From an uncultured Gemmatimonadales bacterium (lineage in GTDB: Bacteria > Gemmatimonadota > Gemmatimonadetes > Gemmatimonadales > GWC2-71-9), in NCBI GenBank assembly GCA_963828735.1, contig CAWHFW010000005.1, forward strand, positions 1,472,001 through 1,536,000: DNA of 64,000 nt, read 5' to 3'. The translations under genes were made by a program, and so were the position numbers. Below are positions 1-64,000 of the stretch, piece after piece; positions within the stretch are counted from its first letter, which is position 1; each line of letters starts with the position of its first letter. The notes beneath the pieces were generated by a model. The model ran no database searches and was not told the origin of the DNA. It was given only the letters and a program-made list of their open reading frames with translations.

Positions 1-1
1 A

Positions 2-1468
2 AAGGGCATGGCAGGCGTGGTCGTCGTCGGGGACGTCGCGTACAGCCCGGGGCCGCGCGGCGCGCAGAAAGCGGTGGCCGATGCCACCGGCGCCGTGCGG
101 CGGGTGCCCCGCGAGTATCCCACGATCCAGGCCGCCGTCGATGCCGCCGCGCCTGGCGATCTCGTCCTCGTGGACCGCGGCGTGTACCACGAGGAAGTCA
201 CCGTCACGACGCCCTCCCTCACCATTCGGGGAGTGGACCGGAACGAGACCATCGTCGACGGCGAGTTCGTCCGCGGCAACGGCGTCGCGGTATTGGCCGA
301 CGGCGTGGCCGTCGAGAACATGACGGCGCGGAACGCCGTGCTCAACGGCTTCTACTGGACCGGGGTCACGGGGTTTCGCGGGAGCTGGCTCACCGCTTAC
401 AACAACGGCGACTACGGGATCTACGCGTTCGATGCGCGGGACGGGCTGTTCGAGCACTCCTACGCCTCCGGCTCGCCGGACTCCGGGTTCTATATCGGGG
501 AATGCTACCCCTGCCACATCGTCATTCGGGACGTCATCGCAGAGCACAACGCCATCGGCTACTCGGGCACGAACTCCGGCGGTGAGCTGTACGTCGTCAG
601 CTCCGTCTGGCGCAACAACCGGTCGGGGCTCGTGCCCGCCTCGCTCGATCTGGAGCTGAACCCGCCCCAGCGCGAGACCGTCATTGCCGCGAACCTGATC
701 GTGGGCAACAGCAACCCCAGCGCGCCGGCGGCGGCGTTGCCGTCAATCGCGTATGGGAACGGCGTGCTGATCGGTGGCGGCGTCGGTAACGTGGTCGAGC
801 GCAACGTCATTGCGGACCATGAGCAGCACGGCGTCCTCATCACGCCCATGTACGATCGGAACTGGTGGCCCGCGCGCGACAACGTGGTCCGCGAAAACCG
901 CATCGTTCGCTCCGGCCGGGCCGATCTGGCCCTGGGCGGCCCCGCGAGCTTCGGGAACTGCTTTGCCGGTAACCGGTACAAGGTCGCGGCGCCGGCGGGA
1001 CTCGAGCTGTTCCATGGCTGCGCCGGGCTGCGGCTGCCGCTCGGCTTCGATCCGCTGCCGCTCGTCTCGGTGGTGGGTTACCGCGGGTTTACCGTGGGCC
1101 ACCGCACGTTTCCGGACTGGCGGACTCAGCCGGTGCCGGAGCCGCAGGCAGTTATGCCCAACGCTGTCACCGCCCCGGCGCGACCCGCGGTCCGGGTGTT
1201 CGAGACCCTCGGCTTCGACTTGGCTCGGGCCCAGCTTCCCGCCGGCGCCGAGGCCGTTCTCACCCAAACGCCGGTGACCGTCCGGCCGATGGCGTCACCC
1301 GGTTCCATGGGTCGTGTGCTCGCCAGCGCCACGTTCTGGCTGATTCCCTTGCTGGCGCTCGCGTGGCTCACCCGCGGCCGGCGGCGTCCGATCCGGTTCG
1401 CGTTGGGCGCGCTCGCACTGTATGCCCTTCTGCTCGCCGTCACGTCGGTGATCTATGGACGCTTCTGA
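2..1468 (+). CDS. Parallel beta-helix repeat protein with C-terminal membrane anchor, 5'-truncated (probably preceded by a cupredoxin domain)
   Basis: Frame is open from the window edge. KGMAGVVVVG resembles the last strand of a cupredoxin domain; YPTIQAAVDAA..GD..LV..GVY.E is a typical beta-helix cap; repeated N-x-I/V motifs; two hydrophobic helices at the C-terminus. Confidence 0.7.
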   Translation, partial: KGMAGVVVVGDVAYSPGPRGAQKAVADATGAVRRVPREYPTIQAAVDAAAPGDLVLVDRGVYHEEVTVTTPSLTIRGVDRNETIVDGEFVRGNGVAVLADGVAVENMTARNAVLNGFYWTGVTGFRGSWLTAYNNGDYGIYAFDARDGLFEHSYASGSPDSGFYIGECYPCHIVIRDVIAEHNAIGYSGTNSGGELYVVSSVWRNNRSGLVPASLDLELNPPQRETVIAANLIVGNSNPSAPAAALPSIAYGNGVLIGGGVGNVVERNVIADHEQHGVLITPMYDRNWWPARDNVVRENRIVRSGRADLALGGPASFGNCFAGNRYKVAAPAGLELFHGCAGLRLPLGFDPLPLVSVVGYRGFTVGHRTFPDWRTQPVPEPQAVMPNAVTAPARPAVRVFETLGFDLARAQLPAGAEAVLTQTPVTVRPMASPGSMGRVLASATFWLIPLLALAWLTRGRRRPIRFALGALALYALLLAVTSVIYGRF

Positions 1469-2448
1469 TGCCTGATCTCTCGCGGCGAGACCTGCTGCGG
1501 GTGGGCGCGGGCTTCGCCGCCGGTGCCTTGAGTGCCGCGGTGTACGGGCTGCGGCACCGCGAGCCGCACGCGAATACGGCCTTTGCGGTCCCCCCGATCC
1601 AAAGCTACGGCCACGGAGTAGAGCCGCCGCCGGAGCTCGGTGCGGCAGCCCTGGACCTCTCGCTCAGGCCACCTGCGCCCCGGGAGGGAAGAGGCAGCAC
1701 GACGGTTTCGGCGGACCTCTGGGTATCCGAGCAGCCGGTGCCCGTGGCGCGCGACGTACGGTTCGCCGGATGGACCTTCAACGGAGGCATTCCAGGGCCG
1801 ATCCTCCGGGCCCGCGAAGGCGACGAGATCGCCATCCGGCTGCGGAATCTCGGCAGTCGTCCACATAACCTGCATCTTCACGGGCGGCACGATGTGAGAC
1901 AGGACGGTTGGCAACCGGTCCCGCCGGGCGGCGAGGCCCTGTACCGCATGCGAGCGGAGCCGTTCGGCCTCCATCCGTACCACTGCGATGCCTCGCCGGC
2001 CGCGGAGCATATCTCGCACGGACTCTACGGGATCTTCATCGTCGATCCGCCCCGGGGCCGCACGCCGGCTCACGAGGTGGTGCTCGTATTGTCGGGGTTC
2101 GACCTGGATGGAGACGGCCGGAACGAGCTCTACGGCTGGAACGGAGTGGCGGGGTTCTTCGAGCGGTTTCCGATCAAGGTGCCTGCGGGTGCCCTCGTCC
2201 GGGTGTACCTGATGAACATGGTGGCCGACGACCCGGTGGCGTCCTTCCACCTCCACGCCGAGACCTTCGATGTCTTCCGCAGTGGCACGCGTCTGGCGCC
2301 CGACGAGCGAACTGATGTCGTCACGCTGGCGCAGACCGAGCGGGCCATTCTCGAGTTCCGACTGCCGCGTCGCGGCCGATACATGTTCCACCCACACCAG
2401 CGCCACATGGCCGAACGCGGCGCGATGGGATGGTTCGCCGCGGTGTAG
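1468..2448 (+). CDS. Tat-exported two-domain multicopper oxidase family protein
   Basis: TGATG overlap with the upstream stop; SRRDLL twin-arginine signal; WTFNG.IPGP.LRA.EGD, HNLHLHG, YHC..H..G, FHLH and YMFHPH copper motifs. Confidence 0.85.
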   Translation: MPDLSRRDLLRVGAGFAAGALSAAVYGLRHREPHANTAFAVPPIQSYGHGVEPPPELGAAALDLSLRPPAPREGRGSTTVSADLWVSEQPVPVARDVRFAGWTFNGGIPGPILRAREGDEIAIRLRNLGSRPHNLHLHGRHDVRQDGWQPVPPGGEALYRMRAEPFGLHPYHCDASPAAEHISHGLYGIFIVDPPRGRTPAHEVVLVLSGFDLDGDGRNELYGWNGVAGFFERFPIKVPAGALVRVYLMNMVADDPVASFHLHAETFDVFRSGTRLAPDERTDVVTLAQTERAILEFRLPRRGRYMFHPHQRHMAERGAMGWFAAV

Positions 2449-2450
2449 GT

Positions 2451-4070
2451 CTACCTGTCCGCCCTCCACCGCCTGAGCCCGCTCGCCCAGCTGTACGGAT
2501 CGATATCCACGTCGTCCACCCGCCGAGACACGACGGCGACGTTCGCCGGCGCATAGAGAAAAATCGCCGGCGCGTCCGCGTTGAGCGTGTCCATCGCTCT
2601 CCGATAGAGCACGCGTGCCGAATCCACCGCCTGCGCCCGCGTGGCCCGCTCGAAGAGTGTGTCGAATGCGGGATCGGCATAGTGCCCGTAGTTGAGCGCA
2701 CCCCCTCGCGTCCATTGGTCGGCAAGTCCTCGGGGGCTGGGCTCGTCGAGCCACGCGCCGATGTAACTGTCGAACTGGCCTTTCCCCAGCCGCTCCTGGA
2801 AGACAGGGAAGTCCACCGCCGTCACCGTCACGGCAGCGCCGACCGCCTGCCACATCGCCTGCAGCGCCACGGCGATCTGTTTCCGCGTGGGGCTCGTGCC
2901 CGGCACGAGGATGTCGAACGCCAGGGCGCGATCGTCCCGCCGTCTCGTGCCTGCGGTATCCGCGCGTCGCCATCCCGCTGCATCCAGCGCGCGACCGGCC
3001 TGCGCGGTGTCGAATGGGAGCGTCCGGATGTCGTCGTCCCAGATCCACAGAAGCTGCGACATCGGTCCCGGTGGCGCCTTGGCGTCGTGCCCAAACGCGG
3101 AGCGCGCCAGGGTCTCGCGGTCCACCGCGAGCGCGAGCGCCCGCCGGGTCGCGACGTCGCCGAGCACCGGATGCGGGGCGGCTCCTTCGCCGCTCCGAAT
3201 GCGAAAGCCCAGGAATCCGTAGGTGGCGGATGCGTAGGGCACGAGTCGCAGGGTGGGATCCGCCGCCGCCCGCTGGGCGTTCTGCGGGCTGCCCGCCGTC
3301 TCGAGCACGTCCGCCTCGTGGCTCAGCACCAGGTTGAGCGCGGCGTCCGGATCCTGCACGAAGCGCCACACCACTTCGCGAATCGGCGGACGCGCGCCCA
3401 TCGCGCTGTCCGCGACCAGACGTACGTATTCGGCGCGCCTCCATTCGGCGATGCGGTACGGCCCGCTCCCCACCAGGTGGGCGATGGTCGTGTCGGCCGA
3501 CCAACGGTCCCGTGGCACCTGGGACCAGATGTGGCTCGGCAGCACACGGACATGGTACGTCGCGTCGAACAGCTCCTCGGCAGACGGCTGTGCGAACCGC
3601 ACGAGGATCGTCGTCGAATCCTCGACCGTCACGGTGAGCCTGTCCTCGAGGTACGGCCGCGCGGGCGCGTCCAGCGCGGAGTCGGCGAACGCCTCGAATG
3701 AGAACCGCACGTCCTCCGCGGTCACCGGCCGGCCATCCTGCCATCGGGCCGCCGGTCTCAGGTGAAACCGCCACGTGACCGAGTCCACGTGCTCCCACCG
3801 CGCAGCGAGGGCTGGCCGATAGGCCGAGGTGTCGATGGGTGCGGCTCCCGGCGCGAGATCAGCCAGCCGCTCGTAGACCTGATCTCCGATGTCCCGCGCC
3901 ACGGTCTCCACCGCGAGCGGCGGCAGCAGGTGGCTGGGATCACCGGTCGCGGCGATGACCAGCCGGCCGCAGCGAGCACAGTCGGCGGTTTCGGAGCGAC
4001 AGGCGAGGGCGAGGACGGCCAGGGCCACGACGGCGACGGCTCGGACCCATCGCACCGGAAGCGAATGCAC
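2451..4070 (-). CDS. Peptide/nickel ABC transporter substrate-binding lipoprotein (SBP family 5)
   Basis: GTG start after GAGG; lipobox LALAC; PALA..WE, W.DG.PVTAEDV.FSF and VGSGPY motifs. Confidence 0.85.
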   Translation of the reverse strand: MHSLPVRWVRAVAVVALAVLALACRSETADCARCGRLVIAATGDPSHLLPPLAVETVARDIGDQVYERLADLAPGAAPIDTSAYRPALAARWEHVDSVTWRFHLRPAARWQDGRPVTAEDVRFSFEAFADSALDAPARPYLEDRLTVTVEDSTTILVRFAQPSAEELFDATYHVRVLPSHIWSQVPRDRWSADTTIAHLVGSGPYRIAEWRRAEYVRLVADSAMGARPPIREVVWRFVQDPDAALNLVLSHEADVLETAGSPQNAQRAAADPTLRLVPYASATYGFLGFRIRSGEGAAPHPVLGDVATRRALALAVDRETLARSAFGHDAKAPPGPMSQLLWIWDDDIRTLPFDTAQAGRALDAAGWRRADTAGTRRRDDRALAFDILVPGTSPTRKQIAVALQAMWQAVGAAVTVTAVDFPVFQERLGKGQFDSYIGAWLDEPSPRGLADQWTRGGALNYGHYADPAFDTLFERATRAQAVDSARVLYRRAMDTLNADAPAIFLYAPANVAVVSRRVDDVDIDPYSWASGLRRWRADR

Positions 4071-4113
4071 GCGTACCTCGTGAATAAATGAAGGAGGATG
4101 ACCGACGAGCCAC

Positions 4114-4143
4114 TGCATCGTCACGATACATCCATGGAATACA
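4114..4143. promoter_or_regulatory. Candidate upstream activator sequences for a sigma54 enhancer-binding protein
   Basis: Two overlapping 17-bp near-palindromes, TGCATCGTCACGATACA (4114-4130) and TACATCCATGGAATACA (4127-4143), about 85-115 bp upstream of a sigma54 -24 box. Confidence 0.4.
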
Positions 4144-4185
4144 GCAATGCAGCCGCGCGACTTCCCGATGGACGGTACGACAGTG

Positions 4186-4210
4186 TATGTTGTTGTGCGA
4201 TAATTCCTTG
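4186..4210. promoter_or_regulatory. 25-bp intergenic motif (IHF-like bending site candidate), copy A
   Basis: TATGTTGTTGTGCGATAATTCCTTG, ending 16 bp upstream of the sigma54 promoter. Confidence 0.45.
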
Positions 4211-4226
4211 CGAGCACATGGCCGGT

Positions 4227-4241
4227 CGGCACGTCCGTTGC
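4227..4241 (+). promoter_or_regulatory. Sigma54 (-24/-12) promoter
   Basis: CGGCACG-TCCG-TTGC has exact GG-N10-GC spacing and is close to the TGGCACG-N4-TTGC consensus; it precedes an operon encoding a GAFTGA activator. Confidence 0.75.
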
Positions 4242-4285
4242 CTTCAGGGGGGCCGCCATCAGCCCCCAACTTTCTGGAGACATCC

Positions 4286-5080
4286 ATGCGCCGTCCAGTC
4301 CTTACTTCTGTCGCTTTCGCCGTGGCCGCGCTCGCTGCCTGCAGCGAAGGTGGAAGCCCGTCCTCCGACCCGCAGGTGAACTTCAACGTCGCGACTCGCC
4401 CGGCTTCGGCGGCTGCAATGTCGTCTCTCGCCATGGCCACCGCGGGTACGCCCGAGACCTTCACCGACGGCAGTAACACGCTGATCGTCGAGCAGGTTCA
4501 GATGGTGCTCCGCGAAATCGAGCTCAAACGGGTCGAGACTGCGAGCGGCTGCGACGACTCGGATGCTTGCGAGAAGCTCGAGGTTGGCCCGCTCCTGTTG
4601 GATCTGCCGCTCGGCGCTGGCGGCGCCGCGCACAGCTTCAGTGTCGACGTGCCCGCGGGCAGCTACGACGAGGTCGAATTCGAGGTCCACAAGCCTTCCA
4701 ACGATGACGCCTCCGACGCGGCGTTCCTCCAGGCGCATCCAGAGTTTGCAGGCGTCAGCGTCAAGGTCGCCGGCACCTACAACGGACAGCCGTTCACCTA
4801 CGTGACCGACCTCGATGCCGAAGAAGAGATCGAGCTCAACCCGCCGCTGGTGACCGCCGAGTCCACCGCGACGGACCTGACGCTGCTGGTGGACCTGGAC
4901 CGCTGGTTCCGTGACGGCGCGAACCACCTCGTGGACCCCGCGACCGCCGGCGCCGGGAACGTTAACGACAACCTGGTGCGAGACAACATCCGCGGCACGC
5001 TGCGCGCCTTCGAGGATGAGGACCACGATGGGACCGACGACCATCACGGCGGAGCCGACGACGGCCCCTTGCATGACTGA
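4286..5080 (+). CDS. Lipoprotein, DUF4382-like, with His/Asp-rich tail
   Basis: GGAGA RBS; lipobox ALAAC; VPAGSYDEVEFEV pattern; tail EDEDHDGTDDHHGGADDGPLHD. Confidence 0.65.
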   Translation: MRRPVLTSVAFAVAALAACSEGGSPSSDPQVNFNVATRPASAAAMSSLAMATAGTPETFTDGSNTLIVEQVQMVLREIELKRVETASGCDDSDACEKLEVGPLLLDLPLGAGGAAHSFSVDVPAGSYDEVEFEVHKPSNDDASDAAFLQAHPEFAGVSVKVAGTYNGQPFTYVTDLDAEEEIELNPPLVTAESTATDLTLLVDLDRWFRDGANHLVDPATAGAGNVNDNLVRDNIRGTLRAFEDEDHDGTDDHHGGADDGPLHD

Positions 5081-5095
5081 TCCCGCGGACCCGGC

Positions 5096-6436
5096 GTGAG
5101 CGAGCATCCCTGGCTCATCGCCATGGTCGAGCTCTCGGACAGCTTCGGCGCCAGCCTCGCGCAGCTGGCCCGGGAGCTTCGCGCGGGGGTCGTGATGTGG
5201 CGCCCCGACGAGGACGTGACCCCGCCGGCCGGTGCGGCGGTGCTGCTGCTGCTGGCGGGCGGTGAGGAGAGCGCCGCCATCGATCTGCTGACCGAGCTCC
5301 CGTCCCGGGGAGCGCCGGTCTACGTGGTGGGTGCGGCGGCCGATCACCGCCTCGCTGCGGCCGCCGTTCAACGCGGCGCACGGGACTACTTCGCCCTGCC
5401 GGATGACCTCGACGTCCTGCGCCGCTCGCTCGAGCGCGAGGCGCGCGAGGCACACGGGCGGGCTGAAGCCGGTCGGTTCGCGGAGGCCGAGCGGAGCGCC
5501 ATCGGGTTCGAGGCCATTCTCGGCCGGAGCGCGGCCCTGCGCCAGACGCTGGACCAGGCGGCACGGGTCGCGTCGCACCGGGATGTGACCGTGCTCATCG
5601 GGGGAGAGACCGGGACGGGAAAGGAGCTCCTGGCTCGGGCCATCCACTACGGCGGGCCACGCGCAGCGCACCCGTTCGTCGAGATCAACTGCGCGGCCAT
5701 CCCGGCCAACCTGCTCGAGAGCGAGCTGTTCGGCCACGAGCGCGGCGCGTTCACCGGCGCGATCGCCGCCAAGCCCGGCCTCTTCGAGCTCGCGCACGGG
5801 GGCACCCTGCTGCTGGACGAGATCGGCGCGCTGCCACTCGAGCTCCAGCCCAAGCTGCTCCGTGCGCTCGAGTCTCGGGCGATACGGCGCGTGGGCGGGC
5901 AGCAGGGGCGGCAGGTGGATGTCCGGGTGATCGGCGCCACCCATCTCGATCTCGCGGCCGCCGCCTTGCGAGGCGAGTTCCGCGAGGATCTGTTCTACCG
6001 CCTCAACGTCGTGGCCCTGACGCTGCCGCCCCTGCGAGAGCGGGATGGGGACATCGAGCTCCTGGCCGAGACGTTCCTTGCGCGCATCGCGAACGGGTAC
6101 GGCCTTCCGGTGCCCCCGCTCACGCCTGACCTGCGGACCGCGCTGCGGGCCTATGCGTGGCCGGGAAACGTGCGCGAGCTCAGGAACGCGGTGGAGCGGG
6201 CGCTGGTCCTTTCGCCCCGGGGCACCGTGCGCGCGGAGGAACTCATCCCCCCGCCGGCGCGGGTGAGCGCGCGCGGCGGCTCGACGCTGCCATTCCCGGC
6301 CACGATCGACGTCCTGGTTCGCGCCGCCGCGCGAGCGATGCTTGAGCTCGTCGGCGGCAACAAGAGCGAGGCTGCACGGCGGCTCGGCATCTCGCGACCG
6401 CGGCTGCAGCGGCTGCTCGACGGAGAGCCGGACTGA
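5096..6436 (+). CDS. Sigma54-dependent enhancer-binding protein (AAA+, Fis HTH) with degenerate receiver-like N-terminus
   Basis: GETGTGKE Walker A, ESELFGHERGAFTGA, LLDEIG, FREDLFYRLNV, WPGNVREL and GNKSEAARRLGISR. Confidence 0.95.
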   Translation: MSEHPWLIAMVELSDSFGASLAQLARELRAGVVMWRPDEDVTPPAGAAVLLLLAGGEESAAIDLLTELPSRGAPVYVVGAAADHRLAAAAVQRGARDYFALPDDLDVLRRSLEREAREAHGRAEAGRFAEAERSAIGFEAILGRSAALRQTLDQAARVASHRDVTVLIGGETGTGKELLARAIHYGGPRAAHPFVEINCAAIPANLLESELFGHERGAFTGAIAAKPGLFELAHGGTLLLDEIGALPLELQPKLLRALESRAIRRVGGQQGRQVDVRVIGATHLDLAAAALRGEFREDLFYRLNVVALTLPPLRERDGDIELLAETFLARIANGYGLPVPPLTPDLRTALRAYAWPGNVRELRNAVERALVLSPRGTVRAEELIPPPARVSARGGSTLPFPATIDVLVRAAARAMLELVGGNKSEAARRLGISRPRLQRLLDGEPD

Positions 6437-6463
6437 AGCGCCGGCCACACCCTGGAGACTGAC

Positions 6464-7081
6464 ATGCGTTCCGTTCGCGTCCTGCGTTCCTTCATAGCCG
6501 CCGCCCTCGCCGGCCTGGCCGTCTCGTGCTCCGACTCGGCGGGCCCCGACGCCAGCAAGCCGCCGGAGGAATTGAACGTCGTCCACGTGGCGCCGTCCAG
6601 CACGGCGCTGTTCAACGCCGCCGACAGCTTCTACGCCAAGCGCGGAGAGGATCGAGAGGTCCGGATCTACTTCCAGGACGGGAGCGGCGGACAGGGCGAG
6701 GAGTACCTCCGCCTGCGCGTGGACGCGAACTCACTCTCGGCCCTGCCCGACGGCACCCCGATCGCCGAGGGCGACTCGGTTCTCATTCACGTGCGCGTGG
6801 TGGATCCGGCCGAGATGCTGTTCGAGCTCCAGCCGTCGGGGCTGACCTTCAGCTCTGGTGCGCCGGCGCGGCTCAAGATCCACTATGACCACGCGGACGG
6901 CGACCTCAACGATGACGGTGTCGCCAACGGCGACGACGACGCCATCGAGAGCACGCTCTCGATCTGGCGGCAGGAGAACCCGGGCGACCCGTTCGTGCGC
7001 CTCACATCGGTGCTCACGGTCGAGACCGACGAGGCGGATGCCGACCTGACCGGCTTCAGCCGCTACGCGCTGGCCTACTGA
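6464..7081 (+). CDS. Hypothetical lipoprotein
   Basis: GGAGA RBS; lipobox LAVSC; acidic DGDLNDDG loop; ends in GFSRYALAY. Confidence 0.7.
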   Translation: MRSVRVLRSFIAAALAGLAVSCSDSAGPDASKPPEELNVVHVAPSSTALFNAADSFYAKRGEDREVRIYFQDGSGGQGEEYLRLRVDANSLSALPDGTPIAEGDSVLIHVRVVDPAEMLFELQPSGLTFSSGAPARLKIHYDHADGDLNDDGVANGDDDAIESTLSIWRQENPGDPFVRLTSVLTVETDEADADLTGFSRYALAY

Positions 7082-7088
7082 CTCGCCG

Positions 7089-8096
7089 ATGACGCCCACG
7101 CCGTTCGCGGACGACGCCATGCAGCAGCTCCGGGAGCTGGTGCGAGCGGGCCGCTTCAGCGAGGCACTGGAGTGGTATCGCGGCGTCGAGACGACGCCGG
7201 CGGGACGCCGCGGCGACGCGCGGCTGCTCGCCGCCACCGCCGCCACCCGACTGGGCGAGTTTCCCGTCGCCGAGACCCTGGCGGGCGAGGCGCTCGCGGC
7301 CTTCCGCGCGCGCGGCGATACCGACGGGAGGATGCGCGCGCTCAACCTGCTCGGCGTCATCCGGTTCGAGCGCGGCAGGCTGGGCGAGGCCGAGCAGTCG
7401 CTCGCGGAAGCGCTCAACCTGGCGACCCAGCTGGGTGACAGTCTCACCGCGGCGCGGGCGTGCAACAACCTTGCGTCTGCCATCCATCTGCGAGGCCGGC
7501 CGGGCGAGGCGCTGGGGCTCTACCGGGGGGCGCTCCTCGCCTACCAGCGTCTCGGCGACCGGCGCGGCACGGCGGAGGCGTACCACAACCTCGGGCTCAT
7601 CTACCGCCAGCTCGGCGACTGGCGAAGCGCGGAGGATGCCACCGGCGAGGCGCTGCGCCACGCCGAGGTCGTGGGCGAGCGCGGACTTCTCGCCCTCGCG
7701 ACCACTGGCCGGGCCGAGTTGATGGCGGAGCGCGCCCAGCTCCCGCAGGCGAGGCAGGAGCTGGAGCGTGCCGCCAGCTGGGCGGCCGAATCCGGCGACG
7801 AGGTTGGCCGCGCCGAAGTCGAGCGGGTCCGAGCGCTCGTGGCGTACAAGGATGGCCATCTGGAAGCCGCGCTCGAAGCGGCGGAGGCCGCCCTCGCGAC
7901 CGCCCGCACCTATGACAGCGCGCTGCTCGCCGCCGAATGCGCGGCGCTCGTCGCGCTCACGCTCAAGCGGCTCGGCCGTCACGCGGACGCGGATCGGCGC
8001 CGTGTCGAGGCGGAGGAGGGGTTCCGTCGGTTGGGAGCGGAGCCGCTCGTGAAGCGACTGACTGATGAATGGAAAAGGTCCGGTCGGAAGGGGTGA
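7089..8096 (+). CDS. Tetratricopeptide repeat protein
   Basis: Repeats such as ALNLLGVI, ACNNLA and AYHNLGLIY with ~40-aa periodicity. Confidence 0.85.
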   Translation: MTPTPFADDAMQQLRELVRAGRFSEALEWYRGVETTPAGRRGDARLLAATAATRLGEFPVAETLAGEALAAFRARGDTDGRMRALNLLGVIRFERGRLGEAEQSLAEALNLATQLGDSLTAARACNNLASAIHLRGRPGEALGLYRGALLAYQRLGDRRGTAEAYHNLGLIYRQLGDWRSAEDATGEALRHAEVVGERGLLALATTGRAELMAERAQLPQARQELERAASWAAESGDEVGRAEVERVRALVAYKDGHLEAALEAAEAALATARTYDSALLAAECAALVALTLKRLGRHADADRRRVEAEEGFRRLGAEPLVKRLTDEWKRSGRKG

Positions 8097-8139
8097 GGGT
8101 GGATCGTGGGCCCGTAACTCACGATCCACCGCTCATGGA

Positions 8140-10185
8140 TCATGATGCGACGGCATGCTCCTTCTGATTCTCGGCCGCCACCTTCGCTGCGACGTCGGGA
8201 GGCGCCTCGGCGTAGCTGTGAAACTTCTCGCGGTGCGCGCCGCGCCCGTGGGTGATGGAGTGCAGCGTCGTCGAGTACTTGTAGAGCTCGGCCTCGGGCA
8301 CGATCGCCCGCACCTTGGTGAGCCGGCCATCCTGCTCGGTGCCGAGGATCTGCCCGCGGCGGGCGCTGAGGTCGCCCATCACGTCGCCGAGCACGTCTTC
8401 CGGCGCCCAGGCCGTGACCTCGATCAACGGCTCGAGCAGCACCGGCCGCGCCTTGGGCGCCACGTTCCGGAAGGCCAGGATGCCGGCCATCTTGAACGAC
8501 ATTTCGTTCGAGTCCACATCGTGGTACGAGCCGTCGAAGCACTCCACCTGGAAGTCCACCATCGGGTAGCCCGCCACCACGCCGCGCTCGGCTGATTCCT
8601 GGACGCCGCGGTCCACCGCCGGGATGTACTTGTTGGGGATGACACCGCCCACGATCTCGTCCACGAACTCGTAGCCGGCACCTCGCGGTCTCGGCGCCAT
8701 GCGGATCCAGCAGTCGCCGTATTGCCCGCGACCGCCGCTCTGCTTCTTGTGCTTCCCCTGGCCCTCGGCCTTGCCCTTGATGGTCTCGCGATAGGCGATG
8801 CGCGGTCGGGCGAGCTCAGCGTGGACGCCGTACTTCCGCTCGAGACGCTGCAGGATCGTCTCGAAGTGACGCTCGCCCATGCCGTGAATCAGCGTCTGGC
8901 CCAGCTCGGAGCTGTATTCGAAATGGAAGGTCGGGTCTTCCTCGTGGAGCTTGTGCAGCCCGGCCGCCAGCTTGTCTTCCTCGCCCCGCTGCTTCACGAC
9001 CACGGCGGACGTGGCCTCCGATTCCGGCAGCGGAATGGGCGGCAGGCGCAGGGGCGCGTCGCGCCGGCTGAACGTGTCACCCGTGTGCGTGTCCTTGAGC
9101 TTGGCGACCGAACCGATGTCGCCCGCGCTCAGGCGCTCGACCTCGATCCGCTCCTTGCCTTGCTGGATCGACAGGTGGTTCAGCTTCTCGGCCACCTCGT
9201 GCTCGGCGTTCCAGACTTCGTCGCCATTACGGATGTCGCCCGCATACGAGCGGAACAGGGTCACGTCGCCCACGTGCGGCTCGGACATGGTCTTGAAGAC
9301 CCGCCCGACCAGCGGCGCCTCGAGGGGCGACGGGCGCTCGGCCGGCGAGGGGAACAGCTCCACCATCTTGCGCAGCAACGTCCGGAGCCCGAACGTCTGC
9401 GTCGCGCTGCCGCAGAAGAGCGGCACGATCTGCCCGGCGAGCATCGCCTTCTTGACCGCGCCGATGAACTGCTCGCGCGGAATCTCCTCACCCGCGAGGT
9501 AGCGCTCGATCAGGTCGTCGTCCGTCGAGGCGACGGCCTCGGTCAGGTGCTCGTTGTATTCCTGGAAGCGTGCCTGATACTCGTCTGGAATCGGCACCAC
9601 CTCGTTCTCGCCTTTGCTCGCCCCCTTCTTGTAGAGGTGGCAGTGACCCGAAAACAGGTTGATGATGCCGTGGAAGTCGGGGCCGTCACCGATCGGGACC
9701 TCGACCGGCACGACCTTGGGGGTCAGATGGGCCTTCACGTTGGTGAAGACCCGCTCGAAGTCCGCGTGCTCCTTGTCCATGAGGGAGACGAACAGGAGTC
9801 GGGGCAGATGCAGCTGGTCGCAGACTTCCCAGGCGCGTTCGGTGCCCACCTCCACCCCGCTCGTGCCGCTCAGCACGACGACGGCGGCGTCGGCCGCGTG
9901 CAGGCCGGTCACGACTTCGCCGAAGTAGTCGAGGTAACCCGGAGTGTCGATGAGGTTGAGCTTGGTATCCATCCACTCGGCGTAGCCGAGCGCGAGGTTG
10001 ATCGAGTGCTGCCTGGCGATTTCGTCCGGGGAGTAGTCGGTGAGCGTGGTACCGTCTTTGATGCTGCCGTGGCGCCGGCTGGATCCGGATACCCAGGCGA
10101 GGGCGTCGACGAGCGACGTCTTGCCGCTGGCCCCGTGGCCGACGAACGCCACGTTGCGAATGGCGTTGGAGCCATAGACCCTCAT
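8140..10185 (-). CDS. fusA: Elongation factor G paralogue (EF-G2-like)
   Basis: GHGASGKT P-loop, DTPG, GMGE.H, AYRETI, HKKQSGGRGQYG, GSYHDVDS and LLEPL; lies outside the str operon; GGAGGTGG RBS. Confidence 0.9.
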   Translation of the reverse strand: MRVYGSNAIRNVAFVGHGASGKTSLVDALAWVSGSSRRHGSIKDGTTLTDYSPDEIARQHSINLALGYAEWMDTKLNLIDTPGYLDYFGEVVTGLHAADAAVVVLSGTSGVEVGTERAWEVCDQLHLPRLLFVSLMDKEHADFERVFTNVKAHLTPKVVPVEVPIGDGPDFHGIINLFSGHCHLYKKGASKGENEVVPIPDEYQARFQEYNEHLTEAVASTDDDLIERYLAGEEIPREQFIGAVKKAMLAGQIVPLFCGSATQTFGLRTLLRKMVELFPSPAERPSPLEAPLVGRVFKTMSEPHVGDVTLFRSYAGDIRNGDEVWNAEHEVAEKLNHLSIQQGKERIEVERLSAGDIGSVAKLKDTHTGDTFSRRDAPLRLPPIPLPESEATSAVVVKQRGEEDKLAAGLHKLHEEDPTFHFEYSSELGQTLIHGMGERHFETILQRLERKYGVHAELARPRIAYRETIKGKAEGQGKHKKQSGGRGQYGDCWIRMAPRPRGAGYEFVDEIVGGVIPNKYIPAVDRGVQESAERGVVAGYPMVDFQVECFDGSYHDVDSNEMSFKMAGILAFRNVAPKARPVLLEPLIEVTAWAPEDVLGDVMGDLSARRGQILGTEQDGRLTKVRAIVPEAELYKYSTTLHSITHGRGAHREKFHSYAEAPPDVAAKVAAENQKEHAVAS

Positions 10186-10480
10186 GGCCTCCACCTCCTT
10201 GCGAATGTTGGATTCTCAAGGTGGCGGGCGGCCGTGGAGTTGTCAAATCACGGATCGTCGCCGCTCGTGGCTCGTTGCAGACGGACCGCGCCGGGGACCT
10301 GCAGACCGGCGCCGCCGGGAGCAGGCAGGCACTCGGCGGCCAGGACCGTATCGGCCACGGCCAGCCCGCCGAGCCTGAGAGTAAGGAGCGCCGATCGGAA
10401 TCGGTCGCACCTGACGTGGGCGAGGTGCACCCGAACCAGGAAGATCCTCCAGCTCGAGTCCCATCCGTCAGGGAGGCCCC

Positions 10481-12376
10481 TCAGCGGTATCCCGCCGCCT
10501 GCAGCTGAAACAGCTCCGCGTACAACCCGCCCTGCGCCACCAGTGCCTCGTGGGTGCCGTGCTCGACCAGCTCGCCGTCGCGGAGCACCAGAATCCGGTC
10601 CGCCATGCGCACCGTGCTGAACCGATGGGAGATGAGCACCGCCATCCGCCCGGCCGTGAGCTCCGAGAACCGCAGGAAGACCCCGTACTCCGCCCGGGCG
10701 TCGAGCGCGGCCGTCGGCTCGTCGAGGATGAGCAGCTGCGCATCCCGCATGTACGCGCGCGCCAGCGCCACCTTCTGCCACTCCCCGCCGGAGAGATCCA
10801 CCCCGTTCTCGAAGCGGCGGCCGAGCATCTGGTCGTAGCGGCCCGCGAGCCGGGCGGCCACCGTGTCGGCCAGGCTCCGCTGGGCCGCCGTCTCGATCCG
10901 CGGCTCGTCCTCCCGCGCCGCGATGTTGCCGACGGCGATGTTCTCCTTGAGCAGGAAGTCGTAGCGGACGAAGTCCTGAAAGATGACCCCGACGTTGCGG
11001 CGCAGGCTGTCCACGTCGTACTCCCGGAGATCAACCCCGTCCAGCAGGATACGTCCTTCGGTGGGGTCGTAAAGCCTGGCGAGCAGCTTCACCAGCGTCG
11101 TCTTTCCCGCGCCGTTCTCGCCCACGAGCGCGAGGCGCTCGCCTTGGGCCAGGGAGAAATCGAGGTGACGCACCGCCCATCCCTCGGCGCCGGGATAACG
11201 GAACCCCACGTCCTCGAACACGAATCCCGTTCGGATTGGCTCGGGGACCTTCCGGCCCTCGGGGTTCCGGCGGATCCCCGGCTCGAGCTCGAGAAAGGAG
11301 AAGAGGTCGTCGAGATAGAGGCTTTGCTCGAATACCTGCGACAGCGACAGCAGCACCCGCTGGATCAGGTCGCGGCTCTGCCGGAACGAGCCCGCGAGAA
11401 ACGTGAGCACGCCGATCGTGAAGAGCCCCGCGGGCGAGCGGTAGCCGGTGACGGTGAGGTAGATGATGACCGCGTACGCGCCATAGTATCCCAGCGTACC
11501 GAGCGCGGCGAGGAGCGTCGAGACGAAGCTCCGCCGCACCGCCAGGCGCTTGTTGGCCTCGTAGAATTCCTGGCTCAACCGGTCGTAGCGGTCCACCAGA
11601 AAGTCCGACAGCCCGAAGAGCTTGAGCTCCTTGGCGGAGATGTCGCTGGCCCCGATGTAGCGGAGGTAGTCGAGCTGTCGCCGCTCCGGCGTCCAGGAGT
11701 ACAGCAGCGAGTAGCCGAGCGAGGCGAAGTGGGTCTCGCCCAGCAGGGACGGGAGCACTGCGATCACGAGCAGGACAAGCAGCCAGGGGACGTAGACGGT
11801 GAGCGCGGCCGCCAGGGTCGCCAGCGTGATCGCGTCCTGGACCGTGGCGAGCAGGAGGGTGAAGAGCCCGATCCGGCCCACCGTCTGCCGCCGCGCGCGT
11901 TCGAGCTTGTCGTAGACTTCCGAGTCCTCGAATTGCTCGAGGTCGAGCGTCGCGGCGTGCCGCATGAGCTCGACGCTGGTCTGATTCGCGAACAGGTCCC
12001 CCAGCAGGCTCTCGAGCAGCGCCGAGAGCCGCGCGAGCGCCTCGCCGATGAGGGCCACCGCGAGCTCGAGCGCCAGCAGCTCGACGAGCCGCCGCCAGTC
12101 CACCGTGCCGCCGTGGCCCGCCACGCCGATCGCCCGGACCACCTCGTCGACGATCAGCTTGCCGATCCAGAGGACCACCAGCGGCACGAACGAGCGAGCC
12201 ACCCGCAGCACCAGGATGCCGGCGACGTAGCGCGGCTCCGAGTGCCACACCAGCCGGAGCAGGCGTGGGACGTGCTTCAACGCGTCGACGCGTTCGCGCC
12301 ACCCCGGCTTGGGCGTGTCGGGCTTACGGGCCCCCCGGTTGGGCCGTACGATTGGGTGCTGAAGCGGCAACGTCAT
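10481..12376 (-). CDS. ABC exporter, fused permease and ATPase
   Basis: N-terminal TM region; GENGAGKTT, LSGGEWQK, ILDEPT and ISHR. Confidence 0.92.
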   Translation of the reverse strand: MTLPLQHPIVRPNRGARKPDTPKPGWRERVDALKHVPRLLRLVWHSEPRYVAGILVLRVARSFVPLVVLWIGKLIVDEVVRAIGVAGHGGTVDWRRLVELLALELAVALIGEALARLSALLESLLGDLFANQTSVELMRHAATLDLEQFEDSEVYDKLERARRQTVGRIGLFTLLLATVQDAITLATLAAALTVYVPWLLVLLVIAVLPSLLGETHFASLGYSLLYSWTPERRQLDYLRYIGASDISAKELKLFGLSDFLVDRYDRLSQEFYEANKRLAVRRSFVSTLLAALGTLGYYGAYAVIIYLTVTGYRSPAGLFTIGVLTFLAGSFRQSRDLIQRVLLSLSQVFEQSLYLDDLFSFLELEPGIRRNPEGRKVPEPIRTGFVFEDVGFRYPGAEGWAVRHLDFSLAQGERLALVGENGAGKTTLVKLLARLYDPTEGRILLDGVDLREYDVDSLRRNVGVIFQDFVRYDFLLKENIAVGNIAAREDEPRIETAAQRSLADTVAARLAGRYDQMLGRRFENGVDLSGGEWQKVALARAYMRDAQLLILDEPTAALDARAEYGVFLRFSELTAGRMAVLISHRFSTVRMADRILVLRDGELVEHGTHEALVAQGGLYAELFQLQAAGYR

Positions 12377-12407
12377 CCTGAGGAAGCTAATCGCCGGAGA
12401 CGCCCCG

Positions 12408-13016
12408 ATGCCTCACATCGATTGGTCCAGCCTGTGGTTCAACCTGGCGCACTTCGGCACGCCGGACAGCACGACGCACCCGGTCTCCCTCGCGGAGAAA
12501 GTGCTGCGCCCGGCGATCGTGTACCTGCTGCTGGTTTTCCTGCTGCGGCGGATGGGCAGGCGCATTCTGGCGCAGCTCAACCCCTTCGATTTCGTCGTCC
12601 TGCTCACGCTCTCGAACACGGTCCAGAACGCGATCATCGGGAACGACACGTCCCTCCTGGGCGGCGCGATCGGGGCGGGCGCGCTGATCGCGGTCAACGC
12701 GCTGCTGGTCCGGTTCTACTATCGCGGCCCCGAGGTGCAGCAGCTCTCCAAGGCGGACCTGGATGCGGTCCTGATCGCGGGAGGCCAGCCGCAGGAGCGG
12801 GAGATGCGCCGGCTCCACATCAACGCAGGCGAGCTCACGGCCAAGGCGCACGAGCGTGGGTTCGACAGCCTGGATGAGGTCGACTTCGCGGTGCTCTACC
12901 CCAACGGGACCATCTATTTCCGCGGCAAGGAGTCGGCGTCGGAGAACGCGCACTACGAGGAGATCATCCGGCGCCTCGATTCGCTCGGCGCCCAGGTCGC
13001 GGCGCTCCGCGGATAG
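12408..13016 (+). CDS. DUF421/YetF family membrane protein
   Basis: LRRMGRR..AQLNPFDFVVLL.LSN and V.FAVL.PNG.I patterns. Confidence 0.85.
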   Translation: MPHIDWSSLWFNLAHFGTPDSTTHPVSLAEKVLRPAIVYLLLVFLLRRMGRRILAQLNPFDFVVLLTLSNTVQNAIIGNDTSLLGGAIGAGALIAVNALLVRFYYRGPEVQQLSKADLDAVLIAGGQPQEREMRRLHINAGELTAKAHERGFDSLDEVDFAVLYPNGTIYFRGKESASENAHYEEIIRRLDSLGAQVAALRG

Positions 13017-13086
13017 ATCGGCCGCCCGCCGCGCGCGAGGACGGGTCGAGTTACCGCTCACTCCGGCGGCTCACTATCTTCCCGCC

Positions 13087-13797
13087 ATGCCACCCACCAC
13101 CACCGCGTTCGTCACCGGCGCGACCGAAGGGATCGGTCGCGCCACCGCCTTCGCCCTCGGGCGCGCCGGCTTCGCCGTGGGCGTTTGCGCCCGCACGGCC
13201 AATCGGGTGGACGGGCTCGTCGCCGAGCTCCGCGCCGAGGGGATCGCCGCGGCGGGCGCCGCCGCCGATGTGGGCCAGCCGGAGGCCGTGACACGGGCGG
13301 TCGCCCACGTGTCCGAGGAGCTCGGCGAGATCGGGCTTCTGGTCAACAACGCGGGCGTGCTGATCGCTCGGCCGTTCGAGGAGCTGACCCTCGAGGACTG
13401 GGACACCACGATGGCCACCAACCTGCGCAGCCTCTACCTGGTGACGCGGGCCGTCCTCCCTGGAATGCGCCGGCGGCGCGAGGGCACGGTGGTGAACGTC
13501 GCGAGCCTGGCCGGCCGGAACGGCTTCGTCGGCGGAACTGCCTACACGGCCTCCAAGCATGCCGTGCTCGGCTTCGCCCGCTCGCTGATGCTCGAGGTCC
13601 GGAAGGAAGGCATCCGGGTGATCACGATATGCCCGGGCTCCGTGGACACCGATCTGCTCCGCGACCAGCCCATGCTCAAGTCCGATCCGCAGCGCATCCT
13701 TCAGGCGGACGATGTGGCGCAGGCCGTCGTCGACGCGGTCCGGCTCCCGTCCCGCGCCCTGGTCAGCGAGATCGACCTCCGGCCGACCAACCCGTAG
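13087..13797 (+). CDS. Short-chain dehydrogenase/reductase
   Basis: TGATEGIG, NNAG, YTASK catalytic motif and CPG.VDT. Confidence 0.92.
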   Translation: MPPTTTAFVTGATEGIGRATAFALGRAGFAVGVCARTANRVDGLVAELRAEGIAAAGAAADVGQPEAVTRAVAHVSEELGEIGLLVNNAGVLIARPFEELTLEDWDTTMATNLRSLYLVTRAVLPGMRRRREGTVVNVASLAGRNGFVGGTAYTASKHAVLGFARSLMLEVRKEGIRVITICPGSVDTDLLRDQPMLKSDPQRILQADDVAQAVVDAVRLPSRALVSEIDLRPTNP

Positions 13798-13799
13798 CC

Positions 13800-14015
13800 G
13801 TGCCGGGCATCTTCGTCAGCATGTGCGTCTGTCGCCATATGCCATTCGAGCGGCTGCTGCCGCTCGCACGCGCCGGTGGTTGGGGACTCGACGAGATCGC
13901 CCGCGCGACCGGGTGCGGCGCGGGCTGCGGCCTTTGCCGCCCCTACCTGCGGCGGATGCTGGCCACCGGCGAGACCGAATTCCACGAGCTGCTGGTCGAG
14001 GATCACGACGCGTGA
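13800..14015 (+). CDS. BFD-like [2Fe-2S]-binding protein
   Basis: CVC...GCGAGCGLC pattern in a 71-aa ORF; GTG start 2 nt after the SDR stop. Confidence 0.75.
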   Translation: MPGIFVSMCVCRHMPFERLLPLARAGGWGLDEIARATGCGAGCGLCRPYLRRMLATGETEFHELLVEDHDA

Positions 14016-14160
14016 GCCGGCCGATTCGAATCCGGCGCCTCCTCGGCCACGGCCGTCTTCCAGTTCAGCTCCCTACCGAACGCCCGGTCCGCCACGTTTC
14101 GGTCGGCGACGCGGAATGAAGCCCTTGAACACTCAGGGCCGCAGGTCCACCTTTCAGCCG

Positions 14161-14499
14161 ATGCCATTCGGCCGCCTTCTCCGGCTGTTCCTCCTGGCCC
14201 TCCCGCTCACGCTGGGCATGGCCAGAGGCGCGGAGCATTCCCGCCCCGCGGCGGCCGATCCGGTCTCCACCATCAGCGCTCCGCGGGAATCGCTCCCGCC
14301 GCCGGTCCACGACGAGGCGACCTGCGCCTTCTGCCAGGCCGCCATTTTCCCGCCCTGCGCCCCACAGCCGACGACCGTCTCGCTCGACGCGCTCGGCGTC
14401 GTTCGCCAGGAGTGCGCCGCGGCCGACGAGGCCACGCCGCACTTCACTACCCACCGCCTCACCACCACCCGGGCACCACCTACGCTCCGTTCGGCCTGA
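14161..14499 (+). CDS. RAPP-motif leader peptide 1 (DUF2946/CruR/CutF-like upstream ORF)
   Basis: Signal-peptide-like N-terminus (RLLRLFLLALPLTLGMARG), HDEATCAFC (CxxC) and C-terminal TRAPP; ends 48 nt upstream of tolC. Confidence 0.75.
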   Translation: MPFGRLLRLFLLALPLTLGMARGAEHSRPAAADPVSTISAPRESLPPPVHDEATCAFCQAAIFPPCAPQPTTVSLDALGVVRQECAAADEATPHFTTHRLTTTRAPPTLRSA

Positions 14500-14545
14500 C
14501 GCGCGCGCCCATTCCGGGCGCGCCACTCAACCGTACTCGGAGCGT
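14482..14545 (+). promoter_or_regulatory. Anti-SD/SD sequestering structure in front of tolC
   Basis: ACGCTCCG (14482-14489) is the exact reverse complement of CGGAGCGT (14538-14545), which contains the tolC SD; the two enclose the hairpin GCGCGCCC-ATTCC-GGGCGCGC (14503-14523). Confidence 0.65.
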
Positions 14546-14547
14546 CC

Positions 14548-15960
14548 ATGTCCGTCCGAATCCGGACGGTCGCCCTCCTTGCCTTCTGGCTGGGGGGGGC
14601 GACCGTCGCCAGAGCCCAGGTCCCCCGGGGTGCCACCGCTGATTCGGTGGCGCGAGGCCTGGGCCCGGCCGATTCGCTGGAGCTCACACTCAGGTCCGAC
14701 TGCGTGGGAGCGAACGCGGACACCACGACACCGGGATCCGCCGAGGTGCCCCGCGACCTGCTGTGCCTGACCCGCCAGCAAGCGATCGCTCAAGCGTTGG
14801 CCAAGAACCCCCAGCTCCAGGTGGCGGCTGAGCAGGTCGCCCAGGCGCACGCGCGAAAGGTCCAGGCCACTGCGATGCCTGACCCCCAGTTCGCCGCCGC
14901 CTTCGACCAATCGCAGGGCCTGTTCGGCGCCGGGGGCGCCAGCGAGCGGAGCCTCGCTGCGACCGTCACGATCCCGTTCATCGACAAGTTCCGACTGCAG
15001 GGCCGGGTCGGGACGGCGGACGTCCGCTCCGCCGACTTCTCCGCCGCACTGGTCCGGCAACAGCTCACCTCGGCGACTTCACAAACGTACGACTCGCTCC
15101 TCGCCTCGCTCCGCCGCGAGCGGGATCTGCGGGAGGCCAAGGCGCTGGCCCAGGACTTCGTGCGACGAGCGGAGGCGCGGTATAACGCCGGGACGACGCC
15201 GAAGCTCGACCTCGTGCGGGCGCAGGTGGAGCTGGCGCGGACCGAGAACGATCTCATCGGAAACGAGCGCGACGTGGCCAACGCGCGCGCGGCCCTCAAC
15301 CGGCTCGTCGGCCGTCCGCTCGGTGCCCCGATCGCCGCCGCCGATTCCCTGGGCGTGCCGCCGGCGCCGCCGGACCTCGACCGGCTCGTGGCCGCCGCCA
15401 TGGCCGCGCGGCCCGAGCTCGGGAGCCTGAAGAGTCAGGAGGCGGGCGCGCGCGCGGCCTCCGGACTGGCGCGGGAGTACTGGCTTCCCGATCTCACCGT
15501 CGGCATCAGCCATGATTACGCCGATCCCGGGCCAGGCTACATCTTCAGCGGCGTGTCGCTGCCGATCCCGCTCTTCTTCTGGAATCACTCGCGCGGAGAG
15601 ATCGCCGAGGCGCACCACCACGAGCTCGAGTTGGCAGCGGCGTACCAGGACCTCGAGCAGCAGGTGGGTCAGGACCTCCGCGCGGCCTATGCGGCCGCGG
15701 CCGCCGCCCTCCGCCAGGCCGTCTACATCCGCGACCAGATCCTCCCGCTCGCTCGCCAGGCCTACCACATCGCCTCCGTCAGCTATGGCCTCGGGGGCTC
15801 TTCGGCCCTGGACCTGCTGGACGCCCGGCGCAACCTGCTCGACGCGGAAAGCCAGTACACCGACGCGCTGGCGGCCGCCAACGATACCCGCGCGGAGCTC
15901 GAGCGCGCGGCCGCCACTCCGCTGGATTCGCTCGAGACCGGAGGCACCAATGACCGATAA
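14548..15960 (+). CDS. TolC/CzcC family outer-membrane efflux protein
   Basis: Signal peptide; ALAKNPQL, RYNAG...LDLVRAQV and Y.LG..S.LDLLDAR repeats. Confidence 0.9.
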   Translation: MSVRIRTVALLAFWLGGATVARAQVPRGATADSVARGLGPADSLELTLRSDCVGANADTTTPGSAEVPRDLLCLTRQQAIAQALAKNPQLQVAAEQVAQAHARKVQATAMPDPQFAAAFDQSQGLFGAGGASERSLAATVTIPFIDKFRLQGRVGTADVRSADFSAALVRQQLTSATSQTYDSLLASLRRERDLREAKALAQDFVRRAEARYNAGTTPKLDLVRAQVELARTENDLIGNERDVANARAALNRLVGRPLGAPIAAADSLGVPPAPPDLDRLVAAAMAARPELGSLKSQEAGARAASGLAREYWLPDLTVGISHDYADPGPGYIFSGVSLPIPLFFWNHSRGEIAEAHHHELELAAAYQDLEQQVGQDLRAAYAAAAAALRQAVYIRDQILPLARQAYHIASVSYGLGGSSALDLLDARRNLLDAESQYTDALAAANDTRAELERAAATPLDSLETGGTNDR

Positions 15961-17104
15961 GCCCGCGCTCGGCTCGGCCCTCATGCTGGTCGCGGCCACC
16001 GTCGCCGCGTGCAGCGGCGGCTCGCGCCGGAGCGATCCCGGCGACAGCACCACAACCTCAGCGGGCCAGGTCGGCACGGTCGAGCTCGACACCGCGCAAC
16101 GCTCGCGGATTCACGTAGAGAAGGTCGCGCCAGAGACCTACAGGGCCAGCGTCACCACCACCGGCACGGTGGCCTTCAACGGCGACCGATCCACCCAGGT
16201 GATCGCGCCCATCTCGGGCCCGGTCTCGCGGATCCTGGTGTCGCCTGGGGCCCGAGTGGAGCGCGGGCAGCCGCTCGCGATCGTGTCGTCGCCGGACTTC
16301 GCCGAGGCGGTCGCCTCCTACCGCAAGGCCGAGGGCGCGTGGCGGAACGCGTCGCGCATCGCCAGCCTGGACGAGCAGTTGTTCGCCAACGACGCGCTGG
16401 CCCGGAGCGACCTCGACCAGGCCCGGACCGACCTGGCCGCGGCCACGGCGGATCGGGAGGCGGCGCTGTCGCAGCTCCGATCGCTGGGTCTCGACGAGAC
16501 GGCAATCGACGCCATTCGCGATGGCAAGTCGGTCTCGGCGGGCGAGAGTGCCGTCCGCGCGCCGATCGCCGGCACGGTGGTCGAAAAGCTCGTTACGCCC
16601 GGCCAGCTCCTGCAGGCGGGCGCCACGCCGTGCTTCACCATCGCCGATCTCTCCACGGTGTGGGTCATGGCCAACGTGTTCGAGAGCGACCTCGGCGCGG
16701 TCCGGCGCGGAGAGGCGGCCCTGATCACGACCAACGCGGCTCCCGACACCCTGCCCGGCCAGGTGGACTACGTCGCCGATCTGGTGGATCCGTCCACCAA
16801 GGCCACCGCCGTCCGCGTACTCGTACCGAACAAGGCGCGGCTGCTGCGGCGGGACATGCTCGTGCGGGTGACGATCCGGGGCCTCACGCCGAGCACCGGC
16901 CTCCTGGTACCGGTCGCGGCGGTGCTGCGGGACGACGAGAATCTCCCATACGTCTATGTGGCGTCGCCGGGCGGCTTCGCACGCCGGCGGGTGGACCTGG
17001 GCGGTCGGGTCGGTGACCGGTACGAGATCGCATCGGGGCTCGAGCCCGGCGAATCGGTAGTGACCGACGGGGCGCTCTTTCTCGAAGGCGCGTCCACCCA
17101 GTGA
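15950..17104 (+). CDS. RND periplasmic adaptor (CzcB-like MFP), lipoprotein
   Basis: Lipobox VAAC; APISG.V and VRAPIAGTV hybrid motifs; IADLSTVWV.ANV.E; overlaps the tolC stop. Confidence 0.9.
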   Translation: MTDKPALGSALMLVAATVAACSGGSRRSDPGDSTTTSAGQVGTVELDTAQRSRIHVEKVAPETYRASVTTTGTVAFNGDRSTQVIAPISGPVSRILVSPGARVERGQPLAIVSSPDFAEAVASYRKAEGAWRNASRIASLDEQLFANDALARSDLDQARTDLAAATADREAALSQLRSLGLDETAIDAIRDGKSVSAGESAVRAPIAGTVVEKLVTPGQLLQAGATPCFTIADLSTVWVMANVFESDLGAVRRGEAALITTNAAPDTLPGQVDYVADLVDPSTKATAVRVLVPNKARLLRRDMLVRVTIRGLTPSTGLLVPVAAVLRDDENLPYVYVASPGGFARRRVDLGGRVGDRYEIASGLEPGESVVTDGALFLEGASTQ

Positions 17105-20100
17105 GCGACATGCCGGACGTGCCGAGCCCGTCCACCACTACGCGCCGATCCTTCATCCACCGTATCGTCGCGCTTGCGCTCGCCCAGCCGGCGGTGGTGA
17201 TCGCCGGCGCCGCCGCCGCAGCGGCGGCCGGCGTGTGGGCGTTCTCACAGCTTCCGATCGACGCCTATCCAGACCTGTCGTCGCCGACGGTCGAGATCAC
17301 GACACAGTGGCCGGGCCACGCCGCCGAGGAAGTGGAGCGGCTCCTCACCGTGCCGATCGAGACCGAGATGAACGGGCTGCCGGGCCTGGACGTTGTCCGC
17401 TCGATCTCGTTGTACGGGCTGTCCGACGTCCGGCTTGTGTTCAAAGACGGCACCGACAACTACTTCGCGCGCGAGCGGGTGTTCGAGAAGCTGCGCGACG
17501 TGGACGTTCCCGACGGCGTTTCGCCCGACGTGGCCCCGCTGTTCTCCCCCTCCGGCCTGGTGTACCGCTACGTCCTGCAGAGCCCCGACCGCTCCCCCAT
17601 GGAGCTCAAGACGATCCAGGACTGGGTGCTGTCGAAGGCCTACAAGGCCGTGCCCGGCGTCGCCGACCTGTCGGGGTTCGGGGGCCAGACGATGCAGTAC
17701 CAGGTCGTCCTCGATCCGACCCGGCTCGCCGGCGCGGGCCTCTCGGTTCCTGCGGTCGCCGAAGCGCTGGGCTCGAACAACGGCAACGCGGGTGGAGGAT
17801 TCTACTCCGAGGGTGGGCAGTTCTATTACGTGCGCGGCCTGGGGCGCCTCCAGGTGCCCGAAGACATCGGCAAGGTCGTCCTCGCCGTCAAGAATGGCAC
17901 GCCGATTCTCGTGCACGACGTCGGCCAGGTCGTCATCGGGTACGCACCTCGCCTCGGACAGTTCGGGTTCAACGACCAGCCAGACGCCGTCGAAGGCGTC
18001 GTGCTGATGCGCACCGGGGAGCAGGCGCAGACCGTGCTCAAGGGCGTCGAGGCCGAGACCGCGAGGCTCAACTCGACCGTGCTGCCCAAGGACGTGCGGG
18101 TCGTGCCGTTCTACGACCGGAGCGACTTGATCCGGCTGACCACGCGGACGGTCGAGGGAAACCTGCTCCGCGGGATCGTCCTGGTGATCGCCGTCCTCAT
18201 TTTCTTCCTGTTCGACTTCCGGGCGGGACTCATCGTCGCCGTGACGATTCCGCTGGCCCTGCTGATCGCGTTCATCTGCCTCGACCTGCGCGGTGTGCCT
18301 GCCAACCTGCTCTCCATCGGCGCCATCGATTTCGGGATCCTCGTGCATGGCGCCGTCGTGATGGTCGAGAACATCTACCGAAGTCTGGCTCGGCGATACG
18401 GAACCGTGTACTCCATCCGCGAGGTCATCGCGGAGGCGTCCGCGGAGGTGGACCGGCCGGTGGTCTACGCCATCGCGATCATCGTCGCGGGATTCCTTCC
18501 GATCTATACGCTCTCCGGGCCCGCGGGCCGGCTGTTTCGGCCCATGGCGGACACGACCATCTTCGCGCTCGCCGGCGCCCTGGCGATGACGCTGACGCTC
18601 GTCCCGGTGCTCTGCGCCGTGTTCCTCCGGGGTGGCGTGCACGAGCGGCGAAACGTCGTGTACGAAGCCGTGCTTTCGGCGTACGCTCGTGCCCTGGACC
18701 GCTGTCTCGCCTATCCTCGCGCCACCGTCCTCGCCTCGGTCGGGCTGTTCGCCGCGGCACTGCTGCTGACCAGCGGCATCGGTGCCGAGTTCATGCCCCA
18801 TCTCGACGAGGGCGCGCTCTGGGTCCGGGCGACCATGCCCGCGACCATCTCGCTCGAGGAGTCGTCCAAACTCGTGCCGCAGTTCCGCCGCATCCTCAAG
18901 AGCTTTCCCGAGGTCACGGTGGTCGCGTCCGAGCACGGGCGGCCGGACGACGGCACCAATCCCACCGGATTCTTCAATGCGGAGTTCTACGTCGGCCTCA
19001 AGCCCTACGGCGATTGGCACGGCCGCTTTCACAGCAAGCCCGAGCTCATCGACGCCATGAACCAGAAGCTCTCCGTCTTTCCCGGCGTGAGCTTCAACTA
19101 CACCCAGCCCGCGGAGGATGCCGTCGACGAGGCCGAGACCGGGCTCAAGAGCGCGTTGGCGGTGAAGGTATTCGGTCCGGACCTCCAGGTGCTGGAGGCC
19201 AAGGGGCGGGCGATCGAACGGGTGCTGCACCGGGTGCCCGGCATGAGCCGGATTACCGTGGTGGAAGAGCTGGGTCAGCCCAGTCTCACACTCACCATCG
19301 ATCGCGACCGGATCGCGCGCTATGGCATCAACGTGGCCGACGTGAACGCCCTGATCGAGGCGGCAGTCGGCGGCGTCGCCGCGACCTCGGTGGTGCAGGG
19401 CGAGAAGTCGTTCGACCTGGTGGTCCGGCTGGAGCCCCGGTTCCGGGAGACGCCGGAGCAGATCGGCGAGATCCTCGTCGCGGCCCCGGACGGGCAACAG
19501 ATTCCGCTCCGGGAGCTCGCGACCATCGGTGTAAACAGCGGCGCGTCGTTCATCTACCGCGAGGACAACTCGCGGTATATCGGCGTGCAGTTCGCCGTGG
19601 AGGGACGGGATCTCGCGGGCACCGTGCAGGAAGCGCAGCGCGAGGTCCGGGCGGCTGTGCCCCTGCCGCCGGGGTATCAGGTAGTCTGGGGTGGGGAGTA
19701 CGAGGAGTACACCGCGTCGCGGACCCAGCTCGCGGTGGTGCTGCCGCTCACGGTCGCGCTCATCTTCGTGCTGCTGTTCGCCCTCTACCGGAACTTCAGC
19801 TTTCCACTGATCACGGTGATCGGGGTGGTGCTTTCCGCTCCCGTCGGCGGATTCCTCGCCCTCGCCCTCACCGGGACTCCGTTCTCGGTGTCGTCCGGCA
19901 TCGGCTTCCTGGCGCTGTTCGGAGTGTCGGTGCAAACCGCGGTGGTGTACATCTCCCACGCCAACGAGCTTCGCCAAGGCGGTGTGGCCATCGCCACGGC
20001 CGTGCATGAAGCCGCGCTGAACCGGTTGCGGCCCATCATGATGACGGCGCTGGTCGCCGCTTTGGGACTGCTCCCGGCGGCCGTGTCCACCGGCGTCGGG

Positions 20101-20229
20101 TCCGACTCGCAGCGCCCGTTCGCGATGGTCATCGTAGGCGGGCTGTTCTCACGACTCCTCATCAGCGTGTTCCTGATGCCCGTGCTCTATGCGTACGTCG
20201 CCAGGGAGAATGACCGGCTGGAGGTGTGA
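17101..20229 (+). CDS. Heavy-metal efflux RND permease (CzcA/CusA family)
   Basis: LPIDAYPDL, NLLSIGAIDFG, F.PMA.T, P.LDEG, RLRPIMMTA and QRPFA.VIVGGL; 1042 aa. Confidence 0.95.
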   Translation: MSDMPDVPSPSTTTRRSFIHRIVALALAQPAVVIAGAAAAAAAGVWAFSQLPIDAYPDLSSPTVEITTQWPGHAAEEVERLLTVPIETEMNGLPGLDVVRSISLYGLSDVRLVFKDGTDNYFARERVFEKLRDVDVPDGVSPDVAPLFSPSGLVYRYVLQSPDRSPMELKTIQDWVLSKAYKAVPGVADLSGFGGQTMQYQVVLDPTRLAGAGLSVPAVAEALGSNNGNAGGGFYSEGGQFYYVRGLGRLQVPEDIGKVVLAVKNGTPILVHDVGQVVIGYAPRLGQFGFNDQPDAVEGVVLMRTGEQAQTVLKGVEAETARLNSTVLPKDVRVVPFYDRSDLIRLTTRTVEGNLLRGIVLVIAVLIFFLFDFRAGLIVAVTIPLALLIAFICLDLRGVPANLLSIGAIDFGILVHGAVVMVENIYRSLARRYGTVYSIREVIAEASAEVDRPVVYAIAIIVAGFLPIYTLSGPAGRLFRPMADTTIFALAGALAMTLTLVPVLCAVFLRGGVHERRNVVYEAVLSAYARALDRCLAYPRATVLASVGLFAAALLLTSGIGAEFMPHLDEGALWVRATMPATISLEESSKLVPQFRRILKSFPEVTVVASEHGRPDDGTNPTGFFNAEFYVGLKPYGDWHGRFHSKPELIDAMNQKLSVFPGVSFNYTQPAEDAVDEAETGLKSALAVKVFGPDLQVLEAKGRAIERVLHRVPGMSRITVVEELGQPSLTLTIDRDRIARYGINVADVNALIEAAVGGVAATSVVQGEKSFDLVVRLEPRFRETPEQIGEILVAAPDGQQIPLRELATIGVNSGASFIYREDNSRYIGVQFAVEGRDLAGTVQEAQREVRAAVPLPPGYQVVWGGEYEEYTASRTQLAVVLPLTVALIFVLLFALYRNFSFPLITVIGVVLSAPVGGFLALALTGTPFSVSSGIGFLALFGVSVQTAVVYISHANELRQGGVAIATAVHEAALNRLRPIMMTALVAALGLLPAAVSTGVGSDSQRPFAMVIVGGLFSRLLISVFLMPVLYAYVARENDRLEV

Positions 20230-20296
20230 GCCCTGTGCTCTTCGCCTGGAATTACCTAGACCGTCACTACGCGCGCGTGGCTGGAGCCGTTTGACC

Positions 20297-20626
20297 GTGC
20301 TCGCCCGGGTCCGCGCCTGGCTCCTTCTCGCGCTCTTCCTGGGCGCGGGCACCAGCCTGCCGAGCGCGGACGCGCTGCTGCACCACCAGCATCCCGAGCC
20401 GTTCCGGGTGCACTACGACCCGGCCGGCGGGTGCGCCGAGCACGCGGATCACTGCACGCTGGGCCGCACGCCGCCGGGCTCGAGGGCGGTGGCGCCGGTC
20501 ATGCTCGTGGTCCGTGTCGGACCGAACAAGCCGTCGCATGCCATCCGCACCCCGTCCGCGCAACTGTTCGATGCGCGGACCTCCTTCCTCCCTCCGTCCC
20601 GAGCTCCTCCGGCGCCGCCGATCTGA
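20297..20626 (+). CDS. RAPP-motif leader peptide 2 (DUF2946-like upstream ORF)
   Basis: GGAG RBS (alternative TTG start at 20291); hydrophobic N-terminus RVRAWLLLALFLGAG; HHQH, CAEHADHC and C-terminal PPSRAPPAPPI; lies upstream of a TonB-dependent receptor. Confidence 0.75.
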   Translation: MLARVRAWLLLALFLGAGTSLPSADALLHHQHPEPFRVHYDPAGGCAEHADHCTLGRTPPGSRAVAPVMLVVRVGPNKPSHAIRTPSAQLFDARTSFLPPSRAPPAPPI

Positions 20627-20704
20627 CGGGACCTCCCGTCCGAACATCGCGGCTCCCCGGGCGCACCCATGCGCCGGGGTCATGCTCCCTGAACCGGAGG
20701 CTCG
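20600..20704 (+). promoter_or_regulatory. Anti-SD/SD sequestering structure in front of the TonB-dependent receptor
   Basis: CGAG(CT)CCTCCGG (20600-20612, the RAPP codons) pairs with CCGGAGGCTCG (20694-20704, containing the SD); internal hairpins at 20625-20640 and 20655-20679. Confidence 0.65.
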
Positions 20705-20705
20705 A

Positions 20706-22979
20706 ATGGTTACGCTGCTTCTGGCGGCGGCGCTTGCCGTCGCCGCGGGTCCGTCGCGGGCGGCGGCGCCCGCGCCTGCCGCCGTGCTCACCGGCACCGT
20801 CACCGACAGCGCCGGCGCCCCACTGGCCGACGTCCGAGTGCACGTGCCCGAGCTTGGGCGCGGAACGACCACCGACGCCGAGGGCAGGTTCACGCTGCCC
20901 CAAGTGCCGTCGGGCACCTACGAGGTTGCCTTCTCCCGCATCGGCTATGCTCCGCTCGTCCACCGAGTCACCGTCGGCGTTCAGCCCGTGATCCTCGCGG
21001 TGTCGATGCACTCCTCGGCCGTCGAGCTGCCGGAGGTGCAGGTGACGGCCACCCCGAATGCCACCACCGCGCTCACATCTCCCCAGCCGATCAGCATCCT
21101 CGATCATGACAACCTGCGGGTCGCGCAGGCGCCGTCGCTCGGCGAGACGATCAGCGGACTCGCCGGCGTCCACAGCATCAACCAAGGCCCGGCGATCGGG
21201 AAACCGGTCATCCGGGGCCTCAGCTCGAGCCGCGTCCTCGTGCTCGACAACGGCCAGCGCATCGAGACGCAGGGCTGGGGTGACGAGCACTCGCCCAACA
21301 TCGAGACGGCCGACGCCGAGCGGATCGAGGTCATCCGGGGGCCGGCGAGCGTGCTGTACGGCTCAGACGCGCTCGGTGGCGTGGTCAACGTGGTGAAACG
21401 CGACCTGCCGGACGCGATCGGGCGAGACCCGCTCTTCCGCGGCGCGCTTTCGGTCGCGTACAGCACGAACAACCAGCAACCCGAGGGGACCGCGCAGGTC
21501 GATGGGGCCACGGGCGGGCTCGGCTTCCGGGCGTCGGTCACCGGCAGGATGAGCGACGATTTCACCACCCCGGTAGGCGACGTGTTCAACACCGGCAACA
21601 GCGCGGTGGCCGGGAACGGCTCGGTGGGCTACCGCGGGAGCTGGGGGTCGGTGCGTGGTGACTTCGTGTACCGCGACGAGAAGCCGGAGCTTCACGACGA
21701 CGCAACAGCGACGCCATTCCAGCGCATCGGCGACACTCGCGCCGGAATCAGCGCCAACCTCCCGATCGGCCAGTCTCGCCTCGAGGTGATCACGGGGTTC
21801 GAGCGAAACCGCCGGCGGGAGTTCGAGGAGGCCGGCTCCGAGGAGGTGGCGTCTGGCCTGCTCGCCAGCAGCTTCAAGGCCGACGCCCGGTTCCATCACG
21901 AGCCCCTCGGCCGGCTCACCGGCCTCGTGGGCCTGCAGGCCTTCTTCGACGACTTCACCGTGTCCGGGGTGGACCAGCACCTGATCCCGAGCAATCAGGC
22001 ACGGAACGTCGGAGTTTACGCCTTCGAGCAGCTCGACATCGACCGCTGGACGCTCTCGTTCGGAGCTCGCTACGACTACCGCCGGCTGGACGTTACCGCG
22101 GACCCGCCACCGCCGATCGGCACGGGAACGCCCGCGCAGGCCCGCACGTACAGCTCAGTGGTCGGCAATTTCGGCGCGCTATTTCACGTGAGCGAGCCCG
22201 TCGCGCTGGTGGTCAACGTCGGACGCGGCTTTCGGGCACCGCAGCCGATCGAGCTGTTCGCCAACGGTGTGCACGAAGGGACGATCCAGTACAGCGTCGG
22301 GAACCCGGAGCTCGAGAACGAGACGTCGATCAACACCGACTTCGCTGTCCGGGTCCAGAGCGAGAGGGTGAGCGCCGAGCTCGGTGCGTTCGGTAACTTC
22401 ATCAACAACTACATCTACTTCCGGCCGACCGGGACGTATGACTCACCCTCGGGCGGGTTGGAAGATCCGTGCTCGAATCCCGACACGTTCTCCTGCTTCC
22501 AGAAGTTCCAGGCGGTTCAGGGCGACGCCCGCCTCGCCGGCTTCGAGTTCTCGGCCGAGTACCACCCGACGCCGTACCTGCACCTAAGCGGTACGGCGGA
22601 CTACACCCGCGGCCAGAACCGCTCCGTCGACCAGCCGCTCCCGCTGGTGCCGCCGTTCCGCGCGACCTACGGCGCGCGGTTCGAGGGCAAGGGCAACCGC
22701 ACCTTCCTGAATCCCTATGTGTCGGTGAGTGGCGAGACCAACGCGCAGCAGACGAAGCTCGATCCCGACGACTTCGCGCCTCCCGGATACACGCTGGCCA
22801 ACGCTGGCGCGGGAGTCGGACTGACCGCGGGCGCTCGGGTAGTCAATATCGACGTGACTCTCCGGAATGTATTCGACAAGGAGTACCAGACCTTCCTGAG
22901 CCGCTACAAGTTCGCGACGGATCCCATCGTCCTGGATCCGGGCCGTAACCTGACGATGCGCATCAGCACGGATTTCTGA
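20706..22979 (+). CDS. TonB-dependent receptor with N-terminal carboxypeptidase-regulatory-like domain (probable metal uptake)
   Basis: GGAGG RBS; signal peptide; plug motifs KPVIRG and ERIEVIRGPASVLYGSDALGGVVN; QGWGDEH and NGVHEG; ends in PGRN...F. Confidence 0.93.
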   Translation: MVTLLLAAALAVAAGPSRAAAPAPAAVLTGTVTDSAGAPLADVRVHVPELGRGTTTDAEGRFTLPQVPSGTYEVAFSRIGYAPLVHRVTVGVQPVILAVSMHSSAVELPEVQVTATPNATTALTSPQPISILDHDNLRVAQAPSLGETISGLAGVHSINQGPAIGKPVIRGLSSSRVLVLDNGQRIETQGWGDEHSPNIETADAERIEVIRGPASVLYGSDALGGVVNVVKRDLPDAIGRDPLFRGALSVAYSTNNQQPEGTAQVDGATGGLGFRASVTGRMSDDFTTPVGDVFNTGNSAVAGNGSVGYRGSWGSVRGDFVYRDEKPELHDDATATPFQRIGDTRAGISANLPIGQSRLEVITGFERNRRREFEEAGSEEVASGLLASSFKADARFHHEPLGRLTGLVGLQAFFDDFTVSGVDQHLIPSNQARNVGVYAFEQLDIDRWTLSFGARYDYRRLDVTADPPPPIGTGTPAQARTYSSVVGNFGALFHVSEPVALVVNVGRGFRAPQPIELFANGVHEGTIQYSVGNPELENETSINTDFAVRVQSERVSAELGAFGNFINNYIYFRPTGTYDSPSGGLEDPCSNPDTFSCFQKFQAVQGDARLAGFEFSAEYHPTPYLHLSGTADYTRGQNRSVDQPLPLVPPFRATYGARFEGKGNRTFLNPYVSVSGETNAQQTKLDPDDFAPPGYTLANAGAGVGLTAGARVVNIDVTLRNVFDKEYQTFLSRYKFATDPIVLDPGRNLTMRISTDF

Positions 22980-23045
22980 CGTGCCTTGCTTCATCGCGCG
23001 ACGTGGCCGAGCCGCACGACTTGAGGGCCGCTGTCCGCCTTGCCG

Positions 23046-24572
23046 TCAGCGGACCTTCTTCCAGCCGGGCAGGTAGGGCGGCACCAGCAGCGCAGTCCGC
23101 CGCAGCAGCTCGAGGTGGGACGCGACGATGTCCGCGAGCTGCTGCGCCGCGCAGAGATGTGCCTCGCGGAGGATGGCCGGAGGCTTCGCGGTGAGAACCA
23201 GCGCACCGTGGATGCGCCCGGCCACTCGAAGCGGCACGAGGAGGCGCGCTTCGTCCTCCACGAGCTGGAACGAGTTGGGCAGCTCGCCCAGAAGCACACG
23301 GGCCAGCGTCGTTCCCCCGACCGGAATCAGGGGCAGATCCGGCAGAGGCCGGCGCTCGCCGGGCTCCAGGAGCACCACGCGATCGCCCTCGCTCAGCCGG
23401 ATCGCGAAACGCATGTCGTCGAACGGCAGGATGCGCGCCGCCAGGTCCGCCACCCGGCGCGTCGTGTCGGCGAATTCGGTTCCGGTCGCGAGCATCTGCG
23501 CGGCGTCGAGGAGGCTCGGACCCGGAGGCGAAGACGCGACCGGCGGCTGAGCCGGTGACGCGGCCCCGACCAGCATCGTCACTTGCGCCGCGATCAGCCC
23601 ACCGACGCGTCGAAGCAACTCGGCGTCGACCTCACTGTACAGATCCGCGCCGATGCCGCCGGCGAGGAGATAGGCAACCAGCCCGCCCAGCCCGCAAACC
23701 CGCGTGCCCACCACGGCGCGGAGCTCCGCGCCGACCGGCTCCTCCACGGTGAAGTAGCCTCGAGGCCAGTGGGGATCCTGGTAGCTGTCCGCGATGACCA
23801 CCGTCTCGCGATCACCGAACAGCGCGGCGAGATCGAGGTGTTCGCGTCCGATGACGAGGGATGGGTCGGACCAGAGTGCCCCCGCCGAGTGCTCGCCCAG
23901 CCGGTAGGCGCGCGTCCCATTCGCGTCCGCCAGCAGAAGCTCGAGGTGATCGTGCGGCAGCACCTGGTCCAGCGCCCGCCCGAGCTCCGTGAGATAGAGC
24001 TGCGGCGAGCCGGCGTGCGCGCCGGCGTAGGCCACCGCGTCCACGAGCGCCGCGATGCGCGTCGCCTCAGGCGCGTGATCGGGCGAGGCACTCCACTGTC
24101 TCGCCATCCGCCCGAGCATCGGCGCGAGCCGCTGCGCGGCGACGTCGAGCAGGAGTCGCTCCTCCTCGCCGTACTGCTCAGGCCGCAGGTCCGCCGCGAG
24201 AACGAGCCCGACGTCGCGCCGGCCGGACCGAACCGGCGCGCACGCCACCGAGCCGTAGCCGGCCTCCCGCACGACGTCTTCCAGCAGCCCGACCTGCGAG
24301 CGCTCGAGCTGCGGGGTCGGCAGCGGAACCGAGAGGTCGTCCTGAGCCAGCGCCTCCGGGCCGAGCAGCACCGCGCCGCCGTGCAGCGGATAGAGCCAGA
24401 CTCCGAGCAGATCGTGCGGGAGGTCGGGGGCGAGCGCGTTTGAGAGCGCAGAGTGCCAGGTGGCGAGCGCGTCGGGATCGGCCAAGCCCTGCTCGGCCCG
24501 CAGCAGGGGCACGAGCGGTTCGCCCCTGGGTGCGGGGTCTGGATGGCGAGGACTTGGTGGATCCGGGGACAT
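23046..24572 (-). CDS. Hypothetical protein with tandem GAF-like domains
   Basis: Three internal segments beginning LPHDLLG, LPHDHLE and LPFDDMR; LLVPLRVAGRIHGALVL is GAF-like; no output domain recognised. Confidence 0.6.
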   Translation of the reverse strand: MSPDPPSPRHPDPAPRGEPLVPLLRAEQGLADPDALATWHSALSNALAPDLPHDLLGVWLYPLHGGAVLLGPEALAQDDLSVPLPTPQLERSQVGLLEDVVREAGYGSVACAPVRSGRRDVGLVLAADLRPEQYGEEERLLLDVAAQRLAPMLGRMARQWSASPDHAPEATRIAALVDAVAYAGAHAGSPQLYLTELGRALDQVLPHDHLELLLADANGTRAYRLGEHSAGALWSDPSLVIGREHLDLAALFGDRETVVIADSYQDPHWPRGYFTVEEPVGAELRAVVGTRVCGLGGLVAYLLAGGIGADLYSEVDAELLRRVGGLIAAQVTMLVGAASPAQPPVASSPPGPSLLDAAQMLATGTEFADTTRRVADLAARILPFDDMRFAIRLSEGDRVVLLEPGERRPLPDLPLIPVGGTTLARVLLGELPNSFQLVEDEARLLVPLRVAGRIHGALVLTAKPPAILREAHLCAAQQLADIVASHLELLRRTALLVPPYLPGWKKVR

Positions 24573-24585
24573 ACACTCCCCGGGG

Positions 24586-24600
24586 GCAGGAGGTATGCCG
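24586..24600 (-). promoter_or_regulatory. Candidate sigma54 promoter for the GAF-like gene
   Basis: Minus-strand CGGCATACCTCCTGC (GG-N10-GC), with a copy of the 25-bp motif 15 bp upstream (24616-24640). Confidence 0.5.
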
Positions 24601-24757
24601 TCGGTAGCAGGTTGCGATGTCCATGGGCGGCAACAACTTGTGGCTTCTCGGCTGACGGTGTGGCACGCGTGAGCGCCTCGTTCGTGGCGTCCTGCCCGCC
24701 TCCGTTGCAGGCTGCTTCCGGGACGTCTGGAGGCGGAACCCTAGATAGGACGCCACG

Positions 24758-24787
24758 TTGACATACCCCTACCCCCTATATTAAGCT
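24758..24787 (+). promoter_or_regulatory. cop operon sigma70 promoter with overlapping CsoR-type operator
   Basis: TTGACA-N18-TAAGCT; the C-tract element ATACCCCTACCCCCTAT overlaps the spacer and resembles CsoR operators; csoR is in the same operon. Confidence 0.7.
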
Positions 24788-24821
24788 CCCTTGCATCCCC
24801 TCTCGCCCCCGGAGCACGCGG

Positions 24822-25031
24822 ATGCGACATCTCACCCTCCATATCGAAGGCATGAGCTGCGGCCATTGCCTCAACGCGGTCAATCGAGCGCTCGCAGGGC
24901 TGCCTGGCATCGAGATCGAATCGGTCACCATCGGGCGGGCAAACTTGCGCTACGACGAGCGCACCATGGACTCCGAGCGCATCGAAGCCGCGGTCACCGA
25001 AGCGGGATATCGGGCCACGGGCGTGTCATGA
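24822..25031 (+). CDS. copZ: Copper chaperone (HMA domain)
   Basis: 69 aa; IEGMSCGHC and I..AVTEAGY. Confidence 0.9.
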
Positions 25032-25411
25032 CCACCGCGCAGCTCGCCGTCACGTTGTTGGGCCTCGCGGCCATCGCGTGGGTCAACTGGTACTTCTTCA
25101 TCGCCGGTCGTCGCGCGGTGACGGCAGACGTCGAGCGCGGCGGAGCCCAGCGCGTGCGCATCGAGGTGAAGGGCGGCTACACCCCCGCGGTAATTCGCGT
25201 CCGTGCCGGCTCTCCCGTCCGCCTCGATTTCCACCGCGACGAGACCAATCCCTGTACCGAGGAGGTCGTCCTTCCGGCCTTCGGAATTCGCACGTTTCTC
25301 CCGGCCCATCGAACCACGTCGGTGAGCTTCACGCCCGGCGAGGGGAAGTTCGAGTTCGCGTGCGGCATGGGCATGGTGCGAGGGACTATCGTCGCGGAGA
25401 AGGTCGAGTAG
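25028..25411 (+). CDS. Membrane-anchored cupredoxin-domain protein (CupA-like)
   Basis: ATGA overlap; one N-terminal TM helix ending WYFF; GGYTP..I, CTEEV and FACGMGM. Confidence 0.85.
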
Positions 25412-25413
25412 AC

Positions 25414-27681
25414 ATGTCGGACGCCCTGACCGCTTCGACCGATTCCTGCACCATCCCGGTCACCGGGATGACCTGCGCCGCGTGCAGCAGCCGGGTGCAG
25501 CGGACGCTCGAGCGCACGGACGGAGTTTCGTCGGCCAACGTCAACCTCATGACCGGCGCGGCGACGGTCGCCTACGATCCGTCGGTAACATCGCCCGAGC
25601 GCCTGGTCGACACCATTCGCGGTACCGGGTACGGGGCGCAATTGCCGCTGCCGAACGAGTCGAGCGAGGCGCTCCTGGACGCCCAGGACGCCGCGCGCGC
25701 CGAGGAGGTGCGCGATCTGCGCGGCAAGTTCGCGCTCGGCGCGACGGTCGGCCTCGGCATCATGGCGCTCGCCATGACGCCCACCGGCTCGGGCGATATC
25801 GGCCGCTATGCCGCGCTGGCGCTCACGCTGCCGGTGGTCGGCTGGGCGGGACGGCATTTCTACACGCGCGCGTGGGGCGCCTTCCGGCACCACGGCGCCG
25901 ACATGAACACGCTGATCGCTGTCGGCACCGGAACCGCGTTCGTCTTCAGCGCCGTCGTGACGGTGTTCGACGACTGGTTCGCCGCCCACGGGGTCGAGCC
26001 GCACGTGTACTTCGAGGCGGTGGTGTGGATCATCGCGCTCGTGCTGCTCGGGAACCTGCTCGAGGCCCGGGCGAAGGGTCAGACGTCCGGCGCCATCCGT
26101 CGGCTCATCGGCCTGCGTCCGGCGACGGCACGTGTGCTTCGCGACGGGCGAGAGGAGGACGTGCCGCTCGCGACGCTTCGAGTCGGCGACGAGGTGCTGG
26201 TCCGCCCCGGCGAGACTGTGCCCGCCGACGGCACCATCGTCGACGGCGCGAGCAACCTGGACGAGAGCATGCTCACCGGCGAGCCGATGCCGGTGCCGAA
26301 GCGAGTCGGCGACCGGGTGATCGGAGCCACGCTCAACCGGAACGGAGCGTTCCGGTTCCGCGCCGAGCGGGTGGGGAACGCGACCGTGCTTTCGCGGATC
26401 ATCCGTCTCGTGCAACAGGCGCAGGGCAGCAAGGCGCCGATCCAGCGGCTGGCCGATCGCATCTCGGCGGTGTTCGTCCCCGTGGTGCTGTCGATCGCGA
26501 TCCTGACGTTCGTCGTCTGGTTCGACCTTGGGCCCGCGCCGGCCTACTTGCACGCCCTCGTGTCCGCCGTGACCGTGCTCATCATTGCCTGCCCCTGCGC
26601 CATGGGGCTTGCCGTCCCGACGGCGGTGATGGTCGGAACGGGACGCGGCGCCGAGCTCGGGGTGCTCATCAAGGGCGGCGAGCCGCTCGAGCGGAGCCAT
26701 GCCCTCGACACGATCGTCTTCGACAAGACGGGGACGATCACCGAGGGCCATCCCGCGGTACAGGCGGTCGAGCTCGCCCCCGGTAGTGGCGTCGCGAGCG
26801 AGGCGGACCTCCTCGAGCTCGCCGCGGCGGTCGAGCGGCTCAGCGAACATCCGCTGGCCGACGCGATCGTCGCGGAGGCCGAGCAGAGGGAACGGGCCGC
26901 GGGTCGCGCGACCGACTTCGAGAGCCGCACGGGCAAGGGCGTGCTCGGGACGGTGGCCGGGCGCCGGCTCGCAGTCGGCAACCTCGCCCTCATGAGTGAT
27001 CTCGGCGTCGAGGTGGGTGCTCTCGCGGCTCGAGCCGAGGCATTGGCCACGCTGGGATGGACTCCAGTGTACGTTGCCGTGGATGGCGCACTGGCCGGCA
27101 TCGTCGCGATCGCGGACCCGGTGAAACCCACCAGCGGGAAAGCCATCGCCGAGCTGCGTCGCCTTGGCCTCGAGTCGATCATGCTCACCGGCGACAGCCT
27201 TCGGACGGCGGAGAGCGTCGCGCGGAGCGTCGGAATCACGCGCGTGCTCGCCGAAGTGGCGCCGGACCGGAAGCTGGATGAGATCGGTCGCCTGCAGGCG
27301 GAAGGCCGCGTGGTCGCCATGGTGGGCGACGGCCTCAACGACGCGCCCGCCCTCGCGCGTGCCGACGTGGGCATCGCGATGGGCACCGGCACCGACGTGG
27401 CCATCGAGGCCGGCGCGGTCACGCTGATGCGCGGCGACCCGCTCGGCGTCGTGACCGCCATCCGCCTGGCCCGGACGGTCATGCGAGTCGTCAAGCAGAA
27501 CCTGTTTTGGGCGTTCGTCTACAACGTGATCGGCATTCCGGTGGCGGCGGGCGTTCTGTATCCGGCGTTCGGTCTCCGCCTCACGCCGGCGATGGCCGCG
27601 GCCGCCATGGCCGTGAGCTCGGTGAGCGTCGTGTCCAACAGCCTGCGGCTTCGCCGCTTCACGCCCGGAGGTGCGTCATGA
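25414..27681 (+). CDS. copA: Cu(I)-exporting P1B-1 ATPase
   Basis: GMTCAAC, TGE, CPC, DKTGT, SEHP, GDGLND, YN and MAVSS. Confidence 0.95.
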
Positions 27682-28013
27682 GTCTGCCCGTCGCCCCTTG
27701 CGCTTGTGGCCGTCCCGGGGATGGGACCCATGCCGTGGCGGTGGATCCCGAGATCAAGCGCGCGGTGCTCACTCGGCTCCGGCGCATCGAAGGCCAGGTG
27801 CGCGGCCTGCAGAAGATGGTCGAGGAGGAGCGGTACTGCGCGGACGTACTCATGCAGGTGTCGTCGGCGCAGGAGGCGCTCCGGGGTGTGAGCCGCTCGC
27901 TCCTGCACAATCACCTGAAGCATTGCGCCGCCGAGGCGATCCGCTCGGAGGATCCCGCGCAGTCGGAGGCGATGTACGAGGAGCTGCTGGACCTCGTGTT
28001 CCGGGCGCGGTAA
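27678..28013 (+). CDS. csoR: Copper-sensing repressor, CsoR family
   Basis: [25 protein letters not shown] and H.KHC ligands; ATGA overlap with copA. Confidence 0.92.
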
Positions 28014-28033
28014 CGGGCGGGCGGGCGTCCCGG

Positions 28034-29521
28034 CTACACCGCGCCCACCCGCCGCATGTCCCGCTCCACCGTCCGCACCGCTCCCACCACCGTGACCCCG
28101 CCGACGATCACGACAAACGGCAGCAACAGGACCGCTCGGTCGAGCCCGAACCGGTCGCTCAGGGTCCCGACCAGCGGCAGGGCGATCGCGTCGCCGGCGA
28201 GGTGGATGAACAGGAGATACGCGCCCGCCACCGTCGCACTGATCCGGGGTGGGACCACGTCGAAGATCACCGCCGTCATCGGCCCGTTGTACCACGAGAG
28301 ACAGAAGAACGCGACCGCGAAGACCGCCTGAAACAGGTCGGGATCCCGGATGGTGAGCAGCCAGAGCGCCAGAGGCCCTCCGAGGAGCAGGCCGAGCGCG
28401 ACGACGAGGACGCGCGCCGTCTCGAAACGACGCCGCAGCCAGTCCGCCAGAATGCCGCCGAAGAGCGTGCCCGCCGTTCCCGCGATCAGCCCCCACTTCC
28501 CGAGTAACGCTGCCGCTGCCGCCGCGCTCAGCCCAAGCTCCCGCGAGACGAACGTCGGCCCCCAGCCGACGATGCCGTTGAGTCCGAACGAGATCATGGC
28601 GCCGGCCGCGAAGATGTACACCAGGGTGGGCGTGTGCAGCACGGTGCGGCCCGCGCGCACGATGTCGGCGAACGCGCCCTCGATGCCGCCGATGGCCGCC
28701 TCCTCGGCCTGATCGCCGGGCGTCCGGCGCACCCAGCGCAGGATGGTGGCGGCGAGACCCAGGCCGACCGCTCCGCTGAACACGGCCAGGTCCATCTTCG
28801 AGTCGGCGCCGTAGGCCCGGTCCGCCCAGATCGCGGCGACCCCGCCGACGCCGATCCCCGCAAGCAGCGGCCAGAGGTGCCGGAACAGCGGCATCGCTCC
28901 GATCTCGAAATCGCGGAGGAAGGAGCGCACCGTGAGGCGCTCCGGGGCACGCACGGGGTCTTGGAGGCGGGAGACGAGCACGGCGAGGATGAACCCCGGC
29001 ACGCCTACGGTCATGAACGCAACGCGCCAGCCGTACGCGCCCGCGAGATGGCCGCCGAGGAGCAGCCCGATCACGCCGCCGAGCGCGATGCCCGAGGAGA
29101 GAATCCCCATCGCCACCGCGCGGCCGCGGCCCGGGAAGAAATCCGCCACCAGCGACGATGCCGCCGGCCCATAGGCCGCCTCTCCCACGCCGACCAGCGC
29201 CCGGCAGGTGAAGAGGTGCCCGAACGTCTTGACCAGGCCGCTCAGGAAGGTGAAGGCGCTCCACACCGTCACGCCACCCGCGATCACCGCCCGCCGGGAG
29301 CGCAGATCGCTGAGCACTCCGAACGGCAGCGCCGCGACCGAGAAGACGAAGATGTAGGCGGAGCCGAGCCAGCCGAGCTGCGAGTCGCTCAGCGCGAGGT
29401 CACGCTTGATCGGCTCGAACAGCGCGAAGATGACGTTGCGGTCGATGTAGTTGAGGAGATTGATGAGGGCGAGCAACCCGAGGGCGTACCATTTGTACGC
29501 TCGCGACGGTGGCGCGGTCAC
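28034..29521 (-). CDS. MFS transporter (spinster-like)
   Basis: [23 protein letters not shown] and G.LSDRFG. Confidence 0.88.
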
Positions 29522-30693
29522 CGCCGCGCCACCGTCTCGGCTCCCCCGGCACCCGGATGCAGGTGGGACAGCGACTCCTCCGCCCGCTCGTCCCGGAACG
29601 CGAGTGCCGCCCGATACTCCTGGATCAGGCGGTTCATCATCGCCTCTCGACGGCCATACAGCCGCTTGAGCGGGCGGGCCGCACGCTTCTCCCTGGCGTA
29701 GGCCGTGAGCAGTGGAAGTGCGATCGAGTTGTCGCTGTACACCACGACGGTGCCGGGCAGCTGGTCCGGATCGATCTTCCCCCAGCTCACCGCTTCGGCC
29801 GGCGTCGCGCCCGAGAGGCCGCCCGTGTCGGGGCGCGCGTCAGTCATCTGCAGGAAGTAGTCGTGGCCCCGCTCGTCGATGCCCAGGACCTCCTGAATCT
29901 GCGGCTCGGTCTGCAGCATGAAGTTTTTGGGACTCCCACCGCCCACGATCAGCACTCCGCTCTTGCCGCCGGTGCGCTTCGCCTCGAGGACGATGCTGGC
30001 CGTCTCGTTGACGTCCGCGCTCACGTCGAACCGGAGCTGGCTGCCGGCCAGCGCCTGCTCGGCCACGTTCATCCCGATCGAGCTGTCGCCCGGCGAGCTG
30101 GTGTAGAGCGGCACCTCGAGCTCGTGCGCGGCGGCCAGCACCGAGCGCCGGCTCAGGCCGAGCGCCTGTTCCCGCTCGCGCACGTAGCCGCCGAGTAGGT
30201 AGTGGTATTCCGCGGTGCTCATCGCGCGCTGGAACTCCTGGCGGGCCGAGACCTCGCGGATGAACTTGTCCGTCGAGAGCAGCACGTTGTAATCGAAGAA
30301 GATGTCGTAGATCCGGACCACGCCCTTGTCCCGGAGCTCGACGTCGTCCGCGTTGGGCGTCCCGCGGTGCATCGCCAGGCCGAGCGCGAAGTGTGCGTCG
30401 TGGTAGAGATTCGCGCCGGTCGAGATCACCCAGTCGACGAATCCCGACTCCATGAGCGGGATGAGGCAGCTCATGCCGATCCCCGCGGGCGTCATGGCGC
30501 CCGTGAGCGTCATTCCCACCGTGGTGTCGGGCTCCAGCATGCGCTGGGTGAAGAGCTGGCACCCCTCTCGCAGCCGGCCCGCGTTGTACGCGAGGAAGGC
30601 GTTATCGATCAGCGCGGCCACGGTTTCCTTGCCGGAGATCGCGGTCGGCTCGATGCGCTGGCCCCGCAGATATTGGGCTGACGGTCTGGTCAT
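29518..30693 (-). CDS. Deoxyhypusine synthase-like protein (SpeY/homospermidine biosynthesis type)
   Basis: [27 protein letters not shown] and [17 protein letters not shown]. Confidence 0.88.
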
Positions 30694-30702
30694 GCGATTC
30701 CT

Positions 30703-31479
30703 CTACCGGGGAGGCCGAGCGTGGTCGGCCGTCATGCGGGCGATGTCATCGACCGGCTTCTCGGCGCGCGCCTCGATGACGATGCGCGCGGCCTCCTCGG
30801 GGTCGTCGGTGACGCGGAACAGGAGAAGATCGGTCGGATTGATTTTCCGCTCTTCGGCGACGGTGCGGGTGAGCCAGTCCACGAGCCCCGCCCAGTACGC
30901 GCTGCCGAATAATATCACCGGGAAGTGCTTCACCTTTCCGGTCTGGATCAGGGTGAGCGCCTCGAACAGTTCGTCCAGCGTCCCGTACCCGCCGGGGAAG
31001 ACGATAAAGGCGGTGGCGTACTTCACGAACATCGTCTTGCGAACGAAGAAGAACTTGAAGTTGAGGCTCCGGCTCAGGTACGCATTCGACCCCTGCTCGA
31101 ACGGCAGTTCGATGTTGCAGCCGATCGAGAGGCCGCCGCCCTCCATGGCGCCCTTGTTGGCCGCCTCCATGATGCCCGGTCCGCCGCCCGTGATGACGGG
31201 AATGCCGGCCTTGGCCAGCAGCATGGCCGTCTGGACCGCCTTGACGTAGTGCGGGTCGGCGGCCTGCGTCCGTGCCGATCCGAAGATGGTGACGCCGTCG
31301 CTCACGTCGGCGAGGTTGTCGAAGCCCCAGACGAACTCGCCCATGATCCGCAGGACACGCCACGAGTCGGACTTGAGGAAGAGCTGCTCCGGCCGCTGCG
31401 GGGATGGACTCTCCAGCAGCTGCTCGTCTTCGGTGGGCAGCTTGTTGTCGCTCAGGCGACGGTACGGGCTGTTAGTCAC
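30703..31479 (-). CDS. LOG family nucleotide phosphoribohydrolase (TIGR00730-type)
   Basis: FGSAR, TGGGPGIMEA, FFVRK and PGGYGTLDE. Confidence 0.92.
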   Translation of the reverse strand: MTNSPYRRLSDNKLPTEDEQLLESPSPQRPEQLFLKSDSWRVLRIMGEFVWGFDNLADVSDGVTIFGSARTQAADPHYVKAVQTAMLLAKAGIPVITGGGPGIMEAANKGAMEGGGLSIGCNIELPFEQGSNAYLSRSLNFKFFFVRKTMFVKYATAFIVFPGGYGTLDELFEALTLIQTGKVKHFPVILFGSAYWAGLVDWLTRTVAEERKINPTDLLLFRVTDDPEEAARIVIEARAEKPVDDIARMTADHARPPR

Positions 31480-32617
31480 GGGTCAGGAGCTCGATGGCGG
31501 CCCGGTGGTCGTCCGGGACGTTGTAGAAGTAGGGAGAGATGCGGACGTGCCCCGGCCGGCTGTCGACCACGATTCCCGCATCGGCCAGGCGGCGTACGTC
31601 GGCCGCGGGATCGGCGCTCGGCAGCATGACGATGCCGGTCCGGTCCTCGGGCCGGGGCGCCACTTTGGGTCGAAGTCCCGCGGCGCGGGCCTCTTCGATC
31701 AGGTCCTCGGTGAGCGCCATCGTTCGCCGGCGGAGGTCCGCGGCGCCCAGCTCCTCGAGCACGTCGAGGCCGCCGAGTTGCGCGTAGACCGGCATGAGTG
31801 CCGGTGTTCCGCCCTCGAGCCGGCGGGCGTCGTCATGCGGCTCGAACGAGCGCGCGTTGAACTGAAACTGGTCCCGGTGCGCGAACCAGCCGGTCGCGCG
31901 GGGAGCGAGCGTCGGCCAGAGCTCCGGGCGCGCGTACATGAACGCGACGCCGGTGCCGCCGATCATCCACTTGAGCCCGCCGCTGCAGTAGAAATCGACG
32001 TCGAGCGCGCGCACGTCCACCGGCAGTTGCCCCGCCGCGTGGTAGCCGTCCACGAGCAGGAGAGCACCCTTCGCATGGGCGACATCGGCCAACGCACGCA
32101 CATCCTGGATGGCGCCGCTCGTGAAGAAGACGTGACTGGTCGCGACCAGCGCGGTGCGATCGTCCACGGCGCGCGCCACGGCGTCCACCGGTACGCCGAT
32201 GCCGTCGGGGCTCTCCACGATCTCGACCTCGACCCCGTCGCCGGCTCGTGCGAGCCACTGGTACGCGACCGTCGGAAAGTCGAGGCTCGTCACGACGACT
32301 TTGGGGCGGCGGCGATAGTCGAGCGATTCCGCCACCGATGTGAGTCCGGTGGAGATGTTCGGATGAAGGGCCACCGACCCTTCCGGCGCCCCGATCCACC
32401 GGGCATAGCGCGAGCGCAGATCGGCCAGGGCCGCCCACCAGACCTCGTACCAGGCCGCCGCCCCGTGACGCTCCCAAAGGTCGAGGAATTCGGCGACCTT
32501 CGCGCGCGACCGGGTCGACAGCGCTCCGAGCGAGCAACTGTTGAGGTAGATGGAGCGGCGGAAGATCGGGAACTCCGCGCGGTAATCCTTGGCGGGCGCA
32601 GGCGCGGCCGTTGGCAT
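31472..32617 (-). CDS. Class V PLP-dependent enzyme (kynureninase-like)
   Basis: YLNSCSLG, DFPT, VDGYHAAG, GGLKWMIGG and RISPYFYN. Confidence 0.85.
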   Translation of the reverse strand: MPTAAPAPAKDYRAEFPIFRRSIYLNSCSLGALSTRSRAKVAEFLDLWERHGAAAWYEVWWAALADLRSRYARWIGAPEGSVALHPNISTGLTSVAESLDYRRRPKVVVTSLDFPTVAYQWLARAGDGVEVEIVESPDGIGVPVDAVARAVDDRTALVATSHVFFTSGAIQDVRALADVAHAKGALLLVDGYHAAGQLPVDVRALDVDFYCSGGLKWMIGGTGVAFMYARPELWPTLAPRATGWFAHRDQFQFNARSFEPHDDARRLEGGTPALMPVYAQLGGLDVLEELGAADLRRRTMALTEDLIEEARAAGLRPKVAPRPEDRTGIVMLPSADPAADVRRLADAGIVVDSRPGHVRISPYFYNVPDDHRAAIELLTRD

Positions 32618-32701
32618 GGTGGACAATATAGAGTCTCCGCGCATGTATGGCTGGCGCGTGGTGCTTCGCGCCGGGTCCGAAATGCCGGCTATAATTCGGC
32701 T

Positions 32702-32962
32702 ATGGCTGCGACCTGGACCTCGCTCACGGCCCGGCTCGTCGGACGAGCGCTGCTCGACCCACGTCTCGCGCTGGATCTGCTTCGCACCGCCTGGGCCTTC
32801 CGCCGCCGGCACTGGTGGGCCCGGCCACCGTTCCTGCCCCTGCCCGACCGCGAGTACCTGCGGTGGCGCATGTACACCGCCTATGCCGACGAGGCCGCCG
32901 TACCGCCGGCGGAGGACGTGGTGCGGTTCGCGCGCTGGCGACGCGAGACAATGGACCTTTGA
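32702..32962 (+). CDS. Small hypothetical protein
   Basis: TATAAT 6 nt upstream; Trp/Arg-rich WW.RPPFLPLP..YL.WR..TAY; TGATG overlap with ndh. Confidence 0.65.
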   Translation: MAATWTSLTARLVGRALLDPRLALDLLRTAWAFRRRHWWARPPFLPLPDREYLRWRMYTAYADEAAVPPAEDVVRFARWRRETMDL

Positions 32963-34296
32963 TGGCGACGGCCCCTGCACTTCACGCCGCGTCGAGCACC
33001 GAGAATCCGCCCCACGTCGTGATCCTGGGGGGCGGGTTCGCCGGGCTGTATGCCGCCAAGGCGCTGCGCCGCGCCCCGGTGCGCCTCACCGTCGTCGACC
33101 GCCGGAATCACCATCTGTTCCAGCCCATGCTCTACCAGGTGGCGACGGCGGCCCTCAATCCCGGCGACATCGCCTCGCCCATCCGGTCGATACTGCGCAA
33201 GTCGAAGAACACCGAAGTGCTGCTGGCCGAAGCGGCCGGCATCGACGTCGACGCCCGGCAGGTCCGCTTCACCGACGGCACCGCGCAGAGCTACGACTAC
33301 CTGATCGTGGCCACCGGCGCCCACCACTCGTACTTCGGCCACGACGAGTGGGAGCCCCTCGCGCCCGGGCTCAAGAACCTGGAAGACGCCCTGGAGATCC
33401 GCCGCCGGGTGCTGCTGGCGTTTGAGTGCGCCGAACGGGAGGCCGATACGGTACGGCGGCATGCCTTGCTGACCTTCGTCATCGTCGGCGGCGGGGCGAC
33501 CGGCGTCGAGATGGCCGGCGCGGTGGCCGAGATCCGGCGCTACGCGCTCCGCCGCGACTTCCGGCACATCGACCCCACCGAGGCCACCGTGTTGCTGCTC
33601 GAAGGTGGGCCACGGCTGCTCCCGACCTATCCCTCCAGCCTCAGCGACAAGGCGAAGCAGAAGCTTCGCCGCCTGGGGGTAGAGGTGCGCACGGAAACGT
33701 TCGTGACCGACATCCGTCCGGGCTCGGTCGCGGCCGCGGGCTGGGTGATCCCTACGCAGACCGTCATCTGGGCGGCTGGCAACACGGTGAGCCCGCTGCT
33801 CAGGGATCTTCACGCGCCCCTCGACCGGGCCGGCCGCGTGATCGTCGAGCCGGACTGCACCATCCCGGGTCACCCCGAAGTGTTCATCCTCGGCGACGCG
33901 GCCGCGTTCAATCACCAGAAAGGCGGCACGCTACCTGGCATTTGCCCGGTGGCGATTCAGATGGGCGAATACGCCGCCGGCGTCATCCGTGGTGAAGTTG
34001 CCGGACGGCCACGCCTACCGTTCAAATACTGGGACAAGGGACAGCTCGCCGTGATCGGCCGCGGGCAGGCGGTGGCGGACATCTGGAAGCTCCGCTTCGG
34101 CGGTTTCTTCGCGTGGCTCACCTGGATCTTCGTGCACATCTTCTTCCTGATCGGTTTCCGGAACCGCGTGCTGGTCCTGTTGGAATGGGCGTGGTCCTAT
34201 TTCACGTACAGTCGTGGCGCCCGCCTCATCACGGGCGAGCGAGAGCTGCCTTGCGCGCCGCTCCCTCCAGTCGGCATGTCCGCCTCGTCCTCGTGA
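32962..34296 (+). CDS. ndh: Type II NADH dehydrogenase family FAD oxidoreductase
   Basis: GGGFAG, HLFQPMLYQVAT, VGGGATGVEMAG, WAAG and F.Y.DKG. Confidence 0.9.
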   Translation: MATAPALHAASSTENPPHVVILGGGFAGLYAAKALRRAPVRLTVVDRRNHHLFQPMLYQVATAALNPGDIASPIRSILRKSKNTEVLLAEAAGIDVDARQVRFTDGTAQSYDYLIVATGAHHSYFGHDEWEPLAPGLKNLEDALEIRRRVLLAFECAEREADTVRRHALLTFVIVGGGATGVEMAGAVAEIRRYALRRDFRHIDPTEATVLLLEGGPRLLPTYPSSLSDKAKQKLRRLGVEVRTETFVTDIRPGSVAAAGWVIPTQTVIWAAGNTVSPLLRDLHAPLDRAGRVIVEPDCTIPGHPEVFILGDAAAFNHQKGGTLPGICPVAIQMGEYAAGVIRGEVAGRPRLPFKYWDKGQLAVIGRGQAVADIWKLRFGGFFAWLTWIFVHIFFLIGFRNRVLVLLEWAWSYFTYSRGARLITGERELPCAPLPPVGMSASSS

Positions 34297-35234
34297 CACT
34301 CGCCCAGGAGCTCAAGGCCCGCGCCCTCGAGCTCGGCTTCCTCGCCTGTGGGATCACCGACCCGAGCGCTCCCCCCCACGCTGATCGACTCGACGCCTGG
34401 CTCGCGAACGGCTACGCCGGCACGATGCGGTACCTGCACCGCCAGGCCAAGCGCCGGAAGGACCCACGCATCAACGTTCCCGAATCGCTCGCCGTGGTCG
34501 TCCTCCTCGAGAATTACTACTGGCCGGATGCCGAGCCGGACCTCACCGCGCCACGCGTCGCCAAGTACGCGCGAGGCGAGGACTACCACCGGGTTACCCT
34601 CGGCCGACTCGACCGCCTGGCGGACTGGCTTCGGCACCGCGGCGCGCGGGTGGCCCACCCCTACGTGGACGACGGTCCGATCCCCGAGCGCGAGCTGGCG
34701 CAGCGCGCCGGGCTCGGCTGGATCGGGAAGAACACGATGCTCATCCGGCCGGGTGCGGGCTCGTTCTGTTTCATCGGAACGATCTTTACCGACCTGGCGC
34801 TGCCCGCCGACCCGCCGTTCACGACCGACCACTGCGGCAGCTGCACCCGGTGCCTCGACGCGTGCCCGACGGAGGCGTTCGTCGAGCCGCACGTGCTCGA
34901 CGCGACCCGCTGCATCTCCTACCTTACGATCGAGCAGCGTAGCGCTATTCCCGAGACGCTGGCCGCGCGGATGCGTGGCTTCGCGTTCGGGTGCGACATC
35001 TGCAACGACGTCTGTCCGTGGAACCAGCGGTTCGCCGAGCCCACGACGGTCCTCGAGCTGCGGCCTCGACGAACGCTCGCCGGCATCGATGAGACCCACT
35101 TCGACGGGATGGACGAGGGAGAGTTTCAGCGCAGGTACGGCGATACTCCGTTCGGTCGTCCCGGCCTCGCCGGGATGCGGCGGAACGTGCGCGCCGCCCT
35201 CGCGAGCATGCATCCAGAGGAGAAAGGATCTTGA
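34293..35234 (+). CDS. queG: Epoxyqueuosine reductase
   Basis: YARG.DYH, VD.GP..ER, GWIGKN, CGSCTRCLDACPT, RCISY and GCDICNDVCPWN. Confidence 0.93.
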   Translation: MTLAQELKARALELGFLACGITDPSAPPHADRLDAWLANGYAGTMRYLHRQAKRRKDPRINVPESLAVVVLLENYYWPDAEPDLTAPRVAKYARGEDYHRVTLGRLDRLADWLRHRGARVAHPYVDDGPIPERELAQRAGLGWIGKNTMLIRPGAGSFCFIGTIFTDLALPADPPFTTDHCGSCTRCLDACPTEAFVEPHVLDATRCISYLTIEQRSAIPETLAARMRGFAFGCDICNDVCPWNQRFAEPTTVLELRPRRTLAGIDETHFDGMDEGEFQRRYGDTPFGRPGLAGMRRNVRAALASMHPEEKGS

Positions 35235-35701
35235 CCACCGAGATGACGCACTTCCGTCGGCTGCTCGAGCACGACGGATGGGCCAACGTCGCCGCGCTCG
35301 TGGCGCTCCGCGAGGGCCCTGCTCCGCCCAAGGCGCGAGCGTGGCTGGCGCACATCATCGGCGCCGAATGGCTGTGGCTCGCCCGACTCCGTCAGGAGCC
35401 GTCCGGGATGCCCGTCTGGCCGGACCTCGATCTCGACGCGTGCGCGGCACAGCTCCCGGACTTGCAGGCGGAGTGGATGCGGTGCCTCGCGACGCTCGAC
35501 GAGGAGGGCTTGGACGACGGTGTGGCCTACCGGAACAGCAAGGGAGAGTTCTGGACCAGCTCCGTCACCGATATCCTCACGCACGTGGTCTTGCACGCGG
35601 CCTATCATCGGGGGCAGATCGCCGCGGCCATCCGCGAAGCGGGCGGGACGCCGGCATATACCGACTACATCCACGCCGTCCGGTCAGGGCTCATCGAATG
35701 A
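35231..35701 (+). CDS. DinB family protein
   Basis: LAHIIGAE..W and HVVLHAAYHRGQ. Confidence 0.88.
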   Translation: MTTEMTHFRRLLEHDGWANVAALVALREGPAPPKARAWLAHIIGAEWLWLARLRQEPSGMPVWPDLDLDACAAQLPDLQAEWMRCLATLDEEGLDDGVAYRNSKGEFWTSSVTDILTHVVLHAAYHRGQIAAAIREAGGTPAYTDYIHAVRSGLIE

Positions 35702-35922
35702 CCGACTGGGGCTCGCCGGGACCGTTGCTGATCACGCTTGGCGTGGCCCTCGTGGTGGCGGGGCTTCTCGCGTGGTCCGGCGCACTCGCCTGGTTCGGCC
35801 GACTGCCCGGTGATATCCGCATCGAGCGCGAATCCGTGCACGTCTACATTCCCCTGGTTTCGATGCTCGTCCTGTCGGTCGCGCTCAGCCTCCTGCTTTA
35901 CCTGATCCGCCGGATCCGGTAG
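35698..35922 (+). CDS. DUF2905 family small membrane protein
   Basis: GRLPGDI.IE....Y.P...SM..S..LS. Confidence 0.85.
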   Translation: MTDWGSPGPLLITLGVALVVAGLLAWSGALAWFGRLPGDIRIERESVHVYIPLVSMLVLSVALSLLLYLIRRIR

Positions 35923-36197
35923 TCCGTTTCGCTCTGCACCGACCCGTGCAGGCCCGGACGTGGTCGCCGTCTCCTGTGCGCACGGCGGACCTGAAGGGCC
36001 GCATGGGTACGACGTGCACGCACCATTTGCTCGAGAAGGTTGGCGGGAGTGGGAGCCCGCCACCGGCCGCGCGGCTCGGCGGTCGGGGGCCTCCGGTGCG
36101 GTGCGCGGCCCGCAGCGTACCGGGGGCTCGTCTTCATCCGCAGCGCCGATCGCGGCCGGCCGCCCTGCGTGGCGGGCGGCAGTGTAGTTTGCAGGGC

Positions 36198-36704
36198 ATG
36201 GACTCTTCCGCTCCGGCGGCCTCTCTCGTCCCCGAAGTTGCCACGCTCGATCCGCGCCGCATGGCGCGGTTGCGGCGAGTGGGTTGGCTGCTGGACAACT
36301 CCATCCCGATTCCCGGGACCCGGTACACCCTCGGCATCGATCAGCTCATCGGGCTCGTGCCGGGCATCGGCGACCTGATCGGCGGCGTCCTTTCCCTCTA
36401 CATCATCCTCGAAGCCGCGCGAATGGGCGTGCCCCGAGGCCTGCTCGCCCGCATGGGGTGGAACGTCGCCGTGGACACCCTGGTCGGCGAGGTGCCGATC
36501 CTGGGCGACCTGTTCGACATCGGCTTCAAGGCCAACATCCGCAACCTCGCGCTGCTCGACGGCTTCCTGCAGCGTCCGGTCGAGGTGCGCCGCGCGAGCC
36601 GACGCTTCGCCACCGTGATCGTCGTGGGCCTTCTCCTCCTTACGGCGGGAGCCATCGCCTTCGCCGTGGTGCTCGTCCGACTCCTCTCGGGACTCTTCCA
36701 GTGA
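36198..36704 (+). CDS. DUF4112 family membrane protein
   Basis: LLD..IPIPGT...GID.LIGLVPGIGD and GDLFD..FKAN.RN. Confidence 0.88.
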   Translation: MDSSAPAASLVPEVATLDPRRMARLRRVGWLLDNSIPIPGTRYTLGIDQLIGLVPGIGDLIGGVLSLYIILEAARMGVPRGLLARMGWNVAVDTLVGEVPILGDLFDIGFKANIRNLALLDGFLQRPVEVRRASRRFATVIVVGLLLLTAGAIAFAVVLVRLLSGLFQ

Positions 36705-37132
36705 CTTCCTCGCCGCCGAGCCCGTCCGTTTACAGCGTCGCCATCTTCGTGCACGACATCGGGCGGGCCGTCGAATTCTATGGCGACCGACTGGGCCTGC
36801 CCCTCGGCAAGCAGGGCTCGTTCGGCGCGGAGTTTTTCACAGAGGGAACCCGCATCGGCGTCCATCCCGCGGTCCATCAGGACGCGCGCTCCCTGGTTGG
36901 ACGCCATACGGGAATCACGCTCTTCGTGCCGGACCTGCTGCACTATTGCGGCGAGCTGCATGCGCGCGGCGTCCGCTTCGTCGCGGAGCCGACGCAGCAG
37001 TCGTGGGGGATCATGGCCATGGTGGCGGATCCCGACGGCAACGTCCTCGCCCTCTGGGAGGACCAGCTCCCCCAGACCGCCGAGCATACGCACGCTCACG
37101 TGCACGTGGATCAGGCGGACGGCGCGTCCTGA
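36701..37132 (+). CDS. VOC/glyoxalase family protein
   Basis: V.DIGRAVEFY...LGL and WG.MA...DPDGN; His-rich tail HTHAHVH. Confidence 0.85.
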   Translation: MTSSPPSPSVYSVAIFVHDIGRAVEFYGDRLGLPLGKQGSFGAEFFTEGTRIGVHPAVHQDARSLVGRHTGITLFVPDLLHYCGELHARGVRFVAEPTQQSWGIMAMVADPDGNVLALWEDQLPQTAEHTHAHVHVDQADGAS

Positions 37133-37141
37133 GCGGGTGAT

Positions 37142-37597
37142 TCAGGCGAGGGCGGTCGGTCGATAGGGCGACACCGCGAGCGCCGCGGTATTGCCCCGGA
37201 AGCAGTCTTCGACGATCTGACCCTGCTGCTCCATGCCGTACGCCTCGAACGGCTTTCCCTCCTCCAGGCAATACGCATACGGGCTGTGGCCGACGCCGAA
37301 GCCGCGGTACAAGAGCTCACGCGCCTGCGCGCTCGCGCCCCGCCCGAAGTACCGCCACGCCCCCCACCGCTGATACTGGCCGCAGTGCGTGAGCTCGTGC
37401 GCCAGGGTAGCAAGATCGGTCGCGCGAAGGTCCGGCAGGAACACGTGATTGCCCAGCGCCACGGCCCGTCCGCCGCTCGCCAGAAGCACCATGCGTCGGA
37501 GGAAGCCGGGACCGCGATGGAGTCGCACCCGGTCGCAGTCGACCCACGCGATGAGGGTGCCGAGCCGTTCGCGCTCCTCCGCGGTCAGGCGATTCAC
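37142..37597 (-). CDS. DUF4157-like HExxH metallopeptidase-fold protein
   Basis: VRLH, A.ALGNHVF, LAHELTHC.QY and EQQG; GTGA overlap with the upstream gene. Confidence 0.7.
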   Translation of the reverse strand: MNRLTAEERERLGTLIAWVDCDRVRLHRGPGFLRRMVLLASGGRAVALGNHVFLPDLRATDLATLAHELTHCGQYQRWGAWRYFGRGASAQARELLYRGFGVGHSPYAYCLEEGKPFEAYGMEQQGQIVEDCFRGNTAALAVSPYRPTALA

Positions 37598-38769
37598 GTC
37601 CCGAGGAACTCCCCGATCGGCGCCAGCGATTCGATGTGGTCGCAGAAGATCTTGAAGGTGGCGAGCAACGGCACCGCGATGAATGCGCCCCCGACTCCCC
37701 AGAGCCACCACCAGAACACCAGGCCGACCAGGATGGCCACCGGGTTGAGCGTGAGCCGGCGTCCCATGACCATCGGCGTGACCAACTGGGATTGGATGAG
37801 ATTGACGGCGAGATAGGCCGCCGGCACGATCAGCGCGTGTCCCAGGGTCGGAAACGTCACGAGGCCCGCCATGGTCAGCGTGAACAGCATGACCGTCGCG
37901 CCGATGTAGGGCACGAATTCCGCCAGCCCCGCCAGCGCTCCCCAGAGCAGCGCGTTGGGCATCCCGATCATCAGCATCACCACGGTCACCGCGAGCCCCA
38001 GCGCCACGTTCATGAGCGCGACCGTGAAAAGATACGTCGAGATCGACGCCTCGGTCTCCCGGGCAATCGCGACGGCCGTCTTCTTGTCCCGAAGCTGTGG
38101 CAGCACCCTGATGAGCTTTTGAAGGAACAGGTCGCCCGCCGCCAGCAGGAAATACAGCAGGATGAGCGTCTCGAGCGCGCCGGTGAGGAACGTTTGCGTC
38201 GAGCCGAACAGGCGCTCGCTGAGTCGCGGGCCGCGCACCACCACCTCCTGCGGCCCCGCCTTCGCCACCTCCGTCGCCGCTTCCACCTGCTCGGCGGTCT
38301 TGGTCATCTGCTCGACCGGCTTGCGCAGGTCGCGCAGGCGGCCCTGGACCTTGGCCAGGCTCTGGGGCGCCTTCGCCATCCACGCGCGCGCCGGATCCGC
38401 GAGACTGTAGGCGCCGAACCCGAGCGCGCCGAGCAGGGCGATCAGGACCAGCGCGGCGCCGACGGGCTCGGGAATGCGGGCACGCTTGAGCACGCGGATC
38501 ACAGGGCTGAGCAGAAAATCGAGCAGCACGGCCAGCACGATGGGCAGGAGAAACGCCCTGGCGAAGTACAGCGTGTACAGCACGGCGAGCACGAAGAGGC
38601 CGGTAACGGCGATCGAGCGAATCTCGACGCGATCGCGCAGCGCCTGCCCCAGCTTTCCGAGATCGGGCTCCTCGACGGCTCCCCCATCGTCGGCCGGTGC
38701 CGCCGAGTCCGGCACATCCGGTCGAAAGGCCTGCCCGCGCGCCGAGTCCTCGGTGGATCGAGTGGCCAT
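37594..38769 (-). CDS. AI-2E family transporter
   Basis: FLLPIVLA, LAEFVPYIG, P..MG..L.LNP and WGV.GAFIAVP. Confidence 0.9.
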   Translation of the reverse strand: MATRSTEDSARGQAFRPDVPDSAAPADDGGAVEEPDLGKLGQALRDRVEIRSIAVTGLFVLAVLYTLYFARAFLLPIVLAVLLDFLLSPVIRVLKRARIPEPVGAALVLIALLGALGFGAYSLADPARAWMAKAPQSLAKVQGRLRDLRKPVEQMTKTAEQVEAATEVAKAGPQEVVVRGPRLSERLFGSTQTFLTGALETLILLYFLLAAGDLFLQKLIRVLPQLRDKKTAVAIARETEASISTYLFTVALMNVALGLAVTVVMLMIGMPNALLWGALAGLAEFVPYIGATVMLFTLTMAGLVTFPTLGHALIVPAAYLAVNLIQSQLVTPMVMGRRLTLNPVAILVGLVFWWWLWGVGGAFIAVPLLATFKIFCDHIESLAPIGEFLGT

Positions 38770-38891
38770 GGTATCACGCTGTGTGAGGGGACTGCCCTTG
38801 TCTGCCCGTCCTGGCAGGCACTAAGGTTACGCGGCGGCCTGCCCCGGGGCTGTGCGCCAGCACACCGGCGGTCGGGCAGCCCGGGAGGCGT

Positions 38892-39653
38892 ATGTCGCGC
38901 GCGTGGCAGTCGATCCTATCCATCTGGGCGTGGCTGGTGCTCGTCCTCTGCATTCTGATCTGGTTTCCGATTATGGCGGTGCTGCGATTGGTGACGGCGC
39001 CGTTCGATCGCGGCCGATATCTGGTGGGCTACCTCTTCCGCCAGATCCCCGTCGTGCACGCGGCGCTTAACCCGCTGTGGCGGTTTCGCCGGGAAGGCAC
39101 CATGCCGGCCGATCCCCGCCGGCCGTACGTCGTGGTGTCCAACCACGAGTCGTTCGTGGACATCCTCCTCATCAGCCATCTCCCGTGGGAAATGAAGTGG
39201 CTGACGAAGGCCGAGTTGTTCCGCATTCCGGTGCTCGGCTGGATGCAGCGCCTCGCGGGAGACATTCCCGTCCAGCGCGGCTTCGGCCCGAGCGCCATCG
39301 AGGCCATCGCGAGGTGCCGTGAGGCGCTGGCGAACCGGGTGTCGGTGATGATCTTCCCCGAGGGCACGCGGTCCACGACGACTGACCTGCTGCCGTTCAA
39401 GGATGGCGCGTTCCGGCTGGCCATCGACGCCGCCGTGCCGATCCTGCCGCTGGCCGTGCACGGCACCGGCACCGCGCTCCGCAAGCATGACTGGCGGTTC
39501 GGCCGCTCGACCGCCGTCGTCCGCGTGCTCGCGCCGATCGAGACCACGGGCCTCACACCCGCCGACGTCCAGGCGCTGAAGGATAGGGTCCGCCGCGTCA
39601 TCGCCGGCGCCCGTGACGAGCTCGCCGCGGCCATGGACCCGGTGCAGTCGTAG
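38892..39653 (+). CDS. plsC: Lysophospholipid acyltransferase (PlsC family)
   Basis: NHESFVD, FPEGTRS and FKDGAF. Confidence 0.88.
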   Translation: MSRAWQSILSIWAWLVLVLCILIWFPIMAVLRLVTAPFDRGRYLVGYLFRQIPVVHAALNPLWRFRREGTMPADPRRPYVVVSNHESFVDILLISHLPWEMKWLTKAELFRIPVLGWMQRLAGDIPVQRGFGPSAIEAIARCREALANRVSVMIFPEGTRSTTTDLLPFKDGAFRLAIDAAVPILPLAVHGTGTALRKHDWRFGRSTAVVRVLAPIETTGLTPADVQALKDRVRRVIAGARDELAAAMDPVQS

Positions 39654-39678
39654 ACCCACCTGCTGCTCTCGCCAGTCC

Positions 39679-40593
39679 TTACTGCTTTCCCAGATCCGCC
39701 GGCGCGCGCACCCGCCCGACCATCCCGCCCAGGACCAGCAGTGTGAGCACGTAGGGAAACATGAGGAAGAGCTGGTAGGGCACCGCCAGGCCCAGCGACT
39801 GGAAGACGTACTGCAGCGCCGTCGCCGCGCCGAAGAGGAGCGCAGCCGCGGCCACGCCGAGCGGATGCCAGCGGCCGAGGACGACGATCGCGATCGCGAC
39901 GTATCCTCGGCCGGCCGTCATCTTCTCGGCGAACGTGCCGACCTGGGCGAGGACCAAGGTTGCTCCCGCCAGGCCCGCGAATGCGCCGCCTACGAGCGTG
40001 GCCGCCGTGCGGACCGCGTTCGTGCGCACGCCGGCCGCGCGCGCCATTGCGGCGCCCTCGCCGGTGGCGCGGACCATCAGACCGGCGCGTGTCCGGTACA
40101 GTAGCCACCAGACCGCAGGCAACGCGAGCAGGGCGATGTAGGTCGGCGCCGGTTGATCGAAGAGTGCCGGTCCAAGGACCGGAATGCCGGAGAGGCCGGG
40201 AATGGCGATCGGCGCGAGCGTCGGCAGTGTCAGGCCCGCGCCGCCGGTGCCGTACGCTTCCCGATAGACCGTCCCGGTAAGCCCCACGGCCGCGAGGGTG
40301 ATGGCGGTTCCCGCGATGATCTGGTCCGCGCGAGCCACGACGGCCACCGCGGCGAACAGCCCCGCCAGGCAGACGCCGGCCAGGACAGCCATGAGCAGCC
40401 CGGTCCATGGGCCGCCGGCAGTCGCCCCCAGGGTCGCGGCCAGGGCACCTGCGAGCATCATGCCCTCGAGGCCGAGATTGATGACCCCCGACCGCTCGGT
40501 CACTGTCTCGCCAGTGGCCGCGAGGAGCAGCGGCGTCGTCACGCGCACCGCGGCGGCGAGAAAACCCGCGACCAGGGGAATCGGCTCCGTCAT
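39679..40593 (-). CDS. Nucleoside/sugar ABC transporter permease
   Basis: GE.VTERSGVINLGLEG, RATGE, GRGY.A.A.V.LGRW.P and PY.LT. Confidence 0.88.
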   Translation of the reverse strand: MTEPIPLVAGFLAAAVRVTTPLLLAATGETVTERSGVINLGLEGMMLAGALAATLGATAGGPWTGLLMAVLAGVCLAGLFAAVAVVARADQIIAGTAITLAAVGLTGTVYREAYGTGGAGLTLPTLAPIAIPGLSGIPVLGPALFDQPAPTYIALLALPAVWWLLYRTRAGLMVRATGEGAAMARAAGVRTNAVRTAATLVGGAFAGLAGATLVLAQVGTFAEKMTAGRGYVAIAIVVLGRWHPLGVAAAALLFGAATALQYVFQSLGLAVPYQLFLMFPYVLTLLVLGGMVGRVRAPADLGKQ

Positions 40594-41609
40594 GCCACTG
40601 CTCGAGCCGTCTGCCGCCGTGCCGCCGCGTCCGCCAGCAGCACCACCAGAATGACGATCGCTTCGACAACGTACACTGCAACGGCAGGAACCCCTGCGTC
40701 GCGTTGCATGGCTCCGGCCCCCGCCTCGAGCGCGCCGAAGAGCAGCCCCGTGGCCACCACGCCCATCGGGTGCAGTCGGGCCAGGAGAGCGACCGCGATG
40801 CCCGTGAAGCCGTATCCCGGAGAGAGATTCTGGAACAACGCGTAGGAGACGCCGCTCACTTCCACACCACCCGCCAGCCCCGCGAGTGCCCCCGAGCCGA
40901 TCAGCGCTACGGCGGCCATACGCCGTGCATCGATTCGGCCGCTGATCTCCGCCGCGCGCGGTCCGGCCCCGACGGCCCGCAACCGGAAGCCCCAGAGCGT
41001 GCGAGCGAAGACATACGAGAGCGCTGCCGCCGCGATGAGCGCGAGCAGCAGCCCCGCGTGGAGGCGTGTCCCCGGTAGGACTGGCAGCCGCGCCGCGGCG
41101 GCGATCGGATCGCTCTGAGGGTAAATGTGCTGCGACTCCTGGAGCGGCCCCTGGACCATCAGGCTCACCAGCGATTCGGCCACGAAGTTGAGCAGCAGCG
41201 TGCTGATCACCTCCAGCACGCCGTAGCGAAACTGGAGCCAGACCGGCACGAGCACCCACGCGCCTCCCGCGAGAAGCGAAGCCGCGAGAACCGCAGGCAG
41301 CGCGATCGCGGCCGGTCGTCCGGCGACGTGCAGCCCCACCCACGTCGCCGCGATAGCCCCGGCATAGAACTGCCCCTCGGCGCCGATGTTGAGCGCGCCG
41401 CCCCGGAAGGCGAGCGCAATACCCAGGCCGATGATGATGAGGGGAATTGCTCGGACGAGCGTCGCGGACGTGAGGGCATACCAGGATCCGAAGGCGCCGC
41501 GCCAGAGCGCTGCGAGCGCCGCGCCGGCATCATAGCCGGCGACCTGGAGGCCGGCGGCGAGGAGCAGCAGGCCGAGCAGCACGGCGATCAGCGACGCCTT
41601 AGCGGCCAC
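40590..41609 (-). CDS. Nucleoside/sugar ABC transporter permease
   Basis: NIGAEGQ, EVISTLLLN and GYGFTGIAVALL. Confidence 0.88.
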   Translation of the reverse strand: MAAKASLIAVLLGLLLLAAGLQVAGYDAGAALAALWRGAFGSWYALTSATLVRAIPLIIIGLGIALAFRGGALNIGAEGQFYAGAIAATWVGLHVAGRPAAIALPAVLAASLLAGGAWVLVPVWLQFRYGVLEVISTLLLNFVAESLVSLMVQGPLQESQHIYPQSDPIAAAARLPVLPGTRLHAGLLLALIAAAALSYVFARTLWGFRLRAVGAGPRAAEISGRIDARRMAAVALIGSGALAGLAGGVEVSGVSYALFQNLSPGYGFTGIAVALLARLHPMGVVATGLLFGALEAGAGAMQRDAGVPAVAVYVVEAIVILVVLLADAAARRQTARAVA

Positions 41610-43071
41610 CGGTCACCATCAACTGACCGATCTCCGCCCGCGTCGCGCCGGCGGGCACTTCGACCAGCGACCCGCGAGTGGCCACGAGGATTCGGTCGGC
41701 GAGCGCGAGCACCTCGTCGAGATCGCTCGAATAGACCAGTACGGCGGCCCCTCCCGCCGCCGCCTCGCGCAGCTTGGTGTGGACCGACTCGGCGGCACGC
41801 AGGTCGAGTCCGCGGGCGGGGTTCTCCGCCACGACCACACGCGGCTGCCTGGCCAGCTCGCGGCCGACGACGACCTTCTGCTGGTTCCCTCCGCTGAGCG
41901 AGGCGGCCGGAGCGTTTGGCCCCGGGGCGACCACGCCGTAGTCGCGCAGGAGGAGCGCCGTCTTCGCCCGGGCGACCTTCCAGTCCACCCGCCCTCGCCG
42001 AACCCAGGGGTCGTCCCGCCGCGACGCGAGGACCACGTTCTCCGTGAGGGTGAGCGAGGGAATCAGGCCTTCGGTCGTCCGGTCCTCCGGAATGAAGGCG
42101 ACCGGGCCTGCGACTTCCCGCCGGCCGCGAAGTGGCTGCAGCCGGCCGGCTACGGCGCGAAGCAGCTCGCGCTGTCCATTCCCTTCGACCGCGGCAATGC
42201 CTACGATCTCGCCGGCACGGATACTTAAGCTCGCACGGCGGACGGCGATGCCGTAACCTGAATCGCGCGGGACCTCGAGCTCCTCCAGGCGGACCAGGAC
42301 CGGCGGCTCCCGGCCGGGCTCGCGAATCGGCGGGGGAAGGTCGACACTCTGGCGGTCGCCTTCACCGATCATCGCGGCGGCAAGCGACGCGGACGATTGT
42401 CCCGCGACCGGCCCGGAAAAGACCACGGCGCCCTGCCGCAGCACGGTGACCCGGTCCGCCGACGCCAGTGCCTCGTCGAGCTTGTGCGTGATCAGCACCG
42501 CCGCCCCGCCCGCGTCGGTGAATGTGCGCACCACCCGCAGAAGCTCGTCGGCTTCGCCGGGCGCCAGGACGGCGGTGGGTTCGTCGAGCAGCAGAACCCT
42601 GGCATCGGAGGCCAGGGCCTTGACGATCTCCAGTCGCTGCTTGAGGGCGACGGAAAGCTGGCCCGCCCGCGCGTCAGGATCGAGCGGAAGCCCGACCCGT
42701 TCAGCGGTGGCTCGCACCCGCTCCCGCAGCCGTCCTGGCGCCACGGGCCAGCCGGCGGCGAGGGCCACGTTCTCCGCCACCGTAAATGCCGGCACCGACG
42801 TGAAGTGCTGGTGCACCATCCCGATGCCGAGCCCGCGCGCCACGCGGGGCGACGTGACGGCGCGGACGATCCCGTGCACCGCGACCTCCCCGGAATCCGA
42901 GCGAGAGAGGCCGTAGGCCACCTGCATCAGGGTCGTCTTGCCGGCGCCGTTCTCGCCTAGAAGCGCATGGATCTCGCCGGGAGCGAGCGTGAAATCGGCC
43001 CCGCGCAACGCGTGCACGGGGCCGAACCGCTTGTAAATCCCTCGGAGAGCGAGGGCGGCCGGCGGGTTCAC
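41599..43071 (-). CDS. Nucleoside/sugar ABC transporter ATP-binding protein (two NBDs)
   Basis: GENGAGKTT, GMVHQHF, LDEPTA and LSGGNQQK. Confidence 0.92.
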   Translation of the reverse strand: MNPPAALALRGIYKRFGPVHALRGADFTLAPGEIHALLGENGAGKTTLMQVAYGLSRSDSGEVAVHGIVRAVTSPRVARGLGIGMVHQHFTSVPAFTVAENVALAAGWPVAPGRLRERVRATAERVGLPLDPDARAGQLSVALKQRLEIVKALASDARVLLLDEPTAVLAPGEADELLRVVRTFTDAGGAAVLITHKLDEALASADRVTVLRQGAVVFSGPVAGQSSASLAAAMIGEGDRQSVDLPPPIREPGREPPVLVRLEELEVPRDSGYGIAVRRASLSIRAGEIVGIAAVEGNGQRELLRAVAGRLQPLRGRREVAGPVAFIPEDRTTEGLIPSLTLTENVVLASRRDDPWVRRGRVDWKVARAKTALLLRDYGVVAPGPNAPAASLSGGNQQKVVVGRELARQPRVVVAENPARGLDLRAAESVHTKLREAAAGGAAVLVYSSDLDEVLALADRILVATRGSLVEVPAGATRAEIGQLMVTGGR

Positions 43072-43892
43072 AAGCCCGTCGGGTGGTCGTGGAACTCCCA
43101 GTCGAGGTCGAACCGCTCCGCCAGGTGCGACGCGAGGGCCTGCACACCGAGGGTTTCCGTCGCGTAGTGCCCGGCGAAGATCACGTTGAGCCCCCATTCC
43201 ACGGCATCGAAGTAGGTATGGTGCGCGCCTTCGCCGGTGATGTAGGTGTCGAGGCCCGCCTCGCGCGCGGCGCCGATCATGTTACCGGCGCCGCCGGTGA
43301 TGATGCCGATGCGTCCGACGCGCTCGGGTCCGCCGGCGATCATGCGCGCGCCGGCGCTTGTGATCCCGAGCGCGTGGTTTACCTCCGCAACGAGCGCATC
43401 GCGCGATGCCAGACGCGCCGGGGCGTGACCCCAGACCCCGATCGGCACGCCCCGGTACTCCCCGAACCAACCCTCGATGGCGAGGCCGAGTCGCTCGGCG
43501 AGCACGACGTTGTTGCCGACCGTTGGATGCAGGTCGAGCGGGATGTGCGCGGAGTAGAGCGCGATGTCGTGCTCGAGCAGTGCCGCGACCCGGCGGTAGC
43601 GTCTGCCCGTGAGCGGGACGTTGCCGTCCCAAAAAAGCCCGTGGTGAACCAGCAGCAGGGGTGCTGCCCCTCCGTGCCCCGGGCCCTCGGCGATCACGCT
43701 CTCGATGGTTGTTTGCGAGGCGTCGACCGCCGCGACGATGCCGCCGATGAGGCCCTGGTTCTCGACCTGCAATCCGTTCACGGCATTCCGCTCGTCCGGG
43801 ACTTCGCGCACCCGCAGATACTCGTCGAGGTATTGCACCACCTCGGCGAGCGGCACGGCGCCGTCGTCGCCGGATGTCGAGTTCTTCACCAC
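43068..43892 (-). CDS. Nif3/YbgI-like dinuclear metal protein (DUF34)
   Basis: NGLQV, VHHGLFW, H.PLD.H..GNN, TGE and AGHYATE. Confidence 0.9.
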   Translation of the reverse strand: MVKNSTSGDDGAVPLAEVVQYLDEYLRVREVPDERNAVNGLQVENQGLIGGIVAAVDASQTTIESVIAEGPGHGGAAPLLLVHHGLFWDGNVPLTGRRYRRVAALLEHDIALYSAHIPLDLHPTVGNNVVLAERLGLAIEGWFGEYRGVPIGVWGHAPARLASRDALVAEVNHALGITSAGARMIAGGPERVGRIGIITGGAGNMIGAAREAGLDTYITGEGAHHTYFDAVEWGLNVIFAGHYATETLGVQALASHLAERFDLDWEFHDHPTGL

Positions 43893-44929
43893 GGAGCCCC
43901 CACCAGTGCTGGTGCCGGCGTCGCGCGGCCTGCTGCGGGTGGGGCGAGCGCCTGCATCGACGCCGGTCGGGCTGCGGGCAGCAGGGTGCCGGCGGCGATG
44001 GAGTCCGCCGCGGCCCTCAGGCGCGCCTTGAGCGGGGCGGGGACGAGCGAGTCGAGGGCGGGGTTGGGCTCGTAGCGAACCACGCCAGTCGCGAGGCCGA
44101 AGGCCTCGACCTTGGGCTGGAACGTGCCTCGATTCACCTGCTGCGCTACCAGAAGAAATGCTCGAGGCAGGTCGATGATGGCGCTTCCGACCACCCGATT
44201 CGGCGCGAGCGACGATTGGTCGGCATTTGCCCCGAACACGTAGACGCCCGGCGATTCCTTGATCGCCTGAAACAGCCCCAACGCCGCGGCGTCCGCGTTG
44301 TGGTGGAACATGTCGGCGCCGACGCGGATCAGCGCGAGCGCAGCCTCGCGGCCCGCCGCGGCATCGTCAAAGCTGTTGAGGTAGATCTCCCGGCTCTGCA
44401 CCTTCGGGTTCACCGCCCTGGCGCCGTTCACCCAACCTTCGTAGGCCGCCTTGATCGGCGGCAGCTCGATGCCCCCGACGAAGCCGAGGATGTTGCTGCG
44501 CGTGAGGGCACCGGCCACCATCCCGGCGAGGTAGCTCGCGTCCTCGAGCTTGAAAATCAGAGGGGCGACGTTGCCGCGCGCCCGGGCGCCCGATGTCACG
44601 ATGAACACGGTTCTCGGGTATTCGGCCGAAACCCGCTCCGCCGGCGCTTGGAACTCGAACCCGTGCGCGAAGACCAGGTCGTATCCCTGCGCTGCGTACG
44701 AGCGCAGTGCCTCGTCCTGCTCCGCCGGCGTCCTGGCCTCGACATGACTGATGGCCACGCCCAATGAATCGTGAATCCGCTGGAGGCCGGCATACGCCCC
44801 CGAATTCCAGGCCGCGTCCGCGATGCTGCCCGGGGTAATGAGCCCGACGCGGATTCCCGTGTGTGCCTGGGGTGCGGCGCATGCCAGCAACGACACCATA
44901 CTAGCAGTTATGGGCCACTTAGAACCCAC
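43886..44929 (-). CDS. BMP family ABC substrate-binding lipoprotein
   Basis: Lipobox SLLAC; D..WN..AY.GL, GYDLVFAHGFEF and YLAG..A; start codon uncertain (alternative 44899). Confidence 0.85.
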   Translation of the reverse strand: MGSKWPITASMVSLLACAAPQAHTGIRVGLITPGSIADAAWNSGAYAGLQRIHDSLGVAISHVEARTPAEQDEALRSYAAQGYDLVFAHGFEFQAPAERVSAEYPRTVFIVTSGARARGNVAPLIFKLEDASYLAGMVAGALTRSNILGFVGGIELPPIKAAYEGWVNGARAVNPKVQSREIYLNSFDDAAAGREAALALIRVGADMFHHNADAAALGLFQAIKESPGVYVFGANADQSSLAPNRVVGSAIIDLPRAFLLVAQQVNRGTFQPKVEAFGLATGVVRYEPNPALDSLVPAPLKARLRAAADSIAAGTLLPAARPASMQALAPPAAGRATPAPALVGAPW

Positions 44930-44994
44930 TGGGGAGCCTCGAACGATGAAAGGCGGTACAAAGTTACTGATTTTCCACAACTTAGGCCGGCTTA

Positions 44995-45417
44995 TCAACT
45001 CTTGTGGGAATCCTCGGTTCCCAAACCCATTTCCCCGTGGTCCATCTTGACCTCGCCGGTCACCTTGGCCCCTTCGACGATGGCGATCCGCGGGGTATGG
45101 ATGTCCCCCGCGACGACGGCGGTCGCTTGGAGTTCCACCCGCTCGCGAGCCACGATGGCCCCACTCACCTGGCCGGCAACGACCGCCTCCTGGGTGTGGA
45201 GGTCGCCTTCGATGACGGCGCCTGCCGCCACCAGCACCTGCGCGGCGGCCCGGACGGTTCCGCGGACTCGACCCTCGACCCGCACGACGCCCTCGGTCTC
45301 GAGATCGCCGATCACCGTCATGTCACTCGCGATAATCGAGAAGGGTATTTGGTCGGTGCGGCGGCGGCGAAGCTCGTTCCCCTGTTCGTCCCGCGCCGGG
45401 TTGTTGAAGATCCCCAT
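44995..45417 (-). CDS. Bactofilin (polymer-forming cytoskeletal protein)
   Basis: SII...M.V.GDL...G.VRVEG.V.G repeats and V.GDI.TP.I.I.EGA...G. Confidence 0.92.
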   Translation of the reverse strand: MGIFNNPARDEQGNELRRRRTDQIPFSIIASDMTVIGDLETEGVVRVEGRVRGTVRAAAQVLVAAGAVIEGDLHTQEAVVAGQVSGAIVARERVELQATAVVAGDIHTPRIAIVEGAKVTGEVKMDHGEMGLGTEDSHKS

Positions 45418-46211
45418 CAGCTTCCCTCCTTGACCATGGTTCGCGGATCGAGCGAGACGCCCTTCTGGCGGACCTCGAAGTGCAGGTGCGGGGCGGTGGA
45501 GCGGCCGGTATTTCCGCTCAGTCCGATGACCTGACCGGGCGCAACGGAGGCCCCTGGCTGGACCAGAATGCGAGAGAGGTGGCCGTACATCGTCTGGTAG
45601 TCATCCGGATGATCGAGCAGCACGAACAGCCCGTACTCCGGGTCCTCACCGAGCTGGTGCACGGTGCCGCCGCCGGCGGCGCGCACCAGACTGCCTACTG
45701 CGACGGCGATGTCGATTCCGGGATGGACCTCGTCGCTGCCGCCGGAGCTCACCTGGCCGCGGGTGATGTATCCCGGCTCGTCCAGGGGCCATCGACGTGG
45801 AACGGACAGCCCGACCGAGGGCCCGCGCGGCGCATCTGCGAGGCGGGCAACAACAGGCGGTGCGACGGGCAACGCTGTACCGGCCGTCAGTGGGTCACGC
45901 ACGATGTCCCCGCCGATCATCTGGCGCACCTGTGCGTACCGTGACTCGACGCTGTCGAGTTCGGCGCTTAGCTGTCGGACCTTCGCATTGTCGGCTTTGA
46001 GCTTGGCCACCTGATGCTCGAGGCCCGGCACTCGCCCTGCCGCTCGCAGCAACGGGCCGTAGAGTGCAGCCACTACGATCGCCAGTACGGCCGCCGCGGC
46101 CATGAAACCCATGCCGGCGCGGAGCATCCAAAGCGGCAGGCGATAGGTCTGGGACGCCGTGGCGCCGTCCGGTTGGACGATGATCGTGACCGCGCGCGCA
46201 GCGCGCCTCAT
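45417..46211 (-). CDS. Membrane-anchored M23 family peptidase with coiled coil
   Basis: One TM helix and a coiled coil; HPGIDIA, YGHLS and GRSTAPHLHFE. Confidence 0.92.
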   Translation of the reverse strand: MRRAARAVTIIVQPDGATASQTYRLPLWMLRAGMGFMAAAAVLAIVVAALYGPLLRAAGRVPGLEHQVAKLKADNAKVRQLSAELDSVESRYAQVRQMIGGDIVRDPLTAGTALPVAPPVVARLADAPRGPSVGLSVPRRWPLDEPGYITRGQVSSGGSDEVHPGIDIAVAVGSLVRAAGGGTVHQLGEDPEYGLFVLLDHPDDYQTMYGHLSRILVQPGASVAPGQVIGLSGNTGRSTAPHLHFEVRQKGVSLDPRTMVKEGS

Positions 46212-47104
46212 CCCTGGAAGGGGCGACCGAGGATCAGCTCGAGCAGGCGGGCGAGATCGTCGTTCGAGTAGTAGCTCAGGGTCAGGAACCCTCGGCCCCG
46301 GCGGCGGGTCGTGACCCGCACGTCCGTGCCGAGGTGCTTGCGAAGCGCGTCCTCGACTCGCTTGGCGTCGGCCGTCGAGGTTCGGGCCGCGGGGCGCGCC
46401 CGGCGGGGTGGGGTCGCCGTGGCGTTCGACGACGCGGGGAGGTCGCCGCGCACGCGCGCTTCCATCTCGCGGACCGACCAACCTTCCTCGGCGGCTTGGC
46501 GGGCGAGCGCCACCATCGCCTCCGGCTCGGCGAGCGCGAGGAGCGCGCGCGCGTGGCCCTCGGACAGCTTCCGTGCATGTACCAACGACTGCACCTCCGC
46601 CGGGAGCTGTAGCAGCCGGAGCAGATTGGCGATCGTCGCACGATTACGTCCGACCAGCCGGGCGATCTCGGTGTGCGGCAGTGCGAATTCAGCTGCCAGC
46701 CGTTGGTAGCCGGCCGCCTCATCGATCGGCGAGAGATCGTCCCGCTGGAGGTTTTCGATCAGGGCGAGCGTCAACAGGGTCTGGTCGTCCACGTCCTTGA
46801 CGACGGCGGGAATCTTGGTCCAACCGAGGCGGGACGCCGCCCGCCAACGGCGCTCGCCCGCGATCAGCTCGAAGCCACCGCCCTGCGGACGCACGACGAC
46901 CGGCTGCAAGAGGCCGGAGACCTGCATCGACGCGACGAGCTCGTCCAACGGACCTTCGTCCATCCGGGTGCGGGGCTGATACGGATTGGGCTTGACGCTC
47001 GCCATCGGAAGCTCGCGCAGCGCACCCGACGCCTCCGCCTGTTCGCGTGACACCGGCCCGAGCAGGGCTTCGAGCCCGCGACCCAGCCGCTTCGTCTCGC
47101 TCAT
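46208..47104 (-). CDS. parB: Chromosome partitioning protein ParB
   Basis: LGRGL.ALL, PNPYQPR, LIAGERRWRA and ENLQR.DL. Confidence 0.95.
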   Translation of the reverse strand: MSETKRLGRGLEALLGPVSREQAEASGALRELPMASVKPNPYQPRTRMDEGPLDELVASMQVSGLLQPVVVRPQGGGFELIAGERRWRAASRLGWTKIPAVVKDVDDQTLLTLALIENLQRDDLSPIDEAAGYQRLAAEFALPHTEIARLVGRNRATIANLLRLLQLPAEVQSLVHARKLSEGHARALLALAEPEAMVALARQAAEEGWSVREMEARVRGDLPASSNATATPPRRARPAARTSTADAKRVEDALRKHLGTDVRVTTRRRGRGFLTLSYYSNDDLARLLELILGRPFQG

Positions 47105-47916
47105 GTCGTCACCTCCGGGAGGGGCGCCGAGATCTCGCTGGCGGGCAGATTCTCCACCCGCCGCATCAGCTCCTGCGCCACGGAGAGATAGCTCTTGGCG
47201 CCGACCGACTGCACGTCGTAGAGCAGGATCGGCTTGCCGAAGCTCGGCGCCTCCGCGAGGCGGACGTTCCGTGGAATCGGGGTCACGAACATCTTCGCGC
47301 CGAAGTACTCCTTGGCGTCTTCGGCGACCTGGCGGCAGAGGTTGAGACGCGCGTCGTACATCGTGAGCAGTACGCCGCTGATCGCGAGCCCGGGATTGAA
47401 GTTCTGCTGCACCAGGCGAACCGTGTTGAGCAGCTGGGAGATGCCCTCGAGGCCGTAGTACTCGCATTGAATCGGAATGAGCACCGTGTTGGCGGCGGCG
47501 AGTACGTTGAGGGTGAGGAGTCCAAGCGAGGGTGGGCAGTCGACGACGACGTAGTCATAGTCGGCCTGCAGGCTTTCCAGGACCGATCGTAGGGCCGCCT
47601 CCCGATGACTGCGATCCACCAGCTGCAGTTCGGCACCCACCAGATCCTGCGTCGCCGGCAGGACCTCGAGGTGGGGAAGACCGGGTCCGGGAAGGATGAC
47701 CTCGCGCGGCGACCGGCCTTCCACCAGCGAGTCATAGAGGGAGAGCTGGAGCTCGTGCTTGGCGATGCCGACCCCGCTGGTAGCGTTGCCCTGGGGGTCC
47801 GCATCGACGAGGAGCGTCCGACGCTCCGCGATGGCGAGCGAGGCTGCCAGATTGACGGCCGTCGTGGTTTTCCCGACGCCGCCCTTCTGATTGGCGATAG
47901 CGACGATATGGGCCAT
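47101..47916 (-). CDS. parA: Chromosome partitioning ATPase ParA/Soj
   Basis: NQKGGVGKTT, D.DPQGNAT, DCPPSLG and LAEAPSFG. Confidence 0.96.
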   Translation of the reverse strand: MAHIVAIANQKGGVGKTTTAVNLAASLAIAERRTLLVDADPQGNATSGVGIAKHELQLSLYDSLVEGRSPREVILPGPGLPHLEVLPATQDLVGAELQLVDRSHREAALRSVLESLQADYDYVVVDCPPSLGLLTLNVLAAANTVLIPIQCEYYGLEGISQLLNTVRLVQQNFNPGLAISGVLLTMYDARLNLCRQVAEDAKEYFGAKMFVTPIPRNVRLAEAPSFGKPILLYDVQSVGAKSYLSVAQELMRRVENLPASEISAPLPEVTT

Positions 47917-48053
47917 GAAGGGCTGCTGACCTATAAGATGCTGTTGATAAACGACTTACACGATTTGGCGAGTTGGCTGCCAGGTGGGGGATTCACGATC
48001 GGCGCCAACGGTGACAATATAGGACGGCAGCGGTCAGATGCCAACGCCGGGAG

Positions 48054-48069
48054 CGTTTCACGTGAAACA
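48054..48069. promoter_or_regulatory. parS: parS centromere site 1
   Basis: CGTTTCACGTGAAACA matches the TGTTTCACGTGAAACA consensus at 15 of 16 positions. Confidence 0.92.
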
Positions 48070-48100
48070 AAGCGCCTCAGGGAGGCGCCGGTTTGCCTCT

Positions 48101-48116
48101 CGTTTCACGTGAAACC
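48101..48116. promoter_or_regulatory. parS: parS centromere site 2
   Basis: CGTTTCACGTGAAACC has a perfect 14-bp palindromic core. Confidence 0.9.
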
Positions 48117-48123
48117 GGTGGTA

Positions 48124-49983
48124 CTACCCGACTCGGCGCCTCATGACCTCCATGACGAGTGATTGCAGATCGCTCGGAGAGACTCCCGGAATCCTGCCCG
48201 CCTGGCCGAGACTCGTGGGGCGAGCTGCGTTCAGTTTCTCACGAGCCTCGAAAGACAAAGTTCCCAGCGCGTGATAATCGATGCCAGCGGGCAGCACGAA
48301 TCCGTCCAGTTGGGCGAGGCGCCCGGCGGCCGCACGCTCGCGGGACAGATATCCGGCGTACTTGAGCTCGATGTCGGCCCACTCGAAATCGCCATGCTCC
48401 ACTGACTCTCCGGTGGCTCCCAGCAGTGCCGCGATCGGAACACCTGGTCGTCGCGCGAGCAGGGCGACGCGGTGCGGCTCCTGAATCGCCGATGTGTCGG
48501 CATCGAGGAGAATCGGGTTGGCCACATCCGGCGTGATGACCGCACTCTCGGCACGAGCGAGGACGTCTTCCTCCCGGCGGAGCCGACGCTCCGCCGCCCT
48601 TCGCTCGTCATCGGACAACAGTCCGCGTCCCGTCGCAACAGGCAGTAGGCGTCGCAGCGCATTGTCTTGTCGGAGCAGGAGACGGAACTCGGAGCGCGAC
48701 GTGAACAGCCGATAAGGCTCGTCGACACCCCGGGTCACCAGATCGTCTACCAGCACGCCCAGGAATGCTGTGTCGCGCTGCAAGACCACTGGCTCGCGGT
48801 CGAGCGCAAACGCCGAGGCATTGATTCCGGCAATGGCGCCTTGGCCTGCGGCCTCCTCATACCCCGTCGTTCCGTTGACTTGGCCAGCGAGAAAGAGACC
48901 CGGTACCACCCGCGCTTCGAGTGTCGGAAGCAGCTGGGTGGGAGGGAAATAGTCGTACTCGATTGCATAGCCTGGCCGAGTCATTCGGACGTTTTCGAGG
49001 CCAGGAATGGTACGCAAGAATTCAAGTTGAATTGCTGGCGGCAACGAGGTCGAGAGCCCGTTCACGTACATCTCGTTCGTGTCCAGCCCCTCAGGCTCCA
49101 GGAAGACCTGGTGGCCGGCAGCGTGAGGGAACTTGACGATCTTGTCCTCGATGGACGGACAGTACCGCGGGCCGCGGCCGCTGATGGCGCCGCCATACAA
49201 CGCCGACTGCTTCAGGTGACGGACGATGATGTCCCGGAGCTCATCACCTGATTTCGTCAGGTAGCACGGGAGTTGAGCAGGGTGTACCAGGCGCGCATGG
49301 AAGGAGAACCAGAAAGGAGCCGACTCCCCATCCTGTCGGTCGAGCCGGCCCAGATCGACCGATCGACCGTCGATGCGTGGAGGGGTTCCTGTCTTGAAAC
49401 GAGACGACGTAATTCCAAGCGTTTCAATGGCTTGCGCGATTTCGAGCGCCGGAGCTTCGCCGGCCCTTCCGGCCGGAACCTGAGTCTCCAAGCCCATGTG
49501 GATCTGTCCCCGCAGGAATGTGCCGGCCGTCAGGACGATTGACCTGCAGTCGTACCGACGCCCATCCTGCGTGACCACACCGCCGATCGAGCCCCGGTCC
49601 ACGATCAACCGGGTGACCGTGCCTTGAGCAAGCTCGAGTTCGGGGAAACGTTCCAGTTCGGTACGCATGGCCCTGCGATACAGTCCCCGATCACACTGCG
49701 CCCGCGGCGACCACACAGCCGGGCCTTTCGACCGATTGAGCATGCGAAATTGGATCCGCGCCCGATCGGTGGCCCGTCCCATCACGCCGCCGAGTGCATC
49801 GACCTCACGCACCACGGTGCCCTTCGCAATCCCGCCGATGGCGGGATTGCACGACATCTGTCCGATGGTCTCGAGATTCTGGGTCAGCAGGAGAGTGCGG
49901 GCACCGGTGCGCGAGGAAAGCGCGGCCGCTTCCGAACCGGCGTGCCCTCCCCCAATGACGATCACGTCGTATCGCTGCTTCAT
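48124..49983 (-). CDS. mnmG: tRNA uridine-5-carboxymethylaminomethyl synthesis enzyme MnmG (GidA)
   Basis: [41 protein letters not shown] and EPYRLFTSR. Confidence 0.97.
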
Positions 49984-50049
49984 CGGGAAACCTCTGGCAC
50001 GCCCAGGGACACGATCCTATCCTAGCACCGTCAAGCCCCGTTCGGTCAT

Positions 50050-50268
50050 ATGCCCTATCGGATGAAGATCGACCGCGGCCTGTGTACGGGCTACGCCGAG
50101 CGCGCCGGACTAGCGCCGAAGGTCTTCCGGCTCGGCGACGACAACGCCTCGGTCGTCGTGGATCCGGAGGGAAGTGACGACGAGGCGATTCTCGACGCGG
50201 CCCGTGCGTGCCCAGTGGATGCGATCACGCTCGTCGACGAGTTCGAAGAGGTGGTGTGGCCCCAGTAG
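50050..50268 (+). CDS. Single-cluster ferredoxin-like protein missing one Cys ligand
   Basis: IDR.LCTGYAER..LAP.VF ... AARACPVDAI; the expected second Cys is Arg. Confidence 0.65.
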   Translation: MPYRMKIDRGLCTGYAERAGLAPKVFRLGDDNASVVVDPEGSDDEAILDAARACPVDAITLVDEFEEVVWPQ

Positions 50269-50295
50269 TGGTCCGTTGTTTCGAACGCGCGCTTC

Positions 50296-50580
50296 TCAAC
50301 GAACCGCGTCAACGAGACGATGGATGCGCGCCACCTCGGCCGTCGGGATCAGGAGATCCCGGTGTTCGGGGCGGATACCGAACCTGTCGCACCGTCGCAG
50401 GAACTCCTCTTTCGATACTGCTTCGCCACCGGCATCGTGCACACCGACATCGTGCATGTGAACACCGCGCTCATCCTGGCTGTCGAAGCGTCCCACATAT
50501 GTCCTGGCGCCGTGCGTTTCGATGACGACCGTGATGCCATGCAGATCCTGATGGCCTGGATGAAAGACGTGGCCGGCCAC
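50296..50580 (-). CDS. His-rich hypothetical protein at the end of the suf operon
   Basis: GGAGGGGG RBS, GTG start, 12 nt downstream of brx; HVFHPGH.DLHG and YVGRFD. Confidence 0.7.
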   Translation of the reverse strand: MAGHVFHPGHQDLHGITVVIETHGARTYVGRFDSQDERGVHMHDVGVHDAGGEAVSKEEFLRRCDRFGIRPEHRDLLIPTAEVARIHRLVDAVR

Positions 50581-50592
50581 GGTCCCCCTCCT

Positions 50593-51021
50593 TCAGACGG
50601 TCGCGCCGAAATGCCGATCGAAGGCGGCGGTCAAATCCGCGGCAATCGATTGAGGCGAGCGGCCTTCGATCTGATGCCGGTGCACGAAGTGCACGACTTC
50701 CCCGTCCTTGAGCAGAGCCACCGACGGACTGCTCGGCTGGTAGTCGGCGAAGTACTGGCGAGCCCGCGATGTCGCCTCCAGGTCCTGCCCCGCGAAGACC
50801 GTGACGATGCTCTGGGGCTTCACCCCGTGCTGGAGTGCCAGGCGAAGCGCTGGCCGCGCGTTCCCCGCAGCGCATCCGCAGACGGAGTTGACGAAGAGGA
50901 GCATGGTCCCGCGTTGGTCGCCGAGCGCGGTGTCGACGTCGGCTGCGGTGGTGAGCTCCCGGACCCCCATGCTGGTCATTTCCTGCCGCATCGGCGCCAC
51001 GAGGGCGGGGTTGTAAGGCAT
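50593..51021 (-). CDS. BrxA/BrxB family bacilliredoxin
   Basis: NSVCGCAAG.ARP, TVFAGQD.EAT, PSSPS.AL.KDG and RHQIEG. Confidence 0.92.
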   Translation of the reverse strand: MPYNPALVAPMRQEMTSMGVRELTTAADVDTALGDQRGTMLLFVNSVCGCAAGNARPALRLALQHGVKPQSIVTVFAGQDLEATSRARQYFADYQPSSPSVALLKDGEVVHFVHRHQIEGRSPQSIAADLTAAFDRHFGATV

Positions 51022-51026
51022 TCCCT

Positions 51027-51509
51027 TCACTCCTGAGATGGGTTGGTATCGCTGTGGCCGACAACGGCGTCGCCCGAGTTCGGGGCCGTTCCGAGTGCCG
51101 ATCGGAGCGTATGCCAGGCCAGGCTGGCACACTTCACTCGAACTGGAAACGCCGACACTCCGGAGAACACGGCCAGCTTGCCTAGGGTTTCCGCCTCGCC
51201 GGTGGGCAGCGTTCCGGTCACGAGCTGGTGAAACCGCGCGAACATCGCAGCGGCTTCCGCGCGGGTCTTTCCCTTGACTGCCCCCGTCATCAGCGACGCC
51301 GACGCGCGGGAAATGGCGCATCCGGCTCCCTGAAAGCTCACGTCGCCGATGACATCGCCGTCCATCCTGACCCACACCGTCACTTGGTCGCCACACAGAG
51401 GATTGTTGCCCTCGGCCTGGCCGCTCGCGTCGGCCAGGACCCGGTAGTTGCGAGGCGACCGATTGTGCTCGAGGATGACATTCTGGTACAGCTCGCCCAG
51501 GCTGGCCAT
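51027..51509 (-). CDS. sufU: SufU (SUF-system NifU-like sulfur-transfer protein)
   Basis: LYQ.VILEH..PRN, NPLCGD, GCAIS.ASAS and RVKCA. Confidence 0.93.
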   Translation of the reverse strand: MASLGELYQNVILEHNRSPRNYRVLADASGQAEGNNPLCGDQVTVWVRMDGDVIGDVSFQGAGCAISRASASLMTGAVKGKTRAEAAAMFARFHQLVTGTLPTGEAETLGKLAVFSGVSAFPVRVKCASLAWHTLRSALGTAPNSGDAVVGHSDTNPSQE

Positions 51510-52747
51510 CAGGCGAACACCGTCCGCACCCGCCGCAGGCCACGCACGAGGGCGTCGATCTCGGCACGCGTGTTGTAGAAGGCGAATGACGCCCGGGCGG
51601 TGGCGGGAACACCGAAGTGCCGCATGACGGGCTGAGCGCAGTGGTGACCGGCTCGGATTGCAATGCCTTCATCGTCGAGCACGGCACCGACGTCATGCGG
51701 GTGTACACCGTCCACGACAAACGAGAGCACGGCGGCCTTTTCCCGCGCGGTCCCGATCAATTGCACACCGGGCACGTCCCGAACCCGTTCCGTTGCGTAT
51801 CCCAGGAGCTCCTCTTCCCAGGCGCTGATCGCGGCGTGACCCACGCTCTCGACATACTCCAGGGCCGCCCCCAGGCCGATCACCTCGGCGATCATCGGCG
51901 TGCCGGCCTCGAAGCGTGCCGGCGGGGCCGCGTAGGTGCTTCGCTCCAGCGTAACCGCCTCGATCATGTCGCCGCCGCCCTGCCAGGGCGGCATCGCCTC
52001 GAGGCGCTCGGCGCGGCCGTACAGGACGCCCACACCAGTGGGACCGAACACCTTGTGCCCGGAGAACGCGAAGAAGTCGCATCCCAGTGACTGGACGTCC
52101 ACCGGCAGGTGGGGCGCCGACTGCGCGCCGTCCACGACCGTAACGATGTCGCGTTCCCTGGCGCGCGACACCATCCAGCGAACCGGGTTGATCGTGCCGA
52201 GAGCGTTCGATACGTGGGTGACGGCGAGGAGGCGCGTCCGATCGGTGAGAAGTCGATCGAACCCCGTGAGGTCCAGCTCGCCGGCGTCGTTGAGCGGGAT
52301 GGCCCGGATCACCGCCCCTGTCTGGGCGGCCACCAAGTGCCAGGGAACGATATTGGAGTGGTGCTCCATGGCCGAGATGACGATCTCGTCCCCGGGACGG
52401 AGCGCACCGCGGGCCCAGCTCTGCGCGACGAGGTTGATGCCCTCGGTTGTGCCGCGGGTGAAGACGATCTCGGTCGGCGATGCGGCGTTGACGAAGCGCG
52501 CCACCCGCTCACGCACCGCATCGTACGCCACGGTGGCGCGCTCGCTCAGGTAGTGCACCCCGCGATGGATATTGGCGTTCTCGGCCGCGTAGAATCGCGA
52601 CACCGCATCGATCACGCGCCGTGGCTTCTGGCTCGTGGCCGCGTTGTCCAGGTAAACGAGCGGCTTGCCGCGCACCTGCTGCGAGAGGATCGGGAAGTCC
52701 TGGCGCAGCCGCTCGACGTCGAGCGCGAGGGGGGCGGTGGCGGTCAT
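51509..52747 (-). CDS. sufS: Cysteine desulfurase SufS
   Basis: YLDNAATSQKP, EHHSN, SGHK and RAGHHCA. Confidence 0.96.
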   Translation of the reverse strand: MTATAPLALDVERLRQDFPILSQQVRGKPLVYLDNAATSQKPRRVIDAVSRFYAAENANIHRGVHYLSERATVAYDAVRERVARFVNAASPTEIVFTRGTTEGINLVAQSWARGALRPGDEIVISAMEHHSNIVPWHLVAAQTGAVIRAIPLNDAGELDLTGFDRLLTDRTRLLAVTHVSNALGTINPVRWMVSRARERDIVTVVDGAQSAPHLPVDVQSLGCDFFAFSGHKVFGPTGVGVLYGRAERLEAMPPWQGGGDMIEAVTLERSTYAAPPARFEAGTPMIAEVIGLGAALEYVESVGHAAISAWEEELLGYATERVRDVPGVQLIGTAREKAAVLSFVVDGVHPHDVGAVLDDEGIAIRAGHHCAQPVMRHFGVPATARASFAFYNTRAEIDALVRGLRRVRTVFA

Positions 52748-52754
52748 CAGAAGG

Positions 52755-54062
52755 TCACAGCCCCTCGAGCCGCGCCAGCACCAGCCGGTCCAGCTCCTCA
52801 CGCACCGGCGTGAGCGCGACCTCGTCCACCACCTCGGCGGCGAACGCGTAGGTGAGCAGGCGATCGGCGGCCGCCGCCGGAAGGCCGCGACTTCTCGCGT
52901 AGAACCGGGCAATCTCATCCAGCCGGCCCACGGTCGCGCCGTGCGTGCACTTCACATCGTCCGCGAAGATCTCAAGCTGCGGCTTGGTGTCCACGCGTGC
53001 GGAGTCGCTCAGCAGCAGGTTGCGGTTGGTCTGCTTGGCGTCGGTCTTCTGAGCCTCGGGCTTCACGAACACCTTCCCGTTGAACACCGCCCGGGAGCGC
53101 CCGTCCAGGATACCCTTGTAGACCTCCCAGCTTCGGCAATTGGGCTGGTCGTGGTAGATCGCCGTGTGGTTGTCGGCCACCTGCTCGCCCCGGGTCAGGT
53201 AGAGTCCATACATCAACGTCTCGATGTTCTCGTCGTTGAGGCGGACGTGCAGGTTGTGACGGGCCAGCGCGCCACCCATCGTCAGGGAGAACGAGCGATA
53301 GTGGCTGTCGCGCTCCTGGTCCACGTGGGTGAGCCCGACATGATAGGCACGCTCGCTCTCCCGCTGGATGCGAGTATGCTCTACCCATGCGCCCGCGGCC
53401 ACGGCCACTTCGGTCACCGGATTGGTCCAGTAGGTCTGACCCGGCGCGAGGGTGACGTAGCTCTCCACGATCGACGCCCGGGCGCCGCGCCCCACCACGA
53501 TCAGGTTGCGCGGGTGCGCCACCGTGCCGCCCGACTCCGATGTGGTGACGAACAACAGGTGGACGGGGGCATCCACGTCGACCCCGGCCGCGATCTGCAC
53601 CATCGCCCCGTCGCAGAGGAACGCGGTGTTGAGGGCGGTGAACGGTGAGCCCTCGACCGGCGCGTGCCGGGTCAGGTGGCTCTCGAGCAGCGCGCCGTCC
53701 GATCGCAATGCCTCGGCAAGTCCGGTCACCCGCACGCCGGGCGGCAGTTGGCCCACGGAGCTCAGACTCTCGGCGTAGACCCCATTCACGAAGACGAGCG
53801 TGGGCCACTCGCTGTGCCCGAAGGCGAAGGGCGCGAGCTGATCTCTGCCGACGAGGCCCGCTCCCCCGGTGGGCGGCCGCCAGGTTCCCTGCGCAATGGG
53901 CGCGATGGGCGTGAAGCGCCATTCCTCATCCCGCGCCGCTGGAAATCCGGTCCGTGCGAACCGCTCCATGGCGGCGCGCCGGATCGGCTCCAGCCAGTCA
54001 GGGCCGTCCGCGGTTGCGGTTCCAGATCGAGCCTCGAACTCCTGCACGAACGCTTCTGTCAT
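52755..54062 (-). CDS. sufD: Fe-S cluster assembly protein SufD
   Basis: E.WRFT, FNGKV.V...AQKTDA.Q and [19 protein letters not shown]. Confidence 0.95.
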
Positions 54063-54826
54063 GACCCGGCCCCGACCGCATCCTCCAGCCACTCGTATCC
54101 ACGGGCCTCGAGCTCCAGCGCCAGCTCCTTGCCGCCGGACTTCACGATCCTTCCGGCCGAGAGCACGTGCACGAAGTCGGGGATGATGTAGTTGAGCAGC
54201 CGCTGGTAGTGCGTGACGACGACGATGGCGTTGTCCGGCCGGCGCAGCTTGTTGACGCCGGCCGCTACGATCCGCAGCGCGTCGATGTCGAGGCCCGAGT
54301 CCGTCTCGTCCAGGATGGCCAGCGTGGGCTCGAGGACCGCCATCTGGAGGATCTCGTTTCGCTTCTTCTCGCCACCGGAGAAGCCGGAGTTGACCGCCCG
54401 GCTCATGATTTCCGGCTCCCACTCCACCAGCTTGAGCTTTTCCTCCAGCAGATCGAGAAAGTCCATGGAATCGACTTCCTCGAGGCCATTCGCCTTGCGG
54501 ATTTCGTTGTAGGCCGCGCGGAGGAAATAGGCGTTGCTCACGCCCGGGATTTCGACCGGATACTGGAAGGCGAGAAACAGACCCGCCTGAGCGCGTTCCT
54601 CGGGCTCGAGATCCAGGAGATCCTGCCCGCGATAGCGGATCGAGCCGCCGGTGACCTCATAGGCCGGGTGGCCTGCCAGCACCTGCGCCAGCGTGCTCTT
54701 TCCGGAGCCGTTGGGGCCCATGACGGCATGCACCTCGCCGGCATTCACTGTGAGGTCGATGCCCTTGAGGATCTCCTTCTCGCCAGCGCTCGCGTGCAAG
54801 TCTCTGATTTCCAGCACCGTATTCAT
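54059..54826 (-). CDS. sufC: Fe-S cluster assembly ATPase SufC
   Basis: [29 protein letters not shown] and DETDSGLD. Confidence 0.97.
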
Positions 54827-54835
54827 CTCCCTTGA

Positions 54836-56275
54836 TTAGCCGACGCTGCCTTCGAGGCTGATGCCGAGCAGCTTCTGCGCTTCGACCGCGAACTCCATCG
54901 GCAGCTCCTTGAACACTTCCTTGCAGAAGCCGTTCACGATCATCGAGATGGCGTTCTCGGTGTTCAGCCCGCGCTGCTTGAGGTAGAAGATCTGGTCCTC
55001 GCCGATCTTCGAAGTCGAGGCTTCGTGCTCGGTGGACGAGGACGAGTTCTGCACGTCGATGTACGGGAAGGTGTGCGCCCCGCAACGATTCCCGATGAGC
55101 ATCGAGTCGCACTGGGTGTAGTTCCGTGCGCCTTCGGCTTTCGGCAGCACCTTCACCAGGCCGCGATAGCTGTTCTGCCCGCGGCCCGAGGAGATACCCT
55201 TCGAGACGATCGTGCTCCGGGTGTTCTTGCCCGTGTGGATCATCTTGGTGCCCGTGTCCGCCTGCTGCCGGCCGTTCACGACGGCCACCGAATAGAACTC
55301 ACCCACCGAGTTGTCGCCCTGGAGAATGACGCTGGGGTATTTCCAGGTGATCGCCGAACCGGTCTCCACCTGGGTCCAGCTGATCTTGGCATTGGCGCCG
55401 GCGCACTTTCCGCGCTTCGTGACGAAGTTGTAGATGCCGCCCCGTCCCTCTTCATCGCCGGCATACCAGTTCTGCACCGTCGAGTACTTGATCGAGGCTC
55501 CCTGGAGCGCCACGAGCTCCACCACGGCGGCATGCAGCTGGTTCTCGTCGCGCTTGGGTGCGGTGCATCCCTCGAGGTAACTCACCGAGGCGCCCTCGTC
55601 GGCGATGATGAGCGTCCGCTCGAACTGTCCCGTCTGCGCCGAGTTGATGCGGAAGTACGTGGACAGGTCCATCGGGCACTTGATGCCCTTGGGCACATAC
55701 ACGAAAGACCCGTCACTGAACACCGCGGCGTTGAGGGCCGCGAAGAAGTTGTCGCTGGCCGGGACCACCGATCCGAGATATTGCCGCACGAGATCGGGGT
55801 GCTCGCGCACGGCCTCGCCGAAGGAGCAAAAGATGATTCCCTGCTCGGCCAGCTTGGCCTTGTACGTCGTTCCGACGGAGACGCTGTCGAAAATGGCGTC
55901 CACCGCGACCCCCGCCAGGAGCTTCTGCTCACTGAGCGGGATGCCCAGCTTCGTATAAGTCTCCAGCAGCTTGGGATCCACCTCGTCGAGGCTCCCGAGC
56001 GGCTTCTGTGTCCGGGGCGCCGAGTAGTAGCTGATGGCCTGATAGTCGACCGGCGTATAGCTGATGTTGGGCCAGTTGTGGGGCTCCGTCATCTTCTGCC
56101 AGCCGCGAAAGGCCTTGAGCCGCCACTCGAGCAGCCACTCGGGCTCCTGCTTCTTGCCGGAGATGAGCCGGACGATGTCCTCGCTCAGCCCCTTGGGTGC
56201 GACATCCGAGTCGATGTCGGTGACGAAGCCGTATTTATAGGCCTTGGTGACCAGGCTCTCGACGGACGAGCTCAT
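54836..56275 (-). CDS. sufB: Fe-S cluster assembly protein SufB
   Basis: [25 protein letters not shown] and HEASTSKI. Confidence 0.97.
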
Positions 56276-56949
56276 GAGTTCTCCTCAGCGGGCTTGAGCC
56301 GCACGTGGTACTCGCAGGCGCTGCACCCGGTCAGCATGTGCGCTCGGCGATCCACCCTTGCTCCGAGCACGTCGGCCACAAACCGCGCTTCCGCCGCGCA
56401 GATCTCCGGAAAACGCTCCGCCACGGCGGGAATGGCGCAGTTGTGTTCCGTCAACGTGCCCTCGGCCGCACCTACGCTCACCTCGGCCATGTAGCCTTCT
56501 TCCGAAAGCACGCGCCCGAGGGCCTGGAGCCGCTCGGCGAGGGAAGATCCGGCCAGCTCCGTGTTCAACCGATGGGCGAGCTCGGCGAAGTGGGATTCGA
56601 GCATCTCCACCGCGGCCGCTCGGCCGTCGCGCTCCACCATTCGGTCCAGCAAGGCAGTGAGCGTCTCCTCGTACCGCCGCGGGAAGAGGCCCTCGCCCGC
56701 CGGCGTGAGTCGATAGGCGAAGGCCGGCGCGCCGATTGACCGATGCACACGGTCGTAGGCTGCCAGCCCGTCGGCCTCGAGCTCCTTCAGGTGATGTCGT
56801 GCCGCGTTCAACGACACTCCAAGCCGTTCGGCGATCTCCTTGGCCGACAGCTGCCCAGCTCGCTTGAGCTGGACCAGGACGGCACTCCGCTGGCCCTTTT
56901 GGCCGGACGGTGCCGCAGATTTGGGTGCGATGGGGAGGGCGGTACCCAT
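56272..56949 (-). CDS. sufR: SufR-like HTH transcriptional regulator
   Basis: N-terminal HTH (RHHLKELE..G), FP.RY and Cys ligands HNC, EIC..E, CSAC; first gene of the suf operon. Confidence 0.85.
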
Positions 56950-56956
56950 AGGCCGA

Positions 56957-56985
56957 ATGGTAAGTAAAACAGTCGGGATTGTCAA
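56957..56985 (-). promoter_or_regulatory. suf operon sigma70 promoter (likely leaderless sufR)
   Basis: Minus-strand TTGACA-N17-TACCAT followed by 7 nt and then ATG; near-palindrome ACAATCCCGACTGT overlaps the -35/spacer. Confidence 0.75.
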
Positions 56986-57210
56986 TTCGTACCACACTAT
57001 TGGTGCGAATATGTTCAAGTCAATACAATTTGCCTACTTGCAGCGATGAGTATCGGGGATTGAGCTACCCCAGGACATGATAAGTAGTAGTTATACATAC
57101 TACCCTTACCTGCAGCGCTCTTCTAGCCGGCAATCCGCCCAACCCGCATATTGGCATACGTATCCTCCGAGCCGCAGGCTCAACGGCTTCCGCGGAAAGG
57201 CTTTCTTCTC

Positions 57211-57783
57211 ATGACGATCCATCGCATTCGCCTCCTGGGCGACCCGATCCTTCGAGCCAGGTGCGAGCCCATCACGAAACCGCGCTCTACCGCGGTCCGG
57301 GTCATCCTCGATGACATGCGGGAGACCCTGCGAGACTGGCAGTCCCGCTTCGGAAGCGGGCGGGCCATCGCCGCACCTCAGATCGGTGCGCCGGTCCGGA
57401 TGGTGTACTGCGAAATGGATCAGCCGTGGGCGCTTATCAACCCGGAAATCGTGGACATCGGGAACGAGGACTTCGAGGTCTGGGACGATTGCTTCTCGTT
57501 TCCAAACCTGCTCGTGCGAGTGTCTCGGGCCTATCGGGTACGAGTGCGCTATCAGGATACGAAGGGCGAATTCCACGAGGTGGACCTGGAGGGAGACCGC
57601 GCCGAGCTGCTGCAGCACGAGATCGACCACCTCGATGGCGTCCTCGCGGTGGACCGGCCGCAGGGCCTCGATCCGTTCTGCCTGCGTGAGGAATGGCATC
57701 GGCTGCACGGGCCCGATGGCCGATACGGTCCGCCGGAGGATCGGAACACCAGTTACGCCACGCCGCTGACGGGCCTGATCTAG
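57211..57783 (+). CDS. def: Peptide deformylase (divergent motifs)
   Basis: LGDPILR, AIAAPQIG, LINPEI, DDCFS and QHEIDHLDG. Confidence 0.85.
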   Translation: MTIHRIRLLGDPILRARCEPITKPRSTAVRVILDDMRETLRDWQSRFGSGRAIAAPQIGAPVRMVYCEMDQPWALINPEIVDIGNEDFEVWDDCFSFPNLLVRVSRAYRVRVRYQDTKGEFHEVDLEGDRAELLQHEIDHLDGVLAVDRPQGLDPFCLREEWHRLHGPDGRYGPPEDRNTSYATPLTGLI

Positions 57784-57786
57784 AGG

Positions 57787-59862
57787 CTAGAACCAGCGCC
57801 CTAGCCGGACGAACAAGGCGCTCCTTCCCCGGAGCGCCCATCCGTACTCGAACCGCACCGGTCCCACCGGTGTATCGGCGCCCAGGCCAGCGCGCACGCC
57901 CGCAGTCCACCCTCCTCCGGCGAACCTCGACGACTTGGCGTCCGTTCCGCCCGTGGCCAGCTCGAGCCGGGCAAGCAGTGGGCCCTTCACGGGCACGGTG
58001 AAGAGGAAACCCACCATCGCCTCCCGGTCGCCCCGACGCTCGCCCAGATGGTACCCCGGAAATCCGTCGTCGCCACCGAGCGGAAAGCCGAGCTGCAACG
58101 GCAGTCCATTTCCCCACCCCAACCGCAGCCTGGGTGTGAGCCGCACCACGCCGACGCGTGTGACCAGGCTCCCCTCGAAGGCAAGCTGCTGATACATGCC
58201 GGTCCACCGGGCATCCGCCTGCATCACGCGACCGCGTTGCCGGGTGGCCGCGGTCAATCGGGCGGCAGCGCCGATGGTCGAGCGGTTGGCTCGGTCAGGC
58301 TCGTCCCAGGTCCGGCCTTCAATTCCCACAGCGAGATCCCACCCGAATCCCAACGGCCGCTCGATGCCCGCGAAGCCGATGGCCTCGCGGGTAACCGCCT
58401 CGTCGAGCTCGTCGCCGTCCTGGTCAAACTGCCGCACGTCCTCATTCGCCAGGCGGACGGTGAGCGTCGGCTGAAACAGTTGGCGGCCGACCTGATAGTT
58501 GCGGCGCAATCCGGCGAGGAGCTCGCGACGGAGCTCACCGAGAAAGAGCGCCCCGCTTCCTTCGAGCGCGCGGCCCAGAACCCGCCGATCCACCACCCCC
58601 GCCCACATCCGTCCACCGAGCTCGTTGTCGTACGCCAGACCGAGCCCGGCGACACGACGCGCGGCCCGCCGCAGGGTCAGCTGGAAACGGACCGAGTCCC
58701 CCGCTCCGCTGGGCGCGAGCCAGACCGACTCGTAGGCTTCCGATGTGGTGGCAAGCGTTCGCACCCGCCGCAGCAGCAGGTCGTAGTCGAGCGTATCGCG
58801 CTCCTTGCCGGGATCGAACCCCAGCAGGCGCCGCAGCGCGAGCTGCTCGGAGGCGTTGGCGCTGTCGAACCCCACGCCGACCAGCCGAGTCGGGAGCACG
58901 CGTGGTGCGGCGTCAGGGCCCGACGGGGGACATTGGAGTCTTGGCAGGACGGAATCGGCGGCGCGCAGTCCATTGTCGAGCAGCCGAGCGATGCTCCCGG
59001 GAGAGAAGTTGAGGCTGGTGAAGCCCTCGACATCGGGCCGGATCAGCAGATCACTCCCGGTCAGGGAATCCATCCGCTGCTGGAAGAGAAACTGCACCAG
59101 CCGATCGGCCACGAGGAGCGGGGTGTAAGCGCCGAGCGAATCGGACGGATGCTCGGTGGCGTCGACCACGATGACTCGCTCCGCCCCTTCCGCGCGCGCG
59201 ATCGACACCGGGATGTTCGCGGACAGGCCGCCGTCGGTCAGGAACCGACCTTCTCGCCGCTCGGGGGCGAAGAGCAGAGGCACTGCGGCGCTGGCGCGGA
59301 CGGCCTGCGCCAGGTCGCCGGACCGCATCACCACCACTTCGCGATGCCCGAGATCCGTGGCGACGGCCCGAAACGGGATCGGAAGGGAGTCGAAATCCCC
59401 GCGGGCGAGCAGGTTCCCGCGGAGCATCGCGGCGTTCACCAGGGCGTTTGCCTCCGCTTCGACGACCGAGGCGCTCTGCACGGCGAAGCCTCGCTCGCCC
59501 TGTTCCCACACGACGAGCGGTTGAAGGATGCCTAGGGATCGCGGGGCGAGCGGCTGGTACGTGCGGAAGAGCGAAGCCAACGGGACGATGCGCACGAGCG
59601 AGTCGAGCTCACGCCCGGAGTAACCGCTGGCGTACAGTGCGCCGACGACCGCGCCCATGCTGGTCCCGACCACCAGGTCCGGGCGAATGCCCAAACTGTC
59701 CAGCACGCGAAGCGTGCCGATGTGGGCGATGCCCTTGGCGCCACCGCCGGAAAGCACGAGTGCGGTGCGGGGCGAGTCGCATTGCTGAGCGAGAAGTTCG
59801 GAGCCGGCCGGCAAGCAGATGACGGCAGCCAGCGTGAGTGCCAGGCGATGGCGGGGAAGCAT
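57787..59862 (-). CDS. Patatin-like phospholipase with C-terminal outer-membrane beta-barrel (PlpD-like)
   Basis: Signal peptide; [13 protein letters not shown] and DGG; amphipathic beta strands ending [11 protein letters not shown]...LGRWF. Confidence 0.82.
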
Positions 59863-59979
59863 CGAACGGAAGATATCACGCCCCTTGCGCCACCCCACAC
59901 ACCTTCGTATACCTACTCGAACGTGCGCCTTGGTTCGTCGCACGGGGTCGAATCGGATACCACCGGAGGAATGGCCGCA

Positions 59980-60243
59980 ATGACGTATGTGATCGTCGAG
60001 GCATGCATCGGGATCAAGGACCGCGCCTGCGTGGACGTCTGCCCGGTGGACTGCATCTACGAGGGCGAGGATCAGCTGTACATCCACCCCGACGAGTGCA
60101 TCGATTGCGGCGCCTGCGAGCCCGAGTGTCCCGTCACGGCCATCTTTCCCGAAGAGGACGTGCCGCCGAACATGACCTCGTTCGTCGAGAAGAATCGCGA
60201 GGTCTTCAACAGCGATACTCCGCCGGGTCGGCCGAAGCGGTAA
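59980..60243 (+). CDS. 7Fe (3Fe-4S/4Fe-4S) ferredoxin
   Basis: C-x7-C-x3-CP and [21 protein letters not shown]. Confidence 0.93.
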
Positions 60244-60265
60244 GTCGGACGCCATGGAGACGTTC

Positions 60266-60294
60266 AAAGGGAGCTCGGTCCACGAGCTCCCTTT
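60266..60294. terminator. Intrinsic terminator hairpin, probably bidirectional
   Basis: AAAGGGAGCTCG-GTCCA-CGAGCTCCCTTT, a perfect 12-bp stem between convergent genes. Confidence 0.8.
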
Positions 60295-60304
60295 CGTCGT
60301 TTCA

Positions 60305-60430
60305 GCCCCACTGCCGTCATTCTTGGTCCAGCGACTTTCGACCACCTGATGAGTAAGGAGAGTGGCCCCGGGATCGTACTGCCTGGCCGCGACCCCGGAG
60401 CCGATATGGAAGGACAAACAGCGGGGACGC
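60305..60430. ncRNA. Candidate structured small RNA (possibly 6S-like; strand uncertain)
   Basis: Minus-strand ends pair (CCCCGCTGTTTGTC / GACGGCAGTGGGG) around internal hairpins CCGGGGTCG/CGATCCCGG and CCAC/GTGG. Confidence 0.3.
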
Positions 60431-60483
60431 AGAGAAAGCCCGCCCGCCGCCGACCACACAACGCCCTGCTGGCGCAAAAGGTT

Positions 60484-61692
60484 TCAGCCAACCACCCGGA
60501 GGAAGTCCAGAATGGCCGCGGTGGTCTCCGAGGGCTTCTCGACGGGCGGGACATGGGCCGCTCCCGAGATGACGACCAGCCGGGCGCCCGGAATGGCCGC
60601 TGCCATGCGGCGAGCCCCGTCGGGCGGCGTCAAACTGTCGTCTTCGCCGACGATGACGAGTGTGGGCAGACCGGCCAACGTCGGCAGAAGCCCCGTGTTG
60701 TCATGCCGATCACGCATCGCGGCCAAGGCCCCGACCATCCCCGCGACTGGCGTCGCGGCCATGATCCGACGCATGCGCTCCACGATCCCCGGCGCGGAGT
60801 CGAGGGTGGTCGTCGAGAGGACCTTCGGAAGCATCGCGTCGGCCACGGCGTCGGCGCCGCTTTCACGGGCGGTCGCCGCCGCTCCGTCCCGAGCGCGGCG
60901 TGCTTCCGCGCCGTCGGCTTCGGCCCGCGTATCGACCAGGATCAGGGCGCGGACCCGATCGCGCCAGCGACGGAGGAACTCGAAGATGACGTACCCGCCC
61001 ATGGAGAGCCCGCAGAGCACCACGTCCTCCACGCCGAGCGCATCGAGGAGAGCGGCGAGGTCATCGGCATAGATCGCCATGCCGTAGCCGAGGTCGGGCG
61101 CGTCGGACTCTCCCATGCCGCGGAGGTCGGGGGCGATTCGGCGGTAGCCCTCCAGCGCTTCGATCTGGTCCTGCCAGATGGTCCGGTCGAACGGATAGCC
61201 GTGAACGAACAAGATGGCCGGGCCGTCACCCCGAATCTCGACGGCGAGGCTCACGCCGTTCACCGTGAGTCGTTGCGCGCCGCCCGCCGCGCGTCGGGCG
61301 TGCATGAACTCGCCGAACTCGGTGGGGACGGGAATTGGCCGGCCCTCGCGGTTGACGCAGACGAATACGAATTCTGCTGTCGCGATCAGGACGTCGTCCT
61401 TCACTCGTCGCGCCGTCTGCCGCATGGTGAAGCTGGTCCGGCCGTGGTGGGTGAGCGTCTGATGGAACCGGAGGACGTCGCCCGGAAACGCCGCCGCGTG
61501 GTAGTCGATGACAGTCTTGCGAACCGCCGGCCACGCGCCGGCGCGGGTGAAGACATCCATGCCGGGGCCCCGGGCCAGCATCTCCCATCGCGCCCGCTCG
61601 AACAGACTCAGGAACGAGGCCTGGTTCAGGTGCCCGAACACGTCGCATTCGTCCGGATAGACGACCAGATCGACTTCGCTGGGGTGGGACAT
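60484..61692 (-). CDS. Fusion of a hot-dog acyl-CoA thioesterase and an alpha/beta hydrolase
   Basis: N-terminal D.FGHLN...E.AR (YbgC/4HBT-like); C-terminal HGYP, PDLRG.G.S, GLSMGG, GEDD and AAH. Confidence 0.85.
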   Translation of the reverse strand: MSHPSEVDLVVYPDECDVFGHLNQASFLSLFERARWEMLARGPGMDVFTRAGAWPAVRKTVIDYHAAAFPGDVLRFHQTLTHHGRTSFTMRQTARRVKDDVLIATAEFVFVCVNREGRPIPVPTEFGEFMHARRAAGGAQRLTVNGVSLAVEIRGDGPAILFVHGYPFDRTIWQDQIEALEGYRRIAPDLRGMGESDAPDLGYGMAIYADDLAALLDALGVEDVVLCGLSMGGYVIFEFLRRWRDRVRALILVDTRAEADGAEARRARDGAAATARESGADAVADAMLPKVLSTTTLDSAPGIVERMRRIMAATPVAGMVGALAAMRDRHDNTGLLPTLAGLPTLVIVGEDDSLTPPDGARRMAAAIPGARLVVISGAAHVPPVEKPSETTAAILDFLRVVG

Positions 61693-61838
61693 GACAAAAG
61701 ATAGGTGAACCGGATCGCCAGGCGGAGGGAGCGACGCGGGTGCACGACCAGCGAAAACCCGGTCGCGCGGCTACACTTCCGGCGACCGCCCGGAGATTCG
61801 TCTCCGGATCTTCGACCCTCCCTGTCCCTTTCGTTCCC

Positions 61839-62009
61839 ATGAAGCCTGCCACCGACTACATCCGGCACGCCGCCAAGCTCGCACGCAAGCTCCAGATGGA
61901 CGCGGCGATGGGCGGCGCCCCCCAGCCCGACGCGGAGTTCTTCAAGGTGCTCTCGAAAGCGCTCGACGAGATCGCGGCAGGGCTGGAACTGGTCTCGCGG
62001 TCCGAGTGA
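61839..62009 (+). CDS. Small hypothetical protein (56 aa)
   Basis: Plausible helical sequence with GC-rich third codon positions; GTGA overlap with rnd. Confidence 0.55.
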   Translation: MKPATDYIRHAAKLARKLQMDAAMGGAPQPDAEFFKVLSKALDEIAAGLELVSRSE

Positions 62010-63175
62010 GCGCCACCGTCCCGCTCATCCAGTCGCAGCCGGAGCTCGAGGCCCTGTTTGAGCGCCTCCGGCGGGAGCCCCTGCTGGCCGTGGATACCGA
62101 GGCGGCGAGCTTCCACCGATTCACCGACCGCGTCTATCTCCTCCAGGTGAGCTCGCGGACCGAAACCGCGATCGTCGATCCGCTGTCGGTCGACGCCCTC
62201 GCACCGCTGGGCGAGGTCCTGGCCGACCCGAATGTCGAGATCGTGTTTCACGACGCGGACTATGACCTTCGGCTGCTCGACCACGAGTACGGTTTTCACG
62301 CCACGGGCGTGTTCGACACCCGCATCGCGGCTCAGCTTCTCAACGAGCCTGGAATCGGCCTGGCCGCGCTGCTCGAGAAGTATCTGGGCATCCGGCTGGA
62401 CAAGCGCTTTCAGCGCGCCGATTGGTCGGCGCGCCCGCTTTCGCCGGAAATGCTCGAGTACGCCGCTTCAGACACGCGCCACCTTCCCGAGCTGCGTGAC
62501 ATCCTCCGATCGGGCCTCGAGGCGAAAAGCCGCCTGGGGTGGGCCATGGAGGAGTTCGCCCTGCTCGATGACCTCCGCTGGGGGCCGGCCGATGGGGAGC
62601 CGGGATTCCTGAGGCTCAAAGGTGCCAAGGCACTGAAGGGACGAGAGCTCGCCGTGCTGCGGGAGCTCTTCAGTTGGCGGGAGGGGGTGGCCCAGCGGAC
62701 CGACCGTGCCACATTCAGGATCATGAACAACGAGCCGCTGCTGGCGATGGCCAAGAACCCCCCGACGGACGTCGCCGCATTAAAGGCGATTCCGGGTATC
62801 AGCGCGGACCAGGCCGAGCGGCGCGGGCGGGACATCCTGGCTGCGGTAAAGCGCGCCCTCGAAATCCCTGACTGGGATGTGCCTCGCTTGGAGCGGACGC
62901 CTCGACGCGCGCACGATCCGGCTTTCGAGGCGCGGCTGGAGCGCCTCAAGGTGGCCCGGAACCGGCTCGCTACCGAGTTCGACCTTCAGCCCGGCGTGTT
63001 GTGCCCCAACGGGACGCTTGAGGCGATCGCCCGGGCGAACCCGGCGACGGTGGAGGACCTCGGGCGGCTTCCCGAGCTCCGACGGTGGCAACTTCGAGAG
63101 CTCGGCGGTGAGTTACTGGCGGCGGCGAAGGATGCTGTTGGACTGGCGACTCAAGAAGCCCAAAGCGGCGCTTGA
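62006..63175 (+). CDS. rnd: Ribonuclease D (DEDD exonuclease with HRDC)
   Basis: AVDTE, FHDADYD, FDT.IAA, DWS.RPL...L.YAA.D and L..WRE..A. Confidence 0.92.
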   Translation: MSATVPLIQSQPELEALFERLRREPLLAVDTEAASFHRFTDRVYLLQVSSRTETAIVDPLSVDALAPLGEVLADPNVEIVFHDADYDLRLLDHEYGFHATGVFDTRIAAQLLNEPGIGLAALLEKYLGIRLDKRFQRADWSARPLSPEMLEYAASDTRHLPELRDILRSGLEAKSRLGWAMEEFALLDDLRWGPADGEPGFLRLKGAKALKGRELAVLRELFSWREGVAQRTDRATFRIMNNEPLLAMAKNPPTDVAALKAIPGISADQAERRGRDILAAVKRALEIPDWDVPRLERTPRRAHDPAFEARLERLKVARNRLATEFDLQPGVLCPNGTLEAIARANPATVEDLGRLPELRRWQLRELGGELLAAAKDAVGLATQEAQSGA

Positions 63176-63263
63176 TTCCAAATCATTATTCTGCAGGCGT
63201 TTACTATCGCAGCGTCACAAGTGGCTAATTAGTGTCTTTATGCTGCTGCCTTCATGATGCTTC

Positions 63264-63596
63264 TCAGAACCCCAGGAATGCGCGCACCCGGGGATCCATC
63301 TTGTCCGGCGTCCAGTAGGGCTCCCAAACCAGCTCCACGTCCACCGATTCCACGCCTTCCATGTCGGTCAGCACACGCTTCACGTCGTCGATGATCTCGG
63401 TTCCGGCGGGGCAGCCCGGGCTGGTCAAGGTCATCTTCACGTGCACCCCGCCCGACTCGTTGACCTCAACGCCGTAGATCAGCCCGATGTCGATGATGTT
63501 CAGGTTGAGCTCGGGATCCTTCACAGCGCGTAGCGCCTTGCGAACGGAATCCGGCGTCGGGGCGGGGACGGTCGCGTCCGGCAGCGTGTCGGCCAT
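63264..63596 (-). CDS. DUF59/SufT metal-sulfur cluster assembly factor
   Basis: V.DPEL..NI.D.GLIY, MTLTSPGCP and VWEPYW. Confidence 0.92.
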   Translation of the reverse strand: MADTLPDATVPAPTPDSVRKALRAVKDPELNLNIIDIGLIYGVEVNESGGVHVKMTLTSPGCPAGTEIIDDVKRVLTDMEGVESVDVELVWEPYWTPDKMDPRVRAFLGF

Positions 63597-63676
63597 ACCA
63601 GTATCCTAACAGCTTCATCACAGCCTGCCACCACCGAGCGGCTGGGACCTCGGGACCGGAAGCGAGCCGCGGGTGG

Positions 63677-64000
63677 TCAGCAGCTCGCCACCAACTCCTG
63701 CTTGCATGCGTGCGGGACGAGCCGGACCGTCGCATCGCTGAGCGCTGCCCGCACGACCTTCAGCTCCTTGGCGGACTCCCTCACGCGCGGGTCGAAGGCC
63801 CGGTTGGTCAGGAAGACCAGGAAGAGGTCTCGGGTCGGGTCAACCCAGAGCTCGGTACCCGTGAAGCCGGTGTGGCCGTAGGAGGCATCGCTCACGAGGG
63901 TCCCGAAGACACTGGGCTCGTCAGGCTTGGCCCCGGGCGTATCCCAGCCGAGGAGGCGGGAGCCGCTTCGAGGCCCCTTCACGAGAAACCGGCGGATGGT
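63677..64000 (-). CDS. C-terminal part of a serine hydrolase (beta-lactamase/AmpC-like family), truncated by the window
   Basis: LGWD, YGHTGFTGT.LWVDP and LTNR; frame is open to the window edge. Confidence 0.85.
   Translation of the reverse strand, partial: TIRRFLVKGPRSGSRLLGWDTPGAKPDEPSVFGTLVSDASYGHTGFTGTELWVDPTRDLFLVFLTNRAFDPRVRESAKELKVVRAALSDATVRLVPHACKQELVASC

Follow-up and report, generated by a model that had tools for sequence, protein, structure and literature searches.

Two RAPP leaders, probably wired in series, precede a metal efflux pump and a TonB-dependent receptor in a Gemmatimonadales genome, one of them apparently taken from a zinc-type uptake operon

According to the available part of PMC9426467, CruR of Bordetella pertussis, a DUF2946 (PF11162) peptide, carries an export signal, a CxxC motif and, after 45 intervening residues, a RAPP motif near the stop codon; it heads a TonB receptor operon in which stalling means ON, acts through a 162-nt spacer and Rho, and has a dispensable signal peptide. 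CutF of Rhodobacter capsulatus, as far as the accessible text of PMC9973294 and bioRxiv 2025.02.05.636593 describes it, senses metal in the periplasm during export, and its stalling melts a stem-loop over the downstream Shine-Dalgarno (SD) sequence; it differs from the locus described here in being Cu-ON and in having a CxxxC and a Pro-rich motif. CutF-like genes lie most often before OEP/CzcC, CzcA and TonB genes, and leaders before efflux (OEP/CzcA) and TonB genes are already published in this sense, with no report of a cassette swap or of series wiring in the accessible portion of PMC9973294. The arrest peptides ApdA and ApdP, and a GTDB survey of RAPP/RGPP arrest peptides, add small secreted proteins with RAPP near the C-terminus before TonB or metal genes (PMC12992588 and PMC10951233, in the parts available); the corresponding part of PMC12992588 describes no Gemmatimonadales leaders, no leader capture and no RND pump under an uptake leader. 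The ZneCBA and ZniCBA pumps of Cupriavidus metallidurans rose in EDTA-treated, metal-starved cells, a rise called unexpected in the accessible text of PMC11647595, which ascribes zni control to an antisense RNA.

The window, a stretch of 64,000 nucleotides from an uncultured Gemmatimonadales bacterium (contig CAWHFW010000005.1), contains a locus with the following features.

14125-14153, forward strand: probable sigma-70-type promoter of leader A (-35 at 14125-14130, 17-nt spacer, -10 at 14148-14153)
14161-14499, forward strand: leader A, 112 aa, with a signal/TM segment and RAPP codons at 14470-14481, then 5 codons to the end
14548-15960, forward strand: tolC/outer-membrane factor with a chimeric N-terminus, 470 aa, OEP PF02321
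15950-17104, forward strand: membrane-fusion protein, 384 aa, PF16576 (HlyD_D23), TIGR01730
17101-20229, forward strand: CzcA-family RND pump, ZneA-like, TIGR00914 at 893.9 bits against a cut-off of 701.45
20297-20626, forward strand: leader B, 109 aa, with a TM segment and RAPP codons at 20600-20611, then 4 codons to the end
20706-22979, forward strand: TonB-dependent receptor, 757 aa, PF00593 and PF07715, weakly ZnuD-like

Profile searches bear out the gene order of the original prediction, with leader A before tolC-MFP-czcA and leader B before the receptor, at leader-to-gene gaps of 48 and 79 nt. Scoring above the TIGR00914 cut-off, the pump belongs to the HME-RND (CzcA/CusA) family; its best solved structure is ZneA (PDB 4k0e, E 2e-229), with CusA behind at 1e-165, although at an identity of only ~41-44% the regulation of ZneA need not carry over. 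The best solved structure for the receptor by sequence is ZnuD (E 3e-29), and against NCBIfam it falls below every cut-off, including that of the ZnuD model NF038289 (135.5 against 950).

The two leader ORFs are genuine and conserved, and their shared architecture is as predicted: a hydrophobic N-terminus, a Cys/His cluster and RAPP four or five codons from the stop. Little else is common to them, as had been claimed, for the two family profiles can be aligned at the signal peptide alone (hhalign probability 13.9%); profile alignments do not support direct homology of A and B. The motif itself is common in this GC-rich genome, where 294 stop-to-stop frames have RAPP or RGPP at most 15 codons from the stop. 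Requiring a start codon and a hydrophobic stretch leaves 5 such frames in the whole genome, where the 11 control motifs give 1-5 each, so that the filter alone does not beat chance and RAPP is not separable from the controls. The evidence is instead conservation: the survey of homologous loci, named beforehand as a check, recovered 224 homologues of leader A and 111 of leader B, in which RAPP/RGPP and the Cys/His residues are nearly invariant.

The proposed search with the DUF2946 model had a divided outcome. Neither leader itself matches PF11162 at E<=1 or E<=10, Pfam and NCBIfam searches name neither, and nothing in the genome exceeds the PF11162 cut-off; weak matches occur among relatives, in 13 of 30 for A (best E 0.037) and 6 of 42 for B (best 0.042). 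The single weak match of the genome (L028, E 0.26) falls within other genes and was set aside. Leaders native to RND operons match PF11162 in 20 of 24 cases (best E 3e-5) and align with leader A at 97% probability over 15 columns only, and with leader B only at RAPP (55%). Both leaders fit the rule set for CutF-like genes given in the available part of PMC9973294 (<150 aa with a signal peptide, PP among the final 15 residues, and a gene on the same strand <1000 nt downstream), and both have the metal-gene context and export signal of CruR, the signal peptide being judged by hydrophobicity. As read from their sequences, the leaders appear to be of the CruR/CutF (DUF2946)-like kind, here in Gemmatimonadales. 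They differ from CruR in phylum, in not scoring on PF11162 and, for leader B, in having no CxxC; in place of the 162-nt spacer of CruR stand the two short gaps and a conserved anti-SD helix.

Candidate metal ligands of leader A are H50, E52, C55, C58 and C66, arranged as H-D-E-A-T-C-x-x-C plus a third Cys. Its CxxC is invariant (C55 and C58, 30/30 rows), and the last Cys of this motif lies 46 positions from the RAPP Arg (45 intervening) in all 29 rows with RAPP/RGPP, within the CruR spacing of 45 +/- 2 residues. Leader B, whose alternative TTG start at 20291 gives a length range of 109-111 aa, has candidates D25, H30, H39, C46, H49 and C53, with C-x2-H-x3-C in place of CxxC; RAPP is present, and the CruR spacing rule is inapplicable without a CxxC. 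Cys53 stands 49 residues from the RAPP Arg in 38/39 rows, the same distance as from the first Cys of the CxxC to Arg in leader A.

The -10 element of leader A ends 7 nt 5' of the start codon, and the mRNA is presumably leaderless. This geometry is kept in relatives (-10-like in 27/30, -35-like in 25/30); a consensus promoter scanner returned 0 sites over the region, the promoter being too weak for it. No promoter motif was found 5' of leader B here, and among B leaders the motif occurs in 0/12 that are internal vs 17/18 that are first in their unit, a pattern suggesting a single transcript that is gated twice in succession; leaders A and B are probably wired in this way. The gap before leader B is 68 nt in this genome (G000) and may hold an unrecognised internal promoter.

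RNA folding pairs the last codons of both leaders with the SD of the next gene in a fixed register.

14482-14545, forward strand: anti-SD helix A, 14482-14489 pairing with 14538-14545, SD GGAG at 14539-14542, enclosing a hairpin at 14503-14523
20606-20700, forward strand: anti-SD helix B, Pro-Pro codons pairing with SD GGAGG at 20696-20700

The claim that the RAPP-coding region itself pairs with the SD thus holds for the Pro-Pro codons of leader B in some folds and fails for leader A, where the anti-SD consists of codons 1-3 after RAPP. Helix A (fold z -4.7/-4.8) is paired in register in 92% of cells across relatives vs 27-52% when slid, and its GC-rich inner hairpin in 97.6%, with 16 two-sided changes and 0/500 shuffles as high. 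Helix B is paired in 90.7% vs 26-49% when slid; the Pro-Pro pairing appeared in two analyses (p 0.98), other folds pair the SD with codons just before RAPP (z -2.2/-2.9), and both candidate partners would fall under a stalled ribosome. The first Pro codon of leader B ends in T in 16/18 loci vs 5.2% genome usage of CCT, and synonymous recoding lowers pairing from 1.00 to 0.31 for A-tolC and from 0.67 to 0.08 for B-receptor loci. With the RAPP footprint blocked, the modelled SD opening energy in G000 falls from 15.1 to 6.5 kcal/mol (A) and from 13.7 to 5.8 kcal/mol (B); moving the stall 10 codons earlier gives no such drop. The drop reaches at least 3 kcal/mol in only 9/18 B-receptor loci, shifts the wrong way at one A-tolC locus (L079), and brings a modest gain in accessibility (mean unpaired probability from 0.00-0.04 to 0.08-0.27 in four main groups); L080, L051 and L053, with a mis-assigned start, were left out of the opening-energy and register-slide counts, and three rows were relabelled barrel. 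Conservation and opening-energy modelling support the prediction of RAPP leaders of the CruR/CutF kind in which a stall would free the downstream SD, and both ORFs very probably function as arrest leaders.

Comparison with relatives shows that leader A comes, with the first codons of tolC, from a barrel-ZnuA-ZnuB cassette.

14548-14664, forward strand: 5' end of chimeric tolC, encoding a signal peptide plus ~15 residues that derive from the uptake cassette's outer-membrane barrel gene

The in-frame junction at ~14665, codon ~39 of tolC, is sharp: the segment 14069-14664 has 78% DNA identity to a barrel-linked locus (L075), and the match to a native tolC (L118) begins at 14668. Contigs of runs X5 and X17 bridge the junction, and the fusion is present in 13 distinct loci. 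Of 48 matches, 30 loci of the genus were examined: leader A precedes the barrel gene in 25 of them and tolC in 5. A script count of 68 metagenome loci gave 44 barrel, 8 tolC, 10 unassigned and 6 incomplete. Across the 89 C-terminal residues, one tolC-linked leader (L214) matches a barrel-linked one (L075) at 96% identity; the tolC-linked leaders nest inside the barrel-linked ones (clade of 13+3 rows, support 100/99), and the two groups differ at three spacer positions, which may reflect ancestry or retuning. A single clade of A-linked pumps was rejected (p 1e-4) and one of tolC-linked leaders marginally so (p 0.04); a simple, single capture followed by vertical inheritance therefore does not account for the trees. 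Leader, promoter, hairpin and signal peptide all derive, by this comparison, from the cassette, the RND trio being an alternative allele of its locus, apparently passed among relatives by recombination. Leader control is not universal for the RND pump: among 80 RND loci, 30 that carry tolC (mostly Acidobacteriaceae) yielded no RAPP leader, and under relaxed criteria 13 of 42 re-examined loci had R[AGP]PP ORFs. The best Cupriavidus plasmid match lacks annotation and has a broken frame.

These comparisons bear on the direction of control. The original prediction, that different ligand sets could let export and uptake be set separately, is not supported: leader A ordinarily stands before an uptake-type cassette, with almost the same sequence. 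Leader A as a CutF-like exporter switch ON in excess, independent of a CruR-like leader B ON in shortage, would suit the differing ligand sets, the export family of the pump and the occurrence of both signs among published leaders (available part of PMC9973294, which has the same architecture as metal-ON in CutF). We consider it improbable, because in most relatives the genes behind leader A are those of the ZnuA/ZnuB cassette, with up to 96% identity between the leaders, internal B leaders have no promoter motif, and B-type leaders head the pump too: they precede tolC-RND operons (L111, L115, L117) and, in 10/30 B loci, the barrel cassette, and G026 (L111) has two similar ones, before RND and receptor, so that leader type does not track import vs export.

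Instead, we favour, on balance, series stall-ON switches for metal shortage with the pump captured under an uptake leader. One leaderless transcript would bear both leaders; a ribosome stalled at RAPP, by analogy with CruR, ApdA and ApdP, would cover the anti-SD and free the tolC or receptor SD, so that stalling would mean ON. Metal on the His/Cys cluster 46-49 residues upstream would release the stall, as in CruR, the SD would close, and the remaining genes of the operon may then be lost to Rho-dependent polarity (a rho gene is present); the operon would thus run in metal shortage, most likely of zinc. Pump and importer likely share one regulatory direction. Taken from an uptake operon, leader A would make the pump a starvation-induced, ZneA-type RND that works with the importer. 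It might, for instance, remove divalent ions that compete or cycle zinc in the periplasm, rather than serve detoxification under opposite control. As predicted, the block contains no regulator; two Fur-family genes lie outside it, and a gene ~4.7 kb downstream, labelled from its motif, is presumably CsoR-like.

The nature of the cassette allows another reading, in which leader A is metal-ON everywhere, barrel-ZnuA-ZnuB is a sequestering module for metal excess and the pump is its like-for-like substitute. In the 4 annotated loci the cassette has no called ATPase gene, and cassette and pump are nearly mutually exclusive (ZnuA in 2/13 pump-bearing vs 61/90 other genomes of the genus, raw counts). 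Set against the uptake family of the binding protein and the TonB-dependent importer in series 3' in 9 loci, fetched for having both leaders, these points leave it decidedly unlikely. The cassette genes match PF01297 and PF00950, with AztC/AztB-like models as best NCBIfam matches, below cut-off; the ZnuA family also takes in Mn/Fe binding proteins such as YfeA and MntC.

Zinc is, by a little more than even judgement, the main signal of the proposed shortage switches. The same series mechanism might answer to copper (leader A) or Ni/Co (leader B), in keeping with the CxxC at CruR spacing and the adjoining cop-like cluster of cupredoxin, HMA and P-type ATPase genes; this variant is quite unlikely, as the genes under control resemble zinc-type ones (AztC/ZnuB-like, ZnuD-like and ZneA-like, the last with the divalent-type first Asp) and the receptor scores far below copper TonB models.

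If the favoured reading holds, arrest-peptide switches would be portable modules of promoter, sensor, stall, anti-SD and signal peptide, swappable onto new cargo, and the swapped leader A loci would offer naturally matched pairs in which to ask what decides between ON and OFF, at issue between CruR and CutF. They would also bring genetic evidence, from a second phylum, to the question why metal starvation raises ZneA/ZniA-type 'efflux' pumps.

One residue of the pump, regarded as indispensable to proton coupling in RND proteins, is naturally altered. In the TM4 motif DFG-D-EN, described as essential for proton-driven export (available text of PMC11647595), the second Asp is His (codon 18346-18348), as in several relatives, with the first Asp and Glu kept; ZneA retains D399 at this position. 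It is possible, though unlikely, that the trio has been repurposed for acquisition in place of barrel-ZnuA-ZnuB, the His form being an uncoupled or re-tuned conduit that moves zinc inward or cycles it. Very unlikely is a capture by accident that mis-regulates a pump switched off by the change: the replaced Asp is common to mono- and divalent HME pumps (PMC2891726, in the part available) and His occurs in 4/7 A-linked rows, but the pump, His forms included, is under purifying selection (dN/dS 0.05-0.10 at dS 0.35-0.74, alike for both forms, no stops over 890 codons compared), and the fusion recurs across its distinct loci. His also occurs with a native leader (G088), which rules out a tie to leader capture. 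Both alleles appear in independent runs, excluding sequencing error, and tree tests reject one common origin for the His form (p-AU 6e-33), giving 2-3 changes.

Two small open reading frames (ORFs) ending in RAPP were recovered at the coordinates and in the contexts originally described, one preceding the genes of an RND pump and the other preceding a receptor gene:

14161-14499, + strand: leader A, precedes tolC-MFP-czcA
20297-20626, + strand: leader B, precedes the TonB-dependent receptor gene

Because RAPP close to a stop codon is frequent by chance in the source genome (G000), conservation is the real test of such leaders, and both pass it. Homologous proteins, whose database names assign the organism to Gemmatimonadales, number 224 for leader A and 111 for leader B, with the Cys/His and RAPP/RGPP residues nearly invariant, and the expected RAPP-type ORF recurs before tolC in 11/11 homologous loci and before the receptor in 11/16 (G000 counted); the remaining five receptor loci comprise one with an RPPP ending, one whose upstream DNA is missing and three in which the ORF is absent. 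A wider scan of 26 Gemmatimonadota RND loci found an upstream RAPP-type ORF in all 22 that were assessable, upstream DNA or tolC being missing from the other four, and by the same test no RAPP-type leader was found at most Acidobacteriaceae pump loci. Acidobacterial pump leaders end in RPPP instead of RAPP at L148, L153, L158, L164, L168, L172, L174, L176 and L178, and at L172 an RPPP-ending leader flanks the pump on both sides. Elsewhere in G000, a membrane ORF (C2:40511-40023, - strand) ends in RGPP plus three codons and may be a third arrest leader of another type, or foreign DNA, the genome being 5% contaminated.

Leader A has exactly the anatomy given for CruR in PMC9426467, namely CxxC, 45 intervening residues and RAPP; in leader B the second Cys is absent, and the distance from its last Cys to the Arg equals that from the first Cys to the Arg of leader A. 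Neither leader scores above the cut-off of the DUF2946 HMM (PF11162, the Pfam family of CruR), and both fit the published CutF-like rule set (PMC9973294); their mode of action is probably that of CruR/CutF, and they lie outside the Pfam family. A third leader type, native to the pump, is matched by DUF2946 in 20/24 cases and shares an H-x-E-A-T-C-x-x-C core with leader A. The commonest neighbours of CutF-like genes listed in PMC9973294 are OEP/CzcC, CzcA and TonB genes. Neither the way such leaders act nor either of the two gene contexts is new. Neither the main text of PMC9426467 nor that of PMC9973294 contains the string 'Gemmatimon', and the literature searched, whose supplements and figures may list such loci, describes neither leader capture nor tandem leaders, a layout also present in genome G026 and loci L142 and L172. 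Apparently undescribed in the literature examined are an RND pump under a captured uptake switch, its near-exclusion with ZnuA and its His variant.

The last codons of each leader pair in fixed register with the Shine-Dalgarno (SD) sequence of the next gene. Among 83 loci with an A-type 3' end, 92% of cells are paired versus 27-52% when the register is slid, and among 18 loci with leader B before the receptor 91% versus 26-49%, these loci and those modelled below being kin and not independent. Two-sided changes are present at the edge of the anti-SD helix, and an inner hairpin covaries; in 16/18 of the B-receptor loci a T ends the first Pro codon of RAPP, CCT making up 5.2% of Pro codons genome-wide. 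When a ribosome footprint of generally accepted size is blocked at RAPP, the modelled mean energy for opening SD-ATG falls from 12.4 to 6.5 kcal/mol where leader A precedes tolC (n=13), from 12.5 to 6.4 kcal/mol where it precedes a barrel gene (n=60) and from 10.8 to 7.7 kcal/mol at B-receptor loci (n=18). The leader B effect is weaker, with a drop of at least 3 kcal/mol in 9/18 loci; a block ten codons before RAPP does not lower the modelled energy, and absolute SD accessibility with the stall is still modest. The models thus predict that stalling is the ON state for both leaders.

Leader A was found in 48/103 genomes of the genus and, in 30 loci examined, precedes an outer-membrane barrel protein of ~450 aa in 25 and tolC in five. 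No Pfam or NCBIfam family matches the barrel, and the closest Atlas cluster with a name, Porin_O_P (22% of members), is only a lead. Nine loci, picked for leaders A and B lying ~3.7 kb apart, have the order barrel, ZnuA-family gene, ABC-3 permease gene, leader B, receptor. No ATPase gene was called within this cassette at L102:7773-11126, L103:3984-7205, L104 and L109. The DNA of G000 resembles barrel-linked locus L075 to 14664 and native tolC (L118) from 14668, so that its TolC begins with the barrel signal peptide; the junction is spanned in independent sequencing runs. Where the genus has a native pump, a different leader precedes it and its N-terminus is its own. In trees, the leaders linked to tolC fall within those linked to the barrel (one such pair is 96% identical), and neither fused-type leaders nor fused-type pumps form a clean clade, which fits a single fusion that may have spread by recombination as an alternative allele. 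At L058, L061-L068 and L071 a B-type sensor is joined to an A-type 3' end and anti-SD before the barrel cassette, suggesting recombination between sensor and stall/RNA modules; one of the ten B-barrel rows comes from the unpublished genome G047, on which no conclusion rests.

A conserved promoter-like pair lies 6-7 nt upstream of the leader A ATG, implying a leaderless mRNA, and inspection by eye revealed no conserved operator there. Leader B has a strong -10 in 17/18 cases when first in its unit and in 0/12 (G000 included) when it follows znuB or czcA, so one transcript with two gates is the simplest reading. The tandem is optional, since the B-receptor module is absent after the pump in genomes G007 and G010 and on a contig of run X5. 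Opposite control of pump and receptor is unlikely. Rho is present in G000, and if the 5.7-kb pump region were left untranslated, expression of the receptor would probably be lost as well, which is awkward for such control.

We lean instead, with somewhat better than even confidence, towards two arrest leaders acting in series, in which a stalled ribosome would be the ON state, metal would release the stall, and shortage, probably of zinc, would cause the ZneA-type pump to be expressed together with the importer. The comparison directly supports the sequence features, their conservation, the junction, the gene context and the selection; the RNA switch is a model, and stalling, metal, direction and the single transcript are inferred. 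A ZnuA-family gene was not found in the five fused genomes (70-97.5% complete), and ZnuA was found in 2/13 pump-bearing genomes versus 61/90 others of the genus (Fisher p 5e-4, overstated owing to kinship and incomplete genomes). ZIP-family genes are present in G000. That leader A is metal-ON and its ZnuA-bearing cassette non-importing is improbable, and a signal from a metal other than zinc equally so. Locus L097 lies in a genome with the pump (G064:C52); after its leader A a truncated barrel start leads directly into znuB, barrel and znuA seemingly having been deleted.

The closest solved relative of the pump is ZneA. Levels of ZneCBA and ZniCBA in Cupriavidus increased with EDTA, a result that its authors call unexpected (PMC11647595). 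The G000 pump has His at the TM4 position equivalent to ZneA D399, an Asp that is kept in all HME pumps according to PMC2891726. The His form occurs in 5/13 genus genomes, in 2/2 metagenome loci checked and, among wider loci, in only 1/80, from the same lineage. The tree requires 2-3 Asp/His changes, dN/dS is 0.05-0.10 and soil runs contain both alleles. Accidental capture of the leader by a dead pump is very improbable. A CzcA mutant at the TM4 Asp site (Goldberg, 1999) reportedly keeps facilitated diffusion. Repurposing of the pump for metal acquisition, the boldest reading, is unlikely. Other residues occupy the TM4 Asp position at L146, L149 and L168 (Glu in two, Asn in one).

Upstream of leader A lies a small BFD-like [2Fe-2S] ORF (13821-14015, + strand); a GAF-histidine kinase gene stands between the two in G012, G098, G090 and G104 and is absent in G000 (14016-14124). 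Genes for a cupredoxin, a heavy-metal P-type ATPase and a CsoR-like protein, the latter two labels presumed from motifs, occupy ~25030-28013 (+ strand), cupredoxin and HMA being confirmed via G104 orthologues. In family f3 (L111:3-6012, L115:12430-17499), M6-family zinc metallopeptidase genes follow the leader-controlled receptor.

Follow-up and report, generated by a model that had tools for sequence, protein, structure and literature searches.

The closest described counterparts of the leader analyzed here are products of small upstream open reading frames (uORFs). CruR (Bp2923) of Bordetella pertussis, a DUF2946 (PF11162) protein, heads cruR-bfrG-bp2921, requires its CXXC motif for Cu and has a rut bubble containing more C than G; the authors of that study remarked on the lack of any known riboswitch for either Cu or Zn, a gap that might be filled by leaders based on protein (PMC9426467). 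RAPP peptides, CruR included, arrest the ribosome with the two proline codons in the P and A sites, and RAPP/RGPP uORFs, nearly all with a signal sequence, are widespread before TonB-dependent receptors in Gram-negatives, metal sensing having been proposed for those with Cys/His (PMC12992588). The text of the latter paper does not mention zinc, ZnuD, ZnuA, "Gemmati-", "stem-loop" or "Shine-", and the present family may be included in its source data. CutF is part of cutFOG in Rhodobacter capsulatus (PMC9973294; bioRxiv 10.1101/2025.02.05.636593); CutF-like proteins number 5,334, and non-copper members have been predicted (PMC9973294). CruR and CutF respond to metal in opposite directions (PMC9426467, PMC9973294). 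SecM, ApdA, ApdP and uDF_RQH, for their part, are Sec/YidC monitoring substrates (PMC7897499, PMC10987492). No paper demonstrating a zinc-responsive arrest leader was found in the mostly open-access literature searched.

The window, a stretch of 64,000 nucleotides from an uncultured Gemmatimonadales bacterium, carries a leader with a RAPP end directly before a TonB-dependent receptor gene (Table 1). Because RAPP ends a conserved gene, its codons complement the start signal of the next gene, and that gene resembles a zinc importer, this leader (leader 2) is likely, by analogy with the copper-sensing leader peptides of other bacteria, to be a variant that senses zinc instead. We give a slight overall preference to the reading that it acts as a ribosome-arrest switch over a predicted zinc importer, in which zinc binding would release the arrest and the hairpin would close.

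Table 1. Features of the leader 2 locus and its surroundings, in window coordinates
Feature	Position	Strand	Basis and details
Leader 1, HxEATCxFC...RAPP	14161..14499	+	First-Cys-to-RAPP spacing 48; anti-SD in codons after RAPP (z -6.0)
TolC-like / CusB-like / CzcA-like heavy-metal RND operon	14548..20229	+	TIGR00914 893.9 bits, cut-off 701.45
GGAG, probable leader SD	20283..20286	+	Sequence; 10 nt before GTG 20297
Leader ORF (leader 2), RAPP at C-terminal end	20297..20626	+	109 aa from GTG; 111 aa from TTG 20291
Hydrophobic N-terminal segment W10-T21, probable export signal or anchor	20318..20353	+	Kyte-Doolittle, AlphaFold
Putative metal-binding region D27, H32, H41, H51, C55 (+ C48, H54)	20369..20455	+	Family conservation
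C-rich, G-poor stretch like CruR rut bubble	20531..20670	+	C 38 vs G 16 in 78 nt
RAPP codons + next G, predicted arrest motif and anti-SD arm	20600..20612	+	Sequence, folding, codon and covariation counts
Two predicted inner hairpins joining both arms	20614-20653 (with stop codon), 20655-20679	+	Folding
Leader stop codon	20624-20626	+	ORF reading
Receptor SD arm CCGGAGGCTCG	20694..20704	+	GGAGG SD at 20696-20700; receptor ATG 20706
TonB-dependent receptor, ZnuD-like, 757 aa	20706..22979	+	Pfam; PDB sequence and Foldseek matches

Comparison with known leaders

The locus shares with CruR a small uORF, a C-terminal RAPP, a TonB-dependent receptor downstream, a bubble with more C than G and, by analogy, a probable export of the product and a probable shut-off of uptake by metal. 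The distance from C90 to R139 in CruR is 48 (computed from PMC9426467; 45 when counted after CXXC), and the distance from C55 to R in the present family is equal to it, amounting to 47-48 in 120 of the 123 leaders (48 in 97, 47 in 23). CruR differs in having a CXXC motif, whereas the family lacks the second Cys (mostly Gly) and carries a D/H/H/H/C core instead. Rho termination is the mechanism shown in the case of CruR, whereas a covarying anti-Shine-Dalgarno (anti-SD) sequence on the stall codons and a ZnuD-type receptor are present here; the cruR-bfrG intergenic region is 162 nt long, as against 79 nt between leader and receptor.

The leader has probable counterparts of the export signal, the His/Cys site, the Pro-rich C-terminal stall and the SD-masking stem-loop of CutF and, like it, an intergenic region of less than 100 nt. 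It matches the rules used to define CutF-like proteins (PMC9973294), namely a length below 150 aa (109-111 aa here), PP within the last 15 residues (4-5 from the end), a Cys/His site and a same-strand gene within 1000 nt; the CutF-like stem-loop over the downstream SD is predicted here and supported by covariation. CutF differs in carrying CxxxC and PPP, and Cu induces its stall and turns on a detoxifying oxidase, whereas a true RAPP and an importer target occur here; the CutF stem is described as intergenic, as opposed to an anti-SD lying in coding stall codons. In SecM, ApdA, ApdP and uDF_RQH, a similar RAPP-like arrest opens a stem that sequesters the SD, so that the following gene is switched on, but these peptides monitor Sec/YidC, precede sec/yidC genes and have no conserved set of metal ligands.

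By analogy, the leader is likely to resemble CruR and CutF in its working while falling below the DUF2946 cut-off. PF11162 (gathering 23.7 bits) gave no match with the leader at E<=1, and searching the genome with it misses the locus. Weak matches were obtained with 6 of 111 homologues (best E 0.042) and 27 of 125 (best E 0.001), and an ESM Atlas neighbor at 0.96 has DUF2946 on 11% of its members. Pfam/NCBIfam searches gave no match for leader 1 or leader 2, and Rfam covariance models detected nothing at the leader and one chance-level match elsewhere in 13800-23200.

The leader family and its putative ligands

The sequence-only reading placed the leader start at TTG 20291; GTG 20297 is the likelier one, in view of the upstream GGAG and the recorded protein of 109 aa. 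Residue numbers are nevertheless counted here from TTG 20291. Homology searches yielded 111 proteins, including the leader's own record, and the family is present in 64 of the 401 genomes of the phylum; the 125 leader sequences compared are mostly 23-46% identical to the query. Kyte-Doolittle 11-residue means reach 2.35 in the hydrophobic segment, and the AlphaFold model (pTM 0.33) consists of a single N-terminal helix (3-33), hydrophobic and preceded by basic residues, without any folded metal domain.

The motifs HHQH, HYD and CAEHADHC, which had been proposed as ligands, are all found in the translation, and the set is indeed unlike the CxxC of leader 1. HHQH and HYD are not conserved as such among the 125 sequences (H31 in 11, H34 in 15, Y42 in 15). 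The conserved core consists of D27 (125), H32 (123), H41 (116), H51 (124) and C55 (124), while C48 (74) and H54 (54) are mainly confined to the close subfamily, the cysteines of which are arranged as C-x6-C. CXXC is absent, since the position three residues after C55 is occupied by G, A, S or R. The RAPP residues are conserved as well (R104 in 124, A105 in 114, P106 in 125, P107 in 124).

Predicted pairing of the RAPP codons with the receptor start

The codons CGA GCT CCT CCG (20600-20611) lie inside the leader ORF. As had been claimed, these codons and the next G pair with the SD arm over 11 bp with a 2-nt bulge, in both the MFE and the centroid structures: 20600-20604 pairs with 20700-20704 and 20607-20612 with 20694-20699, the pair probabilities of the stem being 0.60-1.00. 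Inverted repeats similar to the inner hairpins are visible in the alignment of homologues (alignment A5). The native coding ranks 4th of the 384 synonymous codings of RAPP by duplex energy (-19.1 kcal/mol; usage-weighted P 0.006), and the strongest duplex in a small control set, made up of 22 ordinary gene pairs from the same genome, was -12.6.

The ribosome was modelled on the RNA, and the opening energy of the ribosome-binding site was adopted as the measure of switching. The probability of the SD being paired, computed at 50 of 119 loci, says little when the RNA is GC-rich, since it stays at 0.96 after the ribosome is added: the SD of the window is still 96% paired, having refolded with the coding start. 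At this locus, the modelled ribosome cuts the opening energy from 14.3 to 9.5 kcal/mol. The median drop was 3.6 in the 45 close receptor-associated leaders, 8.8 in the 20 close leaders preceding a porin-ZnuAB operon and 0.4 in the 22 ordinary pairs, and it was below 2 kcal/mol in 12 of the 45.

Codon constraint and covariation

Synonymous conservation of the RAPP codons had been set as a test of the dual role of this sequence, and it was observed: the first Pro is encoded by CCT in 41 of the 45 close receptor-associated homologues, as compared with 3.8% across the genome; where Pro-Pro pairs begin, the share is 8.3%, and in these leaders the remaining Pro codons reach 8.6%. At the second Pro codon, the wobble base and the base 5' of GGAG (n=60) form G:C in 23 cases, A:U in 10 and C:G in 1, giving 34 Watson-Crick pairs vs 20.2 +/- 3.1 after shuffling; on a quick tree, A:U arises in at least three separate places and C:G in one. 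Since RNAalifold returned no consensus pairs in the 45 close leaders, the named structure was counted: 73.1% of cells were paired vs 26.7-48.4% in slid controls, over which it is favored, being derived from the window's own sequence, and there were 18 two-sided changes vs 8.0 after shuffling. Good preservation is confined to the 6-bp core and the G11 pair; the column 14 pair occurs in 7 of 45. The covariation in these alignments speaks for selection on a single codon pair as both peptide and RNA.

Only in the receptor-associated subfamily are the RAPP codons themselves the anti-SD, as had been claimed; the 20 close porin leaders carry it further downstream, in the codons that follow RAPP. CCT occurs in all 35 close leaders lacking a second anti-SD behind RAPP and in 16 of the 30 having one. 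Distant members do not show this association (4/14 vs 18/40, p 0.35); because the loci are related, p-values overstate the case. The anti-SD needs only to sit under the stalled ribosome, not on RAPP. CGA encodes the Arg just as often in the porin leaders (18/20), with nothing on the SD side for it to pair with, and part of the codon bias is therefore due to ancestry or to the use of rare codons.

The receptor and the gene neighborhood

The best PDB sequence match of the receptor is ZnuD (E 3e-29; next 7e-15), which also occupies Foldseek ranks 1-4. The receptor scores 135.6 bits, below the 950-bit cut-off of the NCBIfam ZnuD model (NF038289), its identity with ZnuD is about 19-21%, and it differs in having an extra N-terminal carboxypeptidase-regulatory-like domain. 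The zinc site of Neisseria meningitidis ZnuD consists of D99/H100/E340/H499 (PMC4557270; PDB 4RDR). All four of these high-affinity positions align, with a numbering offset of 14 residues, with E194/H195/E374/H523 of the receptor, the third possibly being E372. Conservation is high (H195 35/36, E372 36/36, E374 29/36, H523 36/36), and the WGDEH and GVHEG motifs previously pointed out are present, their His residues being conserved and mapping onto this site.

Downstream genes could be classified at 122 of the 126 leader loci, where they encode TonB receptors, porin-ZnuAB or RND efflux systems; four loci are unclassified. The metal-uptake neighborhood is borne out by a porin-ZnuA-ABC-3 permease operon after all 22 sister leaders with enough DNA and by ZnuB directly upstream of 19 of the 45 close receptor leaders. 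The ZnuA-type binding protein of these operons gave AztC as its best NCBIfam match, below cut-off; in the alignments, the positions where the site is expected hold His-His-His-Glu, a pattern that we take to be zinc-type. ZnuD-type receptors and ZnuAB neighbors point to zinc, which is favored over Ni, Co or Cu as the sensed metal on the basis of these sequence comparisons; of the earlier choice of Zn, Ni or Co rather than Cu, nothing was found pointing to Ni or Co. In the window, the RND operon ends 67 nt upstream of the leader start. No promoter was found by scanning 13800-23200, where terminators were at chance level. Soil RNA runs (four of 5, shares 0.05-0.07) gave short contigs, mostly of relatives, and no listed piece bridges leader and receptor.

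Proposed mechanism and alternatives

By analogy with known RAPP peptides, the ribosome would arrest on the RAPP codons with both Pro codons occupying the P and A sites, freeing the ribosome-binding site of the receptor and allowing the predicted zinc importer to be translated. The leader is probably exported, and its putative D/H/H/H/C site may bind zinc. Once bound to zinc, it would release the arrest by co-translational folding or pulling, the anti-SD hairpin would close and the receptor would be turned off. We infer the sign, off when the metal is replete, as the sequence-only reading did. Two observations weigh against this mechanism: ZnuA was not found in this genome (97.5% complete), and the leader comes after an efflux operon, no promoter having been detected.

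The same switch might respond to a different metal (Cu as in CruR, or Mn, Fe, Ni or Co) or with the opposite sign, metal prolonging the stall as in CutF so that the receptor would be on together with the RND pump; we regard this as unlikely, though a serious contender. The position behind a CzcCBA-like operon and a CopZ/cupredoxin/P1B-ATPase/CsoR-like cluster 2-5 kb downstream speak for it, as do a leader heading a receptor operon that ends in CopC/CopD (L119), a receptor orthologue without leader that is divergent from a DtxR/MntR-family gene (L013) and YfeA (Fe/Mn) as best PDB match of the binding protein. In the case of Ni/Co, His-only CutF-like leaders precede HupE/UreJ genes (PMC9973294). 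Eight family members with the same D/H/H/H/C core head RND efflux operons orthologous to that of the window (CzcA 67-80% identical), and the sign cannot be read from the ligand set. On the other hand, the receptor is nearer to ZnuD than to OprC, by sequence (OprC E 4e-14) and by Foldseek (5e-37 vs 2e-30), with all four site positions kept; the AztC match and the His-His-His-Glu pattern of the binding protein also argue for zinc, and the CXXC needed by CruR is missing. It is improbable that control occurs mainly by Rho-dependent termination, the anti-SD stem being secondary or merely exposing the RNA to Rho. The C-rich bubble and the precedent of CruR (PMC9426467) fit this idea, but Pro-rich coding by itself raises the C content, the intergenic region is much shorter than that of cruR-bfrG, and selection on the SD pairing itself is shown by the compensatory changes and by the shift of the anti-SD to other places under the ribosome.

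That the leader is an export monitor like SecM or ApdP, or a case of plain translational coupling, with structural His/Cys and no metal sensed, seems very improbable. Such monitors are known among RAPP peptides (PMC7897499, PMC10987492), all three downstream classes are envelope proteins and the AlphaFold model lacks a metal domain. Against this, five potential ligands are kept in 93-100% of the 125 sequences at a fixed distance from RAPP, and the three classified downstream classes are all metal-related transport families; the 122 classified loci of the 126 head these classes and not sec or yidC genes. Lastly, the complementarity could be a by-product, since Pro-Pro CCNCC resembles an anti-SD in GC-rich genomes, with rare codons only slowing the ribosome. 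CGA is enriched without a partner, CCT is still used in 10 of 20 porin leaders, folding of the 161-nt region as a whole gives a z-score of no more than -1.9 (7/200 shuffles fold equally well), and synonymous changes leave Apc/Apd arrest unaffected, codon identity having no proven role there (PMC7897499). This explanation is nonetheless scarcely credible in view of the covariation with a non-coding arm, the fact that CCT relaxes precisely in leaders with a second anti-SD and the absence of CTCC from the equivalent 15 nt in the 22 control gene ends.

The arrest switch over a zinc importer might be part of a wider arrangement, which we put forward tentatively and think rather doubtful: a Gemmatimonadales zinc regulon run from the ribosome instead of by a DNA-binding repressor, in which leaderless transcripts would start at the AUG of the D/H/H/H/C arrest peptide and copies of this peptide would gate the ZnuD-type receptor, porin-ZnuAB and the RND pump by means of an anti-SD sliding within the ribosome footprint. 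This genome has two Fur-family genes, and inspection by eye of the DNA preceding first-in-operon leaders revealed no Zur-like operator. If true, this would be the first case of a nascent-peptide switch that senses zinc, and a single ligand core would serve importers and exporters alike. The leader family is a testable candidate, having a defined putative ligand set and a predicted stall site and stem, and the importer- and exporter-linked leaders with the same ligands are natural pairs for asking what sets the sign of the switch.

Leader 1 and other RAPP ends

When the profiles of the leader 1 and leader 2 families were compared, the RAPP end alone was aligned (probability 39%), so the comparison supports no homology between the two beyond motif and spacing. 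Scanning the genome for RAPP ends with Cys/His, 30 of 721 candidates passed a loose filter; they were mostly off-frame noise, and only leaders 1 and 2 looked real.

Leader family and putative ligand core

Leader 2, the RAPP-ending ORF ahead of the TonB-dependent receptor gene, is a real, conserved candidate for a translational switch. Its product comprises, in this order, a basic-hydrophobic N-terminus, DALLHHQH, HYD, CAEHADHC, and a C-terminal RAPPAPPI. The protein search yielded 111 leader sequences including the window's own record, and all those carrying an organism name belonged to the Gemmatimonadales; the profile search gave 324 clusters at 50% identity. Profile matches occur in 64 of the 401 genomes of the phylum (a figure in which, alone, the unpublished genome G221 is counted), 56 of them among the 166 genomes of the window's family.

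Features of the window (positions in nucleotides)
Feature	Position	Strand	Basis or remark
Small gene with multicopper-oxidase domain	1468-2448		close to window start
Region upstream of leader 1	14125-14163		TTGAAC-17-CACCTT-7-ATG
Leader 1 family	14161-14547	+	invariant HxEATCxFCQAAxF
His in DFGILV-H-GA, CzcA-like pump	18346-18348
Leader 2 ORF	GTG 20297 (or TTG 20291) to TGA 20626	+	sequence reading
Segment with receptor SD, facing RAPP codons	20694-20704		MFE and centroid structures
TonB-dependent receptor, 757 aa	start 20706, 79 nt past leader end	+	domain match
Copper genes	24822-28013		HMA chaperone, cupredoxin-like protein, P1B ATPase, CsoR-family repressor
Deoxyhypusine synthase-family gene	29518-30693	-	ordinary
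gidA-parA-parB-M23-bactofilin run	44995-49200	-	ordinary
suf cluster	51027-56275	-	ordinary

In 125 leader sequences, most of which share 23-46% identity with the query, the fixed residues apart from RAPP (numbered from the TTG) were D27 (125), H32 (123), H41 (116), H51 (124), and C55 (124), while C48 (74/125) and H54 (54/125) are mainly subfamily traits. HHQH, which the sequence-only reading had taken as a leader motif, is ruled out because H31 and H34 are poorly kept (11 and 15 of the 125, respectively); the real motif is D-x4-H, H, H-x3-C. C55 lies 47-48 residues from the Arg of RAPP in 120 of 123 leaders, and the distance from first Cys to Arg is the same in leader 1, the separate RAPP leader of the CzcA-type RND operon, and in CruR, a metal-linked leader peptide of Bordetella pertussis (C90 to R139; PMC9426467). 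Leader 2 resembles CruR and the CutF of Rhodobacter capsulatus in its predicted mode of working but lacks the CXXC of CruR, the second Cys being missing from the family. It conforms to the CutF-like rule set and fails the DUF2946 model: PF11162 (DUF2946) gave no match in the leader 2 protein and weak matches in 27 of the 125 relatives. RAPP leaders are described as widespread ahead of TonB receptors (PMC12992588), and non-copper CutF-like members have been predicted (PMC9973294). The literature search found no zinc-responsive arrest leader; the supplementary protein lists of the cited papers could include the leader 2 family.

Predicted pairing of the RAPP codons with the Shine-Dalgarno sequence

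The RAPP codons and the next G pair with the segment holding the receptor SD in the MFE and centroid structures alike, and in the predicted fold this helix encloses two inner hairpins. The window's coding of RAPP ranks fourth of 384 synonymous codings for SD-duplex energy (usage-weighted P 0.006); taken as a whole, the region is only slightly more stable than its shuffled versions (z -1.9).

The 159 profile matches in all the DNA examined gave 126 leader loci once 25 exact duplicates, 3 matches cut by contig ends, 4 for which no start was found, and 1 lacking RAPP at its end had been dropped. A further 3 were removed because their start was wrong or they had no true RAPP, and 4 because the gene downstream could not be classed, leaving 119, a set still containing near-identical strains. 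TonB receptors follow 73 of these leaders (45 close, at 100 bits or more, and 28 distant), this class taking in several receptors that share just ~30% identity with that of the window and some assigned from short fragments. A 460-aa porin-like gene follows 38 (20 close, 18 distant), and RND outer-membrane factors follow 8.

The synonymous-codon conservation of RAPP, proposed earlier as a check, was found: of the 45 close receptor leaders, 41 use CCT for the first Pro (3.8% genome-wide), 27 use GCT for Ala (3.0%), and 33 use CGA for Arg (6.4%), p-values being in all cases inflated by the kinship of the loci. The share of CCT is 8.3% where Pro opens a Pro-Pro pair and 8.6% at the remaining leader Pro codons. 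Since rare-codon use alone might yield this bias, covariation was examined. At 60 loci, the second-Pro wobble base and the base 5' of GGAG were G:C in 23, A:U in 10, C:G in 1, of G:U type in 4, and unpaired in 22, giving 34 Watson-Crick pairs versus 20.2 +/- 3.1 in shuffles; in a quick maximum-likelihood tree built from 56 of the loci, A:U is seen at three or more separate places and C:G at one. On the 45-sequence alignment, 73.1% of the cells of the window's helix were paired versus 26.7-48.4% in slid controls, and two-sided changes affected the first and wobble bases of the Arg codon and the wobble base of the second Pro. Conservation is poor in the outer half of the 11-bp helix on this alignment, RNAalifold returned no consensus structure for the 45 close receptor leaders, and CGA is equally common (18/20) in close porin leaders, in which nothing pairs with it.

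A natural control is offered by a second anti-SD in the codons that follow RAPP, defined blind to the RAPP codons: CCT encodes the first Pro in 35/35 close leaders without it and in 16/30 with it, an association that is gone in distant members (4/14 vs. 18/40). In a small clade (L012, L040, and L072), CCT is lost, and the pairing, or the capacity for it, runs through the tail. The assignment of the anti-SD to the RAPP codons stands in close receptor leaders and does not extend to leader 1 or the close porin leaders, where the tail is used (in 20/20 of the latter, for which a consensus structure is clear). What is conserved in principle is an anti-SD beneath the ribosome at its predicted stall, the RAPP codons being one placement of it.

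Published RAPP arrest has the P and A sites occupied by the two Pro codons (PMC12992588); the stalled ribosome was modelled by blocking all RNA 5' of P-site +15, with the toeprint distance taken from PMC7897499. The opening energy of the window's SD-AUG thereby falls from 14.3 to 9.5 kcal/mol. Among receptor leaders, the median drop is 3.6 in the close and 4.7 in the distant group; among porin leaders, it is 8.8 and 3.9, respectively; efflux leaders show 3.5, and 22 ordinary gene pairs 0.4. With a median opening energy of 9.0 in these pairs, the modelled ribosome-blocked state resembles an ordinary RBS. The SD is still paired with the coding start in this model (0.96), and the drop is below 2 kcal/mol in 12 of the 45 close leaders.

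Direction of the candidate switch and transcription

Stalling would expose the receptor SD, as in SecM-type peptides (PMC10987492). The economical reading for an importer would be that of CruR, arrested by default and released by metal (PMC9426467), and by this analogy metal likely shuts the importer off. CutF works in the opposite direction (PMC9973294; bioRxiv preprint). The ligand core cannot reveal the sign, because much the same core and spacing are found in 8 leaders at the head of RND operons that are orthologues of the window's own.

Leader 2, which has an SD of its own, begins 67 nt beyond czcA, and the promoter scan gave no match for it. With several candidate starts permitted per leader, a -10-like TANNNT lies 5-8 nt ahead of the start in 56/77 first-in-operon leaders, versus 2/37 internal leaders and 68/1189 genome genes; from this spacing, the former (L004-L153 set) appear to be leaderless.

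The metal probably sensed

Comparisons of the receptor and of the neighboring genes make zinc the likely metal. Among solved structures, the best relative of the receptor is ZnuD, both by sequence (E 3e-29, against 7e-15 for the next) and in the fold search, where it takes ranks 1-4, with OprC lower. The receptor motifs WGDEH and GVHEG, singled out from the sequence alone, do align, with one barrel Glu, to the high-affinity zinc site of ZnuD (D99, H100, E340, and H499; PMC4557270), the receptor positions being E194, H195, E374, and H523 with a 14-residue numbering offset applied. Of 36 receptors, all conserve H523 and E372, which is close to E374; H195 is conserved in 35 and E374 itself in 29. 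Porin-class loci whose downstream DNA extends for 2.5 kb or more continue in 22/22 with a ZnuA-family binding protein and an ABC-3 permease; AztC/AztB are among their best NCBIfam matches, below the cut-off, and the best PDB match of the binding protein is YfeA. For the 45 close receptor leaders, the gene next upstream is an ABC-3 permease in 19 cases and czcA in 9, the window included. Against zinc stand the window's own copper cluster, 2-5 kb downstream, CopC/CopD following one leader family member, a divergent DtxR/MntR-family gene adjoining the leader-free receptor orthologue at L013, and the failure to find ZnuA in the window's genome. The earlier choice of Zn, Ni, or Co in place of Cu thus narrows to zinc as the best reading, with the copper cluster as a contrary sign. 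Receptor orthologues also lack a leader at L014 and L018, as at L013, and one (L011) is headed by a CxxC...RSPP leader.

Other elements

Leader 1 belongs to a conserved family of its own (224 matches), with its anti-SD in the codons directly after RAPP (z -6.0). Orthologous RND operons elsewhere carry leader-2-type peptides at their head, not the leader 1 type. The His of the CzcA-like pump is replaced in 5 other copies by Asp, presumably the proton-relay residue; L027 also has His.

Neither Pfam nor NCBIfam gave a match for the 460-aa porin-like protein, which lies nearest to the ESM Atlas cluster 'putative porin', with BBP2 on 33% of members. In annotated loci (L059:1631-4984, L114:4617-7877, L122, and L123), no ATPase gene lies between or immediately next to the genes of the porin-like/ZnuA-like/ABC-3 permease operon. 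Several genomes (L114-L123) carry two or three leader copies 2.7-6 kb apart, each with one module (receptor, porin-ZnuAB, or RND).
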